This document shows positions 1 through 64,000 of a DNA stretch of 64,000 nt, piece by piece. Numbering within the stretch: the stretch's first letter is position 1; each line of letters opens with the position of its first letter. The notes under the pieces were generated by a model. That model was not told the origin of the DNA. It worked only from the letters and a program-made list of their open reading frames with translations, and searched no databases. This stretch comes from Nanobdellota archaeon (GTDB lineage: Archaea; Nanobdellota; Nanobdellia; Woesearchaeales; JACPBV01), in NCBI GenBank assembly GCA_018813685.1, contig JAHJAV010000018.1, forward strand, positions 9,576 through 73,575, in the 5' to 3' direction. The translations under genes were made by a program, and so were the position numbers.

Positions 1-31
1 TCACATACCGGACATTGCTTGTTTTTCATCT

Positions 32-364
32 TTAATCACCTTCTGAACCAGTTATTACAAATATCGTCTCAAATTCAAAATAATAAATAAATATTATCTT
101 TTTTGAGCCGTCTTTTCTGACATAAGCTTCGTATTTTTTCTTGCCTACTTTTTCGGTCTTATATGCGCATTTTAAGGCTTCTCTCAAATCTATAAAGTCC
201 CAACCCCATTTTTTCATATATTTCAGGGCAAAATGCTTGCTCACCTCTATTTTGCATACCTCTAAGTTAAACTTCATAGTATTTTCACTATATTTTGTGT
301 TGTTATTCATCATATTTAAATATTTGTATTGTGGAGTATATAATAGATAAACCAAAAACAACAT
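32..364 (-). CDS. hypothetical small basic protein (110 aa)
   Basis: ORF at the window edge with no recognisable motif. Possible toxin-like small protein, but no partner is visible. Confidence 0.3.
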   Translation of the reverse strand: MLFLVYLLYTPQYKYLNMMNNNTKYSENTMKFNLEVCKIEVSKHFALKYMKKWGWDFIDLREALKCAYKTEKVGKKKYEAYVRKDGSKKIIFIYYFEFETIFVITGSEGD

Positions 365-410
365 TAACTTTTTATATTAGAGAAATAAATTCCTAACAGA
401 GGGGGTAAAA

Positions 411-1247
411 ATAGATTTAATTAAGGATTTAGTTGAACTATATAGAAAAACAGCTACAGAGATTCATGAAGATATCCTCAATATCCTAAAACAAGCAGAA
501 GAAATAGAAGAAGTATCAGCAAAAAACAACATAAAAGATCTTATAAAAAACGCAGAACTAGCAAAACAACTATCTAAACCAATCTGCCAGGATACTGGAA
601 CTCCGATTTTTTATATTCAACATGATAAAACATACTCTCAAAAAGAATTAAAAAAACAAATAATAGAAGCGACAAAGCTAGCAACAGAAAAAATACCATT
701 AAGGCCTAATGCAGTTGACATTAAAACAGATAAAAATACAGGTAACAACACTGGAAACTTTTTCCCAATAATCTATTTCGAAGAAATTAACAAAGGATTA
801 ATAATAGACCTAATGTTAAAAGGCGGTGGCTCAGAAAATGTTGGAATAACATACAGCCTTCCAAATAAAGATCTAGATGCTGGCAGGAATTTGGAGGGTG
901 TAAGGAAATGTGTTTTGGATGCTGTGTTTAAGGCGCAGGGAAAGGCGTGTCCCCCCTATGTTATTGGTGCTGCTATTGGCGGTTCTAAAGATGTTGTTGC
1001 TTGTTTGTCAAAGAAACAATTGTTAAGGAAACTAAATGATGTAAATGAGGATTCAGAATTGGATAGATTTGAGAAAGAGTTGAAAGAAGACCTAAATAAA
1101 TTAGGCATAGGGCCATTAGGATTAGGGGGAAAAACAACATGTTTAGCTGTAAAAATAGCAGAGTCATCAAGGCATCCAGCTTCTTATTTTGCAGATATAT
1201 CGTTCTGCTGCTGGGCATGCAGAAGGGGGCAATTAAAATATGACTGA
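411..1247 (+). CDS. class I fumarate hydratase (Fe-S hydro-lyase) alpha subunit
   Basis: ICQDTGTPIFYIQ motif and full-length alpha-subunit homology are in frame from about 399. There is no ATG/GTG/TTG between the in-frame stop at 378 and 813. ATA at 411 is preceded by an SD-like gaggggg (398-404) and would give the N-terminus MDLIKDLVELYRK. Confidence 0.7.
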   Translation: MDLIKDLVELYRKTATEIHEDILNILKQAEEIEEVSAKNNIKDLIKNAELAKQLSKPICQDTGTPIFYIQHDKTYSQKELKKQIIEATKLATEKIPLRPNAVDIKTDKNTGNNTGNFFPIIYFEEINKGLIIDLMLKGGGSENVGITYSLPNKDLDAGRNLEGVRKCVLDAVFKAQGKACPPYVIGAAIGGSKDVVACLSKKQLLRKLNDVNEDSELDRFEKELKEDLNKLGIGPLGLGGKTTCLAVKIAESSRHPASYFADISFCCWACRRGQLKYD

Positions 1248-1815
1248 GCACCATTTAACAATCCCATTAAAAGATGAGGATATTGAAAAATTAAAAATAA
1301 ATGATAAAGTTTACCTAACTGGGAATATTGTTACAGCTAGAGACAAAGCCCACCTTTACCTATTAAAGGAAGATCCTAATCTAGGCCTTAAAGGAGGAAC
1401 AATCTATCATTGCGGGCCTGTTGTAAAAAAACAAGATGGTAAATATGAAATAATCGCTGCCGGTCCTACAACCAGCATAAGAATGGATTTGTATGAATCA
1501 GATATTATTGAAAAATACGGGGTTAAAGCTGTTATTGGAAAGGGGGGCATGGGCAAGAGAACATTAGATGCTTTACAGAAATATAAGGCAGTTTATTTAT
1601 CAGCACTTGGTGGAGCTGCTGTGCTGCTTGCACAATCTATTGTTAAGGTTAAGGATGTTTTAAAATTAGAAGATTTTGGTGTTCCTGAAGCATTGTGGGT
1701 TTTAGAAGTTAAAGATTTTCCAGCTATCGTTACAATGGATGCTCATGGAGGCAGCCTTCATGAAAATATTCTAAAGAAATCTGAAAAAGAGCTAAAGAAA
1801 ATTATAGGGGGATAA
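1240..1815 (+). CDS. class I fumarate hydratase beta subunit
   Basis: LTGNIVTARDKAHLY and GGMGKRT motifs typical of the tartrate/fumarate hydro-lyase beta subunit. Overlaps the alpha-subunit stop (translational coupling). Confidence 0.8.
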   Translation: MTEHHLTIPLKDEDIEKLKINDKVYLTGNIVTARDKAHLYLLKEDPNLGLKGGTIYHCGPVVKKQDGKYEIIAAGPTTSIRMDLYESDIIEKYGVKAVIGKGGMGKRTLDALQKYKAVYLSALGGAAVLLAQSIVKVKDVLKLEDFGVPEALWVLEVKDFPAIVTMDAHGGSLHENILKKSEKELKKIIGG

Positions 1816-1819
1816 CAAA

Positions 1820-3226
1820 ATGGATGAAAACAAAGTAGAATCGATGGATTACCATTCTGGAAAGAAATATGAAAAAAATCCAGTAATGAATAAGCCCGGC
1901 AAAACAGCTGTTCTTGTTACAAAGGGCTGCGAAACACAGGGGGAATTAAGCTTAGCATACACCCCATTTGTTGGAAAAATTGTAGAAGATATACATAGAA
2001 ATCCAGAACAACTGCCTAAATTAACTTCTTACAGCAACAAAGGGGCTGTTATAAGCGATGGAACTGCTATTCTTGGCTTTGGTGATCTAGGGCCGAAAGC
2101 AGCAACACCAGTAATGGAAGGCAAATCAGTCTTGTTTAAGGTTTTTGGAGATGTTGACATGGATTCTATTGTCATAAATGAAAAAGATCCAAAGAAGATC
2201 ATAGAATTCGTAATGAAAATGGAACCTAACTACGCCGGCATAAACCTAGAAGATATCTCAGCCCCAAGATGTTTTGAAATAGAAGAAGAATTACAGAAAA
2301 GGTATAAAGGGTTTATCTTCCATGATGACCAGCATGGTACTGCCACAATTACATTAGGCGGATTGTTAAATGCCTTAGAGCTAGTTAACCTAAAAAAAGA
2401 AGATGCTAAAGTAGTTATTTGCGGCGCAGGAGCTGCTGCTATAGCCTCAGCAAAACTATACAAAAAAGACGGAATAAAAAAAATAATAATGCTTGACAGA
2501 AATGGGGCAATCTTTAAAGGAAGAAACTTTCCAACAAACAAATACAAAGAGCAATTTGCAATAGGCTTAGAAGAATATGGGCTAAATCCAGATAAAGATG
2601 GAAAGATAACCTTAAAAGAAGCTATAAAAGAAGCAAATGTTTTCTTAGGCTTATCAGCAGCTAACTTACTAACGGGAGAAATGGTAGAAAGCATGGCAAA
2701 AGATCCAATAATAATTGCAATGGCCAATCCAGTTCCTGAAATTCTTCCTGATGCTGCTTATGAGCATGGTGCTAAGATTGTAGCAACCGGGAGGAGTGAT
2801 TTTCCTAACCAAATAAATAATGTTTTGGGGTTTCCAGGCATCTTTCGCGGAGCCTTAGATGCTTTGATTTCTAAGACGACTGATGATATCAAGCTGGCGG
2901 CAGCTTATGCCTTAAAGGATCTGGCGCATAAGCCTGTTCCTGAAGAAGTTAAGGATAAATATCCTAAGGATAAGGCAAATGGTGTTTTTGAAGGAGAAGA
3001 CCCAGTAAAGCCAGAATACATTGTTCCTTTGGCATTGGATCCAAGAGTTGCTGTTGAGGTTGCTGCTGCTGTTTACAAGACAGCGTTTGAAAAAGGGATT
3101 GCAACAGCAAAACTTCCAGAAGGATTTAATTCTGCTGAAGAATATATTCCTGCTTACAAGAAGGAAGTTATGGAGAGAATAAAGGTGCAGGATAAGCTTA
3201 GGGAAGCTGTTAGAAATAGTTTTTAG
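1820..3226 (+). CDS. NAD(P)-dependent malic enzyme
   Basis: FHDDQHGTATITLGGLLNALELV and ICGAGAAAIA Rossmann motifs. SD-like aggggggat upstream. Confidence 0.85.
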   Translation: MDENKVESMDYHSGKKYEKNPVMNKPGKTAVLVTKGCETQGELSLAYTPFVGKIVEDIHRNPEQLPKLTSYSNKGAVISDGTAILGFGDLGPKAATPVMEGKSVLFKVFGDVDMDSIVINEKDPKKIIEFVMKMEPNYAGINLEDISAPRCFEIEEELQKRYKGFIFHDDQHGTATITLGGLLNALELVNLKKEDAKVVICGAGAAAIASAKLYKKDGIKKIIMLDRNGAIFKGRNFPTNKYKEQFAIGLEEYGLNPDKDGKITLKEAIKEANVFLGLSAANLLTGEMVESMAKDPIIIAMANPVPEILPDAAYEHGAKIVATGRSDFPNQINNVLGFPGIFRGALDALISKTTDDIKLAAAYALKDLAHKPVPEEVKDKYPKDKANGVFEGEDPVKPEYIVPLALDPRVAVEVAAAVYKTAFEKGIATAKLPEGFNSAEEYIPAYKKEVMERIKVQDKLREAVRNSF

Positions 3227-3424
3227 AATATGCATAGCATCTTCAAAATTCTTGACGGAAGCGGCAAAGGAGCTGCGTTCCCGTAGGGAGCACAGAAAAA
3301 GCCTTGCTTTTTCCTAGTTGCGCTCGGCTTTGCCTCGGCAAACCAACCCCTCGCGACGCTCGTCGATAATATTTGATTTATGGAATTTTGACCCTAGGAT
3401 GCTATGCACATACAGTTTTTAGAA
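3217..3424. repeat. GC-rich structured element A with 13-bp terminal inverted repeats and 11-bp flanking direct repeats
   Basis: DR agtttttagaa at 3217-3227 and 3414-3424; the first copy contains the malic enzyme stop codon. IR tatgcatagcatc (3228-3240) pairs with gatgctatgcaca (3398-3410). The GC-rich core has conserved hairpins shared with elements B and C. Confidence 0.55.
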
Positions 3425-3457
3425 AGTTATAAAAACAAGTTCTTAAAGTGTTTAGAT

Positions 3458-4228
3458 ATGGAGTTTTGCGCATTAGCATCTGGTTCGTCTGGAAACTGCT
3501 TTTATGTAAAGGGGGGGAATTCTGCTGTGCTTATAGATGCTGGAATCTCTGCAAGGCAGATACTTGAGAGGTTATCTTCTATAAAACAATCTCCTAAATG
3601 GATAAAGGGGATTTTTGTAACACATGAGCATACAGACCACATAAGAGGCATAGATGTTTTTGCTTCAAAGCATAATATTCCAATCTATATGACTAAGGGC
3701 ACTGCAGAATCTTCCTGTGTATGCAGGGAGGATAATCTTGTGAATGTTATCAAGAATAATGAACATGTTAAGCTGAATGGGTTAAGTGTAGAGGCTTTTT
3801 CTAAATCACATGATGCTGCTGATCCTGTCTCTTATTCTGTTTCTGCCGGAGGTAAAAGAGTAGCTGTTGTTACAGACATAGGGTTTGCGTGCAAGAATGT
3901 CATTGACCATATATCATGCGCTCATTCTGTCATTTTAGAGTCTAACCATGATACTAAGATGTTAGAGGATGGGAATTATCCTATCTATCTAAAAAGAAGG
4001 ATTGCTTCTGACAAAGGGCATATCTCTAATTATAATGCTGCCTTATTATTATTGCAGCATGGGCCTAAGGGATTGAAGAATGCCATGCTTGCGCACCTTA
4101 GCGAGAACAATAATACTCCAGATATTGCGCTTAAGACTTTTGAGCTTTTAAAAGAGAGAAAAGACCTTAAGGTTAATATTAAACTTTCTTTGAGGGATAG
4201 TGTTTCTGAATGCATAAAACTAAAATGA
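3458..4228 (+). CDS. MBL-fold metallo-hydrolase
   Basis: HEHTDHIRG (HxHxDH) motif and N-terminal SGSSGNC. The start is probably M at 3458; the upstream ATG at 3404 lies inside the element A repeat. Confidence 0.65.
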   Translation: MEFCALASGSSGNCFYVKGGNSAVLIDAGISARQILERLSSIKQSPKWIKGIFVTHEHTDHIRGIDVFASKHNIPIYMTKGTAESSCVCREDNLVNVIKNNEHVKLNGLSVEAFSKSHDAADPVSYSVSAGGKRVAVVTDIGFACKNVIDHISCAHSVILESNHDTKMLEDGNYPIYLKRRIASDKGHISNYNAALLLLQHGPKGLKNAMLAHLSENNNTPDIALKTFELLKERKDLKVNIKLSLRDSVSECIKLK

Positions 4229-4254
4229 TGCACTAATTCTAAATCAGTATATGG

Positions 4255-4294
4255 AAAAAGACAAAAATAACACATAAAATAGTTTGTCTTTTTC
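4255..4294 (+). terminator. hairpin downstream of the MBL gene
   Basis: gaaaaagacaaa ... tttgtctttttc: 11-bp inverted repeat followed by a T-rich tract. Confidence 0.4.
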
Positions 4295-4446
4295 AATTTG
4301 CGTATAAATTATGGAATAATTTACTACACTAAAGAAATGTGAAGCATTTCTTGTTAGTTGAGGCTAAATAATAATGATTTATTTATGTCCTCAACTAATA
4401 AACCATAAAGGTTTTAAATAATCCTATAACTAGGTCTTCAGATAAT

Positions 4447-5871
4447 ATGGCTGAATGTATTCTTAAAGCAAATGATGGCAACGGAATGGGCCATCTAAGA
4501 AGGGCATTAAACTTACTATTAGCAGCTCCAGAATTAGCGCAGTCTGTTGAATTAATCGCCCATCAAGGTTTTCAAAAATTTCTTGAAGAGTTTGATAGAA
4601 AATTTAATACTAGCTTGGTTCCTGATTGCGGATGGAGATTAAACTTAGATACTAGTTTGCCTTATCTAAAATGGAATTCACCTTATGCAAGAGAATTTGA
4701 TCAAAAAGCTGCATTAGATATGTATTATCTTTCTTTTATTGATGCGTTGGGGAGAAATCCAAGAGCAAAGCTTGTCTATGTTGATGATCATAATGATCCT
4801 GCAGCTATGCTTACAGGTAGAGCAGGAAAGGCGCTAGGTTTAACAAGACACCCAATAAAAGAATTAGTTCCTGATGCTGCACTAGCTTTTCTAATGCAGA
4901 CACAAGGATATTTTGATGGCTGCAAGGATCAAATGCCAAAAACAAGAAAAGAATGTTTTGACATTGCAGATTATCTCCTTTTTCCCAGCCACCCAGAATT
5001 CATAGGGGCAGCTGCTGATTTTGACTTTTCAAATGGCAATCCAGAAAAGGTCATCTCATTGGGATTTCTTGTAGACCAAGAAGTTATGGGGCTGTTTAAA
5101 CAAACAGATAAAAGAAGAGTAAAGAATACGCTGTATGGGGCTCTTGAAGTAGATAAGGCTAACCGAAAATTGATCTATTGCTCTTTTGGCGCAGGTGAAG
5201 CAGCTGATTCCATATTACGTGCTATATTCACAGCAGCTCAAAACCAAGATTATGTTTTTGTAATTGCAGATCCAAGAGGTTTATTAGCTAAAAAAGCTCA
5301 AGAGATGTATGATGTTAAACTTGCTTTTACATGCAGCAGAGGAACTAGACTTCCAACAGCAGCAAGAAAAATTAGCTTAGGAAATGGAAGATATGTATAT
5401 ATAGTCAATCCAGGAACTTCTGAATTACATCTTAAATACCTTGCAGCTTCAGATGTATTATTGCAAAGCAATGGCTCAAATACAACCTATGAGGCAATTG
5501 CAGCTGGAAAACCAACAATTAATGTTCATTTGCCAAAACCAGGGTTTGAACAAGGGTTTAAAGCATTAGCTATGAGTGCAAATGGTTTGGGTGAGGTTTT
5601 GATGCTGCCTGGTGAAGCAGATATGGCTGATAGATTTAGAGAATTGGTCGGGCCACAACCTGAATTTAGATATGAACAATTAAGTGCTCAACATCTTGAG
5701 GCTGCAATTGGAAGAATTTTAGATACTCCTAATTTTTATGGTGATAATCTTGCTGCTGCACAAAGGTTTATTACCTCCCCACAAACAGCTTCTCAAATAT
5801 TAGCTAATATGATGTTAAGAAAAAATCCTCAAGAGATTGTTGATACCTTAGGCCTGCCGCGTTATGAATAA
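4447..5871 (+). CDS. PseG/SpsG-like GT-B fold protein (putative glycosyltransferase/nucleotide-sugar hydrolase) with an extra domain
   Basis: N-terminal GNGMGHLRRALNLL resembles the GxGHxMR motif of PseG/GT28-type enzymes. C-terminal TYEAIAAGKPTINVHLP resembles the GT-B acceptor motif. Ala-rich and longer than PseG. Confidence 0.35.
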   Translation: MAECILKANDGNGMGHLRRALNLLLAAPELAQSVELIAHQGFQKFLEEFDRKFNTSLVPDCGWRLNLDTSLPYLKWNSPYAREFDQKAALDMYYLSFIDALGRNPRAKLVYVDDHNDPAAMLTGRAGKALGLTRHPIKELVPDAALAFLMQTQGYFDGCKDQMPKTRKECFDIADYLLFPSHPEFIGAAADFDFSNGNPEKVISLGFLVDQEVMGLFKQTDKRRVKNTLYGALEVDKANRKLIYCSFGAGEAADSILRAIFTAAQNQDYVFVIADPRGLLAKKAQEMYDVKLAFTCSRGTRLPTAARKISLGNGRYVYIVNPGTSELHLKYLAASDVLLQSNGSNTTYEAIAAGKPTINVHLPKPGFEQGFKALAMSANGLGEVLMLPGEADMADRFRELVGPQPEFRYEQLSAQHLEAAIGRILDTPNFYGDNLAAAQRFITSPQTASQILANMMLRKNPQEIVDTLGLPRYE

Positions 5872-5893
5872 AGAACAAGAAATAATGAATTGT

Positions 5894-6526
5894 TTATTCG
5901 ACATAATTAATCAAGCTTCCAATTCCTTCAATCTTAACTTCTATCTTATCTCCCTTTTGCATAGGGCCAATGCCTTTTGGAGTTCCTGTTGCTATAATGT
6001 CGCCAGGGTTTAGAGTCATTACCTGAGAGATGAAAGAAATGATTTTTTCAACTTTGAATATGAAGTTTGATGTGTTTGAGTCCTGCTTTATTTCCCCATT
6101 AAGATAGGATTGAATCTTTACGTTGTTTGGGTTGATGTTTTTTACTATCTTAGGGCCTATTGGGCAGAATGTATTGAATGATTTTGCTCTTGTCCATTGT
6201 CCGTCTATCTTCTGCAGGTCTCTTGCTGTTACGTCATTTAAGCAGGTATAACCTTCAACATAGTTTAATGCATCTTTTTCTTCTACATCTTTACATGTTT
6301 TTCCTATTATTATTGCGAGCTCTGCTTCATAATCTACTCTTTTGGACATTTTAGGGTAGATTATGTTTTCTTCTGGCCCGATTAGAGCGGTTAGAGGTTT
6401 TATGAAAATGATTGGATGATGAGGAGTGTTCATGCCCAGCTCCTTAGCATGACAATGATAATTTAATCCGACGCAGACTATCTTTGTCGGCTGTTGTTTG
6501 AGAAAGGACAGATTGGACATAATCAT
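5894..6526 (-). CDS. fumarylacetoacetate hydrolase (FAH) family protein
   Basis: VGLNYHCHAKELG and AIIIGK FAH-fold motifs. Confidence 0.75.
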   Translation of the reverse strand: MIMSNLSFLKQQPTKIVCVGLNYHCHAKELGMNTPHHPIIFIKPLTALIGPEENIIYPKMSKRVDYEAELAIIIGKTCKDVEEKDALNYVEGYTCLNDVTARDLQKIDGQWTRAKSFNTFCPIGPKIVKNINPNNVKIQSYLNGEIKQDSNTSNFIFKVEKIISFISQVMTLNPGDIIATGTPKGIGPMQKGDKIEVKIEGIGSLINYVE

Positions 6527-6636
6527 AAGGATAAAAAGGATTAATTAATAAAATTATTGGTTTTTTACAAAAAGCAGATTTTAACCTCTTTTTTTGGTCA
6601 GAAAAGACCAATTATATAACAAAATCAATTGAAATA

Positions 6637-7665
6637 TCACTCCCTAAACTCATCTGGAAAGAAAAATCTCCTTACAGCTTCATCATCACTAGCGATAACA
6701 TCCTGTTTTGCCCCAAGCCTTCTAATCTTCCTTTCATGAATCCAATCTATCCTATCTGGATCAAAATAGCCAAGCCTATTGTCATGGGTTGTCGCAAGAA
6801 CAGTATAACCCATCTTCTTTAGCTTGCTTATCAGATCAAAGACTTCTAGACTCAATGGGGGATCAAGTCCTGTTGTCGGCTCATCTAATATTATTAATTC
6901 TGGAAAATCTGCCAATACCCTTGCAACTGCCACTCTTTTTAACATACCTCCGCTTAACTGAGCAACATCCTTATCCCTATCTTTCCATGGATCTAGGCCA
7001 ACTAACTCCATACAATAATCTACCCTGGCCTGAATAATTATGTTTTCAAGCAGATTAACTTCACCTAGTATGATGCTGCTTCTGGATTGTTGAGCACGAA
7101 TCCCAAAATTTTCATTAAGGGCTTTCAATTCCTCCCCACACCTATATTCAATAGATCTAGTTGAAAGATATTCCCTAACACTAGCGCAAACATCAGATTT
7201 ATAAAAAACATCATAGAAATGCTCTCTCAATGGAAAAGCAATATTCTCTGCAACACTCATACTTCCAAAAAGGCCACCTTTCTGAGGGCAGTAACCTAAT
7301 CTGCTATATATTTCAGTATAACGTTTTCTTCTATCTGATTTTGAAATACCATGCAAAGCTTTGCCAAATACATATACCTCCCCGTCTACACAATTATCAG
7401 AACCAAATATTACTGGATTACCTATTCCGAATACTGTCCTTAAAAACACGCTCTTTCCTTTTCCACTCCCGCCAAAAAGAAAAACAAACTCCCCCCTATT
7501 CAAATTAAAATCAGCTCCTTCTAAAATACATTCCCCAGCAAAAGACCTGGTTAAACCATGACATTCAACAATGGCATCATCACCATCAGGCATGGTCTTG
7601 TAATCATTAGAAACAAGCCCCTGAATGCCTGCCCTGTATGCATTAACAGCACCTAAATCAATCAT
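6637..7665 (-). CDS. orphan ABC-type ATPase with N- and C-terminal extensions
   Basis: Walker A GGSGKGKS, ABC signature LSGGMLKR, Walker B ILDEPT. No adjacent permease gene. Confidence 0.65.
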   Translation of the reverse strand: MIDLGAVNAYRAGIQGLVSNDYKTMPDGDDAIVECHGLTRSFAGECILEGADFNLNRGEFVFLFGGSGKGKSVFLRTVFGIGNPVIFGSDNCVDGEVYVFGKALHGISKSDRRKRYTEIYSRLGYCPQKGGLFGSMSVAENIAFPLREHFYDVFYKSDVCASVREYLSTRSIEYRCGEELKALNENFGIRAQQSRSSIILGEVNLLENIIIQARVDYCMELVGLDPWKDRDKDVAQLSGGMLKRVAVARVLADFPELIILDEPTTGLDPPLSLEVFDLISKLKKMGYTVLATTHDNRLGYFDPDRIDWIHERKIRRLGAKQDVIASDDEAVRRFFFPDEFRE

Positions 7666-7758
7666 AGAAAAAGAGGTTAATATAAGAATTATATAAACTT
7701 TTTGAAATTAACCATTTTTATGTAGTGACCTTAAATAAAAATTATAAAAAAGAAAATA

Positions 7759-8760
7759 CTATTTCTTATTGAAAAGCGCTCTTATTTCTTTTCCGACTGT
7801 TTCAATAGGGTGGTCAAAGTCTTCCTGCTGAAGTTTTGTTAAAACGGGCTTTCCGTTCTTGCATTCCTTTGCCCATTCTTTTGCAAACTTTCCGGATTCT
7901 ACGTCTTTAAGCATCTTTTTCATGACTTTTCTTGTTTTATCAGTAATGATCTTTTTGCCTCTTGTCAATCCGCCGTATTTTGCTGTGTTTGAGACTGCTT
8001 TCCACATCTCTGTGAAGCCGCCTTTATACATAAGGTCAACTATCAGCTTTAATTCATGCAGGCATTCAAAATAAGCCATTTCCGGGGGATAACCTGCTTC
8101 AACTAAAGTGTCAAAGCCTGCTTTGACTAATTCAGTTACTCCGCCGCATAAGACAGCCTGCTCACCGAATAAGTCTTCATAGGTTTCCTGCTCAAATGTG
8201 CATTCTAAAACACCTGCTCTTGTCCAGTGCATTGCTTTTGCCAATGCTAAAGCAACATTTCTTGCTTGCCCGGATGCATTCTGCTTGATTGCAATCAATC
8301 CTGGAACGCCAAAGCCTTCTAGATACTGTTTTCTTTCCTCTGAGCCAGGCGCTTTGGGGGCAATCATTATGACGTCAATTTCTGCTGGCGGGGCAATTCT
8401 CTTGAAGCAGATGTTAAAGCCGTGTGAAAAGCTCAATGTTTTTCCTGCTTTCATGTGTTTCTTTATCTGTTTTTTGTATACGCCTGCCTGGTATTCGTCT
8501 GGCACTAAGATATGGATGATGTCTGCTTTTTTTGCTGCTTCATCTATCTCATAGACTTCAAAGCCGTCTGCTTTTGCCTTTTCCCAGCTCGGATTTGGCT
8601 TATCACCTAATACTTCTGTTTCTCCGATTATAACACTCACTCCAGAGTCCTTCAAGCAGTTTGCCTGGGCGTTTCCCTGGCTGCCATAGCCAATAACTGC
8701 AATTGTCTTTCCGTTCAGTGCAGATTCGTCTGCGTCTTTATCTGTCAATATATTTATCAT
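7759..8760 (-). CDS. ilvC: ketol-acid reductoisomerase
   Basis: IAVIGYGSQGNAQANCLKDSG NADPH-binding motif. SD aggaggt upstream. Confidence 0.9.
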   Translation of the reverse strand: MINILTDKDADESALNGKTIAVIGYGSQGNAQANCLKDSGVSVIIGETEVLGDKPNPSWEKAKADGFEVYEIDEAAKKADIIHILVPDEYQAGVYKKQIKKHMKAGKTLSFSHGFNICFKRIAPPAEIDVIMIAPKAPGSEERKQYLEGFGVPGLIAIKQNASGQARNVALALAKAMHWTRAGVLECTFEQETYEDLFGEQAVLCGGVTELVKAGFDTLVEAGYPPEMAYFECLHELKLIVDLMYKGGFTEMWKAVSNTAKYGGLTRGKKIITDKTRKVMKKMLKDVESGKFAKEWAKECKNGKPVLTKLQQEDFDHPIETVGKEIRALFNKK

Positions 8761-8789
8761 TTTATCAAACCTCCTAAGTTTTATTTAAG

Positions 8790-8814
8790 ATTGATATAAT
8801 CCCCCAATTGATTA
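8790..8814 (-). terminator. GC hairpin between leuB and ilvC
   Basis: ccccc aattgatta ggggg stem-loop in the 88-bp leuB-ilvC spacer. Possible terminator or attenuator. Confidence 0.3.
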
Positions 8815-8848
8815 GGGGGTAGTTTATTATATTTAAAATTAATTGTTT

Positions 8849-9970
8849 TTACAGTTTTTTAACTACAGCATCCCCCATTTCTGAAGTAGTGTTTTTACCG
8901 CCAAGGTCTTTTGTTCTTACTTTTCCTTCTTTCAGGACTGATTCTATGGCTTTTACTATAATTTCTGCTGATTTGGGTTGTCCGATCTCATCTAACATCA
9001 TTGCTCCTGCCCAGATTGTTGCTAATGGATCAGCTATATTCATGCCTTTGTATTTTGGAGCAGAGCCGTGGATAGGCTCAAACATTGAAATTCCTTCTGG
9101 ATTAATGTTTCCGCCTGGTGCTAAGCCTAAGCCGCCTTGTATCATTGCACCTAAGTCTGTTATAATGTCTCCGAACATGTTTGGTGTAATGACTACCTTA
9201 AACCATTCGGGGTTTTTTACAAACCACATTGTGATTGCATCTACAAACATGAATTCGTGCTTTATTTTTGGGTATTGTTTTGCTATTATTTCTACATTCT
9301 CTCTCCAGAATCCGTAGATATCTGAAAGGACATTTGCTTTGTCTACAAAGTAAGCTGTTTCAACTTTTTCTTTTTTAGCTAATTCAAAGCCGTATTTTAT
9401 TACGCGTTGAGCTCCTTGTTTGCTCATTACTCCAATCTGGTAAGCGATCTCATCTGTGTTTTCTATGTCTAGGTTGAATTTTACTTTGTAAAGATCCCTA
9501 ATTACTTCTAATTCCTGCTTGCTTTTTCCTATTTTTGCCCTGTTTCCTATTCCGACATAGAAATCTTCAGTGTTCTCCCTTATAACTGTGAAGTTTATGT
9601 CCTTTGGGCCTTTGCCTTTTAGAGGGCAGTCTACTCCTCCTAATAATTTGATTGGCCTTAAGTTAACGTACTGGTCAAAATAGAATCTTGTCTTTAGCAA
9701 TATTCCTTTTTCTAATATTCCCGGCTTGCATCTTGGATCGCCTAGAGCGCCTAAGTAGATTGCCTTGCAGGTTTGTTTTATCTCTTTTAGAGTTTCTTCT
9801 GTGATAAGTTCGCCTGTTTTTAGGTATTTGTCTGCTCCGTTGTTGTAAGTTACCCAATCTATCTTGAAGTTGTTCTTGTCTGCTACTGCTTCTATTACTT
9901 TAACTCCTTCTGCTATGATTTCTGGGCCTATGCCATCACCTGGCATTTTTGCGATTTTGTAGGTTTTCAT
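8849..9970 (-). CDS. leuB: 3-isopropylmalate dehydrogenase
   Basis: [15 protein letters not shown]-terminus; isocitrate/isopropylmalate dehydrogenase family. Confidence 0.85.
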
Positions 9971-9974
9971 TTTG

Positions 9975-10466
9975 TTATTTGTTTTTCTTTATGTAGTTCA
10001 ACAAACCTCCTGCTTTTATTATGTCAATTGCAAATTTTGGGAATGGAGTGAATTTGAATTCTTTTTTTGTTGTTAAGTTTTTTATTGTTCCTGATTCTAT
10101 GTCTATCTCTAGTTCGTCCTGGTCATTAATGTTTTTTGAAGCGTCTTTAAGCTCTATTGCATAAAAACCGTTGTTTATGCAGTTTCTGAAAAAGATTCTT
10201 GCAAAAGAGCCTGCTATTACTGCTTTTACACCTGAGCCCCTTAATGCCCAGACAGCGTGCTCTCTAGATGAGCCGCAGCCGAAGTTCTCTCCTGCTACGA
10301 TGAAGTCGCCTGGCTTTACTTTTTTTATGAAGGTTTTATCTAAGTCTTCCATTGCGAATTTTGCCAAGTCTGCTTCTTTGTCCATATTCAGGTATCTAGC
10401 TGGAATTATCTCGTCTGTGTTGATGTGGTCTTTTTTGTAGACGTGCGCTTTGCCTTTTAATATCAT
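9975..10466 (-). CDS. leuD: 3-isopropylmalate dehydratase small subunit
   Basis: Aconitase swivel-domain homology. Overlaps the leuC stop. Confidence 0.85.
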
Positions 10467-11737
10467 TTTACATACTTCCTCGGGTCTGCTATCTTTCCTT
10501 CTATTGCTGAAGCTGAGACTGTTGCTGGAGAGGCCAAGTAGACTTTTGATTTTGGATGGCCCATTCTTCCTGTGAAGTTTCTGTTAGTGGTAGAGATACA
10601 TGTTTCTCCTTCTGCTAATATGCCCATATGACCACCTAAACATGCTCCGCATGTTGGTGTTGAAACTGTTGCACCAAATTCCATGAATATGTCTAACAAT
10701 CCTTCTTTATTAGCCTGCTTCCATATATCTGTTGTAGCAGGCACGACTATCATGCGTGTTCCTTTAGCTATTTTTTTTCCTTTTACTATTTGCGCTGCTA
10801 TCCTTAAGTCTTCTATCCTCCCATTTGTACAGCTTCCTAAGTAAGCCTGATCTACCTTTATATCCTGCATCTTGCTTATTTCAGACATTGTTTTTCCGTT
10901 GCTTGGAAGGTCTGGAAATGCTACAATGGGCTCTAGTTTTGAAACATCATATGTTTTAGTTTCTGAGTATTCTGCATCAGGGTCTGATCTGTAGATTTGA
11001 TATTGTGTTTTTGTCCTTTGTTTTACATAATCTTCTGTAGTCTTATCTGGCTCTATTATTCCTGATTTACCGCCTGCTTCTATTGCCATGTTTGTAATAG
11101 TCATCCTAGCTTCCATGCTTAAGCTCTTTATTGTGCTTCCTGTAAATTCCATTGCTTTGTATAAAGCTCCATCTACTCCGATGTCTGAGATTATCTTTAA
11201 GATGATATCCTTAGAGTAAACTCCTTTTGGAAGATTTCCGTTTATTACAAATTTTATTGATTCAGGAACCTTAAACCATAATTCGCCTGTTGAGAGGGCT
11301 GCTGCTAAATCAGTTGAGCCTATTCCTGTTGAGAATGCTCCAAAAGCACCATGAGTGCAAGTATGAGAATCACCACAAACAATTGTTATTCCTGGTACGA
11401 CATGGCCCTGCTCTGGCAAGATAGCGTGACAAACTCCATGCCTGCCTATGTCGTAGAATGTTTCTATCTTGTGTTTTTTTGCCCATTCTCTTATTCTTTT
11501 TACCATGTCTGCACTTTTTATGTCTTTATTTGGGACAAAGTGATCTGGAGTTACAACTACTTTATTGGGATTGAAAACTTTATCAGTGTTAGATTTTTCC
11601 AACATGTCTATAGCAGGTGTTGTAGTAACATCGTGGCACATGACTAGGTCTATCTTAGCATTTATCAATTCTCCTGGCTTTACTTCTTTTTTATTGCAAT
11701 GTTTTGCAAGTATCTTTTCTGTAATTGTTTGTGACAT
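10463..11737 (-). CDS. leuC: 3-isopropylmalate dehydratase large subunit
   Basis: Aconitase family; [14 protein letters not shown] Fe-S ligand region. Confidence 0.9.
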
Positions 11738-11738
11738 T

Positions 11739-12386
11739 TTATTCTCCTATTTGGCAAATGAATATCAGATGATTGACTGTTTTTTTCATAAAACAGCTGT
11801 ATTCATCTATATACTCATTCTTAAGTATTTTATCATTATTAAAAAACCTTTGCATTTCTTCTTTTGTAAAGTAATGGCGGGGAATCTCTTTATCTGGAAT
11901 ATTAAGGCCGATATAAGTTCCGGAAGATATCTCCTTAGTTTCTTTTGTCTTAACCTTTTCAAAAAAATGTATTGAAGGAACGACCAATAAGATTATCCCA
12001 CCTGGTTTTACCACCCTTTTTATCTCTGAAATGTATCTTTCTATTTGTTTTAGGTTTCCATGCGCCAATACGTTAGTTGAAATCAACGTATCAAAAAAAT
12101 TGTCTTCAAAAGGGATTTTTGAGATATCCCCATGGATTATATATTTTGGAGGAAGGTTTTTCTTTTTCAATGATGCTAAGGCGTAATCTGAATTATCTAT
12201 TCCGTAAACTTCAAAGCCTTCCTGCCTTAAATAAAAAAGGTTTCTTCCTATGCCACACCCATGATCCAATATTTTTTTGCAATTGTTGCCTTTTAGTGTT
12301 TTAACTAATTTGGTGACTTCTGGGTGGGGTTTTTCTTCGCCCATCTTTTCTGTCCTTTTTTTGTGAAATTTATCCCATTCTTTCAT
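11739..12386 (-). CDS. class I SAM-dependent methyltransferase
   Basis: [11 protein letters not shown] motif I. Confidence 0.7.
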
Positions 12387-12387
12387 T

Positions 12388-12645
12388 TTAATCAGTTATT
12401 TCCGGCCTATCGTCTTCTATCTTACGCTCTATGCACTGCGCAAGGGCGTTCAGCTTTTCTTCGAATATGGGCTGAAGGCACTCAGGAATGTGCTTTTTCT
12501 TTGTCCTATGGATATTAATACATTCGAAGCATTTGCCGTGCCACTCACACTTCTGAGTGCATGAGCATTCATCAAGGGATTTGTCTTTGATTATTCCCCT
12601 GGATTTTTCAAGTATTTTATTGAACTTTTTTCTTGTGAACTTCAT
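12388..12645 (-). CDS. small cysteine-rich protein (putative Zn-binding)
   Basis: CxC...C...CxxC spacing. Overlaps the methyltransferase start. Confidence 0.4.
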   Translation of the reverse strand: MKFTRKKFNKILEKSRGIIKDKSLDECSCTQKCEWHGKCFECINIHRTKKKHIPECLQPIFEEKLNALAQCIERKIEDDRPEITD

Positions 12646-12742
12646 AGTATATTTGAGTTATTGGAAAGTATATAAAAGTATGTTGTACCTAAAGGGTACA
12701 ACTATCGAAAGATTTATATCTATGCCCATATTTTTAGGCACC

Positions 12743-13474
12743 ATGGAAGAACATGTATTAATCAAGGCTGGCCTGACGGCAAATGAATCAAGGATATATC
12801 TTTTGCTGTTGAAGAGCCAAGAGGCGATTGCTTCGGATATTGCAAAGCAGACAGAGATATCAAGACCGCATGTGTATGATTCTATAAACAAACTGATTGA
12901 GAAAGGATTGGTGTCTTATGTGATAAAAGACCATAAGAGATATTTTAAGGCAGCTAATCCAAATGAACTGATCAATTATCTTGAAGAAGAGAAGAGCAGG
13001 ATAGATGATAAGAAGAAGGAGATTACGGGATTTATGCCTAAATTGCTTAAGATGCATAAGGAAATGAAAGCAAAGTCTTCTGTAGAAGTTTATGAAGGAA
13101 AAGAAGGGCTAAAGACTGTACTTATGGATATTATAAATAATTGTAAGAGCTTTACTGCTTTTGGCGCAACGCATAAGTTTGAAGGTGTTTTGCCTGTTTT
13201 TTCTAAACTCTTTGTGAAAATAAGAGAAGAGAAAAAGATTAAGGCAGATATTCTTGCTGTAGAAGGAGAGAATCCAATAAAGACAAAGATGAATAACTAT
13301 AGGTGGATACCTAAAGAGTATTCATTGCCATCTTCTACTATAATGTATGGTGATAAGACTGCTATTTTGCTTTGGAGCGGTGAGCCATTTGGGATTATAA
13401 TAAAAAGCAAAGAGATAACTAATTCTTACAATAGTTATTTTAAATTACTTTGGAAGATTGGGAAGAAGAAATAA
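12743..13474 (+). CDS. TrmB-family transcriptional regulator
   Basis: N-terminal wHTH (LTANESRIYLLLLK...ISRPHVYDSINKLIEKGLV). The start was chosen at the internal ATG (12743) to avoid overlap with the convergent Cys-rich ORF. Confidence 0.55.
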   Translation: MEEHVLIKAGLTANESRIYLLLLKSQEAIASDIAKQTEISRPHVYDSINKLIEKGLVSYVIKDHKRYFKAANPNELINYLEEEKSRIDDKKKEITGFMPKLLKMHKEMKAKSSVEVYEGKEGLKTVLMDIINNCKSFTAFGATHKFEGVLPVFSKLFVKIREEKKIKADILAVEGENPIKTKMNNYRWIPKEYSLPSSTIMYGDKTAILLWSGEPFGIIIKSKEITNSYNSYFKLLWKIGKKK

Positions 13475-13490
13475 ATAAAAGACTTTTGTA

Positions 13491-14660
13491 TTAAGGGGCA
13501 AAGCAAACATTTTTCTTGCATGCGATCTTGCCAAATAACTGTATCCAAAAAGGGCTTATCATCAAGCTTAGGGTTATAACTGCCAATGTCAGTTGATAAA
13601 TATTATTGTCTATGATTCCAAGGGTTAAGCCAGCTGCCCCAAGCACAAAACTGAATTCACCTAATTGTGATAAAAGAGAGCCACCATACAGGCTTCGCCT
13701 CAATTGACCGCCTAACATACGGAAAATAACTGAATTAATCAAAGTGTTAAGAATAAGAACTGAAAGGACAAGAGAAAACACTAATGCAATATTGTTTAAT
13801 ACGTAGGAAATATCAAGAAGCATACCAATCGAGACAAAGAATAATGCAACGAAAATAATCCGTATGGGCTTTATGCTTGACTGTATCCAGCTTGTTTCCC
13901 TGGCTATACCTACTGTAATCCCGCCGATGAAAGCACCTAAGGCAGGCGAAAGGCCAAATATTTCAGTAAGGAGGGCAAAACCAAAACAGATTGAAAGCGC
14001 TGCAAAGACCTGCAATTCCTGATGCGATCTTATCTTTTTTATGAATGGAAACTTCCATCTCCTTATATGGAATAGCCATATGATGAAAGAAATTATCAAT
14101 ATTCCCATGAATAATTGTGATCCAATCCTGATGAGGTTCATGTTATCTTTAGCCATCAGCGATAATATAATCAGCATAGGGATGACTGAAAGGTCCTGCA
14201 CTATAAGTATACCCAAAACGTCTCTTCCTGTCTTCGTCTCGATCTCTTTACGATCCTCTAAAAGCCTGACAACAAGGGCTGTACTGCTAAGGCTTATAAC
14301 AAAACCAAGCAAGATACTTGCAGCAATTCCAATATTAAAAAAAGAACCTATACCAAAGACAACAGCTACACTTATTATGATCTGAAGAGTAGTTCCTATA
14401 ATCGAAACTCTCCAGTTCGATAAAAGACGGGTAATGCATATTTCCATACCTACAAAAAATAATAAGATTATCACGCCGAGCTCACCTATGCTTTGTATCA
14501 GTTGAGTGTTTGAAATAAGCATTAAGCCGTGCGGGCCTATTACCATGCCTGCAATAAGGTATGCTATTACAAACGGCTGCTTAAGAAACGTAAATAATAA
14601 TCCAATCAACAATAAGCTAATCACAAGTGTATCAAAGGTTATAAGGGATAGATTTGGCAT
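13491..14660 (-). CDS. monovalent cation:proton antiporter (CPA2/Kef-type)
   Basis: Multi-TM protein with an N-terminus typical of Na+/H+ exchanger family proteins. Confidence 0.7.
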   Translation of the reverse strand: MPNLSLITFDTLVISLLLIGLLFTFLKQPFVIAYLIAGMVIGPHGLMLISNTQLIQSIGELGVIILLFFVGMEICITRLLSNWRVSIIGTTLQIIISVAVVFGIGSFFNIGIAASILLGFVISLSSTALVVRLLEDRKEIETKTGRDVLGILIVQDLSVIPMLIILSLMAKDNMNLIRIGSQLFMGILIISFIIWLFHIRRWKFPFIKKIRSHQELQVFAALSICFGFALLTEIFGLSPALGAFIGGITVGIARETSWIQSSIKPIRIIFVALFFVSIGMLLDISYVLNNIALVFSLVLSVLILNTLINSVIFRMLGGQLRRSLYGGSLLSQLGEFSFVLGAAGLTLGIIDNNIYQLTLAVITLSLMISPFWIQLFGKIACKKNVCFAP

Positions 14661-14704
14661 TGTCCTATCACCTATTTCCCAATATGAACTTTATTTTTGT
14701 GATT

Positions 14705-15193
14705 TTAACCTCTAGAAACTGCTGTTACGCCAGTTCTTGAGACTTCTTTAACTCCAAATTGCTTCATGAGCTCTATGAATGAGTCTATCTTATCAGGATC
14801 CCCTATGAGCTCTGCAGTTATTGTCTTTGGAGTTATGTCTACTATCTTTGTCTTGTAGATCTTAGTGTATCTTAAAATCTCGTCTTTTGCTTTTTTGTTT
14901 GAGATTGCTACTTTAATCAGGCAAAGTTCCCTGATTATAGATTTGTCTTCTGTCATTTCCATTACTTTGATTGTGTCAATCAGTTTGTTTACCTGTTTTT
15001 CAACCTGTTCAAGTATCTGATCATCCCCTATTACAGTTATAACCATCTTACTGACTCCTGCTTTTGTGGTTTTTCCGACTGTGATTGTATCTATGTTAAA
15101 GCCTCTTCTTGCGAACATTCCTGCTATTCTTGTCAGCACCCCTGGCTGGTCTTCAACAAGCATTGAAATTACGTGCCTTTTTTCTTTTGTCAT
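14705..15193 (-). CDS. ilvH: acetolactate synthase small (regulatory) subunit
   Basis: ACT domain MLVEDQPGVLTRIAGMFARRGFNI. Confidence 0.85.
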   Translation of the reverse strand: MTKEKRHVISMLVEDQPGVLTRIAGMFARRGFNIDTITVGKTTKAGVSKMVITVIGDDQILEQVEKQVNKLIDTIKVMEMTEDKSIIRELCLIKVAISNKKAKDEILRYTKIYKTKIVDITPKTITAELIGDPDKIDSFIELMKQFGVKEVSRTGVTAVSRG

Positions 15194-15254
15194 TACAAAT
15201 CACCTCCGGTGAGTTCTAATGGTCTCAAAAAATAAATTTTTTGAACCATATTTA

Positions 15255-16967
15255 TCAGCCCTCAAAATATTTTCCCGGGCCTGCCATACAGCCGCCAAAG
15301 GCATCTTTAAGATTACCCCCTGGCAAAAGCATTGGCAGTACATTTGATTCTTCTTCTATCTGAATATCTAGGATAGTAGTAGTGTCGTTCTTTATTGCCT
15401 GCTTTATAGCCGACTCTAGTTCTGATTTTTTTGCAACCCTGATTCCTTTCAAGCCATATGCGTCTGCTACTTTCAGGAAGTCTGGAGTTGTACCTAGGTA
15501 AACCTCTGAATAACGCTTATCTGAAAATAATTCAAGCCACTGTCTGACCATCCCCAAATAAGAGTTGTTCATTATCATTATTATTATCTTGATTCCTGCT
15601 TCTTTTATTGTCCCTAATTCCTGAATAGTCATCTGGAATGAGCCATCGCCATCTATTAGGAAAACGTTTACATCAGGCTTAGCAACTTTTGCGCCTATTG
15701 CTGCCGGAAGACCGAAACCCATTGTTCCTGCGCCGCCTGAACTGATGAATGTTCTTGGCTTTCTCATCCTTAAGAAATGGCCTGCGAACATCTGGTGCTG
15801 GCCAACTCCTGTAACAACTATGTCTTCTGGTTTCATCAGTTTGTTTAATTCGAGCATAACTGTTTTGGGATGGATTCTTTTGCCTTCTTTGATAGGAACG
15901 CATTCATCACAGTATTTTTTGTAATGCTTTATTGTTTTTGTCCATTCTGTTTTCTCTTTTGTCTGGAGTTTTTTTAGTTCTGCTGTTAATTGGGTTATGA
16001 TTTCTTTTGCATCTCCAACTATAGGGATATCTATCTTAACGTTCTTTCCTATTTCAGCAGGGTCTATATCTGCATGGATAACTTTAGCGTTCTCTACATA
16101 TGTTTTTAGATTTCCTGTAATCCTATCTGAGAACCTGCAGCCTATTGTGATCAGTAAGTCGGTCTTCAAAGTAGCGTAATTTGCTATTTTTCTTCCGTGC
16201 ATTCCAACTGTGCCTAAGCTTAATGGGTGAGTTTCATCAAATATTCCTTTTGCCATGAATGTTGTTGAAACTGGGATTTTTGTTAAGCTGACTAATTCAG
16301 CAAGCTCTTTTGAAGCTTCTGATATTACAACTCCCTGGCCTATCAGGAGAAGTGGCCTTTCTGATTTGGCTATTGCTTCTGCTGCTTTTTTTATCTGGAT
16401 AGGATTGGGCATTTTTGTTGGCTGAAATCCAGCTATGTTAACTTCAGTTGGGATAGGCTCTGTAACTTCGCCTGTCATTGTATCTTTTGGGAGGTCTATA
16501 TAAACAGGGCCTGGCCTTCCTTCTACTGCAATCTTAAATGATTTCATTATCATAGGGGCCATCTGATTAGGTGTTCTAACCTGATAATTGTGTTTTGTTA
16601 TAGGTAAGGTGATTCCCATCATGTCTGTTTCCTGGAATGCGTCGTTTCCAATCAATGATGTTGGAACCTGACCGCCAAATGCTATTATAGGAATAGAGTC
16701 CATATAAGCATCGGCTATTCCTGTAACTAAGTTACAAGCGCCTGGGCCCGATGTTGCTATACAAACAGCTGGTTTTCCTGAAGCTCTTGCATAGCCTTCT
16801 GCTGCATGGGCTGCTCCCTGCTCGTGCCTTACTAAGATATTTTTTATCTTTCCTTTATAGTCAAGGTAAGCGTCGAATAGAGGTATAACTGAACCGCCGG
16901 GAAATCCGAATGTTACATCTATTCCCTGCTTGATCAATGTTTCAATCAATATGTGTGCTCCGTTCAT
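15255..16967 (-). CDS. ilvB: acetolactate synthase large subunit
   Basis: TPP enzyme family; GGSVIPLFDA and GDGSFQM motifs. Confidence 0.9.
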   Translation of the reverse strand: MNGAHILIETLIKQGIDVTFGFPGGSVIPLFDAYLDYKGKIKNILVRHEQGAAHAAEGYARASGKPAVCIATSGPGACNLVTGIADAYMDSIPIIAFGGQVPTSLIGNDAFQETDMMGITLPITKHNYQVRTPNQMAPMIMKSFKIAVEGRPGPVYIDLPKDTMTGEVTEPIPTEVNIAGFQPTKMPNPIQIKKAAEAIAKSERPLLLIGQGVVISEASKELAELVSLTKIPVSTTFMAKGIFDETHPLSLGTVGMHGRKIANYATLKTDLLITIGCRFSDRITGNLKTYVENAKVIHADIDPAEIGKNVKIDIPIVGDAKEIITQLTAELKKLQTKEKTEWTKTIKHYKKYCDECVPIKEGKRIHPKTVMLELNKLMKPEDIVVTGVGQHQMFAGHFLRMRKPRTFISSGGAGTMGFGLPAAIGAKVAKPDVNVFLIDGDGSFQMTIQELGTIKEAGIKIIIMIMNNSYLGMVRQWLELFSDKRYSEVYLGTTPDFLKVADAYGLKGIRVAKKSELESAIKQAIKNDTTTILDIQIEEESNVLPMLLPGGNLKDAFGGCMAGPGKYFEG

Positions 16968-17003
16968 TTTATCACCATTGTTATTGTTGTTGTTGGTTTT
17001 TCT

Positions 17004-18578
17004 TTAGTATTGTGCATGAATCCTGTTTCCTTTTTTATTTCTTTGGAAATTCAATGCTTTGTTCATGCCTTTTATCAATGCTATTGCTGATGCCATCATG
17101 ATATCTTCATTAACTGCTTCTGCCTTGAATATATTTCCTTTTTTGTCCTGGATCTTTATTGATACGTCTGCCAATGCATCTGTGCCGCCAGTGATCGCTT
17201 TAAGACCGTATTCTTTTAATGTGATTGAAGGGTCTATCATTGTGCGTATGGCATGACTAACAGCATCAACAGGACCGACTCCTTTACCAGTCCCTGTTTT
17301 CTTTTTTCCGTCGATGATCAAAGTTACTGCTGCTTCTGGCTGCATCTTGTTTCCTGTTGACACTTTTATCTCATCAAGTTTTATTATCTCCTCATCTTTT
17401 GAAAGTTCTCCTGCAATGTCTGTAGCTATTGCTATGATATCTTCCCGCATGACAACCTTTTGTTTATCAGCAAGCTCTTTTACTTTGATTATTACTTTTT
17501 CAACCTGTTCTTTAGTAAGATCATAACCCATCTCTTTTAAGGCGTTTTCTACTGCATGCTTTCCAGAGTGTTTTCCAATAACAAATGTTGTTCCTATCCA
17601 CCCTATCTCTTCTGGCTTCATTATCTCATAGGTCAACTTGTTCATCAACATACCATGCTGGTGTATGCCTGCTTCGTGGGCAAATGCATTAGATCCTACA
17701 ATTGCCTTGTTTCTCTGAACTGCAATTCCTGTCAATGATGAAACTAATTGTGATGTTTTGAAAATCTCTTTTGTGTTTATTCCGGTTGTTATATCTTTGA
17801 AAAAGTCCTTTCTTGTCTTTAAGTTCATCACTACTTCTTCTAAGCTGCAATTGCCTGCTCTTTCGCCGATGCCGTTTATAGTGCACTCTACCTGAGTTGC
17901 ACCGTTATTTACTGCTTCTAATGAGTTTGCTACAGCCAGGCCTAAGTCATTGTGGCAATGTATGCTTATGACTACTTTGTTTGATTTTATTATGTTATTT
18001 AGCTTTTCGAAAACATATTTTATTCTCTTTCCGAATTCTTCTGGCTCTGCATAGCCTACTGTGTCTGGGATGTTGATTGTGGTTGCTCCTGCTTCGATCA
18101 CTGCTTTGATTATATCACACATGTAGTCTAGGTCTGTTCTTGCAGAGTCTTCTGGGCTGAATTCAATGTCTTTGCACAATGATCTTGCGTGTTTTACTGC
18201 GTCTACTGCCATCTGCATGACTTCTTCTTTTGATTTTCTTAGCTTGTTGTCCATATGCACTTGTGAAGTTGCAATAAAGGTGTGAATTCTAGGTTTTTTT
18301 GAATATTTTACAGCTTCCCATGCCCTGTCAATATCTTCCTTTCTTGTTCTGGCTAATCCGCAGATTATTGGGCCTTTTATTTCTTTAGCGATTAATTTAA
18401 CAGATTCAAAATCACCTTCTGAGCTTATAGGGAAACCTGCTTCAATTACGTCAACTCCTAATTTAGCTAGCTGTTTAGCTACTATAATCTTCTCCTGCAT
18501 TGTCAAGGATGCTCCCGGAGACTGCTCGCCATCCCTTAATGTTGTGTCGAAAATGATTATTTTCTTCATGATGTTCAC
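17004..18578 (-). CDS. leuA: 2-isopropylmalate synthase (or citramalate synthase)
   Basis: IFDTTLRDGEQSPGASL plus HCHNDLGLAVAN, with a C-terminal regulatory domain. Confidence 0.85.
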   Translation of the reverse strand: MNIMKKIIIFDTTLRDGEQSPGASLTMQEKIIVAKQLAKLGVDVIEAGFPISSEGDFESVKLIAKEIKGPIICGLARTRKEDIDRAWEAVKYSKKPRIHTFIATSQVHMDNKLRKSKEEVMQMAVDAVKHARSLCKDIEFSPEDSARTDLDYMCDIIKAVIEAGATTINIPDTVGYAEPEEFGKRIKYVFEKLNNIIKSNKVVISIHCHNDLGLAVANSLEAVNNGATQVECTINGIGERAGNCSLEEVVMNLKTRKDFFKDITTGINTKEIFKTSQLVSSLTGIAVQRNKAIVGSNAFAHEAGIHQHGMLMNKLTYEIMKPEEIGWIGTTFVIGKHSGKHAVENALKEMGYDLTKEQVEKVIIKVKELADKQKVVMREDIIAIATDIAGELSKDEEIIKLDEIKVSTGNKMQPEAAVTLIIDGKKKTGTGKGVGPVDAVSHAIRTMIDPSITLKEYGLKAITGGTDALADVSIKIQDKKGNIFKAEAVNEDIMMASAIALIKGMNKALNFQRNKKGNRIHAQY

Positions 18579-18840
18579 CTTTTGTGTTTAGTTTTATAAA
18601 TCTTTCCTCTGCTTATTTTTATAGCATTATAAAAAGTAAAATTTTATCCGCTGGCCCTTAATTCCTGTTTAAAGAACTAGGGCAATCATAACACCAGAAC
18701 CAATAGAAGTAGAACTAACAAGAATGTAAATGATTTGAACGAGTTAGTTCGTTTCATAATAAGTTAGAATATGGATTTTATATTTAAAGGTTTGTTTTTT
18801 GTTTAGAGTTATAGTAAAAAATCCAAAATTAGTTTATATG

Positions 18841-19013
18841 AAAAACCCAACCACAACATAGGCTTAATGATAGTTTATTTGAAAAAATCCAGCCATCCAT
18901 GACGGCCTACGGACAAAACTTCGTTTTGCCCTACTCGCCACCCCGTAGGGGGCATCCCCCGGCTCGTCTGCGTCATGGCTGGATTTTTTCTCGCCATGTT
19001 GTTGGGTTTTTTA
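18841..19013. repeat. GC-rich structured element B inside a long nested inverted repeat
   Basis: Outer IR aaaaacccaaccacaacat / atgttgttgggttttt; inner IR aaaaaatccagccat(ccat)gacgg / cgtcatggctggatttttt. Core has a caaaac-UUCG-gttttg tetraloop hairpin and a cccc-gta-gggg hairpin. Its 5' and 3' modules match the ends of element A. Confidence 0.55.
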
Positions 19014-19112
19014 AAAATAGAAATGTCGGAAAAGCTTTGCTTTTCTGAGCATTTTAGTTTTTGCTTTGCAAAAACCAAAAGGTTTAAATAGTACCTAACC
19101 TTATCTAGGGTT

Positions 19113-19772
19113 ATGTTAACAAAAAATGTACTTTTATATGAAGAACCGATAAAGAGAATACTCGGAAAAGTAGAGTTAGAAACCATATATAAAAAAATTG
19201 AGGGAAAACAATTGAAACAGGTTGAGATGAACTATCTTTCAAGATCTATCCGCCCTAAATTGATTGCTGCAAGAATGATCTCACAAGAAAATATACTTGA
19301 AAGAATCAACAAAAGAACAAGAAGAGAACAATCTTTAATAGAATTTAACCTATCTAATTATGGATATGAGATGATTTCTATAAAACGCAAAAAGCATAAA
19401 AAGTTACCTATTGAAGAACTGATAGTTGAAATAATCATTAAGTATCCTTCGGCACGTTTTATAGAGGCTATACCTTTTTTGATTATAAAAAATAAAATTG
19501 GGGGATTTAAACTTCTTGAATTAGCCACCAGGTACGGAATCAAGAATAAGGTAGGATATTTAATTGAAACTGTATTTATGATAAGGCCAATTCCACAATT
19601 AAAGGGATTGCTAGATTATTTAATAAAGAATAAAGAAAATGAAATGTCCTTTCTTGTTGAGGGAGATGAGGAATTCCTTAGGAAAACTTCCCCTGAGAGG
19701 GTTAGGAAATGGAATCTGCTTGGAAGATTTTTTGATGAGGACTTTAAAAAACTTGCAAAGGTGTACCTATGA
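19113..19772 (+). CDS. hypothetical protein, upstream partner of a nucleotidyltransferase
   Basis: 219-aa ORF overlapping the next gene by 4 bp (ATGA). Confidence 0.4.
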   Translation: MLTKNVLLYEEPIKRILGKVELETIYKKIEGKQLKQVEMNYLSRSIRPKLIAARMISQENILERINKRTRREQSLIEFNLSNYGYEMISIKRKKHKKLPIEELIVEIIIKYPSARFIEAIPFLIIKNKIGGFKLLELATRYGIKNKVGYLIETVFMIRPIPQLKGLLDYLIKNKENEMSFLVEGDEEFLRKTSPERVRKWNLLGRFFDEDFKKLAKVYL

Positions 19773-20266
19773 TAACCAAAGATGACCTTATAGCCTGGCT
19801 TAAATGTGTGGATAAAAAGCTTAAAAGAAAAATGACAATTATAGCAGTGGGGGGCACTGCAATGACTTTGATAGGGCTAAAATCTTCTACAAGGGATGTT
19901 GATTTTTGTCTCCACTCAGATGACAAAAACGAATTCAAGAAGGCAATTGATAACAAGTTTATAGTAGATTTATTTGTAGACGGCTATATTTTTTCAGAGC
20001 AATTACCCCCTGATTATCTAGAAAAATCTACCAAACTAATCGAGATGGAGCATATTGAATTAAGGGCATTGGACAAGGCAGATATAATAATAACCAAGGC
20101 AGCCAGGCTAAATGCTCGGGATGAAGAAGATATCAAGGCCCTAGCCAAATATGTAAACAAAGAAGAGCTTATCAAAAGATTTAATGATGTATTAGAAACA
20201 TATGCTGGAAACGAAGAAGATTTTAAATATCATTTTTCATTAATTGTCAAGCGGTTTTTTAATTAA
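19769..20266 (+). CDS. minimal nucleotidyltransferase (Pol-beta superfamily)
   Basis: VGGTAMTLIGLKSSTRDVDF matches the hG[GS]x9-13Dh[DE]h nucleotidyltransferase motif. Confidence 0.5.
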   Translation: MITKDDLIAWLKCVDKKLKRKMTIIAVGGTAMTLIGLKSSTRDVDFCLHSDDKNEFKKAIDNKFIVDLFVDGYIFSEQLPPDYLEKSTKLIEMEHIELRALDKADIIITKAARLNARDEEDIKALAKYVNKEELIKRFNDVLETYAGNEEDFKYHFSLIVKRFFN

Positions 20267-20276
20267 TGCTCTAGAC

Positions 20277-20537
20277 TTATCTTTCCAAGAAATCTTCAAT
20301 TTCTTTCTTTTTTTCTATATTGAGGGATATGTGAATTTCATGGGTTTTCATGTATTTATTGATAAAATCCAGCCTATATAATTCTTCCAGGGCATCTTTT
20401 GTTTCTTTTCTACCTATGAGATGTTTAGGCAGGCCTTTGAACAGGTTTCTTTCTTCTGTGTGAGATGCGCCCCATTTTGGCGGAGCAAAATTTCTTAGTT
20501 TTCTGATGAAGAATTTCTGCAGTGCTTTCTTTCCCAT
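20277..20537 (-). CDS. hypothetical small protein
   Basis: 86-aa basic ORF, no motif recognised. Confidence 0.3.
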   Translation of the reverse strand: MGKKALQKFFIRKLRNFAPPKWGASHTEERNLFKGLPKHLIGRKETKDALEELYRLDFINKYMKTHEIHISLNIEKKKEIEDFLER

Positions 20538-20631
20538 AATATTGGTAAATCCGAATTGATATTTTAATGTAGTGTATATTTTTGATACATTAGTGTTTCA
20601 AAACGAAACATTTAAATAATAGCATGGATTA

Positions 20632-20970
20632 ATGATTGATACAATGGAACAAACACTATTTGTAAAGTTCTTAGGAGATTCGCCTAAGATAAGAGTTTTG
20701 GACGTGCTTATAACAGGAAGAGAGCTAGATTACAGCATATCTGATATAGCCCAGCAGGCAGGAATAGGGAGGGCTACTTTCTACAGGATGATGGATGAGC
20801 TGTTAAAGAATAAGGTAATTATGCTTACGAGGAAATTTGGGAATATACAGCTTTACAAGCTAAACATAGAGAATGAATATGTAAAGGCACTTGTAAAGAT
20901 GTATGACAATATTGCAAAGGCAGCTTCTGAGAAAGAGATTAAACGGCAGAAAATGGTTTTGACGGTTTAA
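20632..20970 (+). CDS. winged-helix DNA-binding protein (paralog of 47364-47705)
   Basis: Shares GRELDYSISDIA..AGIGR.T..R....L....VI...R..GN..LY.LN.EN..VK with the second copy. Confidence 0.5.
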   Translation: MIDTMEQTLFVKFLGDSPKIRVLDVLITGRELDYSISDIAQQAGIGRATFYRMMDELLKNKVIMLTRKFGNIQLYKLNIENEYVKALVKMYDNIAKAASEKEIKRQKMVLTV

Positions 20971-20979
20971 ACATAGAAA

Positions 20980-21333
20980 TTATTTTTCTTCCTGTTCCAG
21001 TTCTGATACGATTTTCTTCAGCTTTGGCTTTAAGCTAGGGATTTCGGTTTTCATAGCTGACCAGACAAGGTTGTAGTCTATGCCAAAGTATGCATGAATC
21101 AATCTGTCCCTCATTCCAGCCATTGATTTCCATTGTATTTCTTTGTAATTATCCTTTATTTTAGAGGGTATATGCTTTGCGGCTTCTCCGATTATCTCAA
21201 ATTTTCTGATAACTGCACTGGATGTCTTTTCATCTGCTTTGAGCTCTTCAAGAGCCATACTGCCTACAAACTCTTCAATTGATTCCATGGCAGCGATAAT
21301 ATCCTTAATGAAAAGGTTATAATCTCTTTTCAT
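20980..21333 (-). CDS. hepT: HEPN-domain toxin HepT (DUF86)
   Basis: RDRLIHAYFGIDYNLVW contains the Rx4HxY HEPN motif. Confidence 0.75.
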   Translation of the reverse strand: MKRDYNLFIKDIIAAMESIEEFVGSMALEELKADEKTSSAVIRKFEIIGEAAKHIPSKIKDNYKEIQWKSMAGMRDRLIHAYFGIDYNLVWSAMKTEIPSLKPKLKKIVSELEQEEK

Positions 21334-21632
21334 ACCTTAACCACCTCTTTAAGGATATTATTTTTCAATTCAGGCCTTATGCCCCCTTCAGAAACAACAT
21401 CTACCTTAATCTTCAGCTTTTCTTCAAGATAATTTCCAAGCCCGACAAAATCAAATAGAGTTGCTTTTGGATTGAATTTTACGAGAATGTCCACATCGCT
21501 TGACTTTTTCTGCTGCCCCCTTGCATAAGAGCCGAATATGCCAAGTTCCCTGACTTTATACTTTTTTTTCAGTTCGCCTTTGCTTGAAGCAAGAAGCGCC
21601 TGGATCTGCTTTAATCTTTTCATTTTATCCAT
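21330..21632 (-). CDS. mntA: minimal nucleotidyltransferase antitoxin MntA
   Basis: GIFGSYARGQQKKSSDVDILV (GSx9-13DxD). 4-bp overlap with hepT. Confidence 0.8.
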   Translation of the reverse strand: MDKMKRLKQIQALLASSKGELKKKYKVRELGIFGSYARGQQKKSSDVDILVKFNPKATLFDFVGLGNYLEEKLKIKVDVVSEGGIRPELKNNILKEVVKV

Positions 21633-21685
21633 ATAATGCGCTGAAAGGATTAGCCTTATTTAATCTTTTTGTTTCTTAATGCCCT

Positions 21686-21707
21686 AGAATTCTTTCGAAC
21701 TTTAATG
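21686..21707. repeat. 22-bp direct repeat, copy 1 (partial duplicate of the 3' end of gene 22509-22805)
   Basis: agaattctttcGaactttaatg. On the minus strand it reads ...TLKFERILGH stop, mirroring the LKFERILEH stop end of the intact gene. Confidence 0.6.
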
Positions 21708-21773
21708 TTACATAATCGATATTTTCTGGTTTGCAGCTGAACATTTATATATAAGCCAGCCCCATAGGTATTT

Positions 21774-22130
21774 ATGAACATATTTTTGGTTAGAAGGGTA
21801 AGAAAGTTTGTAAAGCAAAACAGAATACAGACTACTAAAGATTTTAGAAAGGATTTTTACAATCATAAATTTGATGAAAAAGATATTAAAGAGACATTAA
21901 TAAAAGGGGTTCATCTTAAAAATAGTGAATTATACCCTAATCCTGAAAGGTATGTATCAAAATTTTATGCTATAAACCAAATTTTTATGAGGCATATCCT
22001 GATTGGATATGATATCTATAAAGACCATATAACCCTGATACATACAAGCCCAGCAGGCAATTGGGAGATAAACCAATACAAAAAAGAGAGACGATTACTA
22101 AAACGGGGATTTATAGGACTTTTCCTTTAA
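21774..22130 (+). CDS. hypothetical protein inside the DR-bounded cassette (possible toxin-like)
   Basis: 118-aa ORF convergent with, and overlapping by 20 bp, the zinc-ribbon gene. Confidence 0.35.
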   Translation: MNIFLVRRVRKFVKQNRIQTTKDFRKDFYNHKFDEKDIKETLIKGVHLKNSELYPNPERYVSKFYAINQIFMRHILIGYDIYKDHITLIHTSPAGNWEINQYKKERRLLKRGFIGLFL

Positions 22131-22440
22131 AGAATTCTATTTCATGGGTTGGAGAAATAAAACAACCTTTGATCTTTGCCCATAAGGAAGGATGCAATTC
22201 CTTTCTAACCCTTTCTGCTTCTTTTAAAGATGAAAATGTTTCTCCGCATTTTTTACATTCTAGGACTTCAATAGGAATACTTTTTCCCCCAGACATAACT
22301 ATATCTTTGGTCTCTACTAAATTCCCTTTGCAGAAATCACAAACTCTCTTTTTTTTCAAGTTGATGCACCTCTTGATAGATTTACCTAGATTGAAACTAT
22401 TTAAATCTTTCTTTATATCGGTTCTTTTTGTATTTGACAT
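22111..22440 (-). CDS. YgiT/MqsA-type zinc-ribbon protein (antitoxin-like, no HTH)
   Basis: CDFCKGNLVETKDIVMSGGKSIPIEVLECKKCGETFSSLKEAE matches the YgiT-type zinc-finger pattern C-x2-C ... C-x2-CGE. Confidence 0.5.
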   Translation of the reverse strand: MSNTKRTDIKKDLNSFNLGKSIKRCINLKKKRVCDFCKGNLVETKDIVMSGGKSIPIEVLECKKCGETFSSLKEAERVRKELHPSLWAKIKGCFISPTHEIEFFKGKVL

Positions 22441-22508
22441 TTTATGTTAGTATTTTAGGGTAGTGATTGTTATATAAAAATCTTTCTAAATTTATGTTTC
22501 TCTAATGG

Positions 22509-22805
22509 TCAATGCTCAAGAATTCTTTCAAACTTTAATGCGCGTTCTCTTAAACATTCTTTTTTGGCTGTTGCTGCAAATGACTTATAGACTTCGCCTT
22601 TGAACTTGCAGGCTAAAGGGTTGTTGCAGAGGTTGATTATACCTGTGATGCCTGTCATGTACTGGCATGTTTCTTTTGTGTTTAGGGAATTGATGTAATG
22701 GTCGGAATCTTCCTGTTTCTCGTGAAGAAGATTTTGTATTTTTAACTCTCTAAAAGAATGCTGCCTATCTTTAATCCTTTCAAGACTAGCCTGTAAATCC
22801 GGCAT
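22509..22805 (-). CDS. hypothetical protein (98 aa)
   Basis: ORF whose last 9 codons plus stop are duplicated about 840 bp away. Confidence 0.4.
   Translation of the reverse strand: MPDLQASLERIKDRQHSFRELKIQNLLHEKQEDSDHYINSLNTKETCQYMTGITGIINLCNNPLACKFKGEVYKSFAATAKKECLRERALKFERILEH
22524..22545. repeat. 22-bp direct repeat, copy 2 (encodes the C-terminus of gene 22509-22805)
   Basis: agaattctttcAaactttaatg, 21/22 identical to copy 1. Confidence 0.6.
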
Positions 22806-22951
22806 CTATACACCCCCTATTCTTTGCAATATAGCAAGTAATTGGTATATTTAAAGGTTGCGGAATTGGGGTGGGAAAAGAGTAAAAATTGGGTTTGGTA
22901 GGTGTTAAATTCAATAAAATTTCCATTTCTGAATGATAAAAACAGCGGAGT

Positions 22952-23797
22952 TCAGTGCTTCGCATATTGAGAATTCCTAACAACTGTAGCTGCCAAATGG
23001 AAAGATTGATCTTGTGTCGCAAACCAATATACTTTTCGAGACAGGGGATTTTCCTCATGAAAGTAACTCAAAGCTTGAGCTGATTCATCACATCTAACCA
23101 CGAGTTCATCTCCAAATAGCCTATTCCTTGGTATTACCACATCATGAGCGCCAGGTGTGATTATATTCGGTTTCACATTTCTTCGAAAATATTCTGATGC
23201 TCCATTTGGATCCACCATTCTATGTATGTTTTCATACTCTATTCTATTCATTGTTCTTACAGCACCATCTATAAAAAAATCCTTTGTTCCATGGGCTGGA
23301 AACGCATTAGATGGGGGAGTAGCATTCATATCAACTCGAAAACCAACTGCCGATTCAGGGGGTATATCTCCAATATGAAACAGAGTATAAGCAGGAATTG
23401 TTTTTTCAGGATCATAATGCTCAAGTGGAAAATCTCTCTCATCTAATCCATTAAGAAGCACCACATGGATTGGATTTTCATCCAAAGCAAATACGCCCCT
23501 TCGTGTAAGAAAATCAACCTGACCACCAAGAAATTTAATCCTTCCATTATACAATTGATCCAATATTAGGGTGAGATCTCCTTGATGGTGAAATGATTGG
23601 AGAGTAGCTTGAGCTTGCCCTTCACTCACCAGAAAAAGTTCCTGACTTACACCAGCCGGATTTCGGGCAATCACATCTAATACTTGATGTAATCTTCTTT
23701 CTTGAATATGATACATAAGCGATTCTGTAACCTGTGGAATTGCAATCCTAACAGATGGATCTGCATTTCGTTCACTACCAGTAAAGATTACAGCCAT
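22952..23797 (-). CDS. hypothetical protein with atypical (higher GC, low Lys/Ile) composition
   Basis: 281-aa ORF whose codon usage is visibly different from neighbours. No confident family assignment; likely horizontally acquired. Confidence 0.45.
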   Translation of the reverse strand: MAVIFTGSERNADPSVRIAIPQVTESLMYHIQERRLHQVLDVIARNPAGVSQELFLVSEGQAQATLQSFHHQGDLTLILDQLYNGRIKFLGGQVDFLTRRGVFALDENPIHVVLLNGLDERDFPLEHYDPEKTIPAYTLFHIGDIPPESAVGFRVDMNATPPSNAFPAHGTKDFFIDGAVRTMNRIEYENIHRMVDPNGASEYFRRNVKPNIITPGAHDVVIPRNRLFGDELVVRCDESAQALSYFHEENPLSRKVYWFATQDQSFHLAATVVRNSQYAKH

Positions 23798-23965
23798 ATT
23801 CCTAATAAGATTGAAACAGACTAATAAATCTTTTGGTTTTTTCCGTCACTCCTATCTATCAAAGGTTGGGCCTTACCAAAATATTGCTGAAAACTCCCCC
23901 TGACTACTTGTTATTGATGTGACACTTGGCTTAATATAAAGAACTGAACTCCCCCTAAAAATATA

Positions 23966-23982
23966 GTCTGCCTTCGGCAGAA
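23966..23982 (-). terminator. UUCG-tetraloop hairpin downstream of leuS
   Basis: ctgcc-ttcg-ggcag stem-loop followed on the minus strand by a T-rich tract. Confidence 0.4.
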
Positions 23983-24038
23983 TTGATTGGAAATGGAAAT
24001 TTTACTTTTCGGAACGAAATTTAACAAAAATCCTTAAC

Positions 24039-26699
24039 TTACTCAACCAAAATCGCCGGCTTAGAAGGCGCTGCGTTTCCTGCCTTAGCTTCTTTGCTGT
24101 CTTCTGCTTTTTCAATCTCTATAGTGCAATTAAACTCCTTAGAAATCAATTCTTTGCTTTCTACTAGGTCTTTGAATTCGATTTCCTGACTTAAGACTTC
24201 TGAAGGTATTTTAGAAGGGTCTTTAAGTAAGGATGGAATTATTTTTGAAATGTCATTGCCGTGTTTCTTTAGGTCTGGGTTGGATAAGCATGCTGTCATC
24301 AGCTGTTTCATATCACGAGTTTTCTCTAGCTCTTTCTTGAAGATGTTAAAGAATGAATACTTCCATTTGGGTGAAACTATCAGTTTGATGCTTTTGGGAT
24401 TCTCTACCTTTATTAGTTTCAAAACATTGGCTATGTCTGATATTGTTTTTGAAATCATCTCTTCAAGGGCTTCTAGTTTAGAGTCTATCTTACTTTTGTC
24501 AAACTCAGGCCATTTTGCCAAAGAGCAGAATGGCTTATTGCCTAAATAAGACCATAATTCCTCACATATATGCGGTGTAAATGGGCTCATCAATAAAACT
24601 AATTTAGAAGCAGATTCTTTTGAGATGGTCTCTCTGTTATTAAGCCAATTGGTAAACTGCATAAGGGAGATTATTGCTTTGTTAAAGAGCATCTCACTTA
24701 AATATTCAGTTACTTCTTTTATTGTCTTGTTAAGTTTGCTTGCTTCTTTTGCATCTATTGCAGAAACAATCTTCTTTTCAGAAATAAGAGAATAAAACTT
24801 ATTCAAAAATCTAAAGCTGCCTTCAATGCCTTCATCGCTCCATTCCATGTCCTTGTCAGGAGAAGCTACAAAAAGTAAGAATAATCGAGCAGTATCAATG
24901 CCATATTTTGCACCAATCTCTTCTGGAACAACAACATTGCCTTTGCTTTTGGACATTACAATGCCTTCCTTATGGAGCATGCCCTGGTTAAACAATCTAG
25001 GACAAGGTTCATCTATCTTAAGCAAGCCTAAATCCCTGAAGAATTTTGTAAAGAATCTAAAATAGATCAGATGCATTGTAGCGTGCTCTTTTCCGCCTAT
25101 GTACATGTCAATAGGCATCCAATAAGCTGCTTTTTTAGGATCAAATGGCTGTTTATCATTCTTGGAATCACAATAACGAAGGAAATACCATGAAGAATCT
25201 ACAAAAGTGTCCATTGTGTCTGTTTCTCTTTTAGCTTTTCCTTTGCATTTAGGACAAACAGTATTAACAAAATCTGTGCAATGCTCTAAAGGATTTCCTT
25301 CTCCTGCTGTAAACTTAAAATCATCAGGAAGCTTAACAGGCAAATCATTTTCAGGAATAGGAACTATGCCACATTTAGAGCAATAAACTATTGGAATTGG
25401 ACAGCCCCAAAATCTTTGCCTGGAAATCAACCAATCACGAAGCTTATACTGAGTTGTTGCTTTTCCACATTTGTATTTTTCAAAGAATTTTATTATAGAA
25501 GGAATCGCTTCTCTATTGTTGCTTCCATCAAATTCCTGAGAATTAACCATGTTTCCATCGCCAATGTAAGCACGGCCCATCTTTTCTGGATTTAGATCAT
25601 AATCAGGGGGATTTATTACAATTTTAATCGGAATCTTATATTTTTTAGCAAATTCAAAATCTCTTTGGTCATGAGCAGGCACGGCTATGATAGCGCCTGC
25701 ACCATATTCGTAAAGGACAAAATTAGCGATATAGATTGGAATCTTTTCTTTAGTAACTGGATTTATTGCATATTTTCCTATAAACACACCTTCTTTTTCC
25801 TTGTCTTCTGCTGTTCTTGAAAACCTATCTTCAAGAACAACTTTTTTTATGAAATCTTTTACATCTTTTTCATATTTTGTGCCTTTAACCAATTCAGTAA
25901 CATCAGGGTGTTCAGGAGCATAAACCAAGAAAGTGATGCCAAAGAATGTATCAGGACGGGTAGTAAACACTGTAAGTACTTTATCTGAACCGTCTATCTT
26001 AAAGTCAATAAGAGCGCCTTCACTTTTGCCCATCCAATTGCGCTGCATCAATTTAACGTCTTCTGACCATCCTTTTAATTTGTCAATATCATTGAGCAAT
26101 TCTTCTGCATAGTTTGTTATCTTAAAGAACCATTGGTCTAAATCCTTTATTTCTACAGGAGTGTCTTCATGGCGCCAGCATTTTCCATCATGAACCTGCT
26201 CATTTGCTAAAACAGTGCTGCATTTTGGGCACCAGTTAACAGCTGATCTTCTTTTATAGACTAATCCTTTTTCATACATCTTTAAGAAAATCCACTGGTC
26301 CCATCTGTAGTAAGAAGGATCATGTGACATTAAAACTCTAGACCAATCATAGCTTAAGCCAAGAGCTTTCTGCTGCCTTATAAAATTCTTTATAGCTTCT
26401 TCTGTGAATATTTTAGGATGTGATTTTGCTTTTATAGCTGCGTTTTCAGCTGGCAATCCAAAAGAATCATAGCCCATCGGATAAAGGACATTAAAGTTAT
26501 TCATCCTTTTGTATCGTGCAAATGCATCGCCAATGCAATAATTACGGGCATGGCCCATATGTAATCCAGAACCGGATGGGTAAGGGTACATCTCAAGAAC
26601 ATAACATTTTTTCTTTTTATAGTCTTCATGAACTTCAAATATCTTTGAAGATTCCCATTCTTTCTGCCATTTAACTGCTATCTCGTTGAAATTAACCAT
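24039..26699 (-). CDS. leuS: leucyl-tRNA synthetase (archaeal type)
   Basis: HMGHARNY (HIGH) and VMSKSKGN (KMSKS) motifs. Acidic/Lys-rich C-terminal tail. Confidence 0.9.
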   Translation of the reverse strand: MVNFNEIAVKWQKEWESSKIFEVHEDYKKKKCYVLEMYPYPSGSGLHMGHARNYCIGDAFARYKRMNNFNVLYPMGYDSFGLPAENAAIKAKSHPKIFTEEAIKNFIRQQKALGLSYDWSRVLMSHDPSYYRWDQWIFLKMYEKGLVYKRRSAVNWCPKCSTVLANEQVHDGKCWRHEDTPVEIKDLDQWFFKITNYAEELLNDIDKLKGWSEDVKLMQRNWMGKSEGALIDFKIDGSDKVLTVFTTRPDTFFGITFLVYAPEHPDVTELVKGTKYEKDVKDFIKKVVLEDRFSRTAEDKEKEGVFIGKYAINPVTKEKIPIYIANFVLYEYGAGAIIAVPAHDQRDFEFAKKYKIPIKIVINPPDYDLNPEKMGRAYIGDGNMVNSQEFDGSNNREAIPSIIKFFEKYKCGKATTQYKLRDWLISRQRFWGCPIPIVYCSKCGIVPIPENDLPVKLPDDFKFTAGEGNPLEHCTDFVNTVCPKCKGKAKRETDTMDTFVDSSWYFLRYCDSKNDKQPFDPKKAAYWMPIDMYIGGKEHATMHLIYFRFFTKFFRDLGLLKIDEPCPRLFNQGMLHKEGIVMSKSKGNVVVPEEIGAKYGIDTARLFLLFVASPDKDMEWSDEGIEGSFRFLNKFYSLISEKKIVSAIDAKEASKLNKTIKEVTEYLSEMLFNKAIISLMQFTNWLNNRETISKESASKLVLLMSPFTPHICEELWSYLGNKPFCSLAKWPEFDKSKIDSKLEALEEMISKTISDIANVLKLIKVENPKSIKLIVSPKWKYSFFNIFKKELEKTRDMKQLMTACLSNPDLKKHGNDISKIIPSLLKDPSKIPSEVLSQEIEFKDLVESKELISKEFNCTIEIEKAEDSKEAKAGNAAPSKPAILVE

Positions 26700-26812
26700 A
26701 AGAACCCAGAAATAAGAATTACTTTAAATTCTTTATGGTTAGGGTGATATAGTTACAAGCCGAATAAAGAAAGATTTGAATTCAAAAAGAGAAAAATAAA
26801 AGTAAATATATC

Positions 26813-27010
26813 TTAAACTTTCTTAAACTGAGCTGCAATATCTATCAGATCTACATGACCTAAGAATAATGCTCTGCAGCAATATCTTTCTAAGCCAAGC
26901 TCGTCCATTACTTTTTTCCTGTCTTCGCCTTTCTTGACCCTTTCCAAATACTCTTCCCATAAATGACCAACTGGCTTTCCGCATGAAAAACATCTGACTG
27001 GTATTATCAT
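26813..27010 (-). CDS. rpoN: DNA-directed RNA polymerase subunit N (Rpb10)
   Basis: MIIPVRCFSCGK...CCRALFLGHVDLID. Confidence 0.85.
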   Translation of the reverse strand: MIIPVRCFSCGKPVGHLWEEYLERVKKGEDRKKVMDELGLERYCCRALFLGHVDLIDIAAQFKKV

Positions 27011-27017
27011 TTTTTGT

Positions 27018-27419
27018 TCACCTGTATGATTTTTGTCTTTTTGCTCTTGCCTGTCCGTGCCTGTTAGGCTTTGAAGATTCTTTTCTTCTTATGTCTGCAA
27101 CAAGAAGCTGCCTGTCATATTTTAAAAATCTTTCCTTTAGACGCTCGCTTTTTGTGTGCTCGACTAAAGCTCTTGCAATAGCTAATCTTGAAGCTTCTGC
27201 CTGTGAAGCTATTCCGCCGCCGAAAACATTTACATCTATATCAATGCTATCAACTACTTCTCCTGCCAATAACAAAGGCTCTCTAAGCCTAAGCCTATAC
27301 ATCTTTGGCCCATAAAAATCTAGTAATATATTATTAATCCTAATCTTCCCTTTACCCTGCCTAAGGGTTGCTCTTGCGATTGCCCTTTTTCTTTTGCCTG
27401 AAACAACTATTGTTTTCAT
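27018..27419 (-). CDS. rps9: 30S ribosomal protein S9 (uS9)
   Basis: C-terminal ARAKRQKSYR. Confidence 0.9.
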   Translation of the reverse strand: MKTIVVSGKRKRAIARATLRQGKGKIRINNILLDFYGPKMYRLRLREPLLLAGEVVDSIDIDVNVFGGGIASQAEASRLAIARALVEHTKSERLKERFLKYDRQLLVADIRRKESSKPNRHGQARAKRQKSYR

Positions 27420-27832
27420 AATTTTCCACCCAACTTAATGCAGATATCTTTGACTGTAGTATATTTCATGATAGAAAGTTTTGAAATGTCCATCCCAGTC
27501 AGTTTTTCTGCCTGTTTGCCCTTAAAGTTTTCAGGAATCCCTATATAGCATCTTATCCTCTTCAGTGCTTTTTTTCCGCTGTCTTTTGAAGAAGGCAGCA
27601 TGCCTTTTATTGTTCTTTTTACAATAGTATCCGGCCTTCTATATGTAAAAGGACCTTTTGCTCTTGAGCCCCTCTCTAAACTATGATTGTAAATCTCTAA
27701 AGTAGTTGTTTTATTTCCTGATACTACTGCGTTTTCGCAGTTGATTATGCTTATACTTTCTCCTAATAAAGCATGTTTTGCTGCAAAACTTGCAAGCCTT
27801 CCCAATATTTGATTTGTTGCGTCTAGTATCAT
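27416..27832 (-). CDS. rpl13: 50S ribosomal protein L13 (uL13)
   Basis: MILDATNQILGRLAS N-terminus. Confidence 0.9.
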   Translation of the reverse strand: MILDATNQILGRLASFAAKHALLGESISIINCENAVVSGNKTTTLEIYNHSLERGSRAKGPFTYRRPDTIVKRTIKGMLPSSKDSGKKALKRIRCYIGIPENFKGKQAEKLTGMDISKLSIMKYTTVKDICIKLGGKL

Positions 27833-27836
27833 TTTA

Positions 27837-28199
27837 TTATCCTATGATTCTTATCCTTTTGCCTTTTGGGCTTTCTTTTATCAATTCGTTAAGAGGAATT
27901 ATCTTTGAACCATTCTTAGCTATCTTTTCAGCTGCCCCTTCTGAGAACTGGTAAGCAGATATTGTAAGCTTATGTTCAAGGATTCCTGAACCTAAAACCT
28001 TTCCAGGAACAACTATGGTTTCATTTTCTTTTGTAAAATTATTAAGTTTAGACAAATTTACAATAGTCCTTTTTCTAGTAGGCCTTTCCAGATCTGAAGC
28101 TACCTTGTACCAGATATTTGCTTTCTGATCTATTGATCTCTTCTTCAGTTCTGCTATCAATCCCTTTAATACAGGGTTTGTTGTTCCAGTTGGTTTCAT
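27837..28199 (-). CDS. rpl18e: 50S ribosomal protein L18e
   Basis: L18e family similarity; position in the conserved operon. Confidence 0.8.
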   Translation of the reverse strand: MKPTGTTNPVLKGLIAELKKRSIDQKANIWYKVASDLERPTRKRTIVNLSKLNNFTKENETIVVPGKVLGSGILEHKLTISAYQFSEGAAEKIAKNGSKIIPLNELIKESPKGKRIRIIG

Positions 28200-28223
28200 T
28201 TTGTTTAGATTATGAATATTTTA

Positions 28224-28309
28224 TGCGAGGGACGGGATTCGAACCCGCGCAGGCACTAAGCCATACGGCCCTCGACCGTATCCGTTTGACCAGGCTCCGG
28301 CACCCTCGC
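28224..28309 (-). tRNA. tRNA-Leu (anticodon GAG), type II with long variable arm
   Basis: Minus-strand read: gcgaggg acceptor; anticodon stem tacgg/ccgta with loop tcGAGgg; T-arm gcggg-ttcgaat-cccgt; 86 nt. Confidence 0.85.
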
Positions 28310-28351
28310 AATGTTGAGACGCCATAAATTGGCTTTGCCAATTTAATGTCA

Positions 28352-29161
28352 CTACGAGAGCTTTGCTTCCTTGAGCTTTTCTGAAAAGTCATCCAGTTTT
28401 GCATTCAATATTTTTGAGGCTTCTATTAGGATTGCCTTGCAATCGAGCTGGCCCCATGACTCTAATGTGAATATAAAATCATCTGTTCCTGCCACAGTTA
28501 TTGCATCTTTTGGACATGATTCAATGCACGCATTACAAAGATGACAATCCATAAGGTGATCTTTTGAGACAACTACCTTGTTATCTTTTATCTCTAAAGT
28601 TTTTGTAGGACACTGCTCTATACATTTTCCGCAGCCATCGCACTTTTTCAAATCTATTTCAACTGAAGGCTTGTTCTTGTAATAAACATGGCCTGGTGAC
28701 CATTTTACATGCTCTTTTCCTTTTCCAAGAACAGCTGTTGCTTCAAGCTCTAATACCTGATTCTTAAGTAATTTTACAATAGGCATTTTTGGGAAAACAG
28801 GCTTTATTGAAGCATCTCTTGTGTGCATCTCAGAAGCATAAACAATCCCAGGGCCTTTTGCCTTCAATGTAAGTTTTAGCTGGCATCTTGCACATCCCTT
28901 ACCTTCACACTTACATTCAGATGGAATGTTATATGATTTTAAATCTGTTGATAGAGGCAATAATCCTAACCTGTGCGCAATCATCTCGTCGTATAATATC
29001 GAATTGTTTTTCCTGAATTCGACTTCTTCAACAGCCATTACAGGCACTTCTTCTATTATTGTTCTTCTCAATATGTTTGCAAATGAAGGTGTAGACTTAA
29101 CCAAAACAAATGAAACCTTATTTGTTTCCTTATCCTGTTCCAACAGCCTTAATTCAATCAT
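28352..29161 (-). CDS. rpoD: DNA-directed RNA polymerase subunit D with 4Fe-4S cluster domain
   Basis: RpoD/Rpb3 fold plus [12 protein letters not shown] ferredoxin-like insert. Confidence 0.9.
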
Positions 29162-29553
29162 ACTCTTCTACCTCTTTTACCGCCTTTTTTCCTGCATCCA
29201 TCGTGAGGCATAGGCGTTACATCCTCTATGATACCTATCCTTAATCCCATTCTGGATAAAGCCCTTACTGCTGCCTGGGCCCCTGGACCTGGATTATTAG
29301 GGCCATTATGGCCGCCAGGTGCTTTTATTTTAACATGAATGCCATTTATGCCTTTGTCCATAGCAGTCTCTGCTGCTTTTTTTGCAGCTATCATTGCTGC
29401 TGTAGGTGAAGATTCCATCCTGTCTGATTTGACAACCTGGCCACCCGAGGACAAAGCTAATGTTTCTGTGCCTGAAATATCAGTAATATGAATTATGGTA
29501 TTATTATAGCTAGAGTAGATATGCGCAATGCCCCATTTTATTTCCTGCTTCAT
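29158..29553 (-). CDS. rps11: 30S ribosomal protein S11 (uS11)
   Basis: Conserved S11 core. Confidence 0.9.
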
Positions 29554-30338
29554 TGTTTCTCCCCTTTATCTGAATTCTCTTTTTCTGTTTTCCCTTCTAC
29601 CTTTTCTGCTTTTTGAGGCTCTTCTTTCTTCTCTTTTTTAGGAGTAGGCTCTTCCTTTTTCTCTATTTTTTCTTCTTCTGCTTTTTGAGGCTCTTCTTTC
29701 TTCTCTTTAGCTTCTTCTTTTTGCTTTTTTGACTTTTTTTCTTTTTTGAATTTAGCGTGATCTGGCTTTTTTTCTTTCTTTTCTTCTTTTTTGTCTTCAG
29801 CAGATTCTTTAACTGCAGGCTCCTGATGAACTAATCTTTCAGGATGATCCTGGCTGGATAAAGCTGAAGTCGAAGAAAATGATATTAATGCTTCTTCCTG
29901 TTTTGAAACTAAATAAGAAGGGACTGTAAGAGGCTTATCTTTGATCATGATATGACTATGAGTTATGAACTGCCTTGCCTGCCTTATTGACTTTGCAAGC
30001 TTATTTTTGTAAACTACTGTCTGCAATCTTCTGGCCAAAATCTCTTTTAAAGTAAGTGTAAGAACGTCTTCTAATTTTGCTGATTCACTAATCAAACCTA
30101 ATGAAGATAATTTTCTTAAAAGCTGAACCTGCTCTTTCTCTGCTTGAGGAGTATCTAATGTGATCAGTTTCTTTGCCTGCCTGGCGTATTTTCTCAATAA
30201 GGATGAAACCCTCCATATTTCTGTCTTGTTCTTTAGGCCAAACTCTGTTAAAAGCTCTTTTTCCTCTTCAATCCTTTCTTTCTGCCAAGGATGTGTTGGA
30301 CCGCTGTATGTTTTTCTTTTTAGTTTTGGATGTCCCAT
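29550..30338 (-). CDS. rps4: 30S ribosomal protein S4 (uS4) with an ~85-aa Lys/Glu-rich C-terminal extension
   Basis: [24 protein letters not shown]-terminus. The tail is [21 protein letters not shown]... Confidence 0.85.
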
Positions 30339-30404
30339 TTTTTATACCTTAAAAAGCTAGGGTAGAAAAATGCGTTAGCATTTTTTGTGTCCCATTTTTT
30401 ACTT

Positions 30405-30887
30405 TTATACCCTGCCGGCTTTTGAGATTGGCCTAGTTTTTACACCTAAGCTTACCTTGCCTTTGTTTTTTCTGAAGTTGCTCTTTGTCCTCTGGCCCCT
30501 GACAGGCTGGCCAAGTATGTGCCTTACCCCTTTGTAAGACTTCATCTTTTTCATCATCTTGATATCATTATCCTGCATGTAGTTCAAATCGACTGTGATA
30601 ATATGCTTATCTTCTCCTGTTTCAGGGTCTTTTCTCCTGTTAAGAATCCAAGAAGGCGCGCCTGATTTGATAGGATCTTTTAGAACATTATTTATCCTGC
30701 TTAGTTCGTCTTCACCTAAGTCTCCTGTCCTCTTTTTTCGGTCTATCTTTGCTAAATGACAGATCAGATTGGTGAACATGAAGTTAACTCCCTTTATCTG
30801 CCTTAAGGTAATGCCTATAGGCCTGGTTCCATTAAGATCTGTGTTTGCTACTCTGACAATGTGTCGAAAATCTTTGTGTTCTTCCAT
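30405..30887 (-). CDS. rps13: 30S ribosomal protein S13 (uS13)
   Basis: FRHIVRVANTDLNGTRPIGITLRQIKGV. Confidence 0.9.
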   Translation of the reverse strand: MEEHKDFRHIVRVANTDLNGTRPIGITLRQIKGVNFMFTNLICHLAKIDRKKRTGDLGEDELSRINNVLKDPIKSGAPSWILNRRKDPETGEDKHIITVDLNYMQDNDIKMMKKMKSYKGVRHILGQPVRGQRTKSNFRKNKGKVSLGVKTRPISKAGRV

Positions 30888-31068
30888 TTTTAGTCAATAG
30901 CTTAGAATTACAACTGAATAACCCTAATAATCGCTCAGTTGAACTCGGGCTAATATCTTAGTGGGAACTAGTACCCCTTTAAAAAGCTTTGTTTTTCTTT
31001 CTGATAGACAACCGTAAACTATACTCAAATACAAAATCTTTTGAGCAGATTTTGTCTTTTCGTAATAC

Positions 31069-31112
31069 GCAAAGAGCATATTATTTATCGCTCAATTATT
31101 TGTGCTCTTTGC
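31069..31112. promoter_or_regulatory. 10-bp inverted repeat in the divergent S13 / S17e promoter region
   Basis: gcaaagagca ... tgctctttgc with a 24-nt AT-rich spacer. Confidence 0.3.
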
Positions 31113-31158
31113 TATATTAAAACTATGTTTTTAATCTGTTTTGGATTTAAAAATCCAA

Positions 31159-31170
31159 AAGTATTTAAAA
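31159..31170 (+). promoter_or_regulatory. TATA-box-like element for rps17e
   Basis: gtatttaaaagg about 25 bp upstream of the rps17e ATG. Confidence 0.35.
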
Positions 31171-31191
31171 GGAATCAAAATCCAAAAGAGT

Positions 31192-31383
31192 ATGGGAAGA
31201 ATAAAACTACAGCTCATAAAGAGAACAACCAAGAGAATTGTAAGGGAGCACGGCTCTGAAATAAAGGAAGATTTTAACGAGAACAAGAAAATAGTAGAGA
31301 AATATACTGATGTTTCTAATAAGAAGCTAAGAAATGCGATTTCTGGTTATATTACTAAGCTAGCAAAAATAAAGGAAGAGTAA
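31192..31383 (+). CDS. rps17e: 30S ribosomal protein S17e
   Basis: MGRIKLQLIKRTTKRIV...KKLRNAISGYITKL. Start at the internal ATG of the longer ORF. Confidence 0.8.
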   Translation: MGRIKLQLIKRTTKRIVREHGSEIKEDFNENKKIVEKYTDVSNKKLRNAISGYITKLAKIKEE

Positions 31384-31529
31384 AGGTTATTCGGCTAAGG
31401 GCCCAACAGAAAAAACTCCTGTTTTTTCCTATCTCCGCTCGGCTAACGCCTCTGGAGATGCCCGATAGACTCCTGCTTCCAGTTTGTGCTGTTTTGAGAA
31501 ACAGCACGAACGATAAAGGAAGAGTAAAG
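31369..31529. repeat. GC-rich structured element C (127 bp) flanked by a perfect 17-bp direct repeat duplicating the rps17e 3' end
   Basis: DR ataaaggaagagtaaag at 31369-31385 (contains the rps17e stop TAA) and at 31513-31529. The core shares about 50 nt with element A, with compensatory changes in two hairpins, and carries an extra 9-bp stem gtgctgttt/aaacagcac. Confidence 0.6.
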
Positions 31530-31561
31530 TTTATAAGGATTTTAGAATTCTATTGTTTTAT

Positions 31562-31633
31562 GGTGGCCATAGTTTAGTGGTAGAATACAGGACTGTGGAT
31601 CCTGTGGCCCGAGTTCGATTCTCGGTGGCTACC
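31562..31633 (+). tRNA. tRNA-His (anticodon GUG) with encoded G-1
   Basis: G-1 then acceptor gtggcca/tggctac; anticodon stem cagga/tcctg with loop ctGTGga; T-arm ccgag-ttcgatt-ctcgg; discriminator C. Confidence 0.8.
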
Positions 31634-31637
31634 CTTT

Positions 31638-32141
31638 TTATTGTCTTGAGATTTCTATAACATTATGTATTATGTATGGGCTGATGAATGCAAAGACATA
31701 GACTATGCTTATTACTAGCGGAGAATTTATTGCTAATGGAAGCGCTAACTCAGAAGTGATATAATTTGCAAAAGTAGTCATATAATAAGTGTTTATTATG
31801 GCTAATGCAGGAATAAAAATCCATGCAATTATGTGATGGGTGTTGTTTATATGTTCAAGTTCTCTTATGAGCTGGTCAAACAAAAAACCAAACAATGCAG
31901 CTAGAATCACTATAGTGATATAAAGAGGGGCTCTTTTGAAAGCAAGCAAGAAAGGAAAGAGTATAATTGAGATGATCAAATTTCCGATTATTGCGACAAT
32001 GAGAAGAGCCCAGTAAGTGATTGAGTCAAAGAACCTTACCCAGGTCGGCTTATTCTGCTCTGCAGACTGCATTATAGCCATTGTTCTCTGGGCTTCTCTT
32101 GGGCTGTAGCCTTTTCTGATAAGATCTTCGTATTCTATCAT
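31638..32141 (-). CDS. hypothetical membrane protein (about 4 TM)
   Basis: Hydrophobic segments. Last gene of an overlapping three-gene unit. Confidence 0.45.
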   Translation of the reverse strand: MIEYEDLIRKGYSPREAQRTMAIMQSAEQNKPTWVRFFDSITYWALLIVAIIGNLIISIILFPFLLAFKRAPLYITIVILAALFGFLFDQLIRELEHINNTHHIIAWIFIPALAIINTYYMTTFANYITSELALPLAINSPLVISIVYVFAFISPYIIHNVIEISRQ

Positions 32142-32593
32142 TTTTTTGGCTTTACTACGCCTGCAACCAATCTTAGGAAATCCATTGTCTTATTATAATA
32201 TTCTTCTAAAATGTCTATATTGACCTCGAAGCTTCTGTTTTCCAGCTTAGATATCATTGTGACGTGCCTTCTGTATTCTTCTCTTTTAGTGTAAGGGAAC
32301 CTTATAAGTTTTCTGAATAAAATATACATGTCAAGGTAGGATTGTATCTCTAAATCCTTAAATGTGTTTCCCAATAATTCGCATCTTGAAGAGGGTGTTG
32401 AGGGGATTTCACTTATCTTCTTTTTTTCTTTTGCATATTTCAAAAGACTAAGCATGCCATGGTCAAATGTGCTTATCAGACGCTCCAATAGGCTCCTAAT
32501 TACATCGACTGTCCGTGTGTATTTCAAACTTACATAGAACAGGTGTTCTGCCCTCTTTATCTCTTCTGCTGCGTCCTGAAGTGATTCTTCCAT
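32138..32593 (-). CDS. hypothetical alpha-helical protein (151 aa)
   Basis: Overlaps the downstream gene by 4 bp. Weak paralogy with the upstream 167-aa protein. Confidence 0.4.
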   Translation of the reverse strand: MEESLQDAAEEIKRAEHLFYVSLKYTRTVDVIRSLLERLISTFDHGMLSLLKYAKEKKKISEIPSTPSSRCELLGNTFKDLEIQSYLDMYILFRKLIRFPYTKREEYRRHVTMISKLENRSFEVNIDILEEYYNKTMDFLRLVAGVVKPKK

Positions 32594-32594
32594 T

Positions 32595-33098
32595 TTAGAA
32601 ATTAGTTATTGACTTATTAAATACCTCTCTGTTTTTTGTGATTATATCATCTATCTGCTGTATGAATTCCTTGGACTTAAGTATATAAAGTTTCATCTTA
32701 TCTAGTGATATTGTCTTCATCTTATAGTCTTCTGAGCATATTACAAATGCGTCGTTTCTTGTGAATTCGACAGGACTTTTTTTGTGCTGCAGGATGATTT
32801 CTTTTATTTCCTGAATCATGGATATATAATCACTGTCTATCTTATAGCTCTGGGCGCATTTCTGCCTGAAAACACTGAACTTTGATACGAATGTGTCCTG
32901 AAACGGAGGAACCCTTTTATATGCACGTTCATAGTGCAATAAGGCACCTACTGAGTTTGTCAATGCGAGGAATACATTTTCCATGACTGCTAATAATAAT
33001 TTGGGGTCTTTCACCATCGGGTAGGTCATGGTGAGCATGTGATCTGCTACCTGCAGCCTTTTTCTGGCATGCTCTCTAAGTTCCTCATATTTCTCCAT
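32595..33098 (-). CDS. hypothetical alpha-helical protein (167 aa)
   Basis: First gene of the three-gene unit. Confidence 0.4.
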   Translation of the reverse strand: MEKYEELREHARKRLQVADHMLTMTYPMVKDPKLLLAVMENVFLALTNSVGALLHYERAYKRVPPFQDTFVSKFSVFRQKCAQSYKIDSDYISMIQEIKEIILQHKKSPVEFTRNDAFVICSEDYKMKTISLDKMKLYILKSKEFIQQIDDIITKNREVFNKSITNF

Positions 33099-33140
33099 TA
33101 TAATATGTAATGATAGAGAAGTTTAAATAATTTATCATAA

Positions 33141-33482
33141 TTAATCAGATTTAAGCCCTAATATAGCTGCTGCAAGGTCACCATCATGCTGTGTAATGGC
33201 CTGCTCTGCTTCTTCTTCTGTCTTTCCAGTCTGCTCTGCAACTGTCTGAATATCTTCTTTGCTTATCTCTGGAGCTTTTTCTATATCCTGCTCTTCTATC
33301 TCGCCAACTATCTGGAAAGTCTCCTGACCCATCATATTGACTTTAGCTACCTGAGGATTTTTTATTATTAAGTTTTTGTCTTTTGTTTTTATTATTACTT
33401 CTGTAGCTTCTATGTCCTGCTGCTGGATGCCCAGCTTTTTCATAGCCTGGCGCATTGCCCTAGGGTTCATTCCTGGTATCAT
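33141..33482 (-). CDS. nac: nascent polypeptide-associated complex protein (NAC alpha, with UBA domain)
   Basis: NAC domain IIKTKDKNLIIKNPQVAKVNMMGQETFQIVGE and C-terminal UBA-like AEQAITQHDGDLAAAILGL. Confidence 0.8.
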   Translation of the reverse strand: MIPGMNPRAMRQAMKKLGIQQQDIEATEVIIKTKDKNLIIKNPQVAKVNMMGQETFQIVGEIEEQDIEKAPEISKEDIQTVAEQTGKTEEEAEQAITQHDGDLAAAILGLKSD

Positions 33483-33483
33483 T

Positions 33484-33657
33484 TTTTATATTCCTAAAAG
33501 CCTGTTTCCGTAAACATAAAGAAAGAACATTATAATGATTACAACAACACATAAGATAACTATATGGCCTGGCTTGAATTCTATCTTTGATTTGTATTCG
33601 TCAAAGTATCTTACTAAGCCGCCCATCCCTGAGGGCATTGAAATTTTGTCGTTTGCC
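33484..33657 (-). CDS. preprotein translocase Sec61 beta / SecG-like small membrane protein (57 aa)
   Basis: MANDKISMPSGMGGLVRYFDEY then a single TM segment. Not in the ORF track (under 60 aa). Confidence 0.55.
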
Positions 33658-33677
33658 ATTTTGTTTTTTGAAAATAA

Positions 33678-34005
33678 TAGGCAGGGCTGGAATAAGCCAC
33701 CTTTTGTCAGATGATTTCCATCTGTCTTAGCATTTAACTAAGCGTTTTAAAAACTTGCACCGGTCAGGTCTCGCCGTTTCATCCATTCCTCTTAGAGCGT
33801 CTGTCGGTTAACTCAGTTACGTTGCCGTAACCTTCTCGACTTTCATCCTCCTAAAAGGGGGTCTCGTTTCTGTGCGGTTGCCGCACATTGCTGCACCTTC
33901 TTTATGAAGTGACCATAATAGCCAGAGGCTATTGGTGGGTGGACTTTCCTCAGTTCGTACTTACATTGCTGTAAGGAACCGTTAGCTAAGTACCTTCCCT
34001 GCCTA
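33678..34005 (-). ncRNA. rnpB: RNase P RNA
   Basis: Minus strand has GAGGAAAGUCCACC (CR-I / P4 5' strand, plus 33941-33951) and ACAAAAGGUGGCUUA (CR-V / P4 3' strand, plus 33691-33704); they pair with the conserved bulged U. P1 terminal helix aggcaggg/ccctgcct. GC-rich island about 328 nt. Confidence 0.7.
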
Positions 34006-34087
34006 TTTAGATAGAAGTAAATTGGGGTTTATAAATGTTATGGGTTATTTGGTATGCAGTGATTTTGAAATTAGGGTTTTATAATAT

Positions 34088-35329
34088 TCATCTAGATCTA
34101 TCACACTTTTCAAATCTTAATGCTTCTTGATATCCCATTTTAATAACTTCTATTGGTAGTTTACCTACATCAAGACCTAGCTGTTCTTTTTTTTCATCAG
34201 TATCGAATAGTAGGGTGCCTCTTCTTGATAGACTAACAAATGCCCCCATATATCTAAAGAAACAATATTCTGCTCTTGTCATGTTTTCTGGAATGGATAG
34301 GGCATAACTTAAACTGTGAGGGGTATACTCACTAACAGAACGTATAGCATTACGTCTAACTTGCTCTAGATCAAAAGCACTCCAGAAAGTTCTATGGTGC
34401 TCAACTAACTGTTCTGGAATTGCTACATCAGAACCTAAAAAACCCTTAACAAGATTTCTTCTATATAACATATTTGTAGCCTGTTCATATAATCTATATG
34501 ATCTTTCTGCATCTTCCCCTTTATCACAACAAGCTTTGACAATTTGGACTAACCTTCCATTTAGGTTATGTTGGATATCTGCAAATGTATGAATCTGCCT
34601 GGGTGGCTCTGGAGCATTGCGAAGGTATAGTATTGTTCCATCTTCTGCTTGAAAGGACATATCAATTCCATCTTTATCACTTTTCATTATCGCAAAAGCT
34701 AGTCTTTTCTCTGATTCATCTTTACAGTATCTATGGATGTCTGCTTCTGTGGCTTTTCTTGCAGCTCTTTCATGACATCTTGCATCATAGGGGTTATCTC
34801 TCTGTTTTTCTTTTAGACTATCAGCAAAACCATAAAGCTGAGCTGCACGAATTAAATCCAATGTAGGAAAATCATCAAGAGGAGACGTAAATTGTGAGTC
34901 TCCCCTATAATCATAATGATAAAATTCAAAATCAAAAATAGGCATTAATCTTTCATCAAACTGAAACGGGAGGGATAATTGGTTTGCAATACTCCCCCAT
35001 CTTGGTACTTCCAGAGAATGGCTTATTGGATCATGATAACCTGCCATTTCATGTTCTCTAGCCTCCATTACCAATCTTGTAAAATTAGGGATCATAATAT
35101 CAAATTCATGTTTAATCTCATCATGATTGTATGGGAAACCAGTTAGTGCTATAAATTCAGCCATCTTAGAAATAGCAGATGTATAACCATGACACCCATT
35201 ATGTAGTTGCTTAGGAACAAGCTTAGCCATCATTCCTTCTACTAATTTTCCAATGTGTTCTTGATCTGCTCCTACCTCTTGGATGATATCCATAGTTAAA
35301 CCTCTAAGAACCTCTTTTTTATAATGCAA
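34088..35329 (-). CDS. hypothetical protein (413 aa), Glu/Arg/Asp-rich, atypical composition
   Basis: No recognisable motif. Composition differs from the Lys/Ile-rich neighbours. Confidence 0.45.
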   Translation of the reverse strand: MHYKKEVLRGLTMDIIQEVGADQEHIGKLVEGMMAKLVPKQLHNGCHGYTSAISKMAEFIALTGFPYNHDEIKHEFDIMIPNFTRLVMEAREHEMAGYHDPISHSLEVPRWGSIANQLSLPFQFDERLMPIFDFEFYHYDYRGDSQFTSPLDDFPTLDLIRAAQLYGFADSLKEKQRDNPYDARCHERAARKATEADIHRYCKDESEKRLAFAIMKSDKDGIDMSFQAEDGTILYLRNAPEPPRQIHTFADIQHNLNGRLVQIVKACCDKGEDAERSYRLYEQATNMLYRRNLVKGFLGSDVAIPEQLVEHHRTFWSAFDLEQVRRNAIRSVSEYTPHSLSYALSIPENMTRAEYCFFRYMGAFVSLSRRGTLLFDTDEKKEQLGLDVGKLPIEVIKMGYQEALRFEKCDRSR

Positions 35330-35390
35330 ATAGTTAATACGTTTTAAAGCTTTCTAAAACGTTCTTTTATTATTTTAATTAACCAAGAAT

Positions 35391-36545
35391 TCACTTCCCA
35401 CAAACCAATATATTAAGAACTTCTTTTCCTTCGCAGACTACGGCTTCTTTTTCTACCTTGAACTTGTATTTTTCAGCTGCTTTTTTCAGCGCATCCTGGC
35501 TTTTGGAAATCAAGACGACTTTTCCTTTTTTCTTAAGTATGTATTCTGCCTGATAGAAGAACTTGTCGTATAACTTTTCGATATCGCCTATGCTGCAGTG
35601 TTTTGTTAAATCTGGAGGATGGGTAATTATCCTGCCTATGCTTTCTTTTTCCAGCTTTATATCCAGCCATTCTACATCTATTCTTGAGAAATTTATGAAT
35701 TTGTTTATCCCTGCTATTTTTGCATTTTTCTTTGCTGCATTAAGATTCATAATCCTAAAGTCAACGCAGGTTATAAGTGATTTCTTGGGTTTTAGTATCT
35801 TTTTGTCTATTGCATTGAAGAACTTGTCAAAATCAAATGTCTTAAATGTCTTAAATTTAAGGAATGCAAATTTTTCTTTTGAGAAATAATTAACTGGGAA
35901 ATTTGTAGTGAATAATGCAGCTTCTATTGGGATTTCTCCTGAATGGCAGAAAGGGTCAAAAAGGCCTTCCTTAGACGAGAAACCTGCTATCCTTAATACG
36001 GAGTAGGCTATAGTAGATCTTAATGAATTTGGATGAGCGAATAGCTTATACTCTCTTTTGTGCAAATCTCTGCCTGAAAAGTCTATGCCAAAATACGCAT
36101 GATTTTTGTTGATGAACAAAAGGAAAGTTATGCCTGGGTTGTCAAGCTCTACTTTTTGTTTATATTTCTTTTTCTTTTTTATGTTATCTATGACAAAAGC
36201 GCCTGCATCTGCTGCTGCTTGCTCTGAAGATAACTGTTCATTATTTATCTTCTTGCATGTTACTCTAAAAGAAGTTTCTTTGTCAAGCCATTTGTCAAAC
36301 TTAAGCTTAGATATGCTTTTAGAGAGGGCATCTTCAAAATTGCCTTTGAATTCGAAATTATCTAGCAGAAGGATGACTTTCTCTACAGATTGTGCTTTGT
36401 AGCATAATATACATAATTCTTCTAATTTTTTTATATCAAATATTATGCAGGAATCTCTTTTTTCTGAGCTGGCGCCTATAATCTCATTAATCTCAAGAGA
36501 GCATATATCTTCTGTTCCTTTTGAGCAAACAACTAATCCTTTCAT
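35391..36545 (-). CDS. THUMP-domain RNA (guanine-N2) methyltransferase (Trm14/TrmN-like)
   Basis: DPFCHSGEIPIEA (DPFCGSG-type SAM motif) and ITHPPD (NPPY-like) after an N-terminal THUMP-like region. Confidence 0.65.
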   Translation of the reverse strand: MKGLVVCSKGTEDICSLEINEIIGASSEKRDSCIIFDIKKLEELCILCYKAQSVEKVILLLDNFEFKGNFEDALSKSISKLKFDKWLDKETSFRVTCKKINNEQLSSEQAAADAGAFVIDNIKKKKKYKQKVELDNPGITFLLFINKNHAYFGIDFSGRDLHKREYKLFAHPNSLRSTIAYSVLRIAGFSSKEGLFDPFCHSGEIPIEAALFTTNFPVNYFSKEKFAFLKFKTFKTFDFDKFFNAIDKKILKPKKSLITCVDFRIMNLNAAKKNAKIAGINKFINFSRIDVEWLDIKLEKESIGRIITHPPDLTKHCSIGDIEKLYDKFFYQAEYILKKKGKVVLISKSQDALKKAAEKYKFKVEKEAVVCEGKEVLNILVCGK

Positions 36546-36675
36546 AGAATGAGATATTATCAGCTGTTATTTAAATTATCTTCTTTTTCAGTATCACGAA
36601 AAAAGCTAACGCTTTTTCCTAATGTAGTAAATTATTGTCCCAATACCTCATGCATAGCCCGAGGTATTTCATAAT

Positions 36676-39600
36676 TTATACATCATCTATAAGATCCTGC
36701 GCTGTTTTGTCTTCTATTTTCTGTTCTTGTTCTGTTTTGTCTTCAATCTGCTTTTCTTCTTTGGCTTCTATTTTCTGTTCTTGTTCTGTTTTGTCTTCAA
36801 TCTGCTTTTCTTCTTTGTATTCTATTTCCTGCTCTTTTTCTGAATTGTCTTCTATCTCTTTCTCTGGCTCTGAATTGTCTTCAATCTCTTTTGGCTCTTC
36901 ATAGGAGATTTCATTAGCTGGTCCTGATTCTTCTTTAGTAGCCTCTTTTCCATTAACTTCCTTTGGCTCTTCTCCTAAGATTTTTGCTGCTGCAACTACT
37001 TTATCCCCTGATTCAAGCTTCATCAATGTCATGCCCTGTGTTGCTCTGCCTATTATTGAAATTCCTTTTGCAGGAGTCCTTATGGTAATTCCGTTCTTGC
37101 TTATGAACATGACTTCGTCTTCTTCGGTTATTGACTTAACTGAAACTACATTACCGTTTCTTTCTGAGCAGATTATGTTCTTGACACCTACCCCCCCTCT
37201 GCGAGTAAGCCTATATTCAGAAACCGATGTTCTTTTTCCAAAGCCGTTTTCAGTTATGGTCAATAATGCCCTTGTATCATCTGCAACTACCATGCCTATA
37301 ACATAATCATTATCTCTTAATGTAGCCCCTCTTACGCCTTTTGCAGACCTCCCTGTTGACCTTACATCTGTTTCTTTGAATCTTACTGCTGAGCCGTTTT
37401 TTGTAGCTATGATTATCTCTTTTGTACAATCTGTCTTTACAACTCTTATCAATTCATCATTATCTTCAAGAGTGATTGCAATAATGCCTCCTTTTCTAGG
37501 GTTAGAGTATGCTGAAAGCTCTGTCTTTTTTACTGTTCCATTTTTAGTGGCCATTATCAAAAATTCATTTTCTTTAAATTCTGATATTGGAGTAAATGCA
37601 GAGATTTTTTCATCCTGGCTTAACTGAAGTAAGTTAACTACTGATTTTCCTAAAGCCTGTCTTGAGCCTTCTGGTATGTTATAAACTTTTAACCAATGAA
37701 CACGTCCCTTATTTGTAAAGAACAATATGTAAGAATGGGTGTCTGCAATAAAGATGTCTTCTACAAAGTCCTGCTCTTTTGTTCCGGCAGCAATTATTCC
37801 TTTTCCGCCTCTTCTCTGCTGCTTATAGGTGCTTAATGGCTGTCTTTTTACATAGCCTGAATGAGTTATTGTGATGACTGTTTTTTCTCTTTTGATCAAA
37901 TCTTCCATCTCAAATGAATTTAATTCACCACCTGTAATCTCTGTCCTTCTTTCATCTCCGTATTGTTCTTTTAATTCAATGAGCTCTTTTTTGATTATGT
38001 CAAGGATCTTTTTTTCAGAAGCCAATATTGAGGTAAGCTCACCTATTAATTTTATTAAGTCAGAATGCTCTGTCTTTATCTTTTCCTGCTCAAGTGCTGC
38101 AAGCCTCTGCAGTTTCATATCCAAGATAGCCAATGACTGCTTTTCTGTTATGCTTAAGCTTGTCTGTAATACCTGCCTTGCCTGCTCAACAGATCTGCTT
38201 TCTTTGATAAGTTTTATAGTTGTATCTATGTCTTTAAGTGCAATCAATAATCCCTCTAATATATGTGCCCTGTCTTTTGCTTTGTTTAGGTCAAATTCTG
38301 TTCTTTTTCTTACAACTTCTTTCCTATGCTCGACAAAAAAATAGATAAGCTGTTTTATGCCTAATGTCTTTGGCTCATTGTTGACTAAGGCAACTGCCAT
38401 TATTCCAAATGTTTCCTGTAATCTTGTATGTTTGTATAATTGATTTATGACTATGTTTGAGTTTGAGTCTTTTTTTAATTCTATAACAATGCTCATTCCC
38501 GTTCTATCTGATTCATCCCTTATATCACTTATACCCCTTATCTTATCATCATTTACTAATCCCGCTATCTGTTTGATAAGTTCTGATTTATTTACCATGT
38601 AAGGGATCTCTGTGATTATGATGCGGTTTTTTTCTGGCTCAATCTCTGCTCTGCCCCTTACAATTACCTTTCCTCTGCCTGTTTTGTAAGCATGAACTAT
38701 TCCTTCTCTTCCGCAGATTATTCCGCCTGTTGGGAAGTCAGGACCTTTTACATGGTTCATTATTTCATCGACTTCTAAATCAGGATTTTCTATCAAAGCA
38801 ATTGTTCCATTGACCACTTCAGTCATGTTATGGGGCGGTATGTTTGTTGCCATGCCGACTGCGATGCCTGAAGAGCCGTTTATCAGAAGATTAGGAACTT
38901 TTGAAGGAAGAACAACTGGCTCTTCTAATGAGCCATCGAAGTTTGGCATAAATTGAACTGTGTTTTTGTCTATGTCCTGCAAAAGTTCTTCTGAGAGTTT
39001 TTTTAGACGAGCTTCTGTATATCGCATAGCTGCTGGACTATCGCCATCTACCGAGTTATGAACAAAGATTCCGGCAGCTAAAGCAAAATTGTGTGTGCCC
39101 TTGATTGTCAAATCATAAACATCTTCTAATTTTGGAAGAAGTTCTATTCTTAGAATTTTATGGTTGTAGGCTTTTGCTTGTTCAACCATGTCTGAGAAAT
39201 TATCAAAGTATTGTAATGCTGTGTTTATTTTTGGAAAGCAATTATTGGTTCTTTCTTTTCCATAGATTTCAGGTGTTATTTCTTCATATTTGTGAGTGAT
39301 TGAATTGACAAAACACAATATCTTGCTTTTCATTACTTTTTCTTTGTAAGAAGGATCCTGCCATTTTTTCTTCAGGGAAACGGCTGCTTTTTCTGCCAGT
39401 TCATTCATTAAGTTGGAGTTTTCTTTTAGTCTCTGCTTATTATTTTCTTTTATTGCTTTAATGATTTTTTCACGGAATTCAAGATCTTGCCATTGTGAAA
39501 CCGCTTTTTTGCTGTGAGCTTCTTTTATTGATGGATCTTCCCATAACTTTTTTGCCATCTTACTGAAATGGTTTTTAGGGAATTTGGACCTATATCCACT

Positions 39601-40968
39601 ATCTTTCCAGAGTTTTTTTGAATTTTCACTTCTCTCTTTCTTGTATTTTTTGTTTTCCCACCTTTCTTTTGATTTCTTGGAGATAAGGCCTCTGCGCCCT
39701 GGTCTTGCCCAGATTTCTTTAGATTCTTCTGAAGTGAATTTCCTTAATGAAGGATCATTTTTCTCCCATCTTTTTTTCATTTCTGCTGATTTTAGTTTGC
39801 TCATCTTTTGATGATATTCTTTATTACCCCATAGCTCTTTCAATCTCCTGCTTTTTTCTTCTCTTAATTCTGGATGTTTTTTTGAGAATTCAATATTGAT
39901 TTCACTCAATCTTTTACTCGTATGTTCCCTATAATCCTTATTCTTCCAATTCTTTTTGTTTCTTTCAGAAAGTTTTTTAGAAGCTCTTTCTTTGTTATCT
40001 TTATTAGACCAGAATCTTTTTCTTCCTTCTGCTATTTTTCTGCGATATTCTGGATCTTTGTGTAATTCTGAAGCATGTCCTGCATGCAATGACCAATGAT
40101 CTTTCCATTTTATTCTTTTTATGTTGTCTGGGTTGTTGTTTAATTTGTTAAAATCTATATGGTGTCTTATTCTTCCTGCATTCTTTGCATATATTTCATT
40201 TTTAATATTCCAATTATCTGCTAGTTCATGTATTGGTGCCCATTTGTTTGTGTTTGATTGATGGAGCATTGGATAACCAACAAGTGCTGGCTTTATGTTA
40301 TCTTTTTTAGTAGATGGCCTAATGTTAAGGGGCATCAAGGAATCTTCTGGTTTTAGGTATTGTGCTTGTTTATACTCGCCATTTCTTAGCATGAACCTAT
40401 GGTCTAAAGTGCACTTTATTCCTTCATTATTGTCTAAAACAACCTTTAGGATTTTTTGGCTTTTCTTTGTGAGTCTAGGGTTTTTTATTTCAGCTATTTC
40501 TATGCTTCCCTCTTTATTAATAGTGTAAGTATAGTTCTTTTTGCCTTTTTTATGCTCTTTTATTAACTCTTCAAAGCTTAGGTTTCTACCATCTGTTAAG
40601 GCTATTTTAGTATCTTTTGTGAAACAACCAAAATTACCCTGACCATCAATTAGAGTATATCTTAAAGAGAATGGCTGGACCATCCTAGCTAATGAATCAT
40701 AAACAGCAACATCGCCGTGAGGGTGATATTTTCCTAAAACTTCTCCTACAATCCTGGCGCTTTTTTTGAATGGCTTGTTATGATACATACCCATATCATT
40801 CATTGCGAAAAGAATCCTTCTGTGAACTGGCTTTAAGCCGTCTCTTACATCTGGCAAGGCTCTTCCAACTATGACAGACATAGCATAATCTACATAAGAC
40901 TGCTTCATCTCTTCTTCTATCTCTCTGGGCAGTATCTGCTCTCCTTTTGATTCGATTTTTTCAGTCAT
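36676..40968 (-). CDS. gyrA: DNA gyrase subunit A interrupted by a 524-aa intein, with an acidic EK-repeat C-terminal tail
   Basis: N-terminal GyrA motifs up to QGNFG. The extein resumes with SVDGDSPAAMRYTEARL and the GyrA beta-pinwheel follows. Confidence 0.9.
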   Translation of the reverse strand: MTEKIESKGEQILPREIEEEMKQSYVDYAMSVIVGRALPDVRDGLKPVHRRILFAMNDMGMYHNKPFKKSARIVGEVLGKYHPHGDVAVYDSLARMVQPFSLRYTLIDGQGNFGCFTKDTKIALTDGRNLSFEELIKEHKKGKKNYTYTINKEGSIEIAEIKNPRLTKKSQKILKVVLDNNEGIKCTLDHRFMLRNGEYKQAQYLKPEDSLMPLNIRPSTKKDNIKPALVGYPMLHQSNTNKWAPIHELADNWNIKNEIYAKNAGRIRHHIDFNKLNNNPDNIKRIKWKDHWSLHAGHASELHKDPEYRRKIAEGRKRFWSNKDNKERASKKLSERNKKNWKNKDYREHTSKRLSEINIEFSKKHPELREEKSRRLKELWGNKEYHQKMSKLKSAEMKKRWEKNDPSLRKFTSEESKEIWARPGRRGLISKKSKERWENKKYKKERSENSKKLWKDSGYRSKFPKNHFSKMAKKLWEDPSIKEAHSKKAVSQWQDLEFREKIIKAIKENNKQRLKENSNLMNELAEKAAVSLKKKWQDPSYKEKVMKSKILCFVNSITHKYEEITPEIYGKERTNNCFPKINTALQYFDNFSDMVEQAKAYNHKILRIELLPKLEDVYDLTIKGTHNFALAAGIFVHNSVDGDSPAAMRYTEARLKKLSEELLQDIDKNTVQFMPNFDGSLEEPVVLPSKVPNLLINGSSGIAVGMATNIPPHNMTEVVNGTIALIENPDLEVDEIMNHVKGPDFPTGGIICGREGIVHAYKTGRGKVIVRGRAEIEPEKNRIIITEIPYMVNKSELIKQIAGLVNDDKIRGISDIRDESDRTGMSIVIELKKDSNSNIVINQLYKHTRLQETFGIMAVALVNNEPKTLGIKQLIYFFVEHRKEVVRKRTEFDLNKAKDRAHILEGLLIALKDIDTTIKLIKESRSVEQARQVLQTSLSITEKQSLAILDMKLQRLAALEQEKIKTEHSDLIKLIGELTSILASEKKILDIIKKELIELKEQYGDERRTEITGGELNSFEMEDLIKREKTVITITHSGYVKRQPLSTYKQQRRGGKGIIAAGTKEQDFVEDIFIADTHSYILFFTNKGRVHWLKVYNIPEGSRQALGKSVVNLLQLSQDEKISAFTPISEFKENEFLIMATKNGTVKKTELSAYSNPRKGGIIAITLEDNDELIRVVKTDCTKEIIIATKNGSAVRFKETDVRSTGRSAKGVRGATLRDNDYVIGMVVADDTRALLTITENGFGKRTSVSEYRLTRRGGVGVKNIICSERNGNVVSVKSITEEDEVMFISKNGITIRTPAKGISIIGRATQGMTLMKLESGDKVVAAAKILGEEPKEVNGKEATKEESGPANEISYEEPKEIEDNSEPEKEIEDNSEKEQEIEYKEEKQIEDKTEQEQKIEAKEEKQIEDKTEQEQKIEDKTAQDLIDDV
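36712..36830. repeat. tandem ~57-bp nucleotide repeat (x2) encoding the EK-rich GyrA tail
   Basis: ctattttctgttcttgttctgttttgtcttcaatctgcttttcttctttg occurs twice in tandem. Confidence 0.6.
39055..40626 (-). mobile_element. intein in gyrA with HNH homing endonuclease and NUMOD3-like Lys-rich repeats
   Basis: Starts with Cys after GNFG and ends VHN before Ser (CAT AAC TCG at 39060-39052). Internal RIRHHIDFNKLNNNPDNIKRIKWKDHWSLH is an HNH-like motif. There are about 8 tandem copies of a ~22-aa K/S/W repeat. Confidence 0.8.
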
Positions 40969-41118
40969 TTTCTTAAGAATATGTAGATTTTAGAAGGTAT
41001 GGGGTATTTATAAAGGTTACTATTAAATTTTGGCTTTATAGCGCCTGTAAAGGCTAAATTTTGGCTTTCTGGCTGGACGAGAAAAACCTGAGAAATGAAG
41101 TAAAAATAGCAAAATATA

Positions 41119-42351
41119 TTATTTTTTTTGCAGCATTGCAATATATCTTTTCCAATTTATCTTGTGAGTTATAATATCCCAAAAAGATGTAAATTTTTCT
41201 TTTTCTATAAGGAAAATAAAGATAGATGTGATCAAAGCACTTGAAAATATACCCCCTATGAGGATGTTTGAAAATCTGCTGTTTGCACCTATCACTGCAA
41301 GCATTACTGCGGGGGTTAATCCTTTTGCACACATTGAATCTAGGAAATAATTTTCTTTTTTAGTCAAATCGCGATTTACTTTAATGTTGTTCAATGAAGA
41401 CCTTAACATATAAGCAACCAAGAAAAATACTAAGCCTAATAGTAAAAGGCCCCATTGGCTGAAATCGACTAATGTGCCTAAATAAACAAATAAGAACGTT
41501 CTTATTAGAAAGCTGATGTCTTTGAAGAAATGTCGTGTAGAGCCGCTAAGTGTGCCTATGCTTTCTTTTTGGGTAGCATACACTAGTTTGCTCCATTCTG
41601 CTATGTTGCCTAAGATTATCGAGAAGAAGAATACTGCTATAACTCCATTAGCACCGACATATTCAGCAAATGCGTAGATGATTACTAAGACTGCCATTGT
41701 TGCAATAGGTGCACTGCTATAATGGCCTAAATGTTTTAGGATAAATGCCCATACTATTGAAGTGATAATCCCTATGCCTAGGCTTAAGAAAAGATAGCTT
41801 GCAAGGTTCTGAAATATCTGGCTGGTGCTGAGTGATGCGAAGCTGATTATTGAAAGAACACCTACAATCACAAATATGTCTGTCATTGCGCTTTCTGCCT
41901 GAATCTGAGCTTCTGCTCTTTTTCCTAAGCCAATTGTATCTATTAGGCTGTTTATGATAGAGCCATCTAAAACGCAGAATAATGCTCCGAGTGAAAATGC
42001 CATGATCCAATCAAAACCTAATAATCTTGAAAATAAGCCTAATATTGTTGTGGTTACTACGAAGTTTATTATCGAGGATAAAAATGCATATTTCATTGTA
42101 GAGAATATTGCTTTTATCCTAATAGGCAATGCACCATAGAAAACAACATAGATAAGGCTGAAAGTGATTAGGAAGGTTATCTGGCTGGGGTTTTGCTTGA
42201 GGCCTTCTGTAAATCCAAACTGAGATAGTATTGCACCAAGAACCATAAGAAACATAACATCAGGAGCTCTTGTCTTCCTGAAAATGTATTGAGCGATCAA
42301 TCCTGCTACAATAACAAAGCCGACTATGAAAAGATTGGTAACTGTTTCCAT
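41119..42351 (-). CDS. polytopic membrane transporter (cation/proton antiporter-like)
   Basis: 10-12 predicted TM helices, Na+/H+ exchanger-like. Confidence 0.45.
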   Translation of the reverse strand: METVTNLFIVGFVIVAGLIAQYIFRKTRAPDVMFLMVLGAILSQFGFTEGLKQNPSQITFLITFSLIYVVFYGALPIRIKAIFSTMKYAFLSSIINFVVTTTILGLFSRLLGFDWIMAFSLGALFCVLDGSIINSLIDTIGLGKRAEAQIQAESAMTDIFVIVGVLSIISFASLSTSQIFQNLASYLFLSLGIGIITSIVWAFILKHLGHYSSAPIATMAVLVIIYAFAEYVGANGVIAVFFFSIILGNIAEWSKLVYATQKESIGTLSGSTRHFFKDISFLIRTFLFVYLGTLVDFSQWGLLLLGLVFFLVAYMLRSSLNNIKVNRDLTKKENYFLDSMCAKGLTPAVMLAVIGANSRFSNILIGGIFSSALITSIFIFLIEKEKFTSFWDIITHKINWKRYIAMLQKK

Positions 42352-42535
42352 TAGTGTATGATTTAAATTAAAAGATATATAAAGGTTACTGATAATTATT
42401 TTGCTGCAAAATTAGTTCTGACCTTAAAGCTGTGGTTGCAATATACACAGGATTTTCTTTTTCCTGTGAGAATCATAGTCTGGCTTTGGTATTTCATGTT
42501 ATGGTGGCATTTAGGGCATCTAAGAAGGAATGTTT

Positions 42536-43828
42536 TCATTTTTTCTTTTTTTGCTGCTTTTTGGCTTCTTCCTCTTCGGCAGCTGCTTCTAGTAGGTCCT
42601 TTGGTTCTTCTTCGCTGGATTCTGATTCTTTAGAATGTTCTTGGTTTTCTTCAGCTGGTTCTTGTTCTGCTTTTTTAGTTTCTGATTCTTCCTGTTCTGC
42701 TTCTTTTTCCTGTTCTTCAGGTTCTGTTTTTTCTTCTTTTTGTTCTTCTTTTACTTCTGTTTCGTCTGCCTCTTCCTGGGGATGGAGCATCTTTTCAAGC
42801 TCTTCATCAACTTCGCCATCTTCTTTTGATTCTGGTTTTGATGATCCTTCTTGCTTTTTGTCTGATTCTTCTTTGGTTTCTGATTCGGCTGGGGTTTCTT
42901 CCTGTGCAGCTGATTCGTCTGATGTACCTTCTGCATCTTCCTGAGGCTGTTCTTCTGATTCTGATTGAGATTCTTCTTGCTCTGATTCTCCCTGAGTTTC
43001 TTCTGATTCATCTTTTGATTCTTCTTCAGGAACATCAAAAATCCCTGATTTTTGAGTGTGCTCAGAAACCGCAGTTTCCGACATATCAACAACATCTAAA
43101 TTACCTACTTTTTCTTTAATTGGTTCTACTTCTTTGGATTCCTGCTGCTCTTGTTCTGATTCTGTCTCTTCGTATATCTCTAAGGGTTGTTTGTGTCCTT
43201 TTTGATCTAACAAATCTATTTCTGGATCTTCTTTGCGGCTTTTTTTTCCTGCTTCTTTTGCTTGTTTTTTTATATCTTCTTTTATGTGTTTTATCTCTTC
43301 TTCTTTTTCTTTTATGGCCTTAGATATGCCTTCAAAGCTCTGGAACTTTTCTTTTAGCTTGTCAGGCGGAAGATCAAAATAATCAAAGAATTTTGGAGTT
43401 AGTTTGATAAGATTAGTTCTGCCAAACTTCTGCCTTGAGATATATCCCATATTCTCAAGTTCTCTCAGATGGTCGTATGCTTTGTTTGTCCTTATCTTTA
43501 TCAAATCTGATTGTTTAATAGGATACTTAAAGGCTATTACTGCTAATGTTTCCATCAAGGTCTTGCTAAGCTCTGTTTCTGTTACAATCTGATGAACTAC
43601 GTTTACATGCTCTGACTTTATATTGAGCCTGAATGAGTTGCCTTCATCTATCAGAGTGATTGAGCTATCTCTTTTTTCATAATCCTGCTTGAGTTGGTTA
43701 AGGGTTTCCCTTATCTCTTCTGGAGAGGCCTTTGTAAGAGAAGATAATTCCTCAATAGTCATGCTCCTTGCTGAAGAAAAAAGCAGTGCCTCTAATTTAT
43801 ACCTTAGATTAGACATTAAGTTCATCAC
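42536..43828 (-). CDS. scpB: segregation and condensation protein B (ScpB) fused to a ~230-aa acidic low-complexity tail
   Basis: N-terminal tandem wHTH: KLEALLFSSARSMTIEEL ... QSDLIKIRTNKAYDHLRELENMGYI. C-terminal E/K/S-rich tail ending KKQQKKKK. Confidence 0.7.
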   Translation of the reverse strand: MMNLMSNLRYKLEALLFSSARSMTIEELSSLTKASPEEIRETLNQLKQDYEKRDSSITLIDEGNSFRLNIKSEHVNVVHQIVTETELSKTLMETLAVIAFKYPIKQSDLIKIRTNKAYDHLRELENMGYISRQKFGRTNLIKLTPKFFDYFDLPPDKLKEKFQSFEGISKAIKEKEEEIKHIKEDIKKQAKEAGKKSRKEDPEIDLLDQKGHKQPLEIYEETESEQEQQESKEVEPIKEKVGNLDVVDMSETAVSEHTQKSGIFDVPEEESKDESEETQGESEQEESQSESEEQPQEDAEGTSDESAAQEETPAESETKEESDKKQEGSSKPESKEDGEVDEELEKMLHPQEEADETEVKEEQKEEKTEPEEQEKEAEQEESETKKAEQEPAEENQEHSKESESSEEEPKDLLEAAAEEEEAKKQQKKKK

Positions 43829-43901
43829 CTTTTTAAAATTTCTTTGAAATTTTTAAGAGGTGTTGAAAATTTTCAATTTTCATCACCCTTTTTTGATACG
43901 A

Positions 43902-44477
43902 TTATGCTAAATAATAATAGTCTTCTTCTTTTTTAATCTTTCCTTCGTCAATCAATTTTTTAAGATGCTTTTCCATCTCTTCCTGGTTAATACCTGTGAA
44001 TTTGGATAATTCTTCTGTTGTGTTCTTGTTTATCTTGATAAGAACAGTAATAAGGTTTGAGATAGATGTGTCCATATTTCTTCTTAAGAAGTCTCTTTCT
44101 GCCTTTAGTGTCTTGGCTACTGTGTCAACGCTGTGGAGCTTAGACTGAAGGTCATTGAAGAAATTTGAAAGATCCCTGTTTTTTAGAGTTAATTGTTCTG
44201 GTTTTTCTATATCTATAGAAGAAGGCATAAAGTCAAAGCAGAAGCCTGTAACTGCCGGCAAGCCCTTAAAGACCATCTCCAGCTCAACAAATGTGCTGAA
44301 CATTGTCTTTTCAAGTGGTTGAATTTCTGCATATTTTTCATTCAGGATTGAGATTTCAGGATCTTCTTTTACTTTGTCGACTAACATCTTTATTGTCTTT
44401 TCGACGTGTTCTTTTGGCTTTCCGATTACTTCGAGGATTGCCCTGCATCTTATAGGTTCTTTTTTTTCTTCTGGCAT
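43902..44477 (-). CDS. hypothetical protein with C-terminal wHTH-like region
   Basis: Start set at MPEEKKEP. Sits upstream of scpB but lacks obvious ScpA motifs. Confidence 0.4.
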   Translation of the reverse strand: MPEEKKEPIRCRAILEVIGKPKEHVEKTIKMLVDKVKEDPEISILNEKYAEIQPLEKTMFSTFVELEMVFKGLPAVTGFCFDFMPSSIDIEKPEQLTLKNRDLSNFFNDLQSKLHSVDTVAKTLKAERDFLRRNMDTSISNLITVLIKINKNTTEELSKFTGINQEEMEKHLKKLIDEGKIKKEEDYYYLA

Positions 44478-44619
44478 GTTAATGCTAAAGAATAGTGGAA
44501 AATATAAAAAGGTTTCTATTGAAAGAGAAAGACAAAAGTAAATTATGATTTGTTTGTCTGTCAAAAACCTTAGGGTTTTTGAGCATGCTCAGAAACCTTT
44601 GATTTCTGACATTTCTATA

Positions 44620-44665
44620 TCTAGTGGCAGTAATTTATTATAACTTAATTTAGTCTGCCACTAGA
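44620..44665. promoter_or_regulatory. 11-bp inverted repeat in the divergent promoter region upstream of endA
   Basis: tctagtggcag ... ctgccactaga with a 24-nt AT-rich loop. Adjacent perfect palindrome gagcatgctc (44581-44590). Confidence 0.3.
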
Positions 44666-44707
44666 AAAAAGAAACATTTTTAAGCAGTGTGCTAATAGTA
44701 GAGAAAT

Positions 44708-45283
44708 ATGTCAAAAAAGCAAAAGGAAGAGAATGTTGAAGTGGCTGAAGAGAAGAAAACAATAGTCAAAGCTGTATTTTCCAGAGAAAGGGTTATAACT
44801 GAGAATTCTGATGAAGCAAGAGAGCTTTACAACCAGAGCAGATATGGAGCTATACTTGACAGCGGAAAGGTGCAGCTTTCTTTGCTCGAAGCTTTCTACC
44901 TTATTGAAAAGGGTAAGATTGAGGTTCTGGATGAAAGGAATAAGGCTGTTGACCAAGAGAAATTTCTGAAAAAGGCAAAGAAAACAGAGCCTAATTTTTG
45001 GATAAGGTATTGTGTTTACAAAGATATAAGAAACAGAGGATATATAATAAAAACTGCTTTGAAGTTTGGAGCTGATTTTAGGGTATATGACAGGGGGGTA
45101 AAGCCGGGAGAGGATCATGCAAAATGGATTGTTTATCCAGTGCATGAAGCAAGCACACTTACCTGGTATGAGTTTGCAGCAAAGAACAGAGTAGCTCATT
45201 CTACAAAAAAGAGATTGCTTTTAGGTATAGTTGATGAAGAAAATAGTGTGACTTACTACGAAGTTAGGTGGGTAAGGCCTTAG
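44708..45283 (+). CDS. endA: tRNA-splicing endonuclease
   Basis: YKDIRNRGYII...GADFRVYDRG catalytic-domain motif. Confidence 0.8.
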   Translation: MSKKQKEENVEVAEEKKTIVKAVFSRERVITENSDEARELYNQSRYGAILDSGKVQLSLLEAFYLIEKGKIEVLDERNKAVDQEKFLKKAKKTEPNFWIRYCVYKDIRNRGYIIKTALKFGADFRVYDRGVKPGEDHAKWIVYPVHEASTLTWYEFAAKNRVAHSTKKRLLLGIVDEENSVTYYEVRWVRP

Positions 45284-45364
45284 TCCTCAACTAGAGATAA
45301 AAAACATAGTTTTCTTACAAAACCCACAACAAAATATATAAACTTCTTTAAATTATGAATATTT

Positions 45365-46318
45365 ATGGAAGACAACCAAGAAAATATCATACAATTCCTA
45401 AAGATAAGAGGGCCTGTGCTTCCTGTTGAAGTTGCAAAGCATATAAACACAAATATATTGATTGCTTCTGCTAATCTTTCTGAGCTGAGCTCTAATGGGC
45501 GAGTTAAGATTTCCAGGGTGAAGATAGGGGGGTCTCCCTTGTATTATGTTCCTGGGCAAGAGGCACAGCTGCAGAGGTTTGCTGAAAACCTGAATGAAAA
45601 GGATAAACGAGCTTATGATATGTTATTGCAGAAGAAAGTGTTAAGAGATAATGAATTAGAGCCATTGATGAGGGTTACATTAAGGTCAATAAAGGATTAT
45701 GCTGTTCCATTGCAGGTAAACTTTAAAGGAAATTCTGAGATATTCTGGAAATGGTATCTATTAACTGCAAAAGAAGCTGAGGATATGGTAAGAGCTATGT
45801 TGAAAGATCCGGATGAACTTAAGACCGAAGAAGTGCAGAAAAGGGTTGAAGAAGAGAAGAAAGAAGAGCCAAAAAAAGTTGATGATGCAAGGGTGGAGAA
45901 GAAAGAAGAAGGTAATAGGGGAGAAGTTCATAAAAAGCCAGAAGAGGTTCAAAGAAAGATAGTGGAAAAAACAGCTGAGAAGAAGACAGTGAAAAAAGAA
46001 AAGATAAGCCATGATGATTTTATAGGGCAGAGCATGAATTACTTTAACAAGAATAAGATTGTTGTGCTTAGTAAAGAGCCTATCCGGAAAGGTGAGATTG
46101 AGTTTATAGTGCAGATACCTTCTGCGTTAGGTAATCTGGAATATTACTGCAGGGCAAGAAAGAAGAAAACAATAAATGATTCTGATTTAGCATCTGCTTT
46201 TGTACAGGGGCAGCTTAGGAAATTGCCTGTGCTTCTTTTGACTGATGGAGAGCTTACAAAGAGGGCAAAGGAGATGTTACAGAAAGATTTTAAAGGGATG
46301 AGTGTTATGAAGTTCTAA
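45365..46318 (+). CDS. hypothetical protein with N-terminal winged-helix-like domain and KE-rich linker, coupled to fen1
   Basis: 317 aa. Stop lies 2 bp before the fen1 start. Confidence 0.4.
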   Translation: MEDNQENIIQFLKIRGPVLPVEVAKHINTNILIASANLSELSSNGRVKISRVKIGGSPLYYVPGQEAQLQRFAENLNEKDKRAYDMLLQKKVLRDNELEPLMRVTLRSIKDYAVPLQVNFKGNSEIFWKWYLLTAKEAEDMVRAMLKDPDELKTEEVQKRVEEEKKEEPKKVDDARVEKKEEGNRGEVHKKPEEVQRKIVEKTAEKKTVKKEKISHDDFIGQSMNYFNKNKIVVLSKEPIRKGEIEFIVQIPSALGNLEYYCRARKKKTINDSDLASAFVQGQLRKLPVLLLTDGELTKRAKEMLQKDFKGMSVMKF

Positions 46319-46319
46319 A

Positions 46320-47354
46320 ATGGGAGTTGCAATAAACGAGCTGATTGTAAAAAGGGAAATAAGTATCGATGAGTTATCCGGCAAAATAATGGTAGTTGAT
46401 GGCCCCCTTTGGATGTATCAGTTTTTATCTTCAATAAGGCAGCCAGACGGAAGCTTATTGTCTGATTCAAAAGGAAATGTGACTTCACACCTTATCGGGC
46501 TTTCTTCGAGAGTGCCTAAGCTTATGGAGAAGAACATCAAGCTTGCATTCTGCTTTGATGGGAAAGTACCTGATCTTAAAAAACAGGAAAGGGAAAGGAG
46601 AAAGGAAGTGAAGATAGCAGCAGAAAGGAGGTATGAAGAGGCTGTGAAGAAGAAGGATATTGAAGATATGAAGAAGTATGCTGCAAGAACTACTCGCTTG
46701 ACAAAGGAGATGATAGATGAGGCTAAGAGATTATTAGAAGCATTAGGTATTCCTGTAATTGATGCTCCTTCTGAAGCAGAGGCGCAGGCATCTAATATTG
46801 TAAAGAATAAAGATGCGTTTGCAGTTGCTACAAGTGATGCTGATGTGCTTATGTTTGGCGCTACAAGATTAGTGAGGAATCTGAATATAGCTGGCAAGAG
46901 GAAGAAAACAAATAAGCTAGTGTATGAAACAGTAAAGCCAGAGATAGTTGATCTTGCTGAGAATCTAAATACATGGGGTATTGATAATGAACAGCTTATT
47001 GTACTTTCTATGCTTGTTGGAACTGATTATAATATTGGCGGGATAAAAGGGATAGGCCCTAAGAATGCATTGAAATTAGTTAAAAAATATGATTCTAAGT
47101 TTGATGAGCTTTTTAGAGAGGTTAAATGGGATGAAAATTTCAGCTATCCCTGGACTGAAGTTTTTGGTCTTATAAAGGATATACCTGTAATAGATGATTA
47201 TAAGCTTGAATGGAAAGATGTTGATAAAGAGAAATTATTTAAGATACTTGTTGATGAGCATAATTTCTCTGAAGAGAGAGTAAATCATACAATGGATAAG
47301 CTTGTTGAAAAGAAAGAGGAGAAAAAGCAGACTGGGTTATCTCAGTTTTTTTAA
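46320..47354 (+). CDS. fen1: flap endonuclease 1
   Basis: MGVAINELI...VVDGPLWMYQFL XPG-N and XPG-I domains. Confidence 0.9.
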   Translation: MGVAINELIVKREISIDELSGKIMVVDGPLWMYQFLSSIRQPDGSLLSDSKGNVTSHLIGLSSRVPKLMEKNIKLAFCFDGKVPDLKKQERERRKEVKIAAERRYEEAVKKKDIEDMKKYAARTTRLTKEMIDEAKRLLEALGIPVIDAPSEAEAQASNIVKNKDAFAVATSDADVLMFGATRLVRNLNIAGKRKKTNKLVYETVKPEIVDLAENLNTWGIDNEQLIVLSMLVGTDYNIGGIKGIGPKNALKLVKKYDSKFDELFREVKWDENFSYPWTEVFGLIKDIPVIDDYKLEWKDVDKEKLFKILVDEHNFSEERVNHTMDKLVEKKEEKKQTGLSQFF

Positions 47355-47363
47355 GATTACCAA

Positions 47364-47705
47364 TTAGTGAACCATTTCTATTTTTTTCTTTTTGTTTAAT
47401 GGTTCAATAACTAATGAGTCAAATAATCCAATCATTTTTTTTACAAAAGGATTTTCTTGATTTAACTGATATAATTTAGCATTTCCTATCTCTCTTGTTG
47501 GATTTATGACCTTAAGCTCTATCAGATCATTCCATATTCTAAATAAAGTAGTTCTTCCTATTCCGGCACCTTCTGCTATGTCCGATATAGAATAATCTAA
47601 TTCTCTTCCTTCTATTAAAAATTCTAAAACTTTTATCTTTGGCGCGTTTCCCATTGCTTTTGTAAATATTGTTTGTTCCATAGATGTATAGAATAATTGA
47701 CCCAT
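47364..47705 (-). CDS. winged-helix DNA-binding protein (paralog of 20632-20970)
   Basis: GRELDYSISDIAEGAGIGRTTLFRIWNDL..VINPTREIGNAKLYQLNQENPFVK. Confidence 0.5.
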   Translation of the reverse strand: MGQLFYTSMEQTIFTKAMGNAPKIKVLEFLIEGRELDYSISDIAEGAGIGRTTLFRIWNDLIELKVINPTREIGNAKLYQLNQENPFVKKMIGLFDSLVIEPLNKKKKIEMVH

Positions 47706-47905
47706 ATTTAAATGTTTCTATTTTGGAACATATACGTTCCATAAAAAGAACAAATCTTTAAATAATCTTTTGCGTCTTTTTTTATTGATGAATAAAATGT
47801 TTGTTATGAAGAAATCATTAGTTGTATGGTTAAAGAGAATCTTCAGGATTACCATACCTTGAATGAAATGGAACAATTCAAGAATGTATATTAGGAGGGG
47901 ATATT

Positions 47906-48079
47906 ATGAAAAAGAAAACAAAAAATCTTCTAGCTGTTATTGGGGTAATAGGCACAGTTATGGGGGTTATTGGCGCGGTGCCATCATTTCTGCAATCCAA
48001 GTATGGTATTGCTACAGGCTCGGCAATTTTAGTTATTGTAGGCCTAGTATGTCTAGCAATTGCTTTTGGTGATGAGTAA
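47906..48079 (+). CDS. small membrane protein (57 aa)
   Basis: SD aggagggg 7 nt upstream. MKKKTKNLLAVIGVIGTVMGVIGAV... Not in the ORF track. Stop overlaps the next start (TAATG). Confidence 0.4.
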   Translation: MKKKTKNLLAVIGVIGTVMGVIGAVPSFLQSKYGIATGSAILVIVGLVCLAIAFGDE

Positions 48080-48360
48080 TGCCAAAGGAACTTCCAGAAA
48101 AAGTAAAGAAAAATCTACTGGATTTGCATTATAATAGATACCTTCAGTATTACAATACGACAATTATCATTCTCTTTACATATATTGTCGGCTTAGGGAT
48201 TGCTTTTATCACAAAACAAATCGATTACAAGAGCCTTAATCAAATGTTATCAGTTGCTATTGTAACTATAGCTGTTGTTGCAGTAATTGTTCTATTAATG
48301 TTACAATTTAAAGAGCATATGAACAACATTATTCAAGAAATTAAGAAATTGAAGATTTAA
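48079..48360 (+). CDS. small membrane protein (93 aa, 2 TM)
   Basis: Hydrophobic helices. Translationally coupled to the preceding small ORF. Confidence 0.45.
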   Translation: MPKELPEKVKKNLLDLHYNRYLQYYNTTIIILFTYIVGLGIAFITKQIDYKSLNQMLSVAIVTIAVVAVIVLLMLQFKEHMNNIIQEIKKLKI

Positions 48361-48366
48361 ATCAAA

Positions 48367-49191
48367 ATGCCCACCTTAAAAGATTCATTAAGAGGTAAGT
48401 TGAATGATAATGAGATTAAATTAGTGCCGTCTTCGTTTGATATGGTCGGGGATTTAGCGATTTTTTCTGATTTTCCAAAAGAGCTGATTAAGAAAGAGAA
48501 GATGATTGGAGAAGCACTTTTGGAGCTGAACAGAAACATTAAAGTGGTTTTGAAAAAGACAAGGAAGTATTCTGGTGAGTTTAGAACTCCTAAATTGAAG
48601 ATAATCGCTGGAGAAAAGAGAAAAGAGACAGAGCTTAAAGAGAATAATATAAGGTTAAGGCTAAATCCAGAGAAGGTTTATTTTTCTATTAGACTTGCTA
48701 CTGAAAGAAAAAGGGTTATTGAGCTGGTTTCTGGAGGGGAAGAAGTGTTGGTTATGTTTTCTGGTGTTGGGCCTTATTCTATTGGAATAGCTAAAAATAA
48801 GAAACCTAAAGAGGTTTATTCTGTAGAAATAAATCCTAGTGCGTTTAAGTATCAGAAAGAGAATATTTTGATCAATAAGGTGGATGTGAAGCTGTTTAAA
48901 GGTGATGTTAAGAATGTTGTTCCTAAATTAAAGAAGAAGTTTGACAGGATATTGATGCCATTACCCAGGGGAGCTGAGAGTTTTTTGGGTGTTGCTTTGA
49001 AAGCTGCTAAAAAGAATTCGATTGTACATTTTTATGATTTTTTGCATGAAGATGAGTTTAAGAAAGCTGAAGAGAAGATAGCTAAAGCTTGCAAAAAGGC
49101 AGGAAGAAAGTTTAAGATTATAGGTATGGTTAAGTGCGGGCAGTTTGGGCCTGGGATTTTTAGGATTTGTTTTGATTTTAGAGTTATTTGA
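48367..49191 (+). CDS. trm5: tRNA (guanine37-N1)-methyltransferase Trm5/Taw2-like (Met-10+ family)
   Basis: VMFSGVGPYSIGIA and ILMPLP motifs. Confidence 0.7.
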   Translation: MPTLKDSLRGKLNDNEIKLVPSSFDMVGDLAIFSDFPKELIKKEKMIGEALLELNRNIKVVLKKTRKYSGEFRTPKLKIIAGEKRKETELKENNIRLRLNPEKVYFSIRLATERKRVIELVSGGEEVLVMFSGVGPYSIGIAKNKKPKEVYSVEINPSAFKYQKENILINKVDVKLFKGDVKNVVPKLKKKFDRILMPLPRGAESFLGVALKAAKKNSIVHFYDFLHEDEFKKAEEKIAKACKKAGRKFKIIGMVKCGQFGPGIFRICFDFRVI

Positions 49192-49193
49192 AA

Positions 49194-49291
49194 CCACTTG
49201 CCACCATATTTTGGCAAGTGCGAGAAGCTTTCTAGAGGCTAAATTCTGCCATTATAGCGGTTTTGAATATAGCACTTGCCACTTGCCAACC
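49194..49291. repeat. cluster of four cacttgcca motifs (one hairpin pair plus a tandem direct pair)
   Basis: ccacttgccacc ... tggcaagtg (inverted, 49196-49226) and gcacttgccacttgccaacc (49271-49290). Confidence 0.45.
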
Positions 49292-49344
49292 ATCCCCGTA
49301 AGGTATTTAAAGAAGAGAGCCTTATCGGCATTTGGTGGATATTA

Positions 49345-50187
49345 ATGGAACAAGATAAAGCATTGGTTGTTTTTCAAGGTAAGAAAATAAGGCGAACTTG
49401 GTTTAATAATGAATGGTGGTTTGCAGCAGTTGATATTATAGCTGCAATAACTGAATCTAAAGACCCTGCCGGCTACCTTAAGGATATGAGGAGAAGAGAT
49501 GAAGGATTTGCTGAAGGGTGGGGGCAGATTGCCACCCCCCTTTTGATTGATACTGTTGGAGGCAAACAAAGTGTTAATTGCGTTTCTGTAAAGGGAGCAT
49601 TTAGGTTAATTCAGTCTGTACCTAGCCCAAAAGCAGAACCATTCAAGCTATGGCTGGCTCAAGTCGGTTATGAAAGAGTGCAGGAAATAGAAAATCCTGA
49701 GCTGGCCCAAAAGCGCATGAAGGAAATCTATAAGCAAAAGGGCTATTCTGATGATTGGATAGAAAAAAGAGTCAGGGGAATTGCAATAAGAGACGAATTA
49801 ACAGATGAATGGAAGAAGAGAAAAGTAGAAACAGATAAAGAGTTTGCAATACTTACAGCAGAAATCTCTAAAGCGACATTTGGAATGACTCCAAGCGAAT
49901 ATCAGAAGCTTAAAGGGTTGAAAAAGGAGAATTTAAGGGACCATATGAATGATTTAGAGCTGATTTTTACAATGCTGGGTGAAAGAGTTACAACAGAAAT
50001 AACCAGAACGAAAGATGCGCAGGAATTTGATGAATGTTCAGAAGCAGCTAAAGAGGGCGGCGAAGTTGCAGGAAATGCCAAAAAGGATGCTGAAAGAAAG
50101 ATAGGAAAGCCCATAACAACCAGCCAGAATTACCTTGAAGGACAGGAAAAGGGTAAAAGAAAACAGATAGAGAAAAAGCCAGAGTAA
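49345..50187 (+). CDS. Bro-N domain protein (phage anti-repressor / DinD-like)
   Basis: LVVFQGKKIRRTWFNNEWWFAAVDIIAAIT ... VKGAFRLIQ is Bro-N-like. Composition is more GC/Ala-rich than neighbours. Confidence 0.6.
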   Translation: MEQDKALVVFQGKKIRRTWFNNEWWFAAVDIIAAITESKDPAGYLKDMRRRDEGFAEGWGQIATPLLIDTVGGKQSVNCVSVKGAFRLIQSVPSPKAEPFKLWLAQVGYERVQEIENPELAQKRMKEIYKQKGYSDDWIEKRVRGIAIRDELTDEWKKRKVETDKEFAILTAEISKATFGMTPSEYQKLKGLKKENLRDHMNDLELIFTMLGERVTTEITRTKDAQEFDECSEAAKEGGEVAGNAKKDAERKIGKPITTSQNYLEGQEKGKRKQIEKKPE

Positions 50188-50248
50188 TTTCTTATTTTTG
50201 GTTTAAAGGAGAGGTAAGCTTATAAATCAGATTATATTTTACTATCCT

Positions 50249-50316
50249 GCGTGCAATGAATTAGTGAACACCCACTGACGAAAGGATGATGAAAGGAAAG
50301 TAACTGACGAGCACGC
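50249..50316 (+). ncRNA. C/D-box sRNA (2'-O-methylation guide)
   Basis: Terminal stem gcgugc/gcacgc; degenerate C box aAUGAAU; D' CUGA (50275-78); perfect C' AUGAUGA (50286-92); D box CUGA (50304-07). Guide spacers are 13 and 11 nt. Followed by tttttt. Confidence 0.55.
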
Positions 50317-50320
50317 TTTT

Positions 50321-50524
50321 TTACCAATCCTTTAAAGAAACAGTAAATTTATTTCCATTGTATTCTATAATATCGTTATCTACAAGCTTTTTTTTGTTTC
50401 TGGTTTCTGCAATTCCATTGACTTTTACAGCGCCTGACCTGATGATGACTTTAGCCTGGCCGCCTGTAGGGATGAGGAATTTTATTTTTATAAACGTGTT
50501 TAAGGTTATGTATTCTTTGTCCAT
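50321..50524 (-). CDS. S4-domain RNA-binding protein (YbcJ-like)
   Basis: LNTFIKIKFLIPTGGQAKVIIRSGAVKVNGIAETRNKKKL. Start set at the internal Met. Confidence 0.55.
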   Translation of the reverse strand: MDKEYITLNTFIKIKFLIPTGGQAKVIIRSGAVKVNGIAETRNKKKLVDNDIIEYNGNKFTVSLKDW

Positions 50525-50606
50525 GAATATTGAGTATTTTATTGATATATAATGATTTTCTTTTTTATTGATAAAGTTTAAAAAGAAATTGAAGTTAATC
50601 CAAATC

Positions 50607-51128
50607 ATGAGTTCAACAGAACCTTTTGATGTTGTGGATGATGAGGATAAGATAGTTGGAGATACTACAAGATGGGAAGCACATCAAAATGGAATTATCC
50701 ATAGAAGCGTCATGTTTTTTATATTTAATAAAAAAGGTAAATTATTTCTTAATCAAAGGTCATCCAACAAGCCGTTTAATCCCGGTGCATACAGCATTGT
50801 TTTAGGCGGGCATGTCACAAAAGGAGATTCTTATGAAGAAACTGTTGTGAGAGAGGCTGAAGAGGAAGCTGGAATAACTGCTAAGCCATATTTTATAGCT
50901 AATTTCAAAAGCAGGTTTAAGGAAAGGGATAAAGAGAATGTTGCTTTGTATTATTTTGTTATAGATCAAGAACTCAAGTTAGACAAGTATGAAATAGGAA
51001 GTGGAAGGTTTGTTGATATAGATGATGTTAAGGATGAGTTAGGGAAGCACTCATTTATCCCTGAGACTGAAACTATCTATAAGTTATTGATGGAGAATAG
51101 GGATAAGATAATTAGGAAGATTGATTAA
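50607..51128 (+). CDS. NUDIX hydrolase
   Basis: Nudix box GGHVTKGDSYEETVVREAEEEAGI. Confidence 0.75.
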   Translation: MSSTEPFDVVDDEDKIVGDTTRWEAHQNGIIHRSVMFFIFNKKGKLFLNQRSSNKPFNPGAYSIVLGGHVTKGDSYEETVVREAEEEAGITAKPYFIANFKSRFKERDKENVALYYFVIDQELKLDKYEIGSGRFVDIDDVKDELGKHSFIPETETIYKLLMENRDKIIRKID

Positions 51129-51133
51129 CCCTA

Positions 51134-51803
51134 TTGTTTTGCAAATTAAAAATGAGAACTTACTCTTTAGAAGATGTACGACAAGTATATATGTTTTACG
51201 GAAGAAGCCCCCTTATTTATAGGATTTGCAGCTATCTGATTTTTTTCGGTAGGGAGGATTATTTAAGAAGAAAAGCTGTAGAAAGCCTTAACCTAAGAAA
51301 AGGTGACAGAGTCCTAGATTTGGGTTGCGGGATGGGCTATAATTTTAGTTACTTAGAGAAACACATAGGGGGGGGATGGAAAGATTGTAGGCATAGATTA
51401 TGTTAAAGAGATGTTAAATTCAGCAAGAAAAAAAGCGAGTAAAGCCGGATTTAAAAATATAGAGCTGGTAGAAGGGGATGCGGCTAAAATATCATTTCCT
51501 AAAAATTATTTTGATGGGGTGATATCTACAATAGGAATCAGTTCTATCCCAAACCATAAAGAAGCGCTAAGGCGGGTTATGGGCAACTTAAAAAAGAATA
51601 AAAGGCTAGTAATATTAGATGGTAAATTATTCAATCCTCCTCTAAAAATGTTTAATCCTTTTATAAAATATTTAAGGTGGTCTAAAAGCTGGGATGTGAA
51701 TAAAGATATTATAAATGACGTTAAAAAATTATTTAAAAATGCCCATATTGAAGAATTTTTATGCGGCTTATTCTTTATAATCACCTGCATTAAAAAGGAT
51801 TAA
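51134..51803 (+). pseudogene. class I SAM methyltransferase (UbiE/COQ5-like) interrupted by a -1 frameshift in a G8 homopolymer
   Basis: Motif I VLDLGCGMG is in ORF 51134-51406. The continuation ...GIDYVKEMLNSARKKA is in the next frame. Removing one G from the gggggggg run at 51368-51375 restores a single ORF. Confidence 0.6.
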
Positions 51804-51869
51804 AAATTATTATGTTTTTATACATTTCAAAAGAAATTAAGCCTAATTTGATATTTCACAAAATAACTT

Positions 51870-53024
51870 TTACCCAAACATCCTAAGATAATCATTGCCT
51901 TCTGCCTTTTCTTCGCGCTTGACTTTCTCTATGGCTTTTGTCAGGTCTTCTTTTGTTATCTTTGTCCTGTTTTTCCTTATAGCGAAGTAACCTGCTTCGG
52001 TGCAGACAGCGTTTATTTCTGCGCCTGAGAAGTTTTCCATCTTGCCTACAATCTTGGAAATGTCTATTTCTTTTTCTAAGGTCATGTCCTTGCTGTGTAT
52101 CTTGAAAATTTCTAATTTGCTTTCTTTATCAGGCAATGGAACTTTGATTAATCTGTCTAATCTCCCTGGCCTTATTATAGCTGAATCTAGGATGTCTTTC
52201 CTGTTTGTAGCTCCGATTATCTTGACATTATCCAGCGGCTTAAAACCATCTAGTTCTGCCAATAACTGCATGAATGTCCTGTTGACTTCTCTTTCGCCTG
52301 ATGTGCCTATTTCCATTCTTTTTGCTGCGAGAGCATCTAATTCGTCAATAAATATTATAGCTGGTGCTTTTCTTCTTGCCATCTCAAATATTTCTTTTAC
52401 TAGTTTTGCGCCTTCTCCAATGAATTTCTGGACTAGCTCTGCTGCAACTATCTCAATGAATGTAGAATTGGTAGCGTTTGCAACTGCTTTAGCTAGTAAT
52501 GTTTTGCCTGTTCCTGGCGGGCCATATAATAATACTCCCTTTGGCGGTTTTATCCCTACTTTTTTGAATAGTTCAGGTTTTTTTAATGGAAGCTCAACAA
52601 CTTCCTGGATTTCATTTATCTGGGCTTTTAATCCGCCTATTTCTTTCCAAGTTATAGTGGGTTTTTCTACAATTACGAACTTTTCAACATTAAACTTTCT
52701 TGAAGTTGGTATCTTTTTTATTATTGTAAGGTTCTTCTGCTCTGCCAGAACCATATCGCCGGGCCTTAGCTTCCCACAAGTGCCTGATATATTGACATAG
52801 AATTGGTTGCCGTTAGGTATTGAGATTATAGCTGTCTTTTCATTAACTTCTTTGACATCACAGACCATCAATGGAGGAGATTTTAAGATTTCGATTTCTT
52901 CCCTTATCTTGTTTAATGTTTCCTTAAGAATCCTATTTTCTTCTTCAAGCTGAGATGTATTGCTAGTATATTTGTAAATAACACTGTCAAGAATGTTCTT
53001 CTCTTTTGTTTCTGGCGGTGCCAT
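51870..53024 (-). CDS. pan: proteasome-activating nucleotidase (AAA+ ATPase)
   Basis: N-terminal coiled coil; Walker A GPPGTGKT; Walker B IIFIDELD; second region of homology. Confidence 0.85.
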   Translation of the reverse strand: MAPPETKEKNILDSVIYKYTSNTSQLEEENRILKETLNKIREEIEILKSPPLMVCDVKEVNEKTAIISIPNGNQFYVNISGTCGKLRPGDMVLAEQKNLTIIKKIPTSRKFNVEKFVIVEKPTITWKEIGGLKAQINEIQEVVELPLKKPELFKKVGIKPPKGVLLYGPPGTGKTLLAKAVANATNSTFIEIVAAELVQKFIGEGAKLVKEIFEMARRKAPAIIFIDELDALAAKRMEIGTSGEREVNRTFMQLLAELDGFKPLDNVKIIGATNRKDILDSAIIRPGRLDRLIKVPLPDKESKLEIFKIHSKDMTLEKEIDISKIVGKMENFSGAEINAVCTEAGYFAIRKNRTKITKEDLTKAIEKVKREEKAEGNDYLRMFG

Positions 53025-53047
53025 GTTTCCTATAAATGATGTACTGT

Positions 53048-54076
53048 TTAAATATTTTTGGTTTTAAATGTAAATTTACCTTTATCCATTATCTTTTTTC
53101 CATCGACAAAGATTGTTGGCTGCTTTATCAGCCCATCTATGTGCAAGGGAACTTTAACCTTGCCTCCAAATCCCATATTATTTCCTAAAGCAATGTGGCA
53201 GGTTCCAATAACTTTTTCGTCTTCAAGCATGTTTCCTATGATTTTTGCGCCTTTGTTTGTGCCTATGCCGAATTCAGCAAGGTTTCTTGATAATCTTCCT
53301 GCTTTGTTTAACAGAGAGTTTAGTTTTTTTGCTGAACTTCCACCTGTTATGTTTAAGGCATAGCCTTTTTTGAATGTTATTGTAATGGGTTTGTCAACTT
53401 TTCCTATGCTTCCGACAGAGCCATCTATCATGCAGATGCCTTCTGCGCTTCCTTCTAATGGCGCAATGAACGCTTCTCCACCCGGCAAGTTTCCATAGTC
53501 TCCTTTTTTAGTAAACAAACCAGAGCCTCTTCCGCGGGTTTTTCTTGAGCTTATGCTGAAAGTGAGGTTAGTTCCTTTTTTGCTTGATATTTTTACTTTG
53601 TTTCCCTTATCTAGTATGTCTGCTAATCTTTTAAGTAGATTGAGCATTTCTTTATAATTGATATTTATTGCTCTTTTTAATGTGGCTTCTAATATGTTAG
53701 GTAATGTAGCGATCCTTGCTCCTTTTTTGCAAGCATTTTTCCTTGCTTTTGTATGGGTAAGGGATTTTGTTGTTATCATTATCTCAATATTGTAGTTTAA
53801 CATTTGCTTTGCTGTTTCACTAGGGGGTTCTTCTCCATTTACATTACCTACAGGGATCTCTATTGAATCTATGTTTTTTGTGAATAATACCCCTATCTTT
53901 AGAAATAAATTTACCAAGCTCTTCTTATTCTTATCAAAAACAATAAGCAGTTTTTCATTATTCTTAACTGCTAAATTGGTCTTGAATATCTGGAAGATAG
54001 CTTTTTCTAAAGGTTTAAATGATGAATTTACCTTTTTTGTGTATCCAGTATTTTTTGCCATTTTCATCAACACCAT
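53048..54076 (-). CDS. M29-family aminopeptidase (AmpS/aminopeptidase T-like)
   Basis: GNLPGGEAFIAP, GTCHIALG and VPLHIDG motifs. Confidence 0.65.
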   Translation of the reverse strand: MVLMKMAKNTGYTKKVNSSFKPLEKAIFQIFKTNLAVKNNEKLLIVFDKNKKSLVNLFLKIGVLFTKNIDSIEIPVGNVNGEEPPSETAKQMLNYNIEIMITTKSLTHTKARKNACKKGARIATLPNILEATLKRAININYKEMLNLLKRLADILDKGNKVKISSKKGTNLTFSISSRKTRGRGSGLFTKKGDYGNLPGGEAFIAPLEGSAEGICMIDGSVGSIGKVDKPITITFKKGYALNITGGSSAKKLNSLLNKAGRLSRNLAEFGIGTNKGAKIIGNMLEDEKVIGTCHIALGNNMGFGGKVKVPLHIDGLIKQPTIFVDGKKIMDKGKFTFKTKNI

Positions 54077-55790
54077 ATATATCTAATTCCTGCCTTGGTG
54101 AGTCTATAACAATGTCTGTATGGTAATATGTTGCCCTGTCTGCTTCAAATCCAGAGCCTAAAGCGATATGAATCATGTTTGCTATCTTTTCATTTACAAT
54201 AAGATAATTGCAAAGCTCTGCCTTAGGATTAGTGTTTATTGCAAATTCACCTATGTTTGTGAAGTTTATTTTGTTCACTTCTATGATCTGTTTTGGCAAG
54301 GATTTTTTCTTTTCCTGATTGATTAATTTATCCCATGCTTCTTTCTTTTTTTGAGCGAATTTAGCCAAGATCTTTTTTGGCCCTTTGAGCACCTTGTAAT
54401 TGTTACCTAAACAATTGACAATCATGGGGTCTTTTCTGTTTAGAGTGTAGCTCTGGTCAAGGCTGATGACTACATCACCTATAAACTGGCCTTTGATGTA
54501 TTCGGGGGTTACAAATGCCTCTCCACCAGGGATATTAGCCATTGTTCCTGCTTTTATCCCCTTTTCTTTTAAGTACCATGGATTGATTAAGTATCTTGTT
54601 TCTACATCAGAGCCTCTAAAGATTCTTCTTTTTCCTTCTTTTGATACTAAGCCTACTTCTATGTTTGTCTGGTAATTGCCAAATTTCTTTCCTATTACTC
54701 GAATTATTTTGCATTTATGAGTAATATTGATTATCTTGTCGTCTCTTTTCTTCATCTTGATCCAATCTATGTTGCTTGTCTTGATGAATATGTCAATAGG
54801 CAATGTTTCTGTAAAACCGATTCTGGCTTTTGGATCTCTTGGATCTAGTGCTGTCTGAGGGTAATAATCTAATTTGTAAATCATCTGGCCAGGGCTCAGC
54901 CATCTTGTTTTTTTATCTTCAGAAGGATAACCGATACATTCTCCAAAGTAATGCCTCCCTGCATATCCTTTTCCATGGATAGCGAATACTGCGCTTGCTA
55001 TTGTTTTCATCCTGCTTATTTTTAGAAGGTCTGATAATTTTTTGTATACTTTGAATATTGGTTCATCTACATTCCTGCATAGTTCACATCCCAATAAGGT
55101 TGATTTTAGGTCAGAGATTCTTTCTGGAGTGTCCATCTGGGAGCTTTTTGATGTAGAAGCACCCATGCCTGTAATCTGGGATTTTATAGATTCCATCATA
55201 GCATAGCTTATCTGGAATGAATCGAGATAATCCTCTATCGGCAAGCCCAAATCTTCTTTTTTTCTTAAAAGATCAAAGCCAATGCTTACTTTTTCTGAGT
55301 TTTTTAGGTCGTAAACCTGGCTGAAGATAACTTTTGCTGTTGTTATCAATTCATTTCTTCTGTATTCTGTCATCCATCCTGTTTTGTAAGGCAATGAGAA
55401 TGAGCCTTCAAATGAGTTCTTTTTTGCATACAGCCTTATCTCTGGTTCTTTGAATATTGATCCTATCTTTCCTTCGCATTTCTTGTTGATTATGCTGATA
55501 AAATCATTTAGCGCTTTTGTTTTATTGTTTTTAATGCCTTTGTTTAGTTCGCTGCAGCATTTCCATACATCTTCTAATACTGGCAAACTTTCTGACTTCT
55601 TGTTAATTGCCTGAACATTTATTTCGCCACCTAATTCATGAATTGCCTTGGATAATGGGGCTAAAGAGTAGAATGCCTGCTTTTGACTTATGTCCAGAAC
55701 TATAAGTGCTGTCTTTCCTTTTATGTTTCCTAATGTTTGTTTATATTTGTTTGCTGCTTCATCAAGTTTTTTCAAGCCGTATCTTTTCAT
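54015..55790 (-). CDS. large M29-like aminopeptidase paralog (591 aa)
   Basis: C-terminal MANIPGGEAFVTP ... HIALGSGF ... YHTDIVID resembles the M29 catalytic core. Long N-terminal extension. Confidence 0.55.
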   Translation of the reverse strand: MKRYGLKKLDEAANKYKQTLGNIKGKTALIVLDISQKQAFYSLAPLSKAIHELGGEINVQAINKKSESLPVLEDVWKCCSELNKGIKNNKTKALNDFISIINKKCEGKIGSIFKEPEIRLYAKKNSFEGSFSLPYKTGWMTEYRRNELITTAKVIFSQVYDLKNSEKVSIGFDLLRKKEDLGLPIEDYLDSFQISYAMMESIKSQITGMGASTSKSSQMDTPERISDLKSTLLGCELCRNVDEPIFKVYKKLSDLLKISRMKTIASAVFAIHGKGYAGRHYFGECIGYPSEDKKTRWLSPGQMIYKLDYYPQTALDPRDPKARIGFTETLPIDIFIKTSNIDWIKMKKRDDKIINITHKCKIIRVIGKKFGNYQTNIEVGLVSKEGKRRIFRGSDVETRYLINPWYLKEKGIKAGTMANIPGGEAFVTPEYIKGQFIGDVVISLDQSYTLNRKDPMIVNCLGNNYKVLKGPKKILAKFAQKKKEAWDKLINQEKKKSLPKQIIEVNKINFTNIGEFAINTNPKAELCNYLIVNEKIANMIHIALGSGFEADRATYYHTDIVIDSPRQELDIYGVDENGKKYWIHKKGKFII

Positions 55791-55800
55791 TTTTACCTCT

Positions 55801-56877
55801 TTAACTGATTATTTTGAGTTCTTTGCTGATTTTGGTAAGGATCTCCACCTTGCCCATAGTCAAAAGAACGCTGTCTTCTATTCTTATTCCATAATTTTTT
55901 AAGTAGATTCCCGGCTCTATTGTGAATACTGAATTTTCTTTAATCTTGTTTTTTGAGTCTTCGAAAAAGCTTGGAAGTTCGTGAATCATTATACCTACTC
56001 CATGGCCTAATCCATGTGTAAAGAATTTTGCATGTTCTCCAAGATTATCTTTTACGTGTTTGTAGACTTTTGAGCATTTCATATTTGGCTTTATTATTGC
56101 GATTGCTTTTTTTTGTACATCTAAAAGTTTGTTGTATATGTTTACTTCGGTTTCTGAGGGATTTCCAAGATAGATTGTCCTTGAGGTATCTGTACAATAG
56201 TTTTTGTACCTTATACCAAAATCTATAAGGCAGAATCCTTTTTTCAGTTTTGAATCATCTGTTGTGTAATGTACTTCGCTGGAGTGTATGCCTGAAGCGA
56301 CTATTGTAGGGAAGGAGATTTCACAGCCTCTTTTTTTTGTTTCATATTCGAGGAAAGCAAGAACCTCTGATTCTGCCTTAAACTGTTTAAATTGGCTGAA
56401 GCATTTTTTTAGAATTTCGTCTGAGATTTTGCACCCTTTTTTTATTGTGTTTATTTCTTCTTGTGTTTTTTGCTCTCTTAATCTGTACAGTTCTTTTTGT
56501 AAGTCAATCAACCTGCATTTTCCAATTTTCTTGATTAATACGTCTTTGGTTGATAGGGTAAATTCTGATTTGTTTATTCCGATTCTCTTTAGTTTTATCT
56601 TTTGTTTTTTTGCTATGTCCTTTATTGTCTCAAAAAGCCTCTTTTTTTTGCTGCTGGTGTAAACTTTTAAGCTGCGTTTCTTTGCTGAGCTGAGTTCTCC
56701 TTCTGGAACTACCAGAAATGGTTTTTTGTTTTGAGGTATGATTATAGCACCTATGCCTGGGTAACCTGCGAAATAGAGCATGTCTGATATGAAGTTGCCA
56801 TAACCTAAGTTAAGTGAGAGGAAGACGTCTATCTTCTTTTTTCTTAATATAGCCTGAAATTCGCTTATTTTGGGCAT
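55801..56877 (-). CDS. M24-family Xaa-Pro aminopeptidase / prolidase
   Basis: HGLGHGVGIMIHE metal-binding motif. Start set at MPKISEF. Confidence 0.75.
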   Translation of the reverse strand: MPKISEFQAILRKKKIDVFLSLNLGYGNFISDMLYFAGYPGIGAIIIPQNKKPFLVVPEGELSSAKKRSLKVYTSSKKKRLFETIKDIAKKQKIKLKRIGINKSEFTLSTKDVLIKKIGKCRLIDLQKELYRLREQKTQEEINTIKKGCKISDEILKKCFSQFKQFKAESEVLAFLEYETKKRGCEISFPTIVASGIHSSEVHYTTDDSKLKKGFCLIDFGIRYKNYCTDTSRTIYLGNPSETEVNIYNKLLDVQKKAIAIIKPNMKCSKVYKHVKDNLGEHAKFFTHGLGHGVGIMIHELPSFFEDSKNKIKENSVFTIEPGIYLKNYGIRIEDSVLLTMGKVEILTKISKELKIIS

Positions 56878-56919
56878 AATGAAAAAATATATAAGCAGAG
56901 TATATTTAAATATTATGTT

Positions 56920-58134
56920 ATGGAGAAAAATATGCTTAAAAACGGGTTTACAGTAGTGTTGGAAAAGAAGCCTACTGAGACAGTAACTATACAGGCAAGT
57001 GTAAAGACTGGCTCTAATAATGAAGATAAAAGGATTAATGGAATATCTCATTTTATAGAGCATATGCTGTTTGAGGGCACTTGCAAGCGGCCTAATTCCC
57101 ATATAATTGCCAATGAGATAGAGAGTTTAGGTGGGGAGCTTAATGCGTATACTTCAAATGAAAGAACGTGCTTTTATGTAAAGGTGCCTAAGAATCATTT
57201 TGACAAGGCATTGGACATAATATCTGACTTAGTACAGAATTCTATATTTGATGCTAAGAATGTAGAGAAAGAGAGAAAAGTGATATTGAAAGAGATAGAC
57301 ATGCATAAGGACGAGCCAAGATTCCACCAGTGGATATTGTTTTACAGGATTTTATTCAAGAAACATCCTGCTGGGCTGGCGCCTTATGGCACTGTTGATG
57401 CTGTGAAGAAGATGACGCGAAAGGATTTATCGGAGCATTATCATGCTCATTATGTCCCTAATAATATGATATTGTCTGTTGTTGGGGATTTTGACAGTAA
57501 GGCGCTGGGCAAGATAAAGATAAATTTTGAAGGTTTTAAGCAAAGGGATTTGTGTTTAAGGAAAGAGATAGTTGAACCTAATAAGGATAAAGTTGAGGTT
57601 TTGAAAGAGAAACGGGATATATTGAGTTCTTATATGGTTTTGGGGTATAGGGCTGTTTCTCGCCTGGATAAAGACTCTTATGTTCTGGATGTTATCAAGT
57701 CAATATTAGGGAGGGGGCAATCAGGTAAGATATTTGATGAGATAAGGAATAAGAGAGGGTTAGCGTATGAAGTTGGAGTTCATAATGAGCCATGCAGTGA
57801 TTATGGTTTTTTTGCTGTTTATCTTAATACTGACAAAAAGAATATACCTAAAGCGATTTCACTTATTTTGAAAGAGTTTGATGGGCTGCAGAGATTATCT
57901 AAGAAAGAGCTTGAAGAAGCAAAAGGATTTCTGATAGGGCAGCATATATTAAGCAATGAAGATACTAGAGACCTAGCAGATGAATTGGGTTTTTGGGAGA
58001 GTATTAAGGATTCGAAGCTGCTTGATGGTTATCTTAAAGAGATTGAGAAAGTTAGTCTGAATGATGTTGCCAGAGTTGCTAAAAAGTATTTGACGAAGAA
58101 TTATGCTTTGGCTGTTGTAGAACAGTCTAAATAA
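56920..58134 (+). CDS. M16-family zinc peptidase (pitrilysin/insulinase-like)
   Basis: HFIEHMLFEGT (HxxEH inverted zinc motif). Confidence 0.8.
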   Translation: MEKNMLKNGFTVVLEKKPTETVTIQASVKTGSNNEDKRINGISHFIEHMLFEGTCKRPNSHIIANEIESLGGELNAYTSNERTCFYVKVPKNHFDKALDIISDLVQNSIFDAKNVEKERKVILKEIDMHKDEPRFHQWILFYRILFKKHPAGLAPYGTVDAVKKMTRKDLSEHYHAHYVPNNMILSVVGDFDSKALGKIKINFEGFKQRDLCLRKEIVEPNKDKVEVLKEKRDILSSYMVLGYRAVSRLDKDSYVLDVIKSILGRGQSGKIFDEIRNKRGLAYEVGVHNEPCSDYGFFAVYLNTDKKNIPKAISLILKEFDGLQRLSKKELEEAKGFLIGQHILSNEDTRDLADELGFWESIKDSKLLDGYLKEIEKVSLNDVARVAKKYLTKNYALAVVEQSK

Positions 58135-58136
58135 AA

Positions 58137-58937
58137 ATGGCAACTATAGATGGATTGAAGGGAGAGATAGATAAGATAAATAGTAAGGTTTCTCAGGCAG
58201 TGAGGATAAGGAATAAATTGTTAATGAGTATCTTAGAGTTTTGTCAAACCCTAGAACAAAACCCTGTTGATGAGGCAGCAAGACGCGGGTTGATTACAAA
58301 CATTAGCAGAGAAGAGCACTTTCTAGATATCATAAAAAAAGGAAGTAAGGAGACTGTATCTATACTAAAAAGAAGTTTAAGTGAAATTAAAAAGGTAAAG
58401 GAAAAATCTGAAGCAAAAGACCTACTGATAGAAATAATCCTAAACCTGATAGATGCTATGCGTTTTACATCTAAAAAGATACATCTAATAGAACAAAGGG
58501 TATGGTTAGGGAGAAAATTAGAAACCAGAAGATATGTACTTTTCGGAGGGAAGATATATTCGAAAAGGAGATTGATGTGGTTCATAAACTCATTAGAAGA
58601 AGAAAAAGACTTGGATGCAGAGCTGTCGCTAAGGCTCGAGGGAAAATTAGAGAAATTATTGCCTAATTTTCATAGATTGAAGAGGGAGTTAAAGATGGCA
58701 ATACCTGTCGGGCTTATCGGGGGAGCTATTGCAGGGGGAACTGTTTGGGGGTATACTGTAGAGAGAAGCGGGTCTTTTGCTCCTGATGATATGGCAAAAT
58801 TATTAATAGCTGCGGCTTCTATATGTTTTGGAGCTATATGCTTTATGCAGGAAATATCCAATCAGGAAAAGAAGATAGCATCAGAAGAGAAAGAGATAAT
58901 AAAAGTTAGAAAGGAAGAGATGAAAAAAAGAAGATAA
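58137..58937 (+). CDS. hypothetical coiled-coil protein with C-terminal TM anchor
   Basis: GLIGGAIAGGTVWG hydrophobic segment. No family assignment. Confidence 0.4.
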   Translation: MATIDGLKGEIDKINSKVSQAVRIRNKLLMSILEFCQTLEQNPVDEAARRGLITNISREEHFLDIIKKGSKETVSILKRSLSEIKKVKEKSEAKDLLIEIILNLIDAMRFTSKKIHLIEQRVWLGRKLETRRYVLFGGKIYSKRRLMWFINSLEEEKDLDAELSLRLEGKLEKLLPNFHRLKRELKMAIPVGLIGGAIAGGTVWGYTVERSGSFAPDDMAKLLIAAASICFGAICFMQEISNQEKKIASEEKEIIKVRKEEMKKRR

Positions 58938-58946
58938 TCGTAAATT

Positions 58947-60020
58947 CTATCGAGTAATTTCAAAGCTTTTAACCTGTTCTAAAAGTTCTTTGGCCTTGCC
59001 TTTTTCAAAGTGTTTTCTGACTGGCTCAATCAGTTTGCTTATTTCACTTGATACTGCTTGCTTCAAATCCATTGGATGCAGCTCTTTTTTTGAGAATGCA
59101 GCTTCAAGTTCTGCATATGAGCTGAATTCCAGGTTGCCTCCCCATTTAGCTGGACGCTCTATCTTTAATGACTTTATTTTTTCAAATAAGATATACTTGC
59201 AGTATTCCATGATTGGGTTTTCTTCAACAATGCCTTCAGGGCAATAGGCTTTGTTCATCTTTCTTTTGATGTCTTCTTCTGAGTCTGTCATAAAAATAGC
59301 AGTGTCTGGCTTTGATTTTGACATCTTTAGTTCAATTCCTCGTTCGGCTCCGCTTAATTCTGCTTTTGGGGGCTGGCCAAGGCCCATTAACATATGATGA
59401 TGAACTGCGATTGGTTTGTTATAGCCTAGTTTAGGCGCTATCTCTCTTGCTAACACGTTTACTTTTCTTTGGTCCATGCCAAGCTGAGCAATATCAATAT
59501 CTAAATGGAATATATCTGCTGCCTGCATACAAGGATAAAGTATCTGTGAAGCATGCAATGCATCTTTTTCGCTTCTTCCCATTATCTGGGAGCATCTTAC
59601 AATTCGATTTACTGTGTTGTTTCTTGCAACCTGCATCACTTTCTTCCAGTATTCATCATCTTTTACAAGGTCAGATGCCCATAATATCTCGACCTTAGAC
59701 ATATCAACATCAGCTGCTTTCCATACTTCCATAAAGTATTTGCCTGCAATTTTTATATTGTCTAAATTACCGCCTAATTTGTTATTTGCCCATGCATGCC
59801 AGTCTGCTATAAGTATCTTAAATCTGCAGCCTGCATCAATCATCTTATTAACATTGATTGCCCTTAGAATTCCCTGAGCTATATGAATATTTCCAGAGGG
59901 TTCAAAGCCATCATAGGCTATTGGAGATTTCTTTTTTTGGAGTAAGTCTTTTAGATCGTCTTCTGTTATAATCTCTTCTCCAACCTGCTTGATAAGCTCT
60001 AATCTCTTGTTTATGTCCAT
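58947..60020 (-). CDS. tyrS: tyrosyl-tRNA synthetase (archaeal type)
   Basis: GFEPSGNIHIAQG (HIGH-like) and KMSKSKPD (KMSKS). Confidence 0.75.
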   Translation of the reverse strand: MDINKRLELIKQVGEEIITEDDLKDLLQKKKSPIAYDGFEPSGNIHIAQGILRAINVNKMIDAGCRFKILIADWHAWANNKLGGNLDNIKIAGKYFMEVWKAADVDMSKVEILWASDLVKDDEYWKKVMQVARNNTVNRIVRCSQIMGRSEKDALHASQILYPCMQAADIFHLDIDIAQLGMDQRKVNVLAREIAPKLGYNKPIAVHHHMLMGLGQPPKAELSGAERGIELKMSKSKPDTAIFMTDSEEDIKRKMNKAYCPEGIVEENPIMEYCKYILFEKIKSLKIERPAKWGGNLEFSSYAELEAAFSKKELHPMDLKQAVSSEISKLIEPVRKHFEKGKAKELLEQVKSFEITR

Positions 60021-60216
60021 ATTAGAGTTATGAAAAATAATTTAGTATTTAAACTTTGGCGTTTTGTTAAGTGAATTATAAAAAATAGTAACACTTTTAT
60101 AAGAGTATGATTTTATTAGGGGTATGCACAGTAAATACAGCCACAAACTATCAGAGAGTAAATATCTGAAGAGAATATATTCTTTAGTCAGTTATAGCTC
60201 CCCACTTAAAAGATCC

Positions 60217-61515
60217 ATGAGCGGGTATGAGATGGAGTTTACGTTAGTGGATGATAGAGGGGATGTATCCAACAGATCTGAAGAGATTATAAATACGTGC
60301 AAGGAAATCAATAAGAACTTTCCAATATCTAAGGAAGTCGGAAAAAATATGATTGAAATTGCTGCCTTACCATCTACAAAGATACAGAAGACAGCACTCT
60401 ATTTTATAGACAATATCCAAAATGTGCAGACCATATGCGCTGAAAAGGGGCTTTCGTTACTTCCCCTGGGCACTTACCCTGGCAGCTTCAAGGAAAAGGT
60501 ATGGAAAAAGAAAAGATATATTTATCCTGCTAAAGTGATTGGTGATAAGAAGTATTGGTATTATTACTCGCACTGTTATGGGTTCCATTACCATTATTCA
60601 CTCCCTAAGGGCATGTTTGATCATAAGAATAAATTTCTTAATGTACATATCAAATCGCGAATTAAAAAGACACTTATTGACAGCTATAATCTTCTTATCG
60701 CTGCTGATCCTGCACTTACAACATTTACGCAGTCATCTCCTTTTGAGTCTGGAAAGTACTATGCAAAAGACACGAGAGTGCTATTCTTAAGGGGGGGCAA
60801 AAAGCTTAAGTTTGATGGGTTGTACTCTAATATGCAGTTGATGGGCGGCCTGCCCCCATACAAACAAACACTATCTGATCTTATTTCAACATTAAACAAG
60901 AAAGATAAGCGCTTCAAAAAGATGTTAATAAAAAAGGGTGCACCTAAGTCCCTAATAATGGAAAAGGACACGCTTGACTTTGTATGGAATCCAGTAAAGA
61001 TCAATAGACTTGGAACTATAGAACAGAGAGGTATGGACACAAATCACCTAAACATATGCCTGGGGGCTAGTGTGATGATCAAATTTATCCTTAGGGCAAT
61101 CCAGCAGGAATTCTATCATGTCATACCTTCAGATGTTGGATTAAAGGAACCTTTTAAGCTGGAAGGCAATGTAATATTTATACCACCCCATACCCATGTC
61201 AGGAATGTATTGCAGCGTAAATCAAGCTATAGTGGACTTGCAGATAATGAAGTCTATAATGTATGTAATCGCTTTTATAAGCTGGCAAGAAAGTTGGTAT
61301 ATAAAAACTACCTCCCTACTTTAAATGCCATAAGGGATATGATTGATACAAGAAAGACAGTATCTGATATGATAGTTAACTATGTTAAGAGGAAAGGGTA
61401 TTCTACTGATTCGGTAATTCCAAGAGAGATATCAAGGCAGATTGCACTTCTGCATGTGAAGAAGATGAATAGAGATATCGAAAAGACTAAAAAACTATAT
61501 GAGGATATTGTTTAA
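60217..61515 (+). CDS. GCS2-family carboxylate-amine ligase (gamma-glutamylcysteine synthetase-like, YbdK type)
   Basis: YEMEFTLVDDRGDV N-terminal signature. Start set at MSGYEMEF. Confidence 0.65.
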   Translation: MSGYEMEFTLVDDRGDVSNRSEEIINTCKEINKNFPISKEVGKNMIEIAALPSTKIQKTALYFIDNIQNVQTICAEKGLSLLPLGTYPGSFKEKVWKKKRYIYPAKVIGDKKYWYYYSHCYGFHYHYSLPKGMFDHKNKFLNVHIKSRIKKTLIDSYNLLIAADPALTTFTQSSPFESGKYYAKDTRVLFLRGGKKLKFDGLYSNMQLMGGLPPYKQTLSDLISTLNKKDKRFKKMLIKKGAPKSLIMEKDTLDFVWNPVKINRLGTIEQRGMDTNHLNICLGASVMIKFILRAIQQEFYHVIPSDVGLKEPFKLEGNVIFIPPHTHVRNVLQRKSSYSGLADNEVYNVCNRFYKLARKLVYKNYLPTLNAIRDMIDTRKTVSDMIVNYVKRKGYSTDSVIPREISRQIALLHVKKMNRDIEKTKKLYEDIV

Positions 61516-61516
61516 T

Positions 61517-62443
61517 ATGAAAGTAGGAGTTTGGCTGCCATTTAGGGAAAAACTGACAAGTGTCGGTGTTGAACATCCAGGGTATCTATTAAAAGAAGTA
61601 AGAGATAAGATAGTAAAGGCTCTTGAATCTGAGAAAAATATAGAACTTTTTACTAATCTGGATTTCAGGAAAGCTATAGTCCATAATGGTTCTGTTTACC
61701 TTGATGGATTCTGTTTTGATGATCTGGATGTTTTTATCTGGTTTGGTGAGTTGGGAAGAGGATCAAAAAGGATGTATCCTATCGAGATTCTGAAAGCCAT
61801 ATCAAACAAATGCAAGGTAATCAATAATCCAATTGCTTATGAAATTGGGTTGGATAAATACTTATCGTTAGAGCTTCTAAGAAAGAATGGAATCCTTGTG
61901 CCTGAAATAATGCTTATTTCACAGGATGGAGTGGAGGCTGCCAGAGAGATATTCAAAAAATGGAAAAAGGCTGCAATAAAGCCAAGGAATGGATCGTATG
62001 GAATCGGAATGGTTTATGTAGAAGATGAGCAAACTTTTGTTGACATTCTCGACTATGCAAGCAGAAATGGGGTGCATTACATCGAGAAGTTTGTACCTAA
62101 TAATATGGAAGAATGGATTGGAGTCAATGTTGTAAATAATAAGATAATATACGGCTATGGCAAAGAGAAGTCACAGATAAAAAACTGGAAAGTGCAGGAC
62201 AGGAGCAGGCAAGGTGGGCACATGATCTTAAAAAGGCCGAATGAGGAGCAAAAGGAAATCGCTTTGAAAATCGGAAAGTTAACTGGCCTAGACATATATG
62301 GTGTTGATATCATAAAAGGACTGGACAATAAGTATTATGTTGTTGATGTGAATACTTTTCCAGGGCTATACCCTGAGCTGCTCGAGAAAGCAGAGAATGA
62401 TATGTATAAAGAGATTGCTGAGATTGTTAAGAGGAAGAGATAG
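61517..62443 (+). CDS. ATP-grasp ligase (RimK / glutathione synthetase-like)
   Basis: KPRNGSYGIGMVYVE and DIYGVDIIK..DNKYYVVDVNTFPG ATP-grasp motifs. Start 2 bp after the GCS2 stop. Confidence 0.7.
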   Translation: MKVGVWLPFREKLTSVGVEHPGYLLKEVRDKIVKALESEKNIELFTNLDFRKAIVHNGSVYLDGFCFDDLDVFIWFGELGRGSKRMYPIEILKAISNKCKVINNPIAYEIGLDKYLSLELLRKNGILVPEIMLISQDGVEAAREIFKKWKKAAIKPRNGSYGIGMVYVEDEQTFVDILDYASRNGVHYIEKFVPNNMEEWIGVNVVNNKIIYGYGKEKSQIKNWKVQDRSRQGGHMILKRPNEEQKEIALKIGKLTGLDIYGVDIIKGLDNKYYVVDVNTFPGLYPELLEKAENDMYKEIAEIVKRKR

Positions 62444-62459
62444 GATTTTTGATATGGAT

Positions 62460-63971
62460 CTATAGTTTTGCAATTATTTCTGCAGCTATTCCAAAGACAA
62501 CATTCCAGGAAGCAGCAGCTAAATACCTGAATTTCAATGGAACTTTGTTCTGGATAATATAATTGACTCCAAAACCTACTGGGAGGTAACCTGCCCATGA
62601 AACTGCCCCTTTTATAGTACCTTCTTTCCACCCCTGCTCAATAAAACCCTTAATGTCAAACTTAGAATTCTTGAATATAAGAAAGCAGTAGTGCTGAACC
62701 TGCAAAGGCAGCTGTGAAAACCTTTCCAATGTTGTCCTTCCAAGAAATTTCAAGTGTTTTTCCAGCTGGCTACGATATGTATCGATGGGGATTGCCTTAT
62801 CTATCAATCGATAAAGATAAGGAGTCTGAAGAGCATACATCAGGCCAATCAGCATTGCAGTCATAAGCTCTCCCTCACTAAGATCCTTACCCATAATCAT
62901 TTTTTTAAATAATACATTGGAAGTTGCAAATGCAGCCATATTAGTAGTAATATTAGTAATCAATGTATCATTTATCTTTTTATCAGAGTACCATCTTAAG
63001 AAAGCAACCCAAACCTTTTTATGGGCTTCAAGAAAATCTGTATATAAGTCATACTCATTAAGAAGATAATCAACTGTCTTTTTTTGATTTTGGTATTCCC
63101 CAACACCTAAACCTATCCTAAATCTTTTTCTGGAATCTGGAACTTCGAATATAAATGAGTTTACTCTTTTCCTTACTGCACTCCTTAATGAAGCTTCATT
63201 TACACTAATCAAATATCTTACCCTTACTGCAGATAACAACAATGCATTTTTTCTATCTTTTAATATGTTATATTCAGAGTATGATCTGATCAATGCTTTT
63301 ATTGCAGAACTTTTGTCCTTAATATCATTTTCAGCCACATATTTACCCACTGCAATATCAATCTTGGATTTATTATATCTCATAAACCTATCAAACTTTT
63401 CCTTAAATGAGAACCTATCATTTATATGGGGCCTGAGTTCTTGGTCAATTACAAATTCTCCCTGGATGAAGTTCCCGGAAAATGGGTCTTCGACAAGCAG
63501 AGGTTTTGGTCTTTCTAAGGCATAGGGAGTTAAAAAACCATCCTTAACCCTGGGGTAAAGAAGGTCATAGAACCCTTCCTGGATAGACTGAAGCCTTAGG
63601 AGTATGCTTTTTTTTATTTGGCGTATTGAGTCATGCCTGGATGCTTTCTTTCTGAATTTAGTGAGTAATTGCTGTTCGCCTTGAGGCCCAAACAAAAGGC
63701 TACGCTGTTCTTCCATTAACTCAAGAAGTTCCTTTCTTTTTTTCAAAACTGCCCAATTAGTCTTACATTCCCCAAAAAGTTTTAGCTGTTTATCTAAGTT
63801 TTCATGTAGTTGTTGTAAGATCCTATGAAGTTCGAACAATTCTTGCTGTTCGGATTCATCAACTTCAAATCGGCTTATTCCTCTTCTGATTTCTTCTGCT
63901 TTTTCCAGTATATGTTCTTCATCATAAATGGCTTTTTTTACTGCATATACTGATTTTCTGAGTTTATTCAA
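62460..63971 (-). CDS. hypothetical protein (503 aa) with hydrophobic C-terminus
   Basis: Long ORF with coding-like composition. No motif recognised. Confidence 0.45.
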   Translation of the reverse strand: MNKLRKSVYAVKKAIYDEEHILEKAEEIRRGISRFEVDESEQQELFELHRILQQLHENLDKQLKLFGECKTNWAVLKKRKELLELMEEQRSLLFGPQGEQQLLTKFRKKASRHDSIRQIKKSILLRLQSIQEGFYDLLYPRVKDGFLTPYALERPKPLLVEDPFSGNFIQGEFVIDQELRPHINDRFSFKEKFDRFMRYNKSKIDIAVGKYVAENDIKDKSSAIKALIRSYSEYNILKDRKNALLLSAVRVRYLISVNEASLRSAVRKRVNSFIFEVPDSRKRFRIGLGVGEYQNQKKTVDYLLNEYDLYTDFLEAHKKVWVAFLRWYSDKKINDTLITNITTNMAAFATSNVLFKKMIMGKDLSEGELMTAMLIGLMYALQTPYLYRLIDKAIPIDTYRSQLEKHLKFLGRTTLERFSQLPLQVQHYCFLIFKNSKFDIKGFIEQGWKEGTIKGAVSWAGYLPVGFGVNYIIQNKVPLKFRYLAAASWNVVFGIAAEIIAKL

Positions 63972-64000
63972 TCTCCCATAATTCCATAAATGAATCCATT

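Follow-up and report, generated by a model that had tools for sequence, protein, structure and literature searches.

Results

An S17e ribosomal protein gene of 63 amino acids is located at positions 31192–31383 (plus strand; Pfam Ribosomal_S17e, PF00833) of the window, which is the whole 64-kb stretch of DNA analyzed in this study and comes from a DPANN archaeon with a tiny genome. The gene ends with the stop codon TAA at 31381–31383, and a tRNA-His (GTG) gene follows on the same strand at 31563–31634. Between the two genes lies element C, a GC-rich, non-coding hairpin insert of 127 bp (31386–31512, plus strand) that is missing from relatives. The first-pass annotation had described a duplicated 17-mer, ATAAAGGAAGAGTAAAG, on both sides of this element, and both plus-strand copies were found to be exact, at 31369–31385 and 31513–31529. 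Read in the S17e frame, copy 1 is ATA AAG GAA GAG TAA plus AG, which is the last four codons (IKEE) and the stop codon. It has an imperfect extension to 31390, and the repeat grows to 22 nt when one mismatch is allowed (ATAAAGGAAGAGTAAAG[G/T]TTAT). Copy 2 ends in GTAAAG, located at the BRE position directly 5' of the tRNA-His TATA box, and the tRNA starts 33 nt after this copy. From established archaeal promoter architecture, GTAAAG TTTATAAG (31524–31537, plus strand) is probably the BRE/TATA promoter of tRNA-His; it is kept in four lineages, approximately 30 nt 5' of the tRNA. Both S17e and tRNA-His are intact because copy 1 retains the C-terminus and stop codon and copy 2 retains the BRE beside the TATA box. 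The 17-mer occurs exactly twice in the 64-kb window, in the two copies flanking element C. In a third-order Markov simulation, direct repeats of at least 17 nt within 600 bp were expected 0.03 times per window.

The RNA of element C folded better on the plus strand (z = -5.1) than on the minus strand (z = -2.9). A conserved double-hairpin core was detected at 31406–31458 on the plus strand (38.9 bits, E 2.8e-8). Its first hairpin, H1, is AGAAAAAAC-UCCU-GUUUUUUC(C), and its second, H2, is AUCUCC..GCUC-GGC-UAAC-GCC-UC..GGAGAU. A further hairpin, formed by GTTTGTGCTGTTT and AAACAGCACGAAC, is present at the 3' side (31482–31511, plus strand). No terminal inverted repeat was found at the ends of element C. 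A role of element C as a self-targeting guide, in which GACUCCUGCUUCC inside the element pairs with GGAAGAGU of the repeat, was considered and rejected, as it has no counterpart in elements A or D.

Element A, a 185-bp insert at 3229–3413 (plus strand), is located between the genes for malic enzyme and an MBL-fold protein and is missing from three relatives. The geometry reported for it in the first-pass annotation, an 11-mer containing the stop codon and inverted termini inside the repeats, was largely reproduced; the first coordinate was off by one. Repeat copy 1, AGTTTTTAGAA, is at 3218–3228 (plus strand) and includes the malic-enzyme stop TAG at 3224–3226. Copy 2 is at 3414–3424 (plus strand), 3 nt 5' of the putative TATA box (TTATAAAAAC) of the MBL-fold gene. 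The inverted termini are imperfect, 14 nt long and 93% complementary (3228–3241 versus 3398–3411). Element A also contains the double-hairpin core (3292–3343, plus strand; 47.9 bits, E 1.2e-10). Repeats of 11 nt within 600 bp are common, with 77 observed against about 29 expected per window. The 11-mer is therefore not significant alone; it gains its weight from the relatives whose sites are empty.

The corresponding loci of relatives were compared with the window. No element is present at the C locus in L003, whose S17e is 95% identical, or in L004-6 (78%); in these the S17e stop codon is followed within 3–21 nt by GTAAAGTTTATAAGG and tRNA-His. Empty sites for element A were found in L113, L115, and L116, whose malic enzymes are 82, 78, and 74% identical, respectively, and in which 37–40 nt separate the stop codon of malic enzyme from the start codon of MBL. 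Removal of element A and one repeat copy from the window gives a malic enzyme-to-MBL spacing of 35 nt, and the stretch ATAAAAACAAGTTCTT is common to L113 and the window. At both loci, the empty-site relatives carry a single repeat copy, not two. Since the loci of relatives are empty and hold one repeat copy, elements C and A are true insertions that duplicated their target, including the stop codon, as the first-pass annotation had claimed. Both loci were found again in separately deposited ENA, Logan, and JGI records and in an NCBI MAG.

The spacer between S17e and tRNA-His also holds unrelated inserts elsewhere, 18 nt in L003 and AT-rich hairpins of about 105 nt in L120. The L120 insert is joined at the same point, between GTAAAG and TTTATAAG. 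Given these inserts, the spacer could be a true hot spot. Comparison of S17e between the window and L003 showed no marked local divergence jump beside element C. The mosaic divergence comparison around element A (L104 versus the window) was uninformative, and likewise that of the window and L003 around element C.

The same geometry recurs in a third core-bearing case, copy D, located 1.4 kb past the window end beside a PRC-domain gene. Its duplication is 27 nt, with 21 identical positions. Both gene ends encode VVAEEDII*, and all six differences are of the synonymous type. Such differences are what orthologous divergence of the two copies, followed by their joining through recombination, would leave, and they point to the 27-nt duplicate having spread between strains through homologous recombination. 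About 190 nt separate copy D from the gene that follows. Translational bypass or splicing of 56 nt in copy D had no support; the second copy lies in frame +2. Element B (18839–19016, plus strand) is a rod-like nested inverted repeat with a fold z of -7.2. It is kin to elements in L022, L024, and L119 and lacks the canonical H2 hairpin. No flanking duplication was found around it, and L119 and L120 have a different arrangement of genes upstream of leuA, which precluded a clean empty-site comparison. The three core-bearing copies and element B lie within the roughly 81 kb of this genome that the analysis covered.

Elements C, A, and D belong to an apparently undescribed family of small non-coding mobile elements in several DPANN lineages. 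The feature that defines the family is the internal double hairpin of 50 nt, not the ends; A and C have the core alone in common, and their non-core parts are unrelated. H1 of the core is GGAAAAnn-loop-nnUUUUCC, followed by a UAG linker, and H2 is a variable stem of 5–6 bp around a conserved GCUC-GGC-nnn-GCC-UCG loop. The core was detected by covariance model R1 and by pattern scans in about ten distinct DPANN contigs, with scores of 41–81 bits. In the alignment, 98% of cells were paired and six pairs had changed on both sides; the covariation score was reached by none of 500 shuffles. Three H2 stem variants were present in the raw sequences (GUUGC/GCAAC, GACGC/GCGUC, and AUCUCC/GGAGAU). The GC content of the core is 47–62%, compared to 36% for the window.

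In most cases the core forms part of a larger, rod-like element, and about three quarters of the copies are oriented like the upstream gene. Within one metagenome, one and the same element was found in different flanks (L021 versus L038, and L046 versus L081). The core itself is present or absent inside otherwise homologous larger elements: it is missing from the L119 homologue exactly between GTTCCCC and ACCCCC, where L021 and L038 have it, and a second core in L010 is missing in L034. One long family member is located just 3' of a 23S rRNA gene in L092. Flanking repeats were sought around all other family members by exact and local alignment, and none was above shuffled controls.

An Rfam scan of the whole window at the gathering score gave no family match to the elements. 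At E <= 10, elements A, B, and C, the leuA upstream region, and a 350-nt L034 element gave no meaningful match. SRP RNA, 5S rRNA, RNase P, and small ribozymes were rejected as identities, as no model matched, and inspection by eye showed no defining boxes or bulges of a C/D or H/ACA guide RNA or a bulge-helix-bulge intron. A small open reading frame through the core (MFFLVALGYASAT-like) was also rejected, since a stop interrupts the frame in element C and the stems covary. A literature search on hairpin or MITE elements of DPANN or Woesearchaeota found nothing specific.

The target duplications are 11 bp for A, 17 bp for C (22 with one mismatch), and 27 nt for D, three different sequences that are the known duplications (n = 3), all from one genome; older copies in other genomes are without a flanking repeat. 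The inserted segments A, C, and D have no termini in common. A Pfam scan of 40 window proteins showed no Cas1, transposase, integrase, reverse transcriptase, or Y1_Tnp protein. No transposase was seen among the called genes of L121; the examination for partner genes covered about 81 kb of this genome. A stand-alone Cas4-like nuclease gene is present just beyond the window. No donor copy for the elements was seen.

Discussion

Element C is a recent insertion of a hairpin element, and these results are consistent with copy-in at a break, a geometry filtered by survivorship, and later spread by recombination. We regard this explanation, taken as a whole, as rather probable. Element C was inserted into the gap of a few nucleotides that separates the stop codon of S17e from the BRE/TATA promoter of tRNA-His, and 17 bp of target (22 bp with one mismatch) were duplicated in the process. 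The copy-in may have occurred at a staggered or replicative break, through template switching, break repair, or a novel structure-recognizing system. Since the duplication length varies and the ends are unrelated, the insertion enzyme would not be one that recognizes ends and cuts with a fixed stagger. Once present, the insertion may spread from strain to strain via homologous recombination of its flanks. Its effect is likely to be neutral, or the addition of an A/T-run hairpin with a T5-6 tract, an archaeal termination signal, just 3' of the gene.

The insertion at gene ends had been taken as evidence of a targeted mechanism. Stop codon and next promoter are 0–5 nt apart, so that only insertions duplicating the junction leave both genes working. 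With spacers of 35–45 nt, the tolerated insertions would be those whose duplication spans the stop-codon/promoter junction. Targeting is therefore not required, and the stop-codon geometry is probably for the most part the result of survivorship; some site preference is possible, given the other inserts in two lineages. However, the next gene of copy D is about 190 nt away, so that promoter-based survivorship fails for this copy. The duplicated block ends 0–2 nt after the stop codon in all three cases, and real targeting of stop-codon or terminator regions is possible. The orientation bias with the upstream gene is not predicted by a purely DNA-level random process. In addition, the conserved H2 loop suggests that a protein or RNA partner recognizes the core, which would fit an enzyme-driven process better than passive copying.

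Several other explanations were weighed. That the repeats are chance words of AT-rich DNA, or that the assembly of the metagenome is chimeric, has practically no remaining probability. Common 11-mer repeats would allow for chance at element A; however, the 17-mer is expected 0.03 times per window, both repeats exactly bound DNA that is missing in relatives, and separately deposited records contain the same structures, so the empty-site comparison refutes this idea. The first-pass annotation had proposed a casposase or other staggered-cut integrase, or site-specific recombination, with tRNA-His as a classic integration hotspot. In such a process, Cas1 or a tyrosine/serine recombinase would integrate at tRNA loci or at the 3' ends of genes, with the repeats as the duplicated target or att core. 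Casposons are archaeal, have target duplications of 14–15 bp, and are often located at gene or tRNA 3' ends. The long repeats of element C do rebuild a gene end beside a tRNA gene, and the nearby Cas4-like nuclease is a weak, indirect point in favor. However, casposons measure from several to about 20 kb, carry genes for Cas1 and a family B polymerase, and have inverted termini and a fixed duplication, none of which holds for element C. It is too small for any coding, and the window proteins include neither Cas1 nor an integrase. A recombinase would be expected to use the same att core each time, whereas the three repeats differ in sequence and in length (11, 17–22, and 27 bp), without common termini of the inserted segments. 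Integrases that target tRNA use its 3' part, whereas element C was inserted on the 5' side of tRNA-His, next to the promoter. We therefore consider site-specific integration very improbable and in large part already refuted.

Classical MITEs are an improbable but more serious candidate. A, C, and D would then be deletion derivatives of different IS, each mobilized in trans by a separate DDE transposase that is encoded at another place in the genome and makes a characteristic duplication, and the core would be a passenger or nested mini-element. The elements resemble MITEs in being short, non-coding, intergenic, structured, and multi-copy, with target duplications, and their lengths (C 127 bp, A 185 bp) are within the MITE range of less than about 600 bp. 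In favor of MITEs, inverted termini bound element A directly within its repeat and are also found in L046 and L081. Outside the core, A and C show no relationship, as would be the case for different elements, and other elements can contain the core as a nested part. In MITE families, however, terminal inverted repeats are conserved and the partner transposase fixes the duplication length; here element C has no terminal inverted repeat, and conservation across lineages is internal, not terminal. DDE transposases usually produce target duplications of 2–13 bp, which the 17–27 bp observed here exceed, and neither the 40 window proteins nor the L121 gene calls (about 81 kb covered) include a transposase or an autonomous partner IS. 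Movement via RNA is likewise improbable. Under this explanation, small structured RNAs with a core recognized by a reverse transcriptase gave rise to the elements as retro-copies, and target-primed reverse transcription at nicks leaves variable duplications. Variable duplication length is a hallmark of this process in LINE/SINE insertion, and a SINE-like element would also have a conserved internal RNA-like structure and non-conserved flanks. The covarying core with some G-U pairs on the plus strand, the closing stems that change sequence among copies yet keep pairing, the orientation bias, and the better fold of the plus strand of C (z -5.1 versus -2.9) agree with this. In contrast, the long outer stems form perfect inverted repeats with Watson-Crick pairs throughout and no G-U, which resembles DNA-level palindromy, A, C, and D have no common or A-rich 3' tail or end, the T5-6 tract of H1 would terminate archaeal transcription inside the element, and no reverse transcriptase was found in the window or in the 81 kb seen. 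To our knowledge, SINE-like retroposons are without precedent in archaea, and prokaryotes are not known to have any such retroposon system. Slightly less probable still is the capture of a foreign allele, in which a gene 3' end with its element came from a related strain. One junction would be due to homologous recombination within the gene and the second to an illegitimate joint, the resident end becoming the second repeat without a staggered cut. The two VVAEEDII ends of copy D, with six synonymous-type differences, look like a donor and a resident allele, and comparable gene-end duplicates are known in fungal mitochondrial mobile elements. However, the copies at C and A are perfect and short (17 and 11 bp), and two independent illegitimate joints are less parsimonious than target duplication. 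S17e shows no marked divergence jump beside element C between the window and L003, and the original insertion event in the donor would still be needed.

The elements were also compared with other hairpin elements. REP/BIME sequences and the palindromic elements of IS200/IS605 (PATEs) are extragenic, structure-recognized hairpins, often located just 3' of stop codons and terminator-like, and the elements described here would resemble them in these respects. They differ in having no target duplication, a specific tetranucleotide, and a Y1 (HUH) transposase or RAYT, whereas long duplications and no such gene were seen here. The Allomyces elements are defined by their two-hairpin core. These, the yeast GC clusters, and the 'byp' elements of fungal mitochondria are, like the present family, small non-coding GC-rich hairpins in AT-rich compact genomes. 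The mitochondrial elements are sporadic between close relatives, have flanking direct repeats, merge and nest as modules, and are exchanged between lineages via homologous recombination of flanks (PMC4478555). The present family shares their GC-rich two-hairpin form and sporadic presence, by analogy and not by homology, as they belong to another domain of life and have no sequence relationship. The flanking repeats of mitochondrial clusters are 2–3 nt (AG and ACT in yeast; PMC4478555), whereas those found here are 11–27 bp. The family core also differs from the mitochondrial elements in its conserved internal-loop sequence and its usual position within a larger rod-like element.

A bolder reading, which we offer tentatively and consider unlikely, is that the family is a new archaeal class of element: a structure-recognized double hairpin of about 50 nt, alone or in rod-like carriers, that prefers stop-codon/promoter junctions, makes duplications of 11–27 bp, lacks conserved ends, and possibly moves in an RNA-mediated or replication-coupled manner. 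It would then serve ultra-compact DPANN genomes as a portable terminator or insulator.

The genomes of DPANN archaea are very small and tightly packed, and knowledge of the DNA that moves in them is scarce. The element C locus records one clean and dated insertion, for which relatives provide the empty sites. Long duplications of variable length without common termini are outside any characterized prokaryotic transposition chemistry, and the family is for this reason a concrete handle on a possibly new insertion mechanism. Among prokaryotes, it parallels the mobile GC clusters and double-hairpin elements that fungal mitochondria contain (PMC4478555). The locus shows how compaction, with a stop codon abutting the next promoter, may filter which insertions survive, and this filter would be useful for reading similar 'gene-end duplications' elsewhere.

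Elements C and A are insertions with duplicated gene ends

The window contains two exact copies of the 17-mer ATAAAGGAAGAGTAAAG (31369-31385 and 31513-31529), separated by the 127 bp of element C. The 63-aa S17e gene (31192-31383, Pfam Ribosomal_S17e) ends in the first copy, which reads ATA AAG GAA GAG TAA, then AG. The second copy lies upstream of tRNA-His (31563-31634). With one mismatch the repeat stretches to 22 nt, ATAAAGGAAGAGTAAAG[G/T]TTAT, which starts with ATAAA and finishes with TTTAT. When the window was simulated with a third-order Markov model, only 0.03 direct repeats of at least 17 nt within 600 bp were expected, and the duplication around C, including the S17e stop codon, was confirmed as the first-pass annotation had described it. 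Directly 3' of the second copy is TTTATAAGG, about 30 nt ahead of tRNA-His. A block (G/A)(T/A)AAAG-TTTATAAG upstream of tRNA-His is kept in four lineages, and we infer from the established BRE/TATA architecture of archaeal promoters that it is the BRE/TATA element of this gene. The tRNA-His itself is 72 nt in the window and in the relative L003, whereas ARAGORN called 87 nt in loci L004-6 (L004 1184-1270); the same extra stretch occurs in the sequence of contig L120 (~225-311) and is consistent with an intron.

At the malic enzyme/MBL spacer, the 11-mer AGTTTTTAGAA occurs at 3218-3228 and 3414-3424, with the malic-enzyme stop codon inside it. The repeat reported in the first-pass annotation was thus present, although its first coordinate was off by one. 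The termini of element A are 14-nt imperfect inverted repeats directly inside the 11-mers. Since about 29 11-mer repeats at such a distance are expected per window by chance, this repeat is meaningful only through comparison with empty sites. The native target of A (3415-3436) is a near-palindrome, GTTTTTAGAA-AG-TTATAAAAAC, linking the stop-codon region to the TATA box, and the ATAAA and TTTAT ends of the 22-nt repeat of C are similar in this respect.

We compared both loci with relatives, the check that the first-pass annotation had proposed, and the outcome favours insertion. In L003, whose S17e is 95% identical, the gene end ...GAAGAGTAG is followed by 18 nt, GTAAAGTTTATAAGGG and tRNA-His. 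In L004-6 (S17e 78% identical), ...GAAGATTAGTAGTAAAGTTTATAAGG leads to tRNA-His. The 127-bp segment and the second repeat copy were absent from the S17e/tRNA-His site of both. The distance from the malic-enzyme stop to the MBL start codon was 37-40 nt in three relatives (82, 78, and 74% identical), and the window has 35 nt there once element A and a single repeat copy are taken out; in relative L113, the ATAAAAACAAGTTCTT stretch is identical to that of the window. Because the relatives' sites are empty, the comparison identifies A and C as insertions accompanied by target duplication, and the earlier proposal that the duplicated target includes the stop codon stands at both loci. Compared with its syntenic relative L116, the window has two additional genes between the MBL gene and KARI, encoding a 474-aa protein without a Pfam match (4447-5871) and an ABC ATPase (6637-7665).

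The host is a DPANN archaeon with a GC content of 36%. The window comes from a metagenome contig of 143 kb (ENA ERZ27247128), and the same organism is NCBI MAG GCA_018816725.1, labelled Nanoarchaeota archaeon. An assembly artefact was rejected, since C is identical in a Logan contig and A is present again in a JGI contig, 99.5% identical over 3.8 kb. Gaps between neighbouring genes in the window are mostly <90 nt, and the two spacers reconstruct to 35-45 nt. The window also carries a minus-strand GyrA gene with an intein (36676-40968; Pfam Intein_splicing inside DNA_topoisoIV), two paralogous 112-aa winged-helix proteins that are 55% identical (20632-20970, plus; 47364-47705, minus), and a HepT/MNT toxin-antitoxin pair (20980-21632, minus).

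Copy D at a duplicated gene end

A third core-bearing insert, copy D, was found in a 7.5-kb rightward extension of the contig (L121 15298-15392, ~1.4 kb beyond window position 64000; also in L122 of GCA_018816725.1), with its core on the minus strand (50.5 bits). The first block, the plus-strand end of a PRC-domain gene, reads GTT GTT GCC GAA GAG GAC ATA ATC TGA. After 29 nt (H1 plus TAGTTGCGC in reverse), the second block reads GTT GTT GCT GAG GAA GAT ATC ATC TAA. Both encode VVAEEDII*; they agree at 21 of 27 nt, and the six differences are all of the synonymous type. The coding copy of the PRC gene end sits within the H2 hairpin of the reversed core. Noncoding drift would alter all codon positions, so the synonymous-only differences suggest two orthologous gene ends, probably joined by recombination. 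A 27-bp duplication would have arisen in one lineage, and homologous recombination with a right-hand crossover near the insert would then have moved the insertion into a diverged relative. Alternatively, a foreign allele may have been captured by an illegitimate event on one side.

Stop-codon geometry and the tRNA-His site

Once the empty sites are reconstructed, 0-5 nt separate the stop codon from the BRE/TATA of the following gene. For both genes to keep working after an insertion there, the duplicated block would have to span the stop-codon/promoter junction; the first copy would then give the last codons and the stop, and the second copy the BRE beside the TATA box. C and A match this arrangement, with copy 1 as gene end and copy 2 on the BRE side. 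Given the 0-5 nt spacing, such geometry would be expected from survivorship and by itself is no proof of the targeted insertion proposed in the first-pass annotation. Real targeting of the stop-codon site may nevertheless occur, as the block ends 0-2 nt past the stop codon in all three events, including D, with its ~190 nt to the next gene. The S17e/tRNA-His spacer also carries inserts unrelated to C in two other lineages: an 18-nt insert flanked by AGTAG in L003 (367-390), and ~105 nt of AT-rich hairpins in L120 (340-460, minus strand), joined at the same GTAAAG|TTTATAAG point. Integrases use the 3' part of tRNA genes, and the insertion here is on the promoter side of tRNA-His; the classical tRNA-hotspot interpretation is therefore inapplicable.

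A double-hairpin core defines an element family

The similarity between A and C is confined to the core of ~50 nt. Its H1 hairpin is GGAAAAnn-loop-nnUUUUCC, followed by a UAG linker and by H2, a 5-6 bp stem around GCUC-GGC-nnn-GCC-UCG. GTDB genomes and JGI metagenomes were scanned with patterns of the core; most matches of either scan looked like chance, but about ten distinct contexts had the core: one Woesearchaeota MAG, one MAG labelled Methanosarcinales (of its two matching contigs, one is nearly the same as that of the Woesearchaeota MAG), and otherwise AT-rich metagenome contigs. A covariance model built from four core-bearing sequences scored A at 47.9 bits, C at 38.9, and other copies at 41-81. 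Across 11 distinct sequences, in an alignment fitted to this model, 98% of cells were paired, six pairs changed on both sides, and the covariation score was reached by none of 500 shuffles. The H2 stem variants GUUGC/GCAAC, GACGC/GCGUC, and AUCUCC/GGAGAU are plain in the raw sequences, independent of that alignment.

Outside the core the elements differ, and most are closed by long stems, unrelated in sequence, into rod-like folds (z = -3.9 to -7.2). Element B (18839-19016) is a nested inverted repeat with a rod-like fold (z = -7.2) that lacks a canonical H2 and is akin to elements in contigs L022, L024, and L119; no flanking duplication was found around it. No Rfam family matched any member, even at E <= 10. 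A ~350-nt multi-hairpin element, likewise without an Rfam match, has the core near its 5' end, a fold z of -5.9, and a TATA-like box upstream (L034 12736-13086); in L092 such an element lies just downstream of the 23S rRNA 3' end, where a 5S rRNA gene might be expected.

Mobility is also supported outside A and C. The same element was found with different flanks within one metagenome (L021 and L038; L046 and L081). The L119 homologue of the L021/L038 element reads GTTCCCC|ACCCCC exactly where those have the 50-nt core, and L010 has a second core where the related L034 has none. Homologous elements differ in whether they have the core. Another GC-rich two-hairpin insert (~105 nt; L119 9850-9955, minus strand), absent from the window and L120, lies between leuA and a hairpin, GUUAUGAUUGCCCUAAUUCUU...AAGAAUUAAGGGCCAGCG, that is kept upstream of leuA (17004-18578), on the leuA strand, in the window (~18650-18700, minus strand), L119, and L120. 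No Rfam family matched this hairpin, which may serve the leucine/ILV operon as a leader or regulatory element.

H1 is an A-run/T-run hairpin, alike on both strands, with T5-6, and oligo-T is an archaeal termination signal. It lies 12-85 nt past a stop codon in A, C, and D, and about three quarters of family members are oriented like the upstream gene. A terminator or insulator effect would be plausible; the element may just as well be purely selfish or neutral. H1-like hairpins are the common intergenic hairpin of the window and occur alone in other spacers (36596-36670, 19026-19090, 44560-44610; e.g. ACGAAAAAAGCTAACGCTTTTTCCTAAT), where they could be decayed half-modules or ordinary terminator hairpins. 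Conservation of the H2 loop suggests that some binding partner exists.

Insertion mechanism and comparison with known systems

In this one genome, the three dated events duplicated 11, 17-22, and 27 bp, and the inserted segments share no common termini, C having no inverted termini at all. The first-pass annotation had proposed a casposon/Cas1-like or other staggered-cut integrase, or site-specific recombination. Because lengths vary and ends are unshared, a single end-recognising, fixed-stagger enzyme (DDE transposase or casposase) is ruled out as far as sequence allows. To the same extent, a site-specific recombinase is ruled out by the different repeat sequence at each of the three events, and HUH/IS200-type insertion by the long duplications present here, since it gives no target duplication. 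The expected Cas1, transposase, or integrase gene did not appear: a Pfam scan found none of these, nor a reverse transcriptase, among the 40 window proteins, and the only addition from the genes called in the extension was a stand-alone Cas4-like nuclease. Insertion would then be a copy-in at a break, without end recognition. We infer that staggered-break repair or replicative template switching is favoured over the other candidates, namely retro-insertion through target-primed reverse transcription and an unrecognised system reading the conserved core.

The family lacks conserved termini and a fixed duplication length, two features that define MITEs. In the elements and the window proteins, none of the features tested for casposons or site-specific elements was found. 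Among known systems, the family comes closest to the mobile GC clusters and double-hairpin elements known from fungal mitochondria (PMC4478555). Like the DPANN family, these are GC-rich hairpin modules, sporadic in an AT-rich compact genome and flanked by repeats, with module merging and shuffling, transfer through flanking homology, and a mechanism that is unknown (PMC4478555). However, their repeats are 2-3 nt and their sequence is unrelated. The literature that could be searched yielded no account of such elements from DPANN archaea, which is not proof of absence. The family apparently represents undescribed DPANN double-hairpin elements with unusually long, variable target duplications. 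With three events in one genome as evidence, it is a good, testable entry point to the insertion mechanism.

Follow-up and report, generated by a model that had tools for sequence, protein, structure and literature searches.

Results

Two adjacent ligase genes in the window

Within the window, which is the whole 64-kb stretch of archaeal DNA that was analysed, two genes for putative ATP-dependent ligases follow each other on the same strand (Table 1). ORF A carries YEMEFTLVDDRGDV on the + strand, in which the first-pass annotation had recognized a ligase of the GCS2 family, and this assignment was borne out by the profile and structure comparisons described below. The same annotation had an ATP-grasp gene beginning 2 bp further on, which is indeed where ORF B starts (stop codon of ORF A, TAA 61513-61515; start codon of ORF B, ATG 61517). 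The upstream ATG at 61499 was not adopted as the start of ORF B, because its homologues begin with MK(V/L/I)G. The position of a GAGGA sequence at the junction would fit translational coupling of ORF B to ORF A.

ORF A had been drawn from position 60217, which gives a protein of 432 aa. The ATG at 60124 is probably the better choice, because a 'PLKRS' motif upstream of MSGYE (Met32) is nearly invariant and homologues are mostly 440-470 aa long. The candidate TATA box ahead of this codon would imply that the mRNA for the 463-aa protein has a short leader or none. Scans for sigma-70 or other bacterial promoters and for terminators are not applicable to archaeal sequence.

Table 1. Features of the two-ligase locus, in window coordinates
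Feature	Position	Strand	Basis
ORF A, divergent GCS2/YbdK-type carboxylate-amine ligase, 463 aa	60124..61515	+	ORF, HMMs, motifs, AF2/Foldseek, hhalign
ORF B, divergent RimK-family ATP-grasp ligase, 308 aa	61517..62443	+	HMMs, motifs, PDB profile search, AF2/Foldseek
GAGGA, Shine-Dalgarno-like, within the end of ORF A, 11 nt ahead of ATG 61517	61501..61505	+	Sequence; putative function
TTTTATAA, candidate archaeal TATA box, ~25 nt upstream of ATG 60124	60095..60102	+	Read from sequence; putative

ORF A is a divergent relative of YbdK

ORF A is a divergent member of the GCS2/YbdK-type carboxylate-amine ligases and belongs to a DPANN-specific family. Pfam GCS2 (PF04107) was matched with 32.2 bits, above the gathering cutoff of 21, the match being confined to residues 34-163 of the 463-aa protein, which correspond to profile positions 2-135 of 291; neither Pfam nor a PDB profile search aligned the C-terminal half to GCS2 by sequence. 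The NCBIfam models for YbdK and GshA gave 26-42 bits overall against cutoffs of 176-437. The score was 41.5 bits for the YbdK family (TIGR02050, cutoff 176.4) and 36.6, 29.9 and 27 bits for GshA equivalogs (NF010042-44, PRK13515-17; cutoffs 427, 437 and 371), none of which reached its cutoff. Among 25 homologues E36, E38, E71, E78, H155, H157, R218, R223, E300 and R302 were invariant. The putative catalytic motifs ExE, E, H and E-x-R are kept, with residue roles that we infer from the family, and the family has invariant motifs of its own (SYNLxIAADP, WNPVKIN and EPFKxEGN).

The AF2 model of ORF A (pLDDT 92) predicts a glutamine-synthetase-like fold, with YbdK and GCL as the nearest structures. 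Foldseek ranked YbdK from E. coli (1R8G) and Salmonella (1TT4) best (E 1e-13, TM 0.72-0.77 on the target), followed by the plant GCL 2gwc (E 3e-12); GshF (3ln7) was also among the top folds, and PafA and Dop came below YbdK with E ~1e-5. By sequence, too, YbdK was the best match, in the PDB profile search (E 3.5e-8) as well as in hhalign with the E. coli protein (probability 95.9%), and the two share ExE, E, H, SSP, DxR and GT-E-R. However, the identity to YbdK is 14-15%, and ORF A exceeds it by ~90 aa, carrying insertions as well as ~150 aa of additional helical sequence at the C-terminus. Its family motifs and its score below the YbdK family cutoff set it further apart.

ORF B is of the RimK type

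ORF B had been described as being of the 'RimK/glutathione-synthetase type'; the RimK part of this description stands and the glutathione-synthetase part does not. The Pfam RimK ATP-grasp domain (PF08443) was matched with 63.3 bits (cutoff 21), whereas GshB (PRK12458) gave 16.1 bits against a cutoff of 408, Pfam GSH-S_ATP did not match ORF B, and GshB was absent among the 50 best Foldseek folds for its model. A PDB profile search placed RimK first (E ~1e-14), as did Foldseek with the AF2 model (pLDDT 89; TM 0.75-0.79, E ~1e-17). By HMM score and fold ORF B is therefore of the RimK type. The top named model was MptN_Meth (NF040720), which at 95.4 bits stayed far below its cutoff of 350. Cutoffs were likewise not reached for rimK_fam (TIGR00768; 80.5 bits, cutoff 143.4), CofF (TIGR04443; 39.2 bits, cutoff 300), LysX (TIGR02144; 37.9 bits, cutoff 275.6) and RimK proper (PRK10446; 37.3 bits, cutoff 331). 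The nearest relatives are RimK, MptN-like proteins and LysX, and the next tier is MptN-like or rimK_fam. All of the top structural neighbours (RimK, PsnB, ArgX/LysX and MdnC) work on proteins or peptides.

The predicted ATP and Mg catalytic motifs are kept in ORF B; K155, E190, D264, D277 and N279 are invariant in its homologues, together with an N-terminal W-x-P-x-R motif. RimK, the S6 poly-alpha-L-glutamate ligase (4IWX, 5ZCT, 7QYS), shares the ATP/Mg motifs and is the closest solved relative, but W-x-P-x-R is specific to the ORF B family, and the identity between the two proteins is 18-21%. The Mg-binding motif is D-x-N (VVDVN) in ORF B, whereas the consensus of the RimK-like outgroup is E-x-N (LEVN). 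Archaea are not known to have a bacterial-type S6. MptN and CofF, which are archaeal members of the RimK family, have small molecules as substrates, but besides the low scores of ORF B with their models, its genomic surroundings have no relation to methanopterin or F420. Because ORF A and ORF B are both far under every curated equivalog cutoff, the analogies drawn below hold at the superfamily level only.

The pairing is conserved across divergent lineages

The GCS2-like gene precedes the ATP-grasp gene in the window and in loci L001, L003, L081, L082 and L085, and follows it in L004, L087, L088, L091, L092, L094, L117 and L118; in several paired loci the two genes overlap by 4-14 bp. In nearly all archaeal contigs with enough flank the ATP-grasp gene adjoins a GCS2-like gene, in either order. 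The sole exception is L116, an archaeal contig with the ATP-grasp gene and no GCS2-like gene inside 10 kb. The pairing is kept where the GCS2-like proteins share only 33-35% identity with that of the window, and the identities of the two proteins drop in parallel (71/67% in L001, 55/52% in L003, 45/44% in L004 and 54/35% in L117). The adjacency is thus kept across divergent lineages and the pairing is not due to chance. The earlier view that the two genes form a real functional amide-ligase pair is upheld by their adjacency in both orders, the frequent overlap of stop and start, and the kept motifs.

In a quick neighbour-joining distance tree, made without support values, the ATP-grasp-linked GCS2-like proteins formed two coherent clades, and those linked to FGase or to Amidohydro_2 formed others. 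The conserved pairing thus tracks the GCS2-like clades. The ATP-grasp gene is dispensable. Among loci in the same clade as the window, L002 has lost it and L014 retains only a 55-codon remnant.

No third conserved gene and no small carrier, precursor or S6-like ORF was found beside the pair in any paired locus. A gene for a 503-aa membrane protein (62460-63971, - strand), which had no match in Pfam or NCBIfam, was rejected as a member of the module: the other loci are without a homologue, except L082, where one with 54% identity adjoins the pair but is placed and oriented differently. Bacterial homologues of the ATP-grasp protein (~40% identity) sit in NRPS clusters beside a CmlA-like hydroxylase (e.g. 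L090). A sulfotransferase::ATP-grasp fusion beside an ATP-sulfurylase gene (P0131/L115) was set aside. It was seen on a single 3.2-kb contig, and as its ATP-grasp part is without the conserved first 60 residues, it may represent a chimera or a copy in decay.

Other partners of the GCS2-like family in DPANN

The first-pass annotation had called a glutathione-like or poly-gamma-glutamyl cofactor route unexpected for an archaeal genome so small and AT-rich. The GCS2-like family proved to be common in DPANN, with 242 hits and 141 confirmed genome-contig matches. Partners were counted in the best 80 of these 141 and comprised an FGase amidohydrolase (35/80), Amidohydro_2 (15/80) and a GSP_synth-like protein, i.e. 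a glutathionylspermidine-synthase-like ATP-grasp (PF03738; 8/80). An M20 peptidase is the partner in L002, and in L001 the GCS2-like, RimK-like and Amidohydro_2 genes are consecutive. The GCS2-like gene thus usually has a partner other than the RimK-like ligase, and the type of partner tracks the GCS2-like subclades. The partners are all amide-bond enzymes, and their mosaic across DPANN clades suggests that a small amide compound is built, extended and hydrolysed. In the window and in L068, M29-like peptidases are encoded close to the GCS2-like gene, too few cases to count. A literature search on carboxylate-amine ligases of DPANN or Woesearchaeota, and on YbdK together with FGase, yielded nothing specific.

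Discussion

The pair may best be read as one co-transcribed module in which two ATP-dependent ligases form amide bonds on a small metabolite of the glutamate type, a reading to which we would give a probability of roughly 0.55. Substrates, order of the steps, product and its role are reasoned here by analogy. The constant component would be the DPANN-specific YbdK-like ligase with its glutamine-synthetase fold. As in its superfamily, it would convert a carboxylate, most plausibly one from glutamate, to an acyl phosphate and then couple this to an amine. The RimK-family ATP-grasp would be an accessory second ligase, present in certain clades only. By analogy with RimK, MptN and CofF it could attach an amino acid, most plausibly alpha-linked L-glutamate, to a free carboxylate on this same metabolite, in the step directly preceding or following that of the GCS2-like enzyme. 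A short peptide or amide containing glutamate would result. In other DPANN clades the same ligase would operate with FGase, Amidohydro_2, M20 or the glutathionylspermidine-synthase-like ATP-grasp. A small-molecule substrate is favoured because no conserved carrier or precursor ORF accompanies the pair and because the bacterial ATP-grasp homologues lie in NRPS clusters. What counts against the module is that the closest ATP-grasp structures (RimK, LysX/ArgX and PsnB) act on proteins or peptides, that L116 is unpaired and that the ATP-grasp can be dispensed with.

The arrangement is a variant of a familiar two-ligase design and not a new principle. In GshA and GshB, or the fused GshF, a glutamine-synthetase-fold ligase is likewise followed by an ATP-grasp enzyme and two successive amide bonds are formed, but ORF B is of neither the GshB nor the D-Ala-D-Ala-ligase type and no equivalog cutoff is reached. 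A general likeness is also offered by the linked COOH-NH2 ligase/ATP-grasp operons surveyed by Iyer, Abhiman, Burroughs and Aravind (2009). According to PMC4431377, which cites that survey, these operons combine mutually unrelated amide ligases, frequently together with peptidases or amidohydrolases, and are predicted to yield metabolites derived from peptides; where the two ligase types are linked, they are described there as frequently carrying out successive ligations.

The first-pass annotation had put forward thiol chemistry as a candidate. The GCS2-like protein would then be a gamma-glutamylcysteine ligase whose product the ATP-grasp extends to a glutathione-like low-molecular-weight thiol, e.g. 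gamma-Glu-Cys-Glu, and elsewhere the GSP-synthase-like enzyme would conjugate a polyamine. True glutamate-cysteine ligases do stand next to YbdK among the nearest solved folds of ORF A, its metal and ATP motifs are common to YbdK, and the PF03738 partner in 8 of the best 80 of 141 loci recalls GshA followed by GspS. DPANN hits to GshA InterPro families and the use of gamma-Glu-Cys by haloarchaea also speak for it (review, PMC7278568). Still, we consider a thiol product unlikely. ORF A lies far under the GshA and YbdK cutoffs and is GCS2-like by sequence in its N-terminal half only, the unmatched C-terminal half being the would-be shaper of the amine site. ORF B is not GshB-like in score or fold, and the most frequent GCS2-like partners are amidohydrolases without a thiol link. 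The thiol-dependent partner that had been anticipated nearby was not found in the 64-kb window: thiol-enzyme Pfam families were absent among its ORFs of at least 150 aa, and no reading frame of 60 or more codons contained a thioredoxin/glutaredoxin-type CxxC motif (C[GPA][PYHF]C). YbdK itself reportedly has weak gamma-Glu-Cys activity (Lehmann et al. 2004) and an unsettled physiological role, which counts against a thiol as well. Nothing specifically supports cysteine or a thiol for the pair. The first-pass annotation had also considered the opposite outcome, in which the ATP-grasp gene groups with MptN/CofF-type ligases and the GCS2 protein with non-thiol ligases. About half of this was seen, in that MptN is the best named model despite falling far short of its cutoff, and the GCS2-like protein belongs to none of the thiol-ligase equivalogs.

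The rank of MptN_Meth among the models, the match to CofF and the MptN-like or rimK_fam next tier of ORF B relatives would suit glutamylation of a cofactor of the pterin, folate or F420-like kind that the cell has scavenged and would, for instance, retain in this way. MptN and CofF cap cofactor tails with alpha-glutamate, and enzymes of the FGase, M20 and Amidohydro_2 groups typically split N-acyl-glutamate-type bonds, which also agrees with such a role. In L117 and L118 the pair is directly preceded by a serine hydroxymethyltransferase gene of the same strand, and an AdoHcy hydrolase gene lies downstream in L087 and L094. These one-carbon neighbours are restricted to two lineages, however, no conserved pterin or F420 biosynthesis gene was found beside the pair in the loci examined, the MptN and CofF scores are far under membership, and we know of no GCS2-type enzyme that glutamylates a cofactor. 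Cofactor tailing is thus improbable. Modification of a protein or peptide, with the ATP-grasp adding residues to a C-terminus or side chain in the manner of RimK, LysX/ArgX or graspetide enzymes and the GCS2-like protein serving as a PafA-like second tagging ligase, appears the least probable of all. It would agree with the substrates of the top ORF B neighbours (MdnC included) and with the fold that PafA and Dop share with ORF A, but these two rank far lower than YbdK, no small ORF for a carrier, precursor or S6-like protein is conserved with the pair at any locus, and the NRPS surroundings of the bacterial homologues point to small molecules. An anionic glutamyl osmolyte or K+ counter-ion would be a physiological sub-variant of the small-metabolite module. 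In L004 the + strand carries ATP-grasp, GCS2-like, Na/H exchanger and TrkH genes, in L091 an MscS gene accompanies the ATP-grasp and GCS2-like genes, and MscS, TreT or Na/H exchanger genes adjoin the GCS2-like gene in L037, L039, L048, L061, L062 and L072. Little weight is given to this role, which seems to us improbable too, because many of these loci are syntenic relatives and not independent, and because Na/H exchangers are frequent, two of them lying in the window far from the pair.

A further-reaching version of the small-metabolite module is conceivable, and is offered tentatively as a doubtful case. The DPANN lineage-specific YbdK-like ligase might make an undescribed small glutamyl compound, either a new low-molecular-weight thiol (e.g. 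gamma-Glu-Cys to which glutamate or a polyamine is added) or a peptide osmolyte of anionic character. Some clades would extend it with RimK-like or GSP-synthase-like enzymes and others recycle it with FGase, Amidohydro_2 or M20, the pair in the window being an extending version.

DPANN archaea have reduced genomes and a poorly known physiology, and they are not known to possess a dedicated small-molecule thiol or peptide metabolite. The presence of the GCS2-like ligase in 141 confirmed DPANN genome-contig matches, usually with amide-forming or amide-cleaving neighbours, points to a particular metabolite of importance for the cells. The window's pair is the simplest version to express and assay. 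The identity of its product would assign a function to hundreds of 'hypothetical' proteins, and might illuminate the role of the YbdK-type enzymes.

Gene layout of the ligase pair

The window is archaeal, with a G+C content of about 36% and an archaeal RNase P RNA. The closest protein matches of ORF A, the GCS2-like (YbdK-type) carboxylate-amine ligase, and of ORF B, the RimK-like ATP-grasp ligase, are found in MAGs of Nanoarchaeota/Woesearchaeota type (DPANN), and both have a database entry at 100% identity. Because the pair is flanked 5' by a divergent tyrosyl-tRNA synthetase gene and 3' by the convergent gene of a 503-aa membrane protein without a family match, it forms an isolated two-gene unit. 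As the first-pass annotation stated, ORF B starts 2 bp past the ORF A stop codon (TAA at 61513-61515, a T, ATG at 61517). Together with a GAGGA 11 nt 5' of this ATG, the junction is compatible with translational coupling, and the MK(V/L/I)G N-terminus of the homologues supports 61517 as the start of ORF B. For ORF A the Met at 60217 (432 aa) had been proposed. The start at 60124 (463 aa) is likelier, since an almost invariant PLKRS motif lies just upstream of 60217 in an alignment of 25 homologues, most of which are 440-470 aa long. A putative TATA box, TTTTATAA, lies about 25 nt 5' of 60124.

Features of the window
Feature	Position	Strand	Remark
ORF A	60124 (or 60217)-61515	+	ORF call
ORF B	61517 (or 61499)-62443	+	ORF call
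503-aa protein	62460-63971	-	hydrophobic C-terminal part; no Pfam/NCBIfam match
Archaeal RNase P RNA	33684-33999		
DNA gyrase subunit A	36676-40968	-	1430 aa; Pfam Intein_splicing across aa 122-637
leuA	17004-18578	-	
ilvB	15255-16967	-	
ilvN	14705-15193	-	
leuC	10463-11737	-	
leuD	9975-10466	-	
leuB	8849-9970	-	
ilvC	7759-8760	-	
M29-like paralogues, tandem	53048-54076 and 54015-55790		longer copy without Pfam match of its own
M24 Xaa-Pro-type peptidase	55801-57102	-	
M16 peptidase	56920-58134	+	
Bro-N domain protein	49276-50187	+	
DUF6036 nucleotidyltransferase	19769-20266	+	
Uncharacterised ORF	19113-19772	+	5' of and overlapping the DUF6036 gene

Assignment of the two ligases

The Pfam GCS2 model matched ORF A with 32.2 bits (cutoff 21) in the N-terminal half only, and the NCBIfam YbdK and GshA models all scored 26-42 bits against equivalog cutoffs of 176-437. 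ORF A thus lies outside every characterised equivalog. In a PDB search with the family profile YbdK (1r8g, 1tt4) was the sole match, restricted to the N-terminal 125 residues. The confident AlphaFold model (pLDDT 92, pTM 0.91) also had YbdK as its top fold match (E 1e-13, TM 0.72-0.77 on the target, 14-15% identity), followed by plant glutamate-cysteine ligase, GshF and E. coli GshA; PafA, Dop and glutamine synthetases ranked far lower. When the profile was compared with the E. coli YbdK sequence (probability 95.9%), the ExE, E, H, SSP, DxR and GT-E-R motifs aligned, and the shared motif residues are invariant across the family. On the strength of these scores, fold matches and motifs, ORF A belongs to the carboxylate-amine ligase superfamily, in which it is catalytically intact but strongly divergent, with YbdK as its nearest relative.

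ORF B matched the Pfam RimK domain with 63 bits. Its top NCBIfam models were MptN_Meth (95, cutoff 350) and rimK_fam (80.5, cutoff 143), with CofF (39), LysX (38) and RimK proper (37) below. The glutathione-synthetase type that had been suggested was not borne out, as that model scored 16 against a cutoff of 408 and the top folds were RimK, not GshB. RimK structures came first in a PDB profile search (E ~1e-14), before PurK, cyanophycin synthetase, ArgX/LysX and Ddl; the AlphaFold model (pLDDT 89) likewise matched RimK best (TM 0.75-0.79), then the graspetide ligase PsnB, ArgX/LysX and DcsG. When 1.8 billion representative proteins were searched exhaustively, only 27 clusters reached E <= 1e-30, so the family is small; generic RimK-family, MptN-like and LysX-like proteins formed a second tier. 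No variation is seen in the residues that bind ATP and Mg, and an N-terminal W-x-P-x-R motif is conserved and particular to the family.

Association of the ligases in other genomes

Viewed from the ATP-grasp, the pairing is meaningful. A GCS2-like gene adjoins it in the window and in loci L001, L003, L004, L081, L082, L085, L087, L088, L091, L092, L094, L117 and L118 of other genomes, in both gene orders and frequently with an overlap of a few bases. The GCS2-like proteins of these lineages are down to 33-35% identical to ORF A, and identity to the window drops in parallel for both proteins. Exceptions are the archaeal contig L116, where the ATP-grasp is without a GCS2-like neighbour, and high-G+C, apparently bacterial contigs with homologues of about 40% identity inside NRPS clusters. 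Comparison of the neighbourhoods of the paired loci revealed no conserved third gene.

Bacterial-looking homologues lie directly 3' of a CmlA-like diiron beta-hydroxylase gene (L090:2429-5057; contig of the homologue P0142), and the NRPS cluster around one such homologue, on a 105-kb contig, includes MbtH, a JmjC-type hydroxylase and a radical SAM enzyme. An insertion of roughly 700 bp (L081:676-1394) splits the GCS2-like gene of a close relative; it contains a gene for an IS200-like Y1 transposase in the opposite orientation (L081:748-1203, PF01797, E 4.5e-11), and about 13 codons are duplicated at the junction. On one 3.2-kb metagenome contig (L115:19-3095, homologue P0131) a sulfotransferase domain is fused to an ATP-grasp from residue 61 on, the latter 70% identical to ORF B, directly 3' of a pyruvate-kinase/PUA_2/ATP-sulfurylase gene. 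This fusion could reflect a genuine connection to sulfation, decay of the gene copy or a chimeric assembly.

From the side of the GCS2-like gene, with one genome per species, 141 genome-contig matches were confirmed and the best 80 examined. Only 3 of these 80 loci (L001, L003, L004) had a full-length close ATP-grasp neighbour; distant RimK-like ATP-grasps (~26% identity) occurred near the gene in L064, L067 and L068. The commonest neighbour was an N-formylglutamate-amidohydrolase-family (FGase) gene (35/80), mostly immediately 5' on the same strand, followed by Amidohydro_2 (15/80) and a glutathionylspermidine-synthase-like, circularly permuted ATP-grasp (8/80). In L001 the GCS2-like, RimK-like and Amidohydro_2 genes are consecutive. 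In a neighbour-joining tree partner type tracks the GCS2-like subclades: a basal clade has the order ATP-grasp then GCS2-like, one large clade has FGase, several have Amidohydro_2, and the window's clade has RimK-like partners. Within this last clade the partner is lost in L002, where the gene after the GCS2-like one encodes an M20 peptidase (L002:7400-8400), and decaying in L014, where about 55 codons of its C-terminal end survive (L014:7404-7570). The GCS2-like ligase is common in DPANN, which contradicts the supposition that such genes are out of place in a small genome of an archaeon.

In the Amidohydro_2 clade, genes for MscS, TreT and Na/H exchangers are grouped next to the GCS2-like gene. 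An MscS channel gene lies 26 bp 5' of the ligase pair in L091:3899-7267, and Na/H exchanger and TrkH genes lie 3' of it in L004:4968-10032, all on the strand of the pair. In E. coli, ybdK is found four genes away from ybdG, which encodes a mechanosensitive channel; this is probably a coincidence.

Other genes in the window

Amino-acid biosynthesis is generally thought to be missing from DPANN-type genomes; the near-complete branched-chain amino-acid and leucine gene set (7759-18578), interrupted by Na/H exchanger, TrmB-type regulator and methyltransferase genes, is unusual for such a genome. A peptidase-rich stretch (53048-58134) lies just 5' of the ligase pair; an M29-like gene is also near the GCS2-like gene of L068. 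A homologue of the 503-aa protein (54% identity) is found beside the pair in L082, there upstream and divergent. The gyrase subunit contains an intein, and the Bro-N domain is one that viruses and mobile elements typically carry. The DUF6036 gene and the ORF overlapping it look like a toxin-antitoxin pair.

Possible function of the pair

It is possible that the pair makes a glutathione-like thiol, as proposed in the first-pass annotation: true glutamate-cysteine ligases are among the nearest folds of ORF A, and the glutathionylspermidine-synthase-like partner in sister clades is suggestive. However, ORF A is nowhere near any equivalog cutoff, its half expected to form the amine site is dissimilar to GCS2 in sequence, and ORF B belongs to a different ATP-grasp clade than the second, GshB-like enzyme of the glutathione pathway. 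Matches to GshA InterPro families are all that a review records for DPANN (PMC7278568). A Pfam scan of ORFs of at least 150 aa and a CxxC motif search found no thiol-dependent enzyme in the 64-kb window, and none of the tests (equivalog scores, ORF B type, partner search) favoured a thiol product. The rival readings, glutamylation of a cofactor in the manner of MptN/CofF, modification of a protein or peptide, and synthesis of an anionic osmolyte, each have a few supporting hints as well as weaknesses.

The layout is that of known operons joining a glutamine-synthetase-fold ligase to an ATP-grasp ligase, and the same genomic pattern of ATP-grasp and COOH-NH2 ligase pairs is noted in PMC4431377 (citing Iyer et al. 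2009). Both ligases here come from uncharacterised, lineage-restricted subfamilies, and the literature search, as far as it reached, found no earlier description of partner swapping across DPANN clades. The most economical mechanism would be two ATP-dependent amide-bond formations in succession on a small glutamate-type metabolite. The constant element is a YbdK-like ligase specific to DPANN, and all of its variable partners are enzymes that form or cleave amide bonds in small compounds of acyl-amino-acid or peptide-like type; the window carries the 'two ligases' form of this module.
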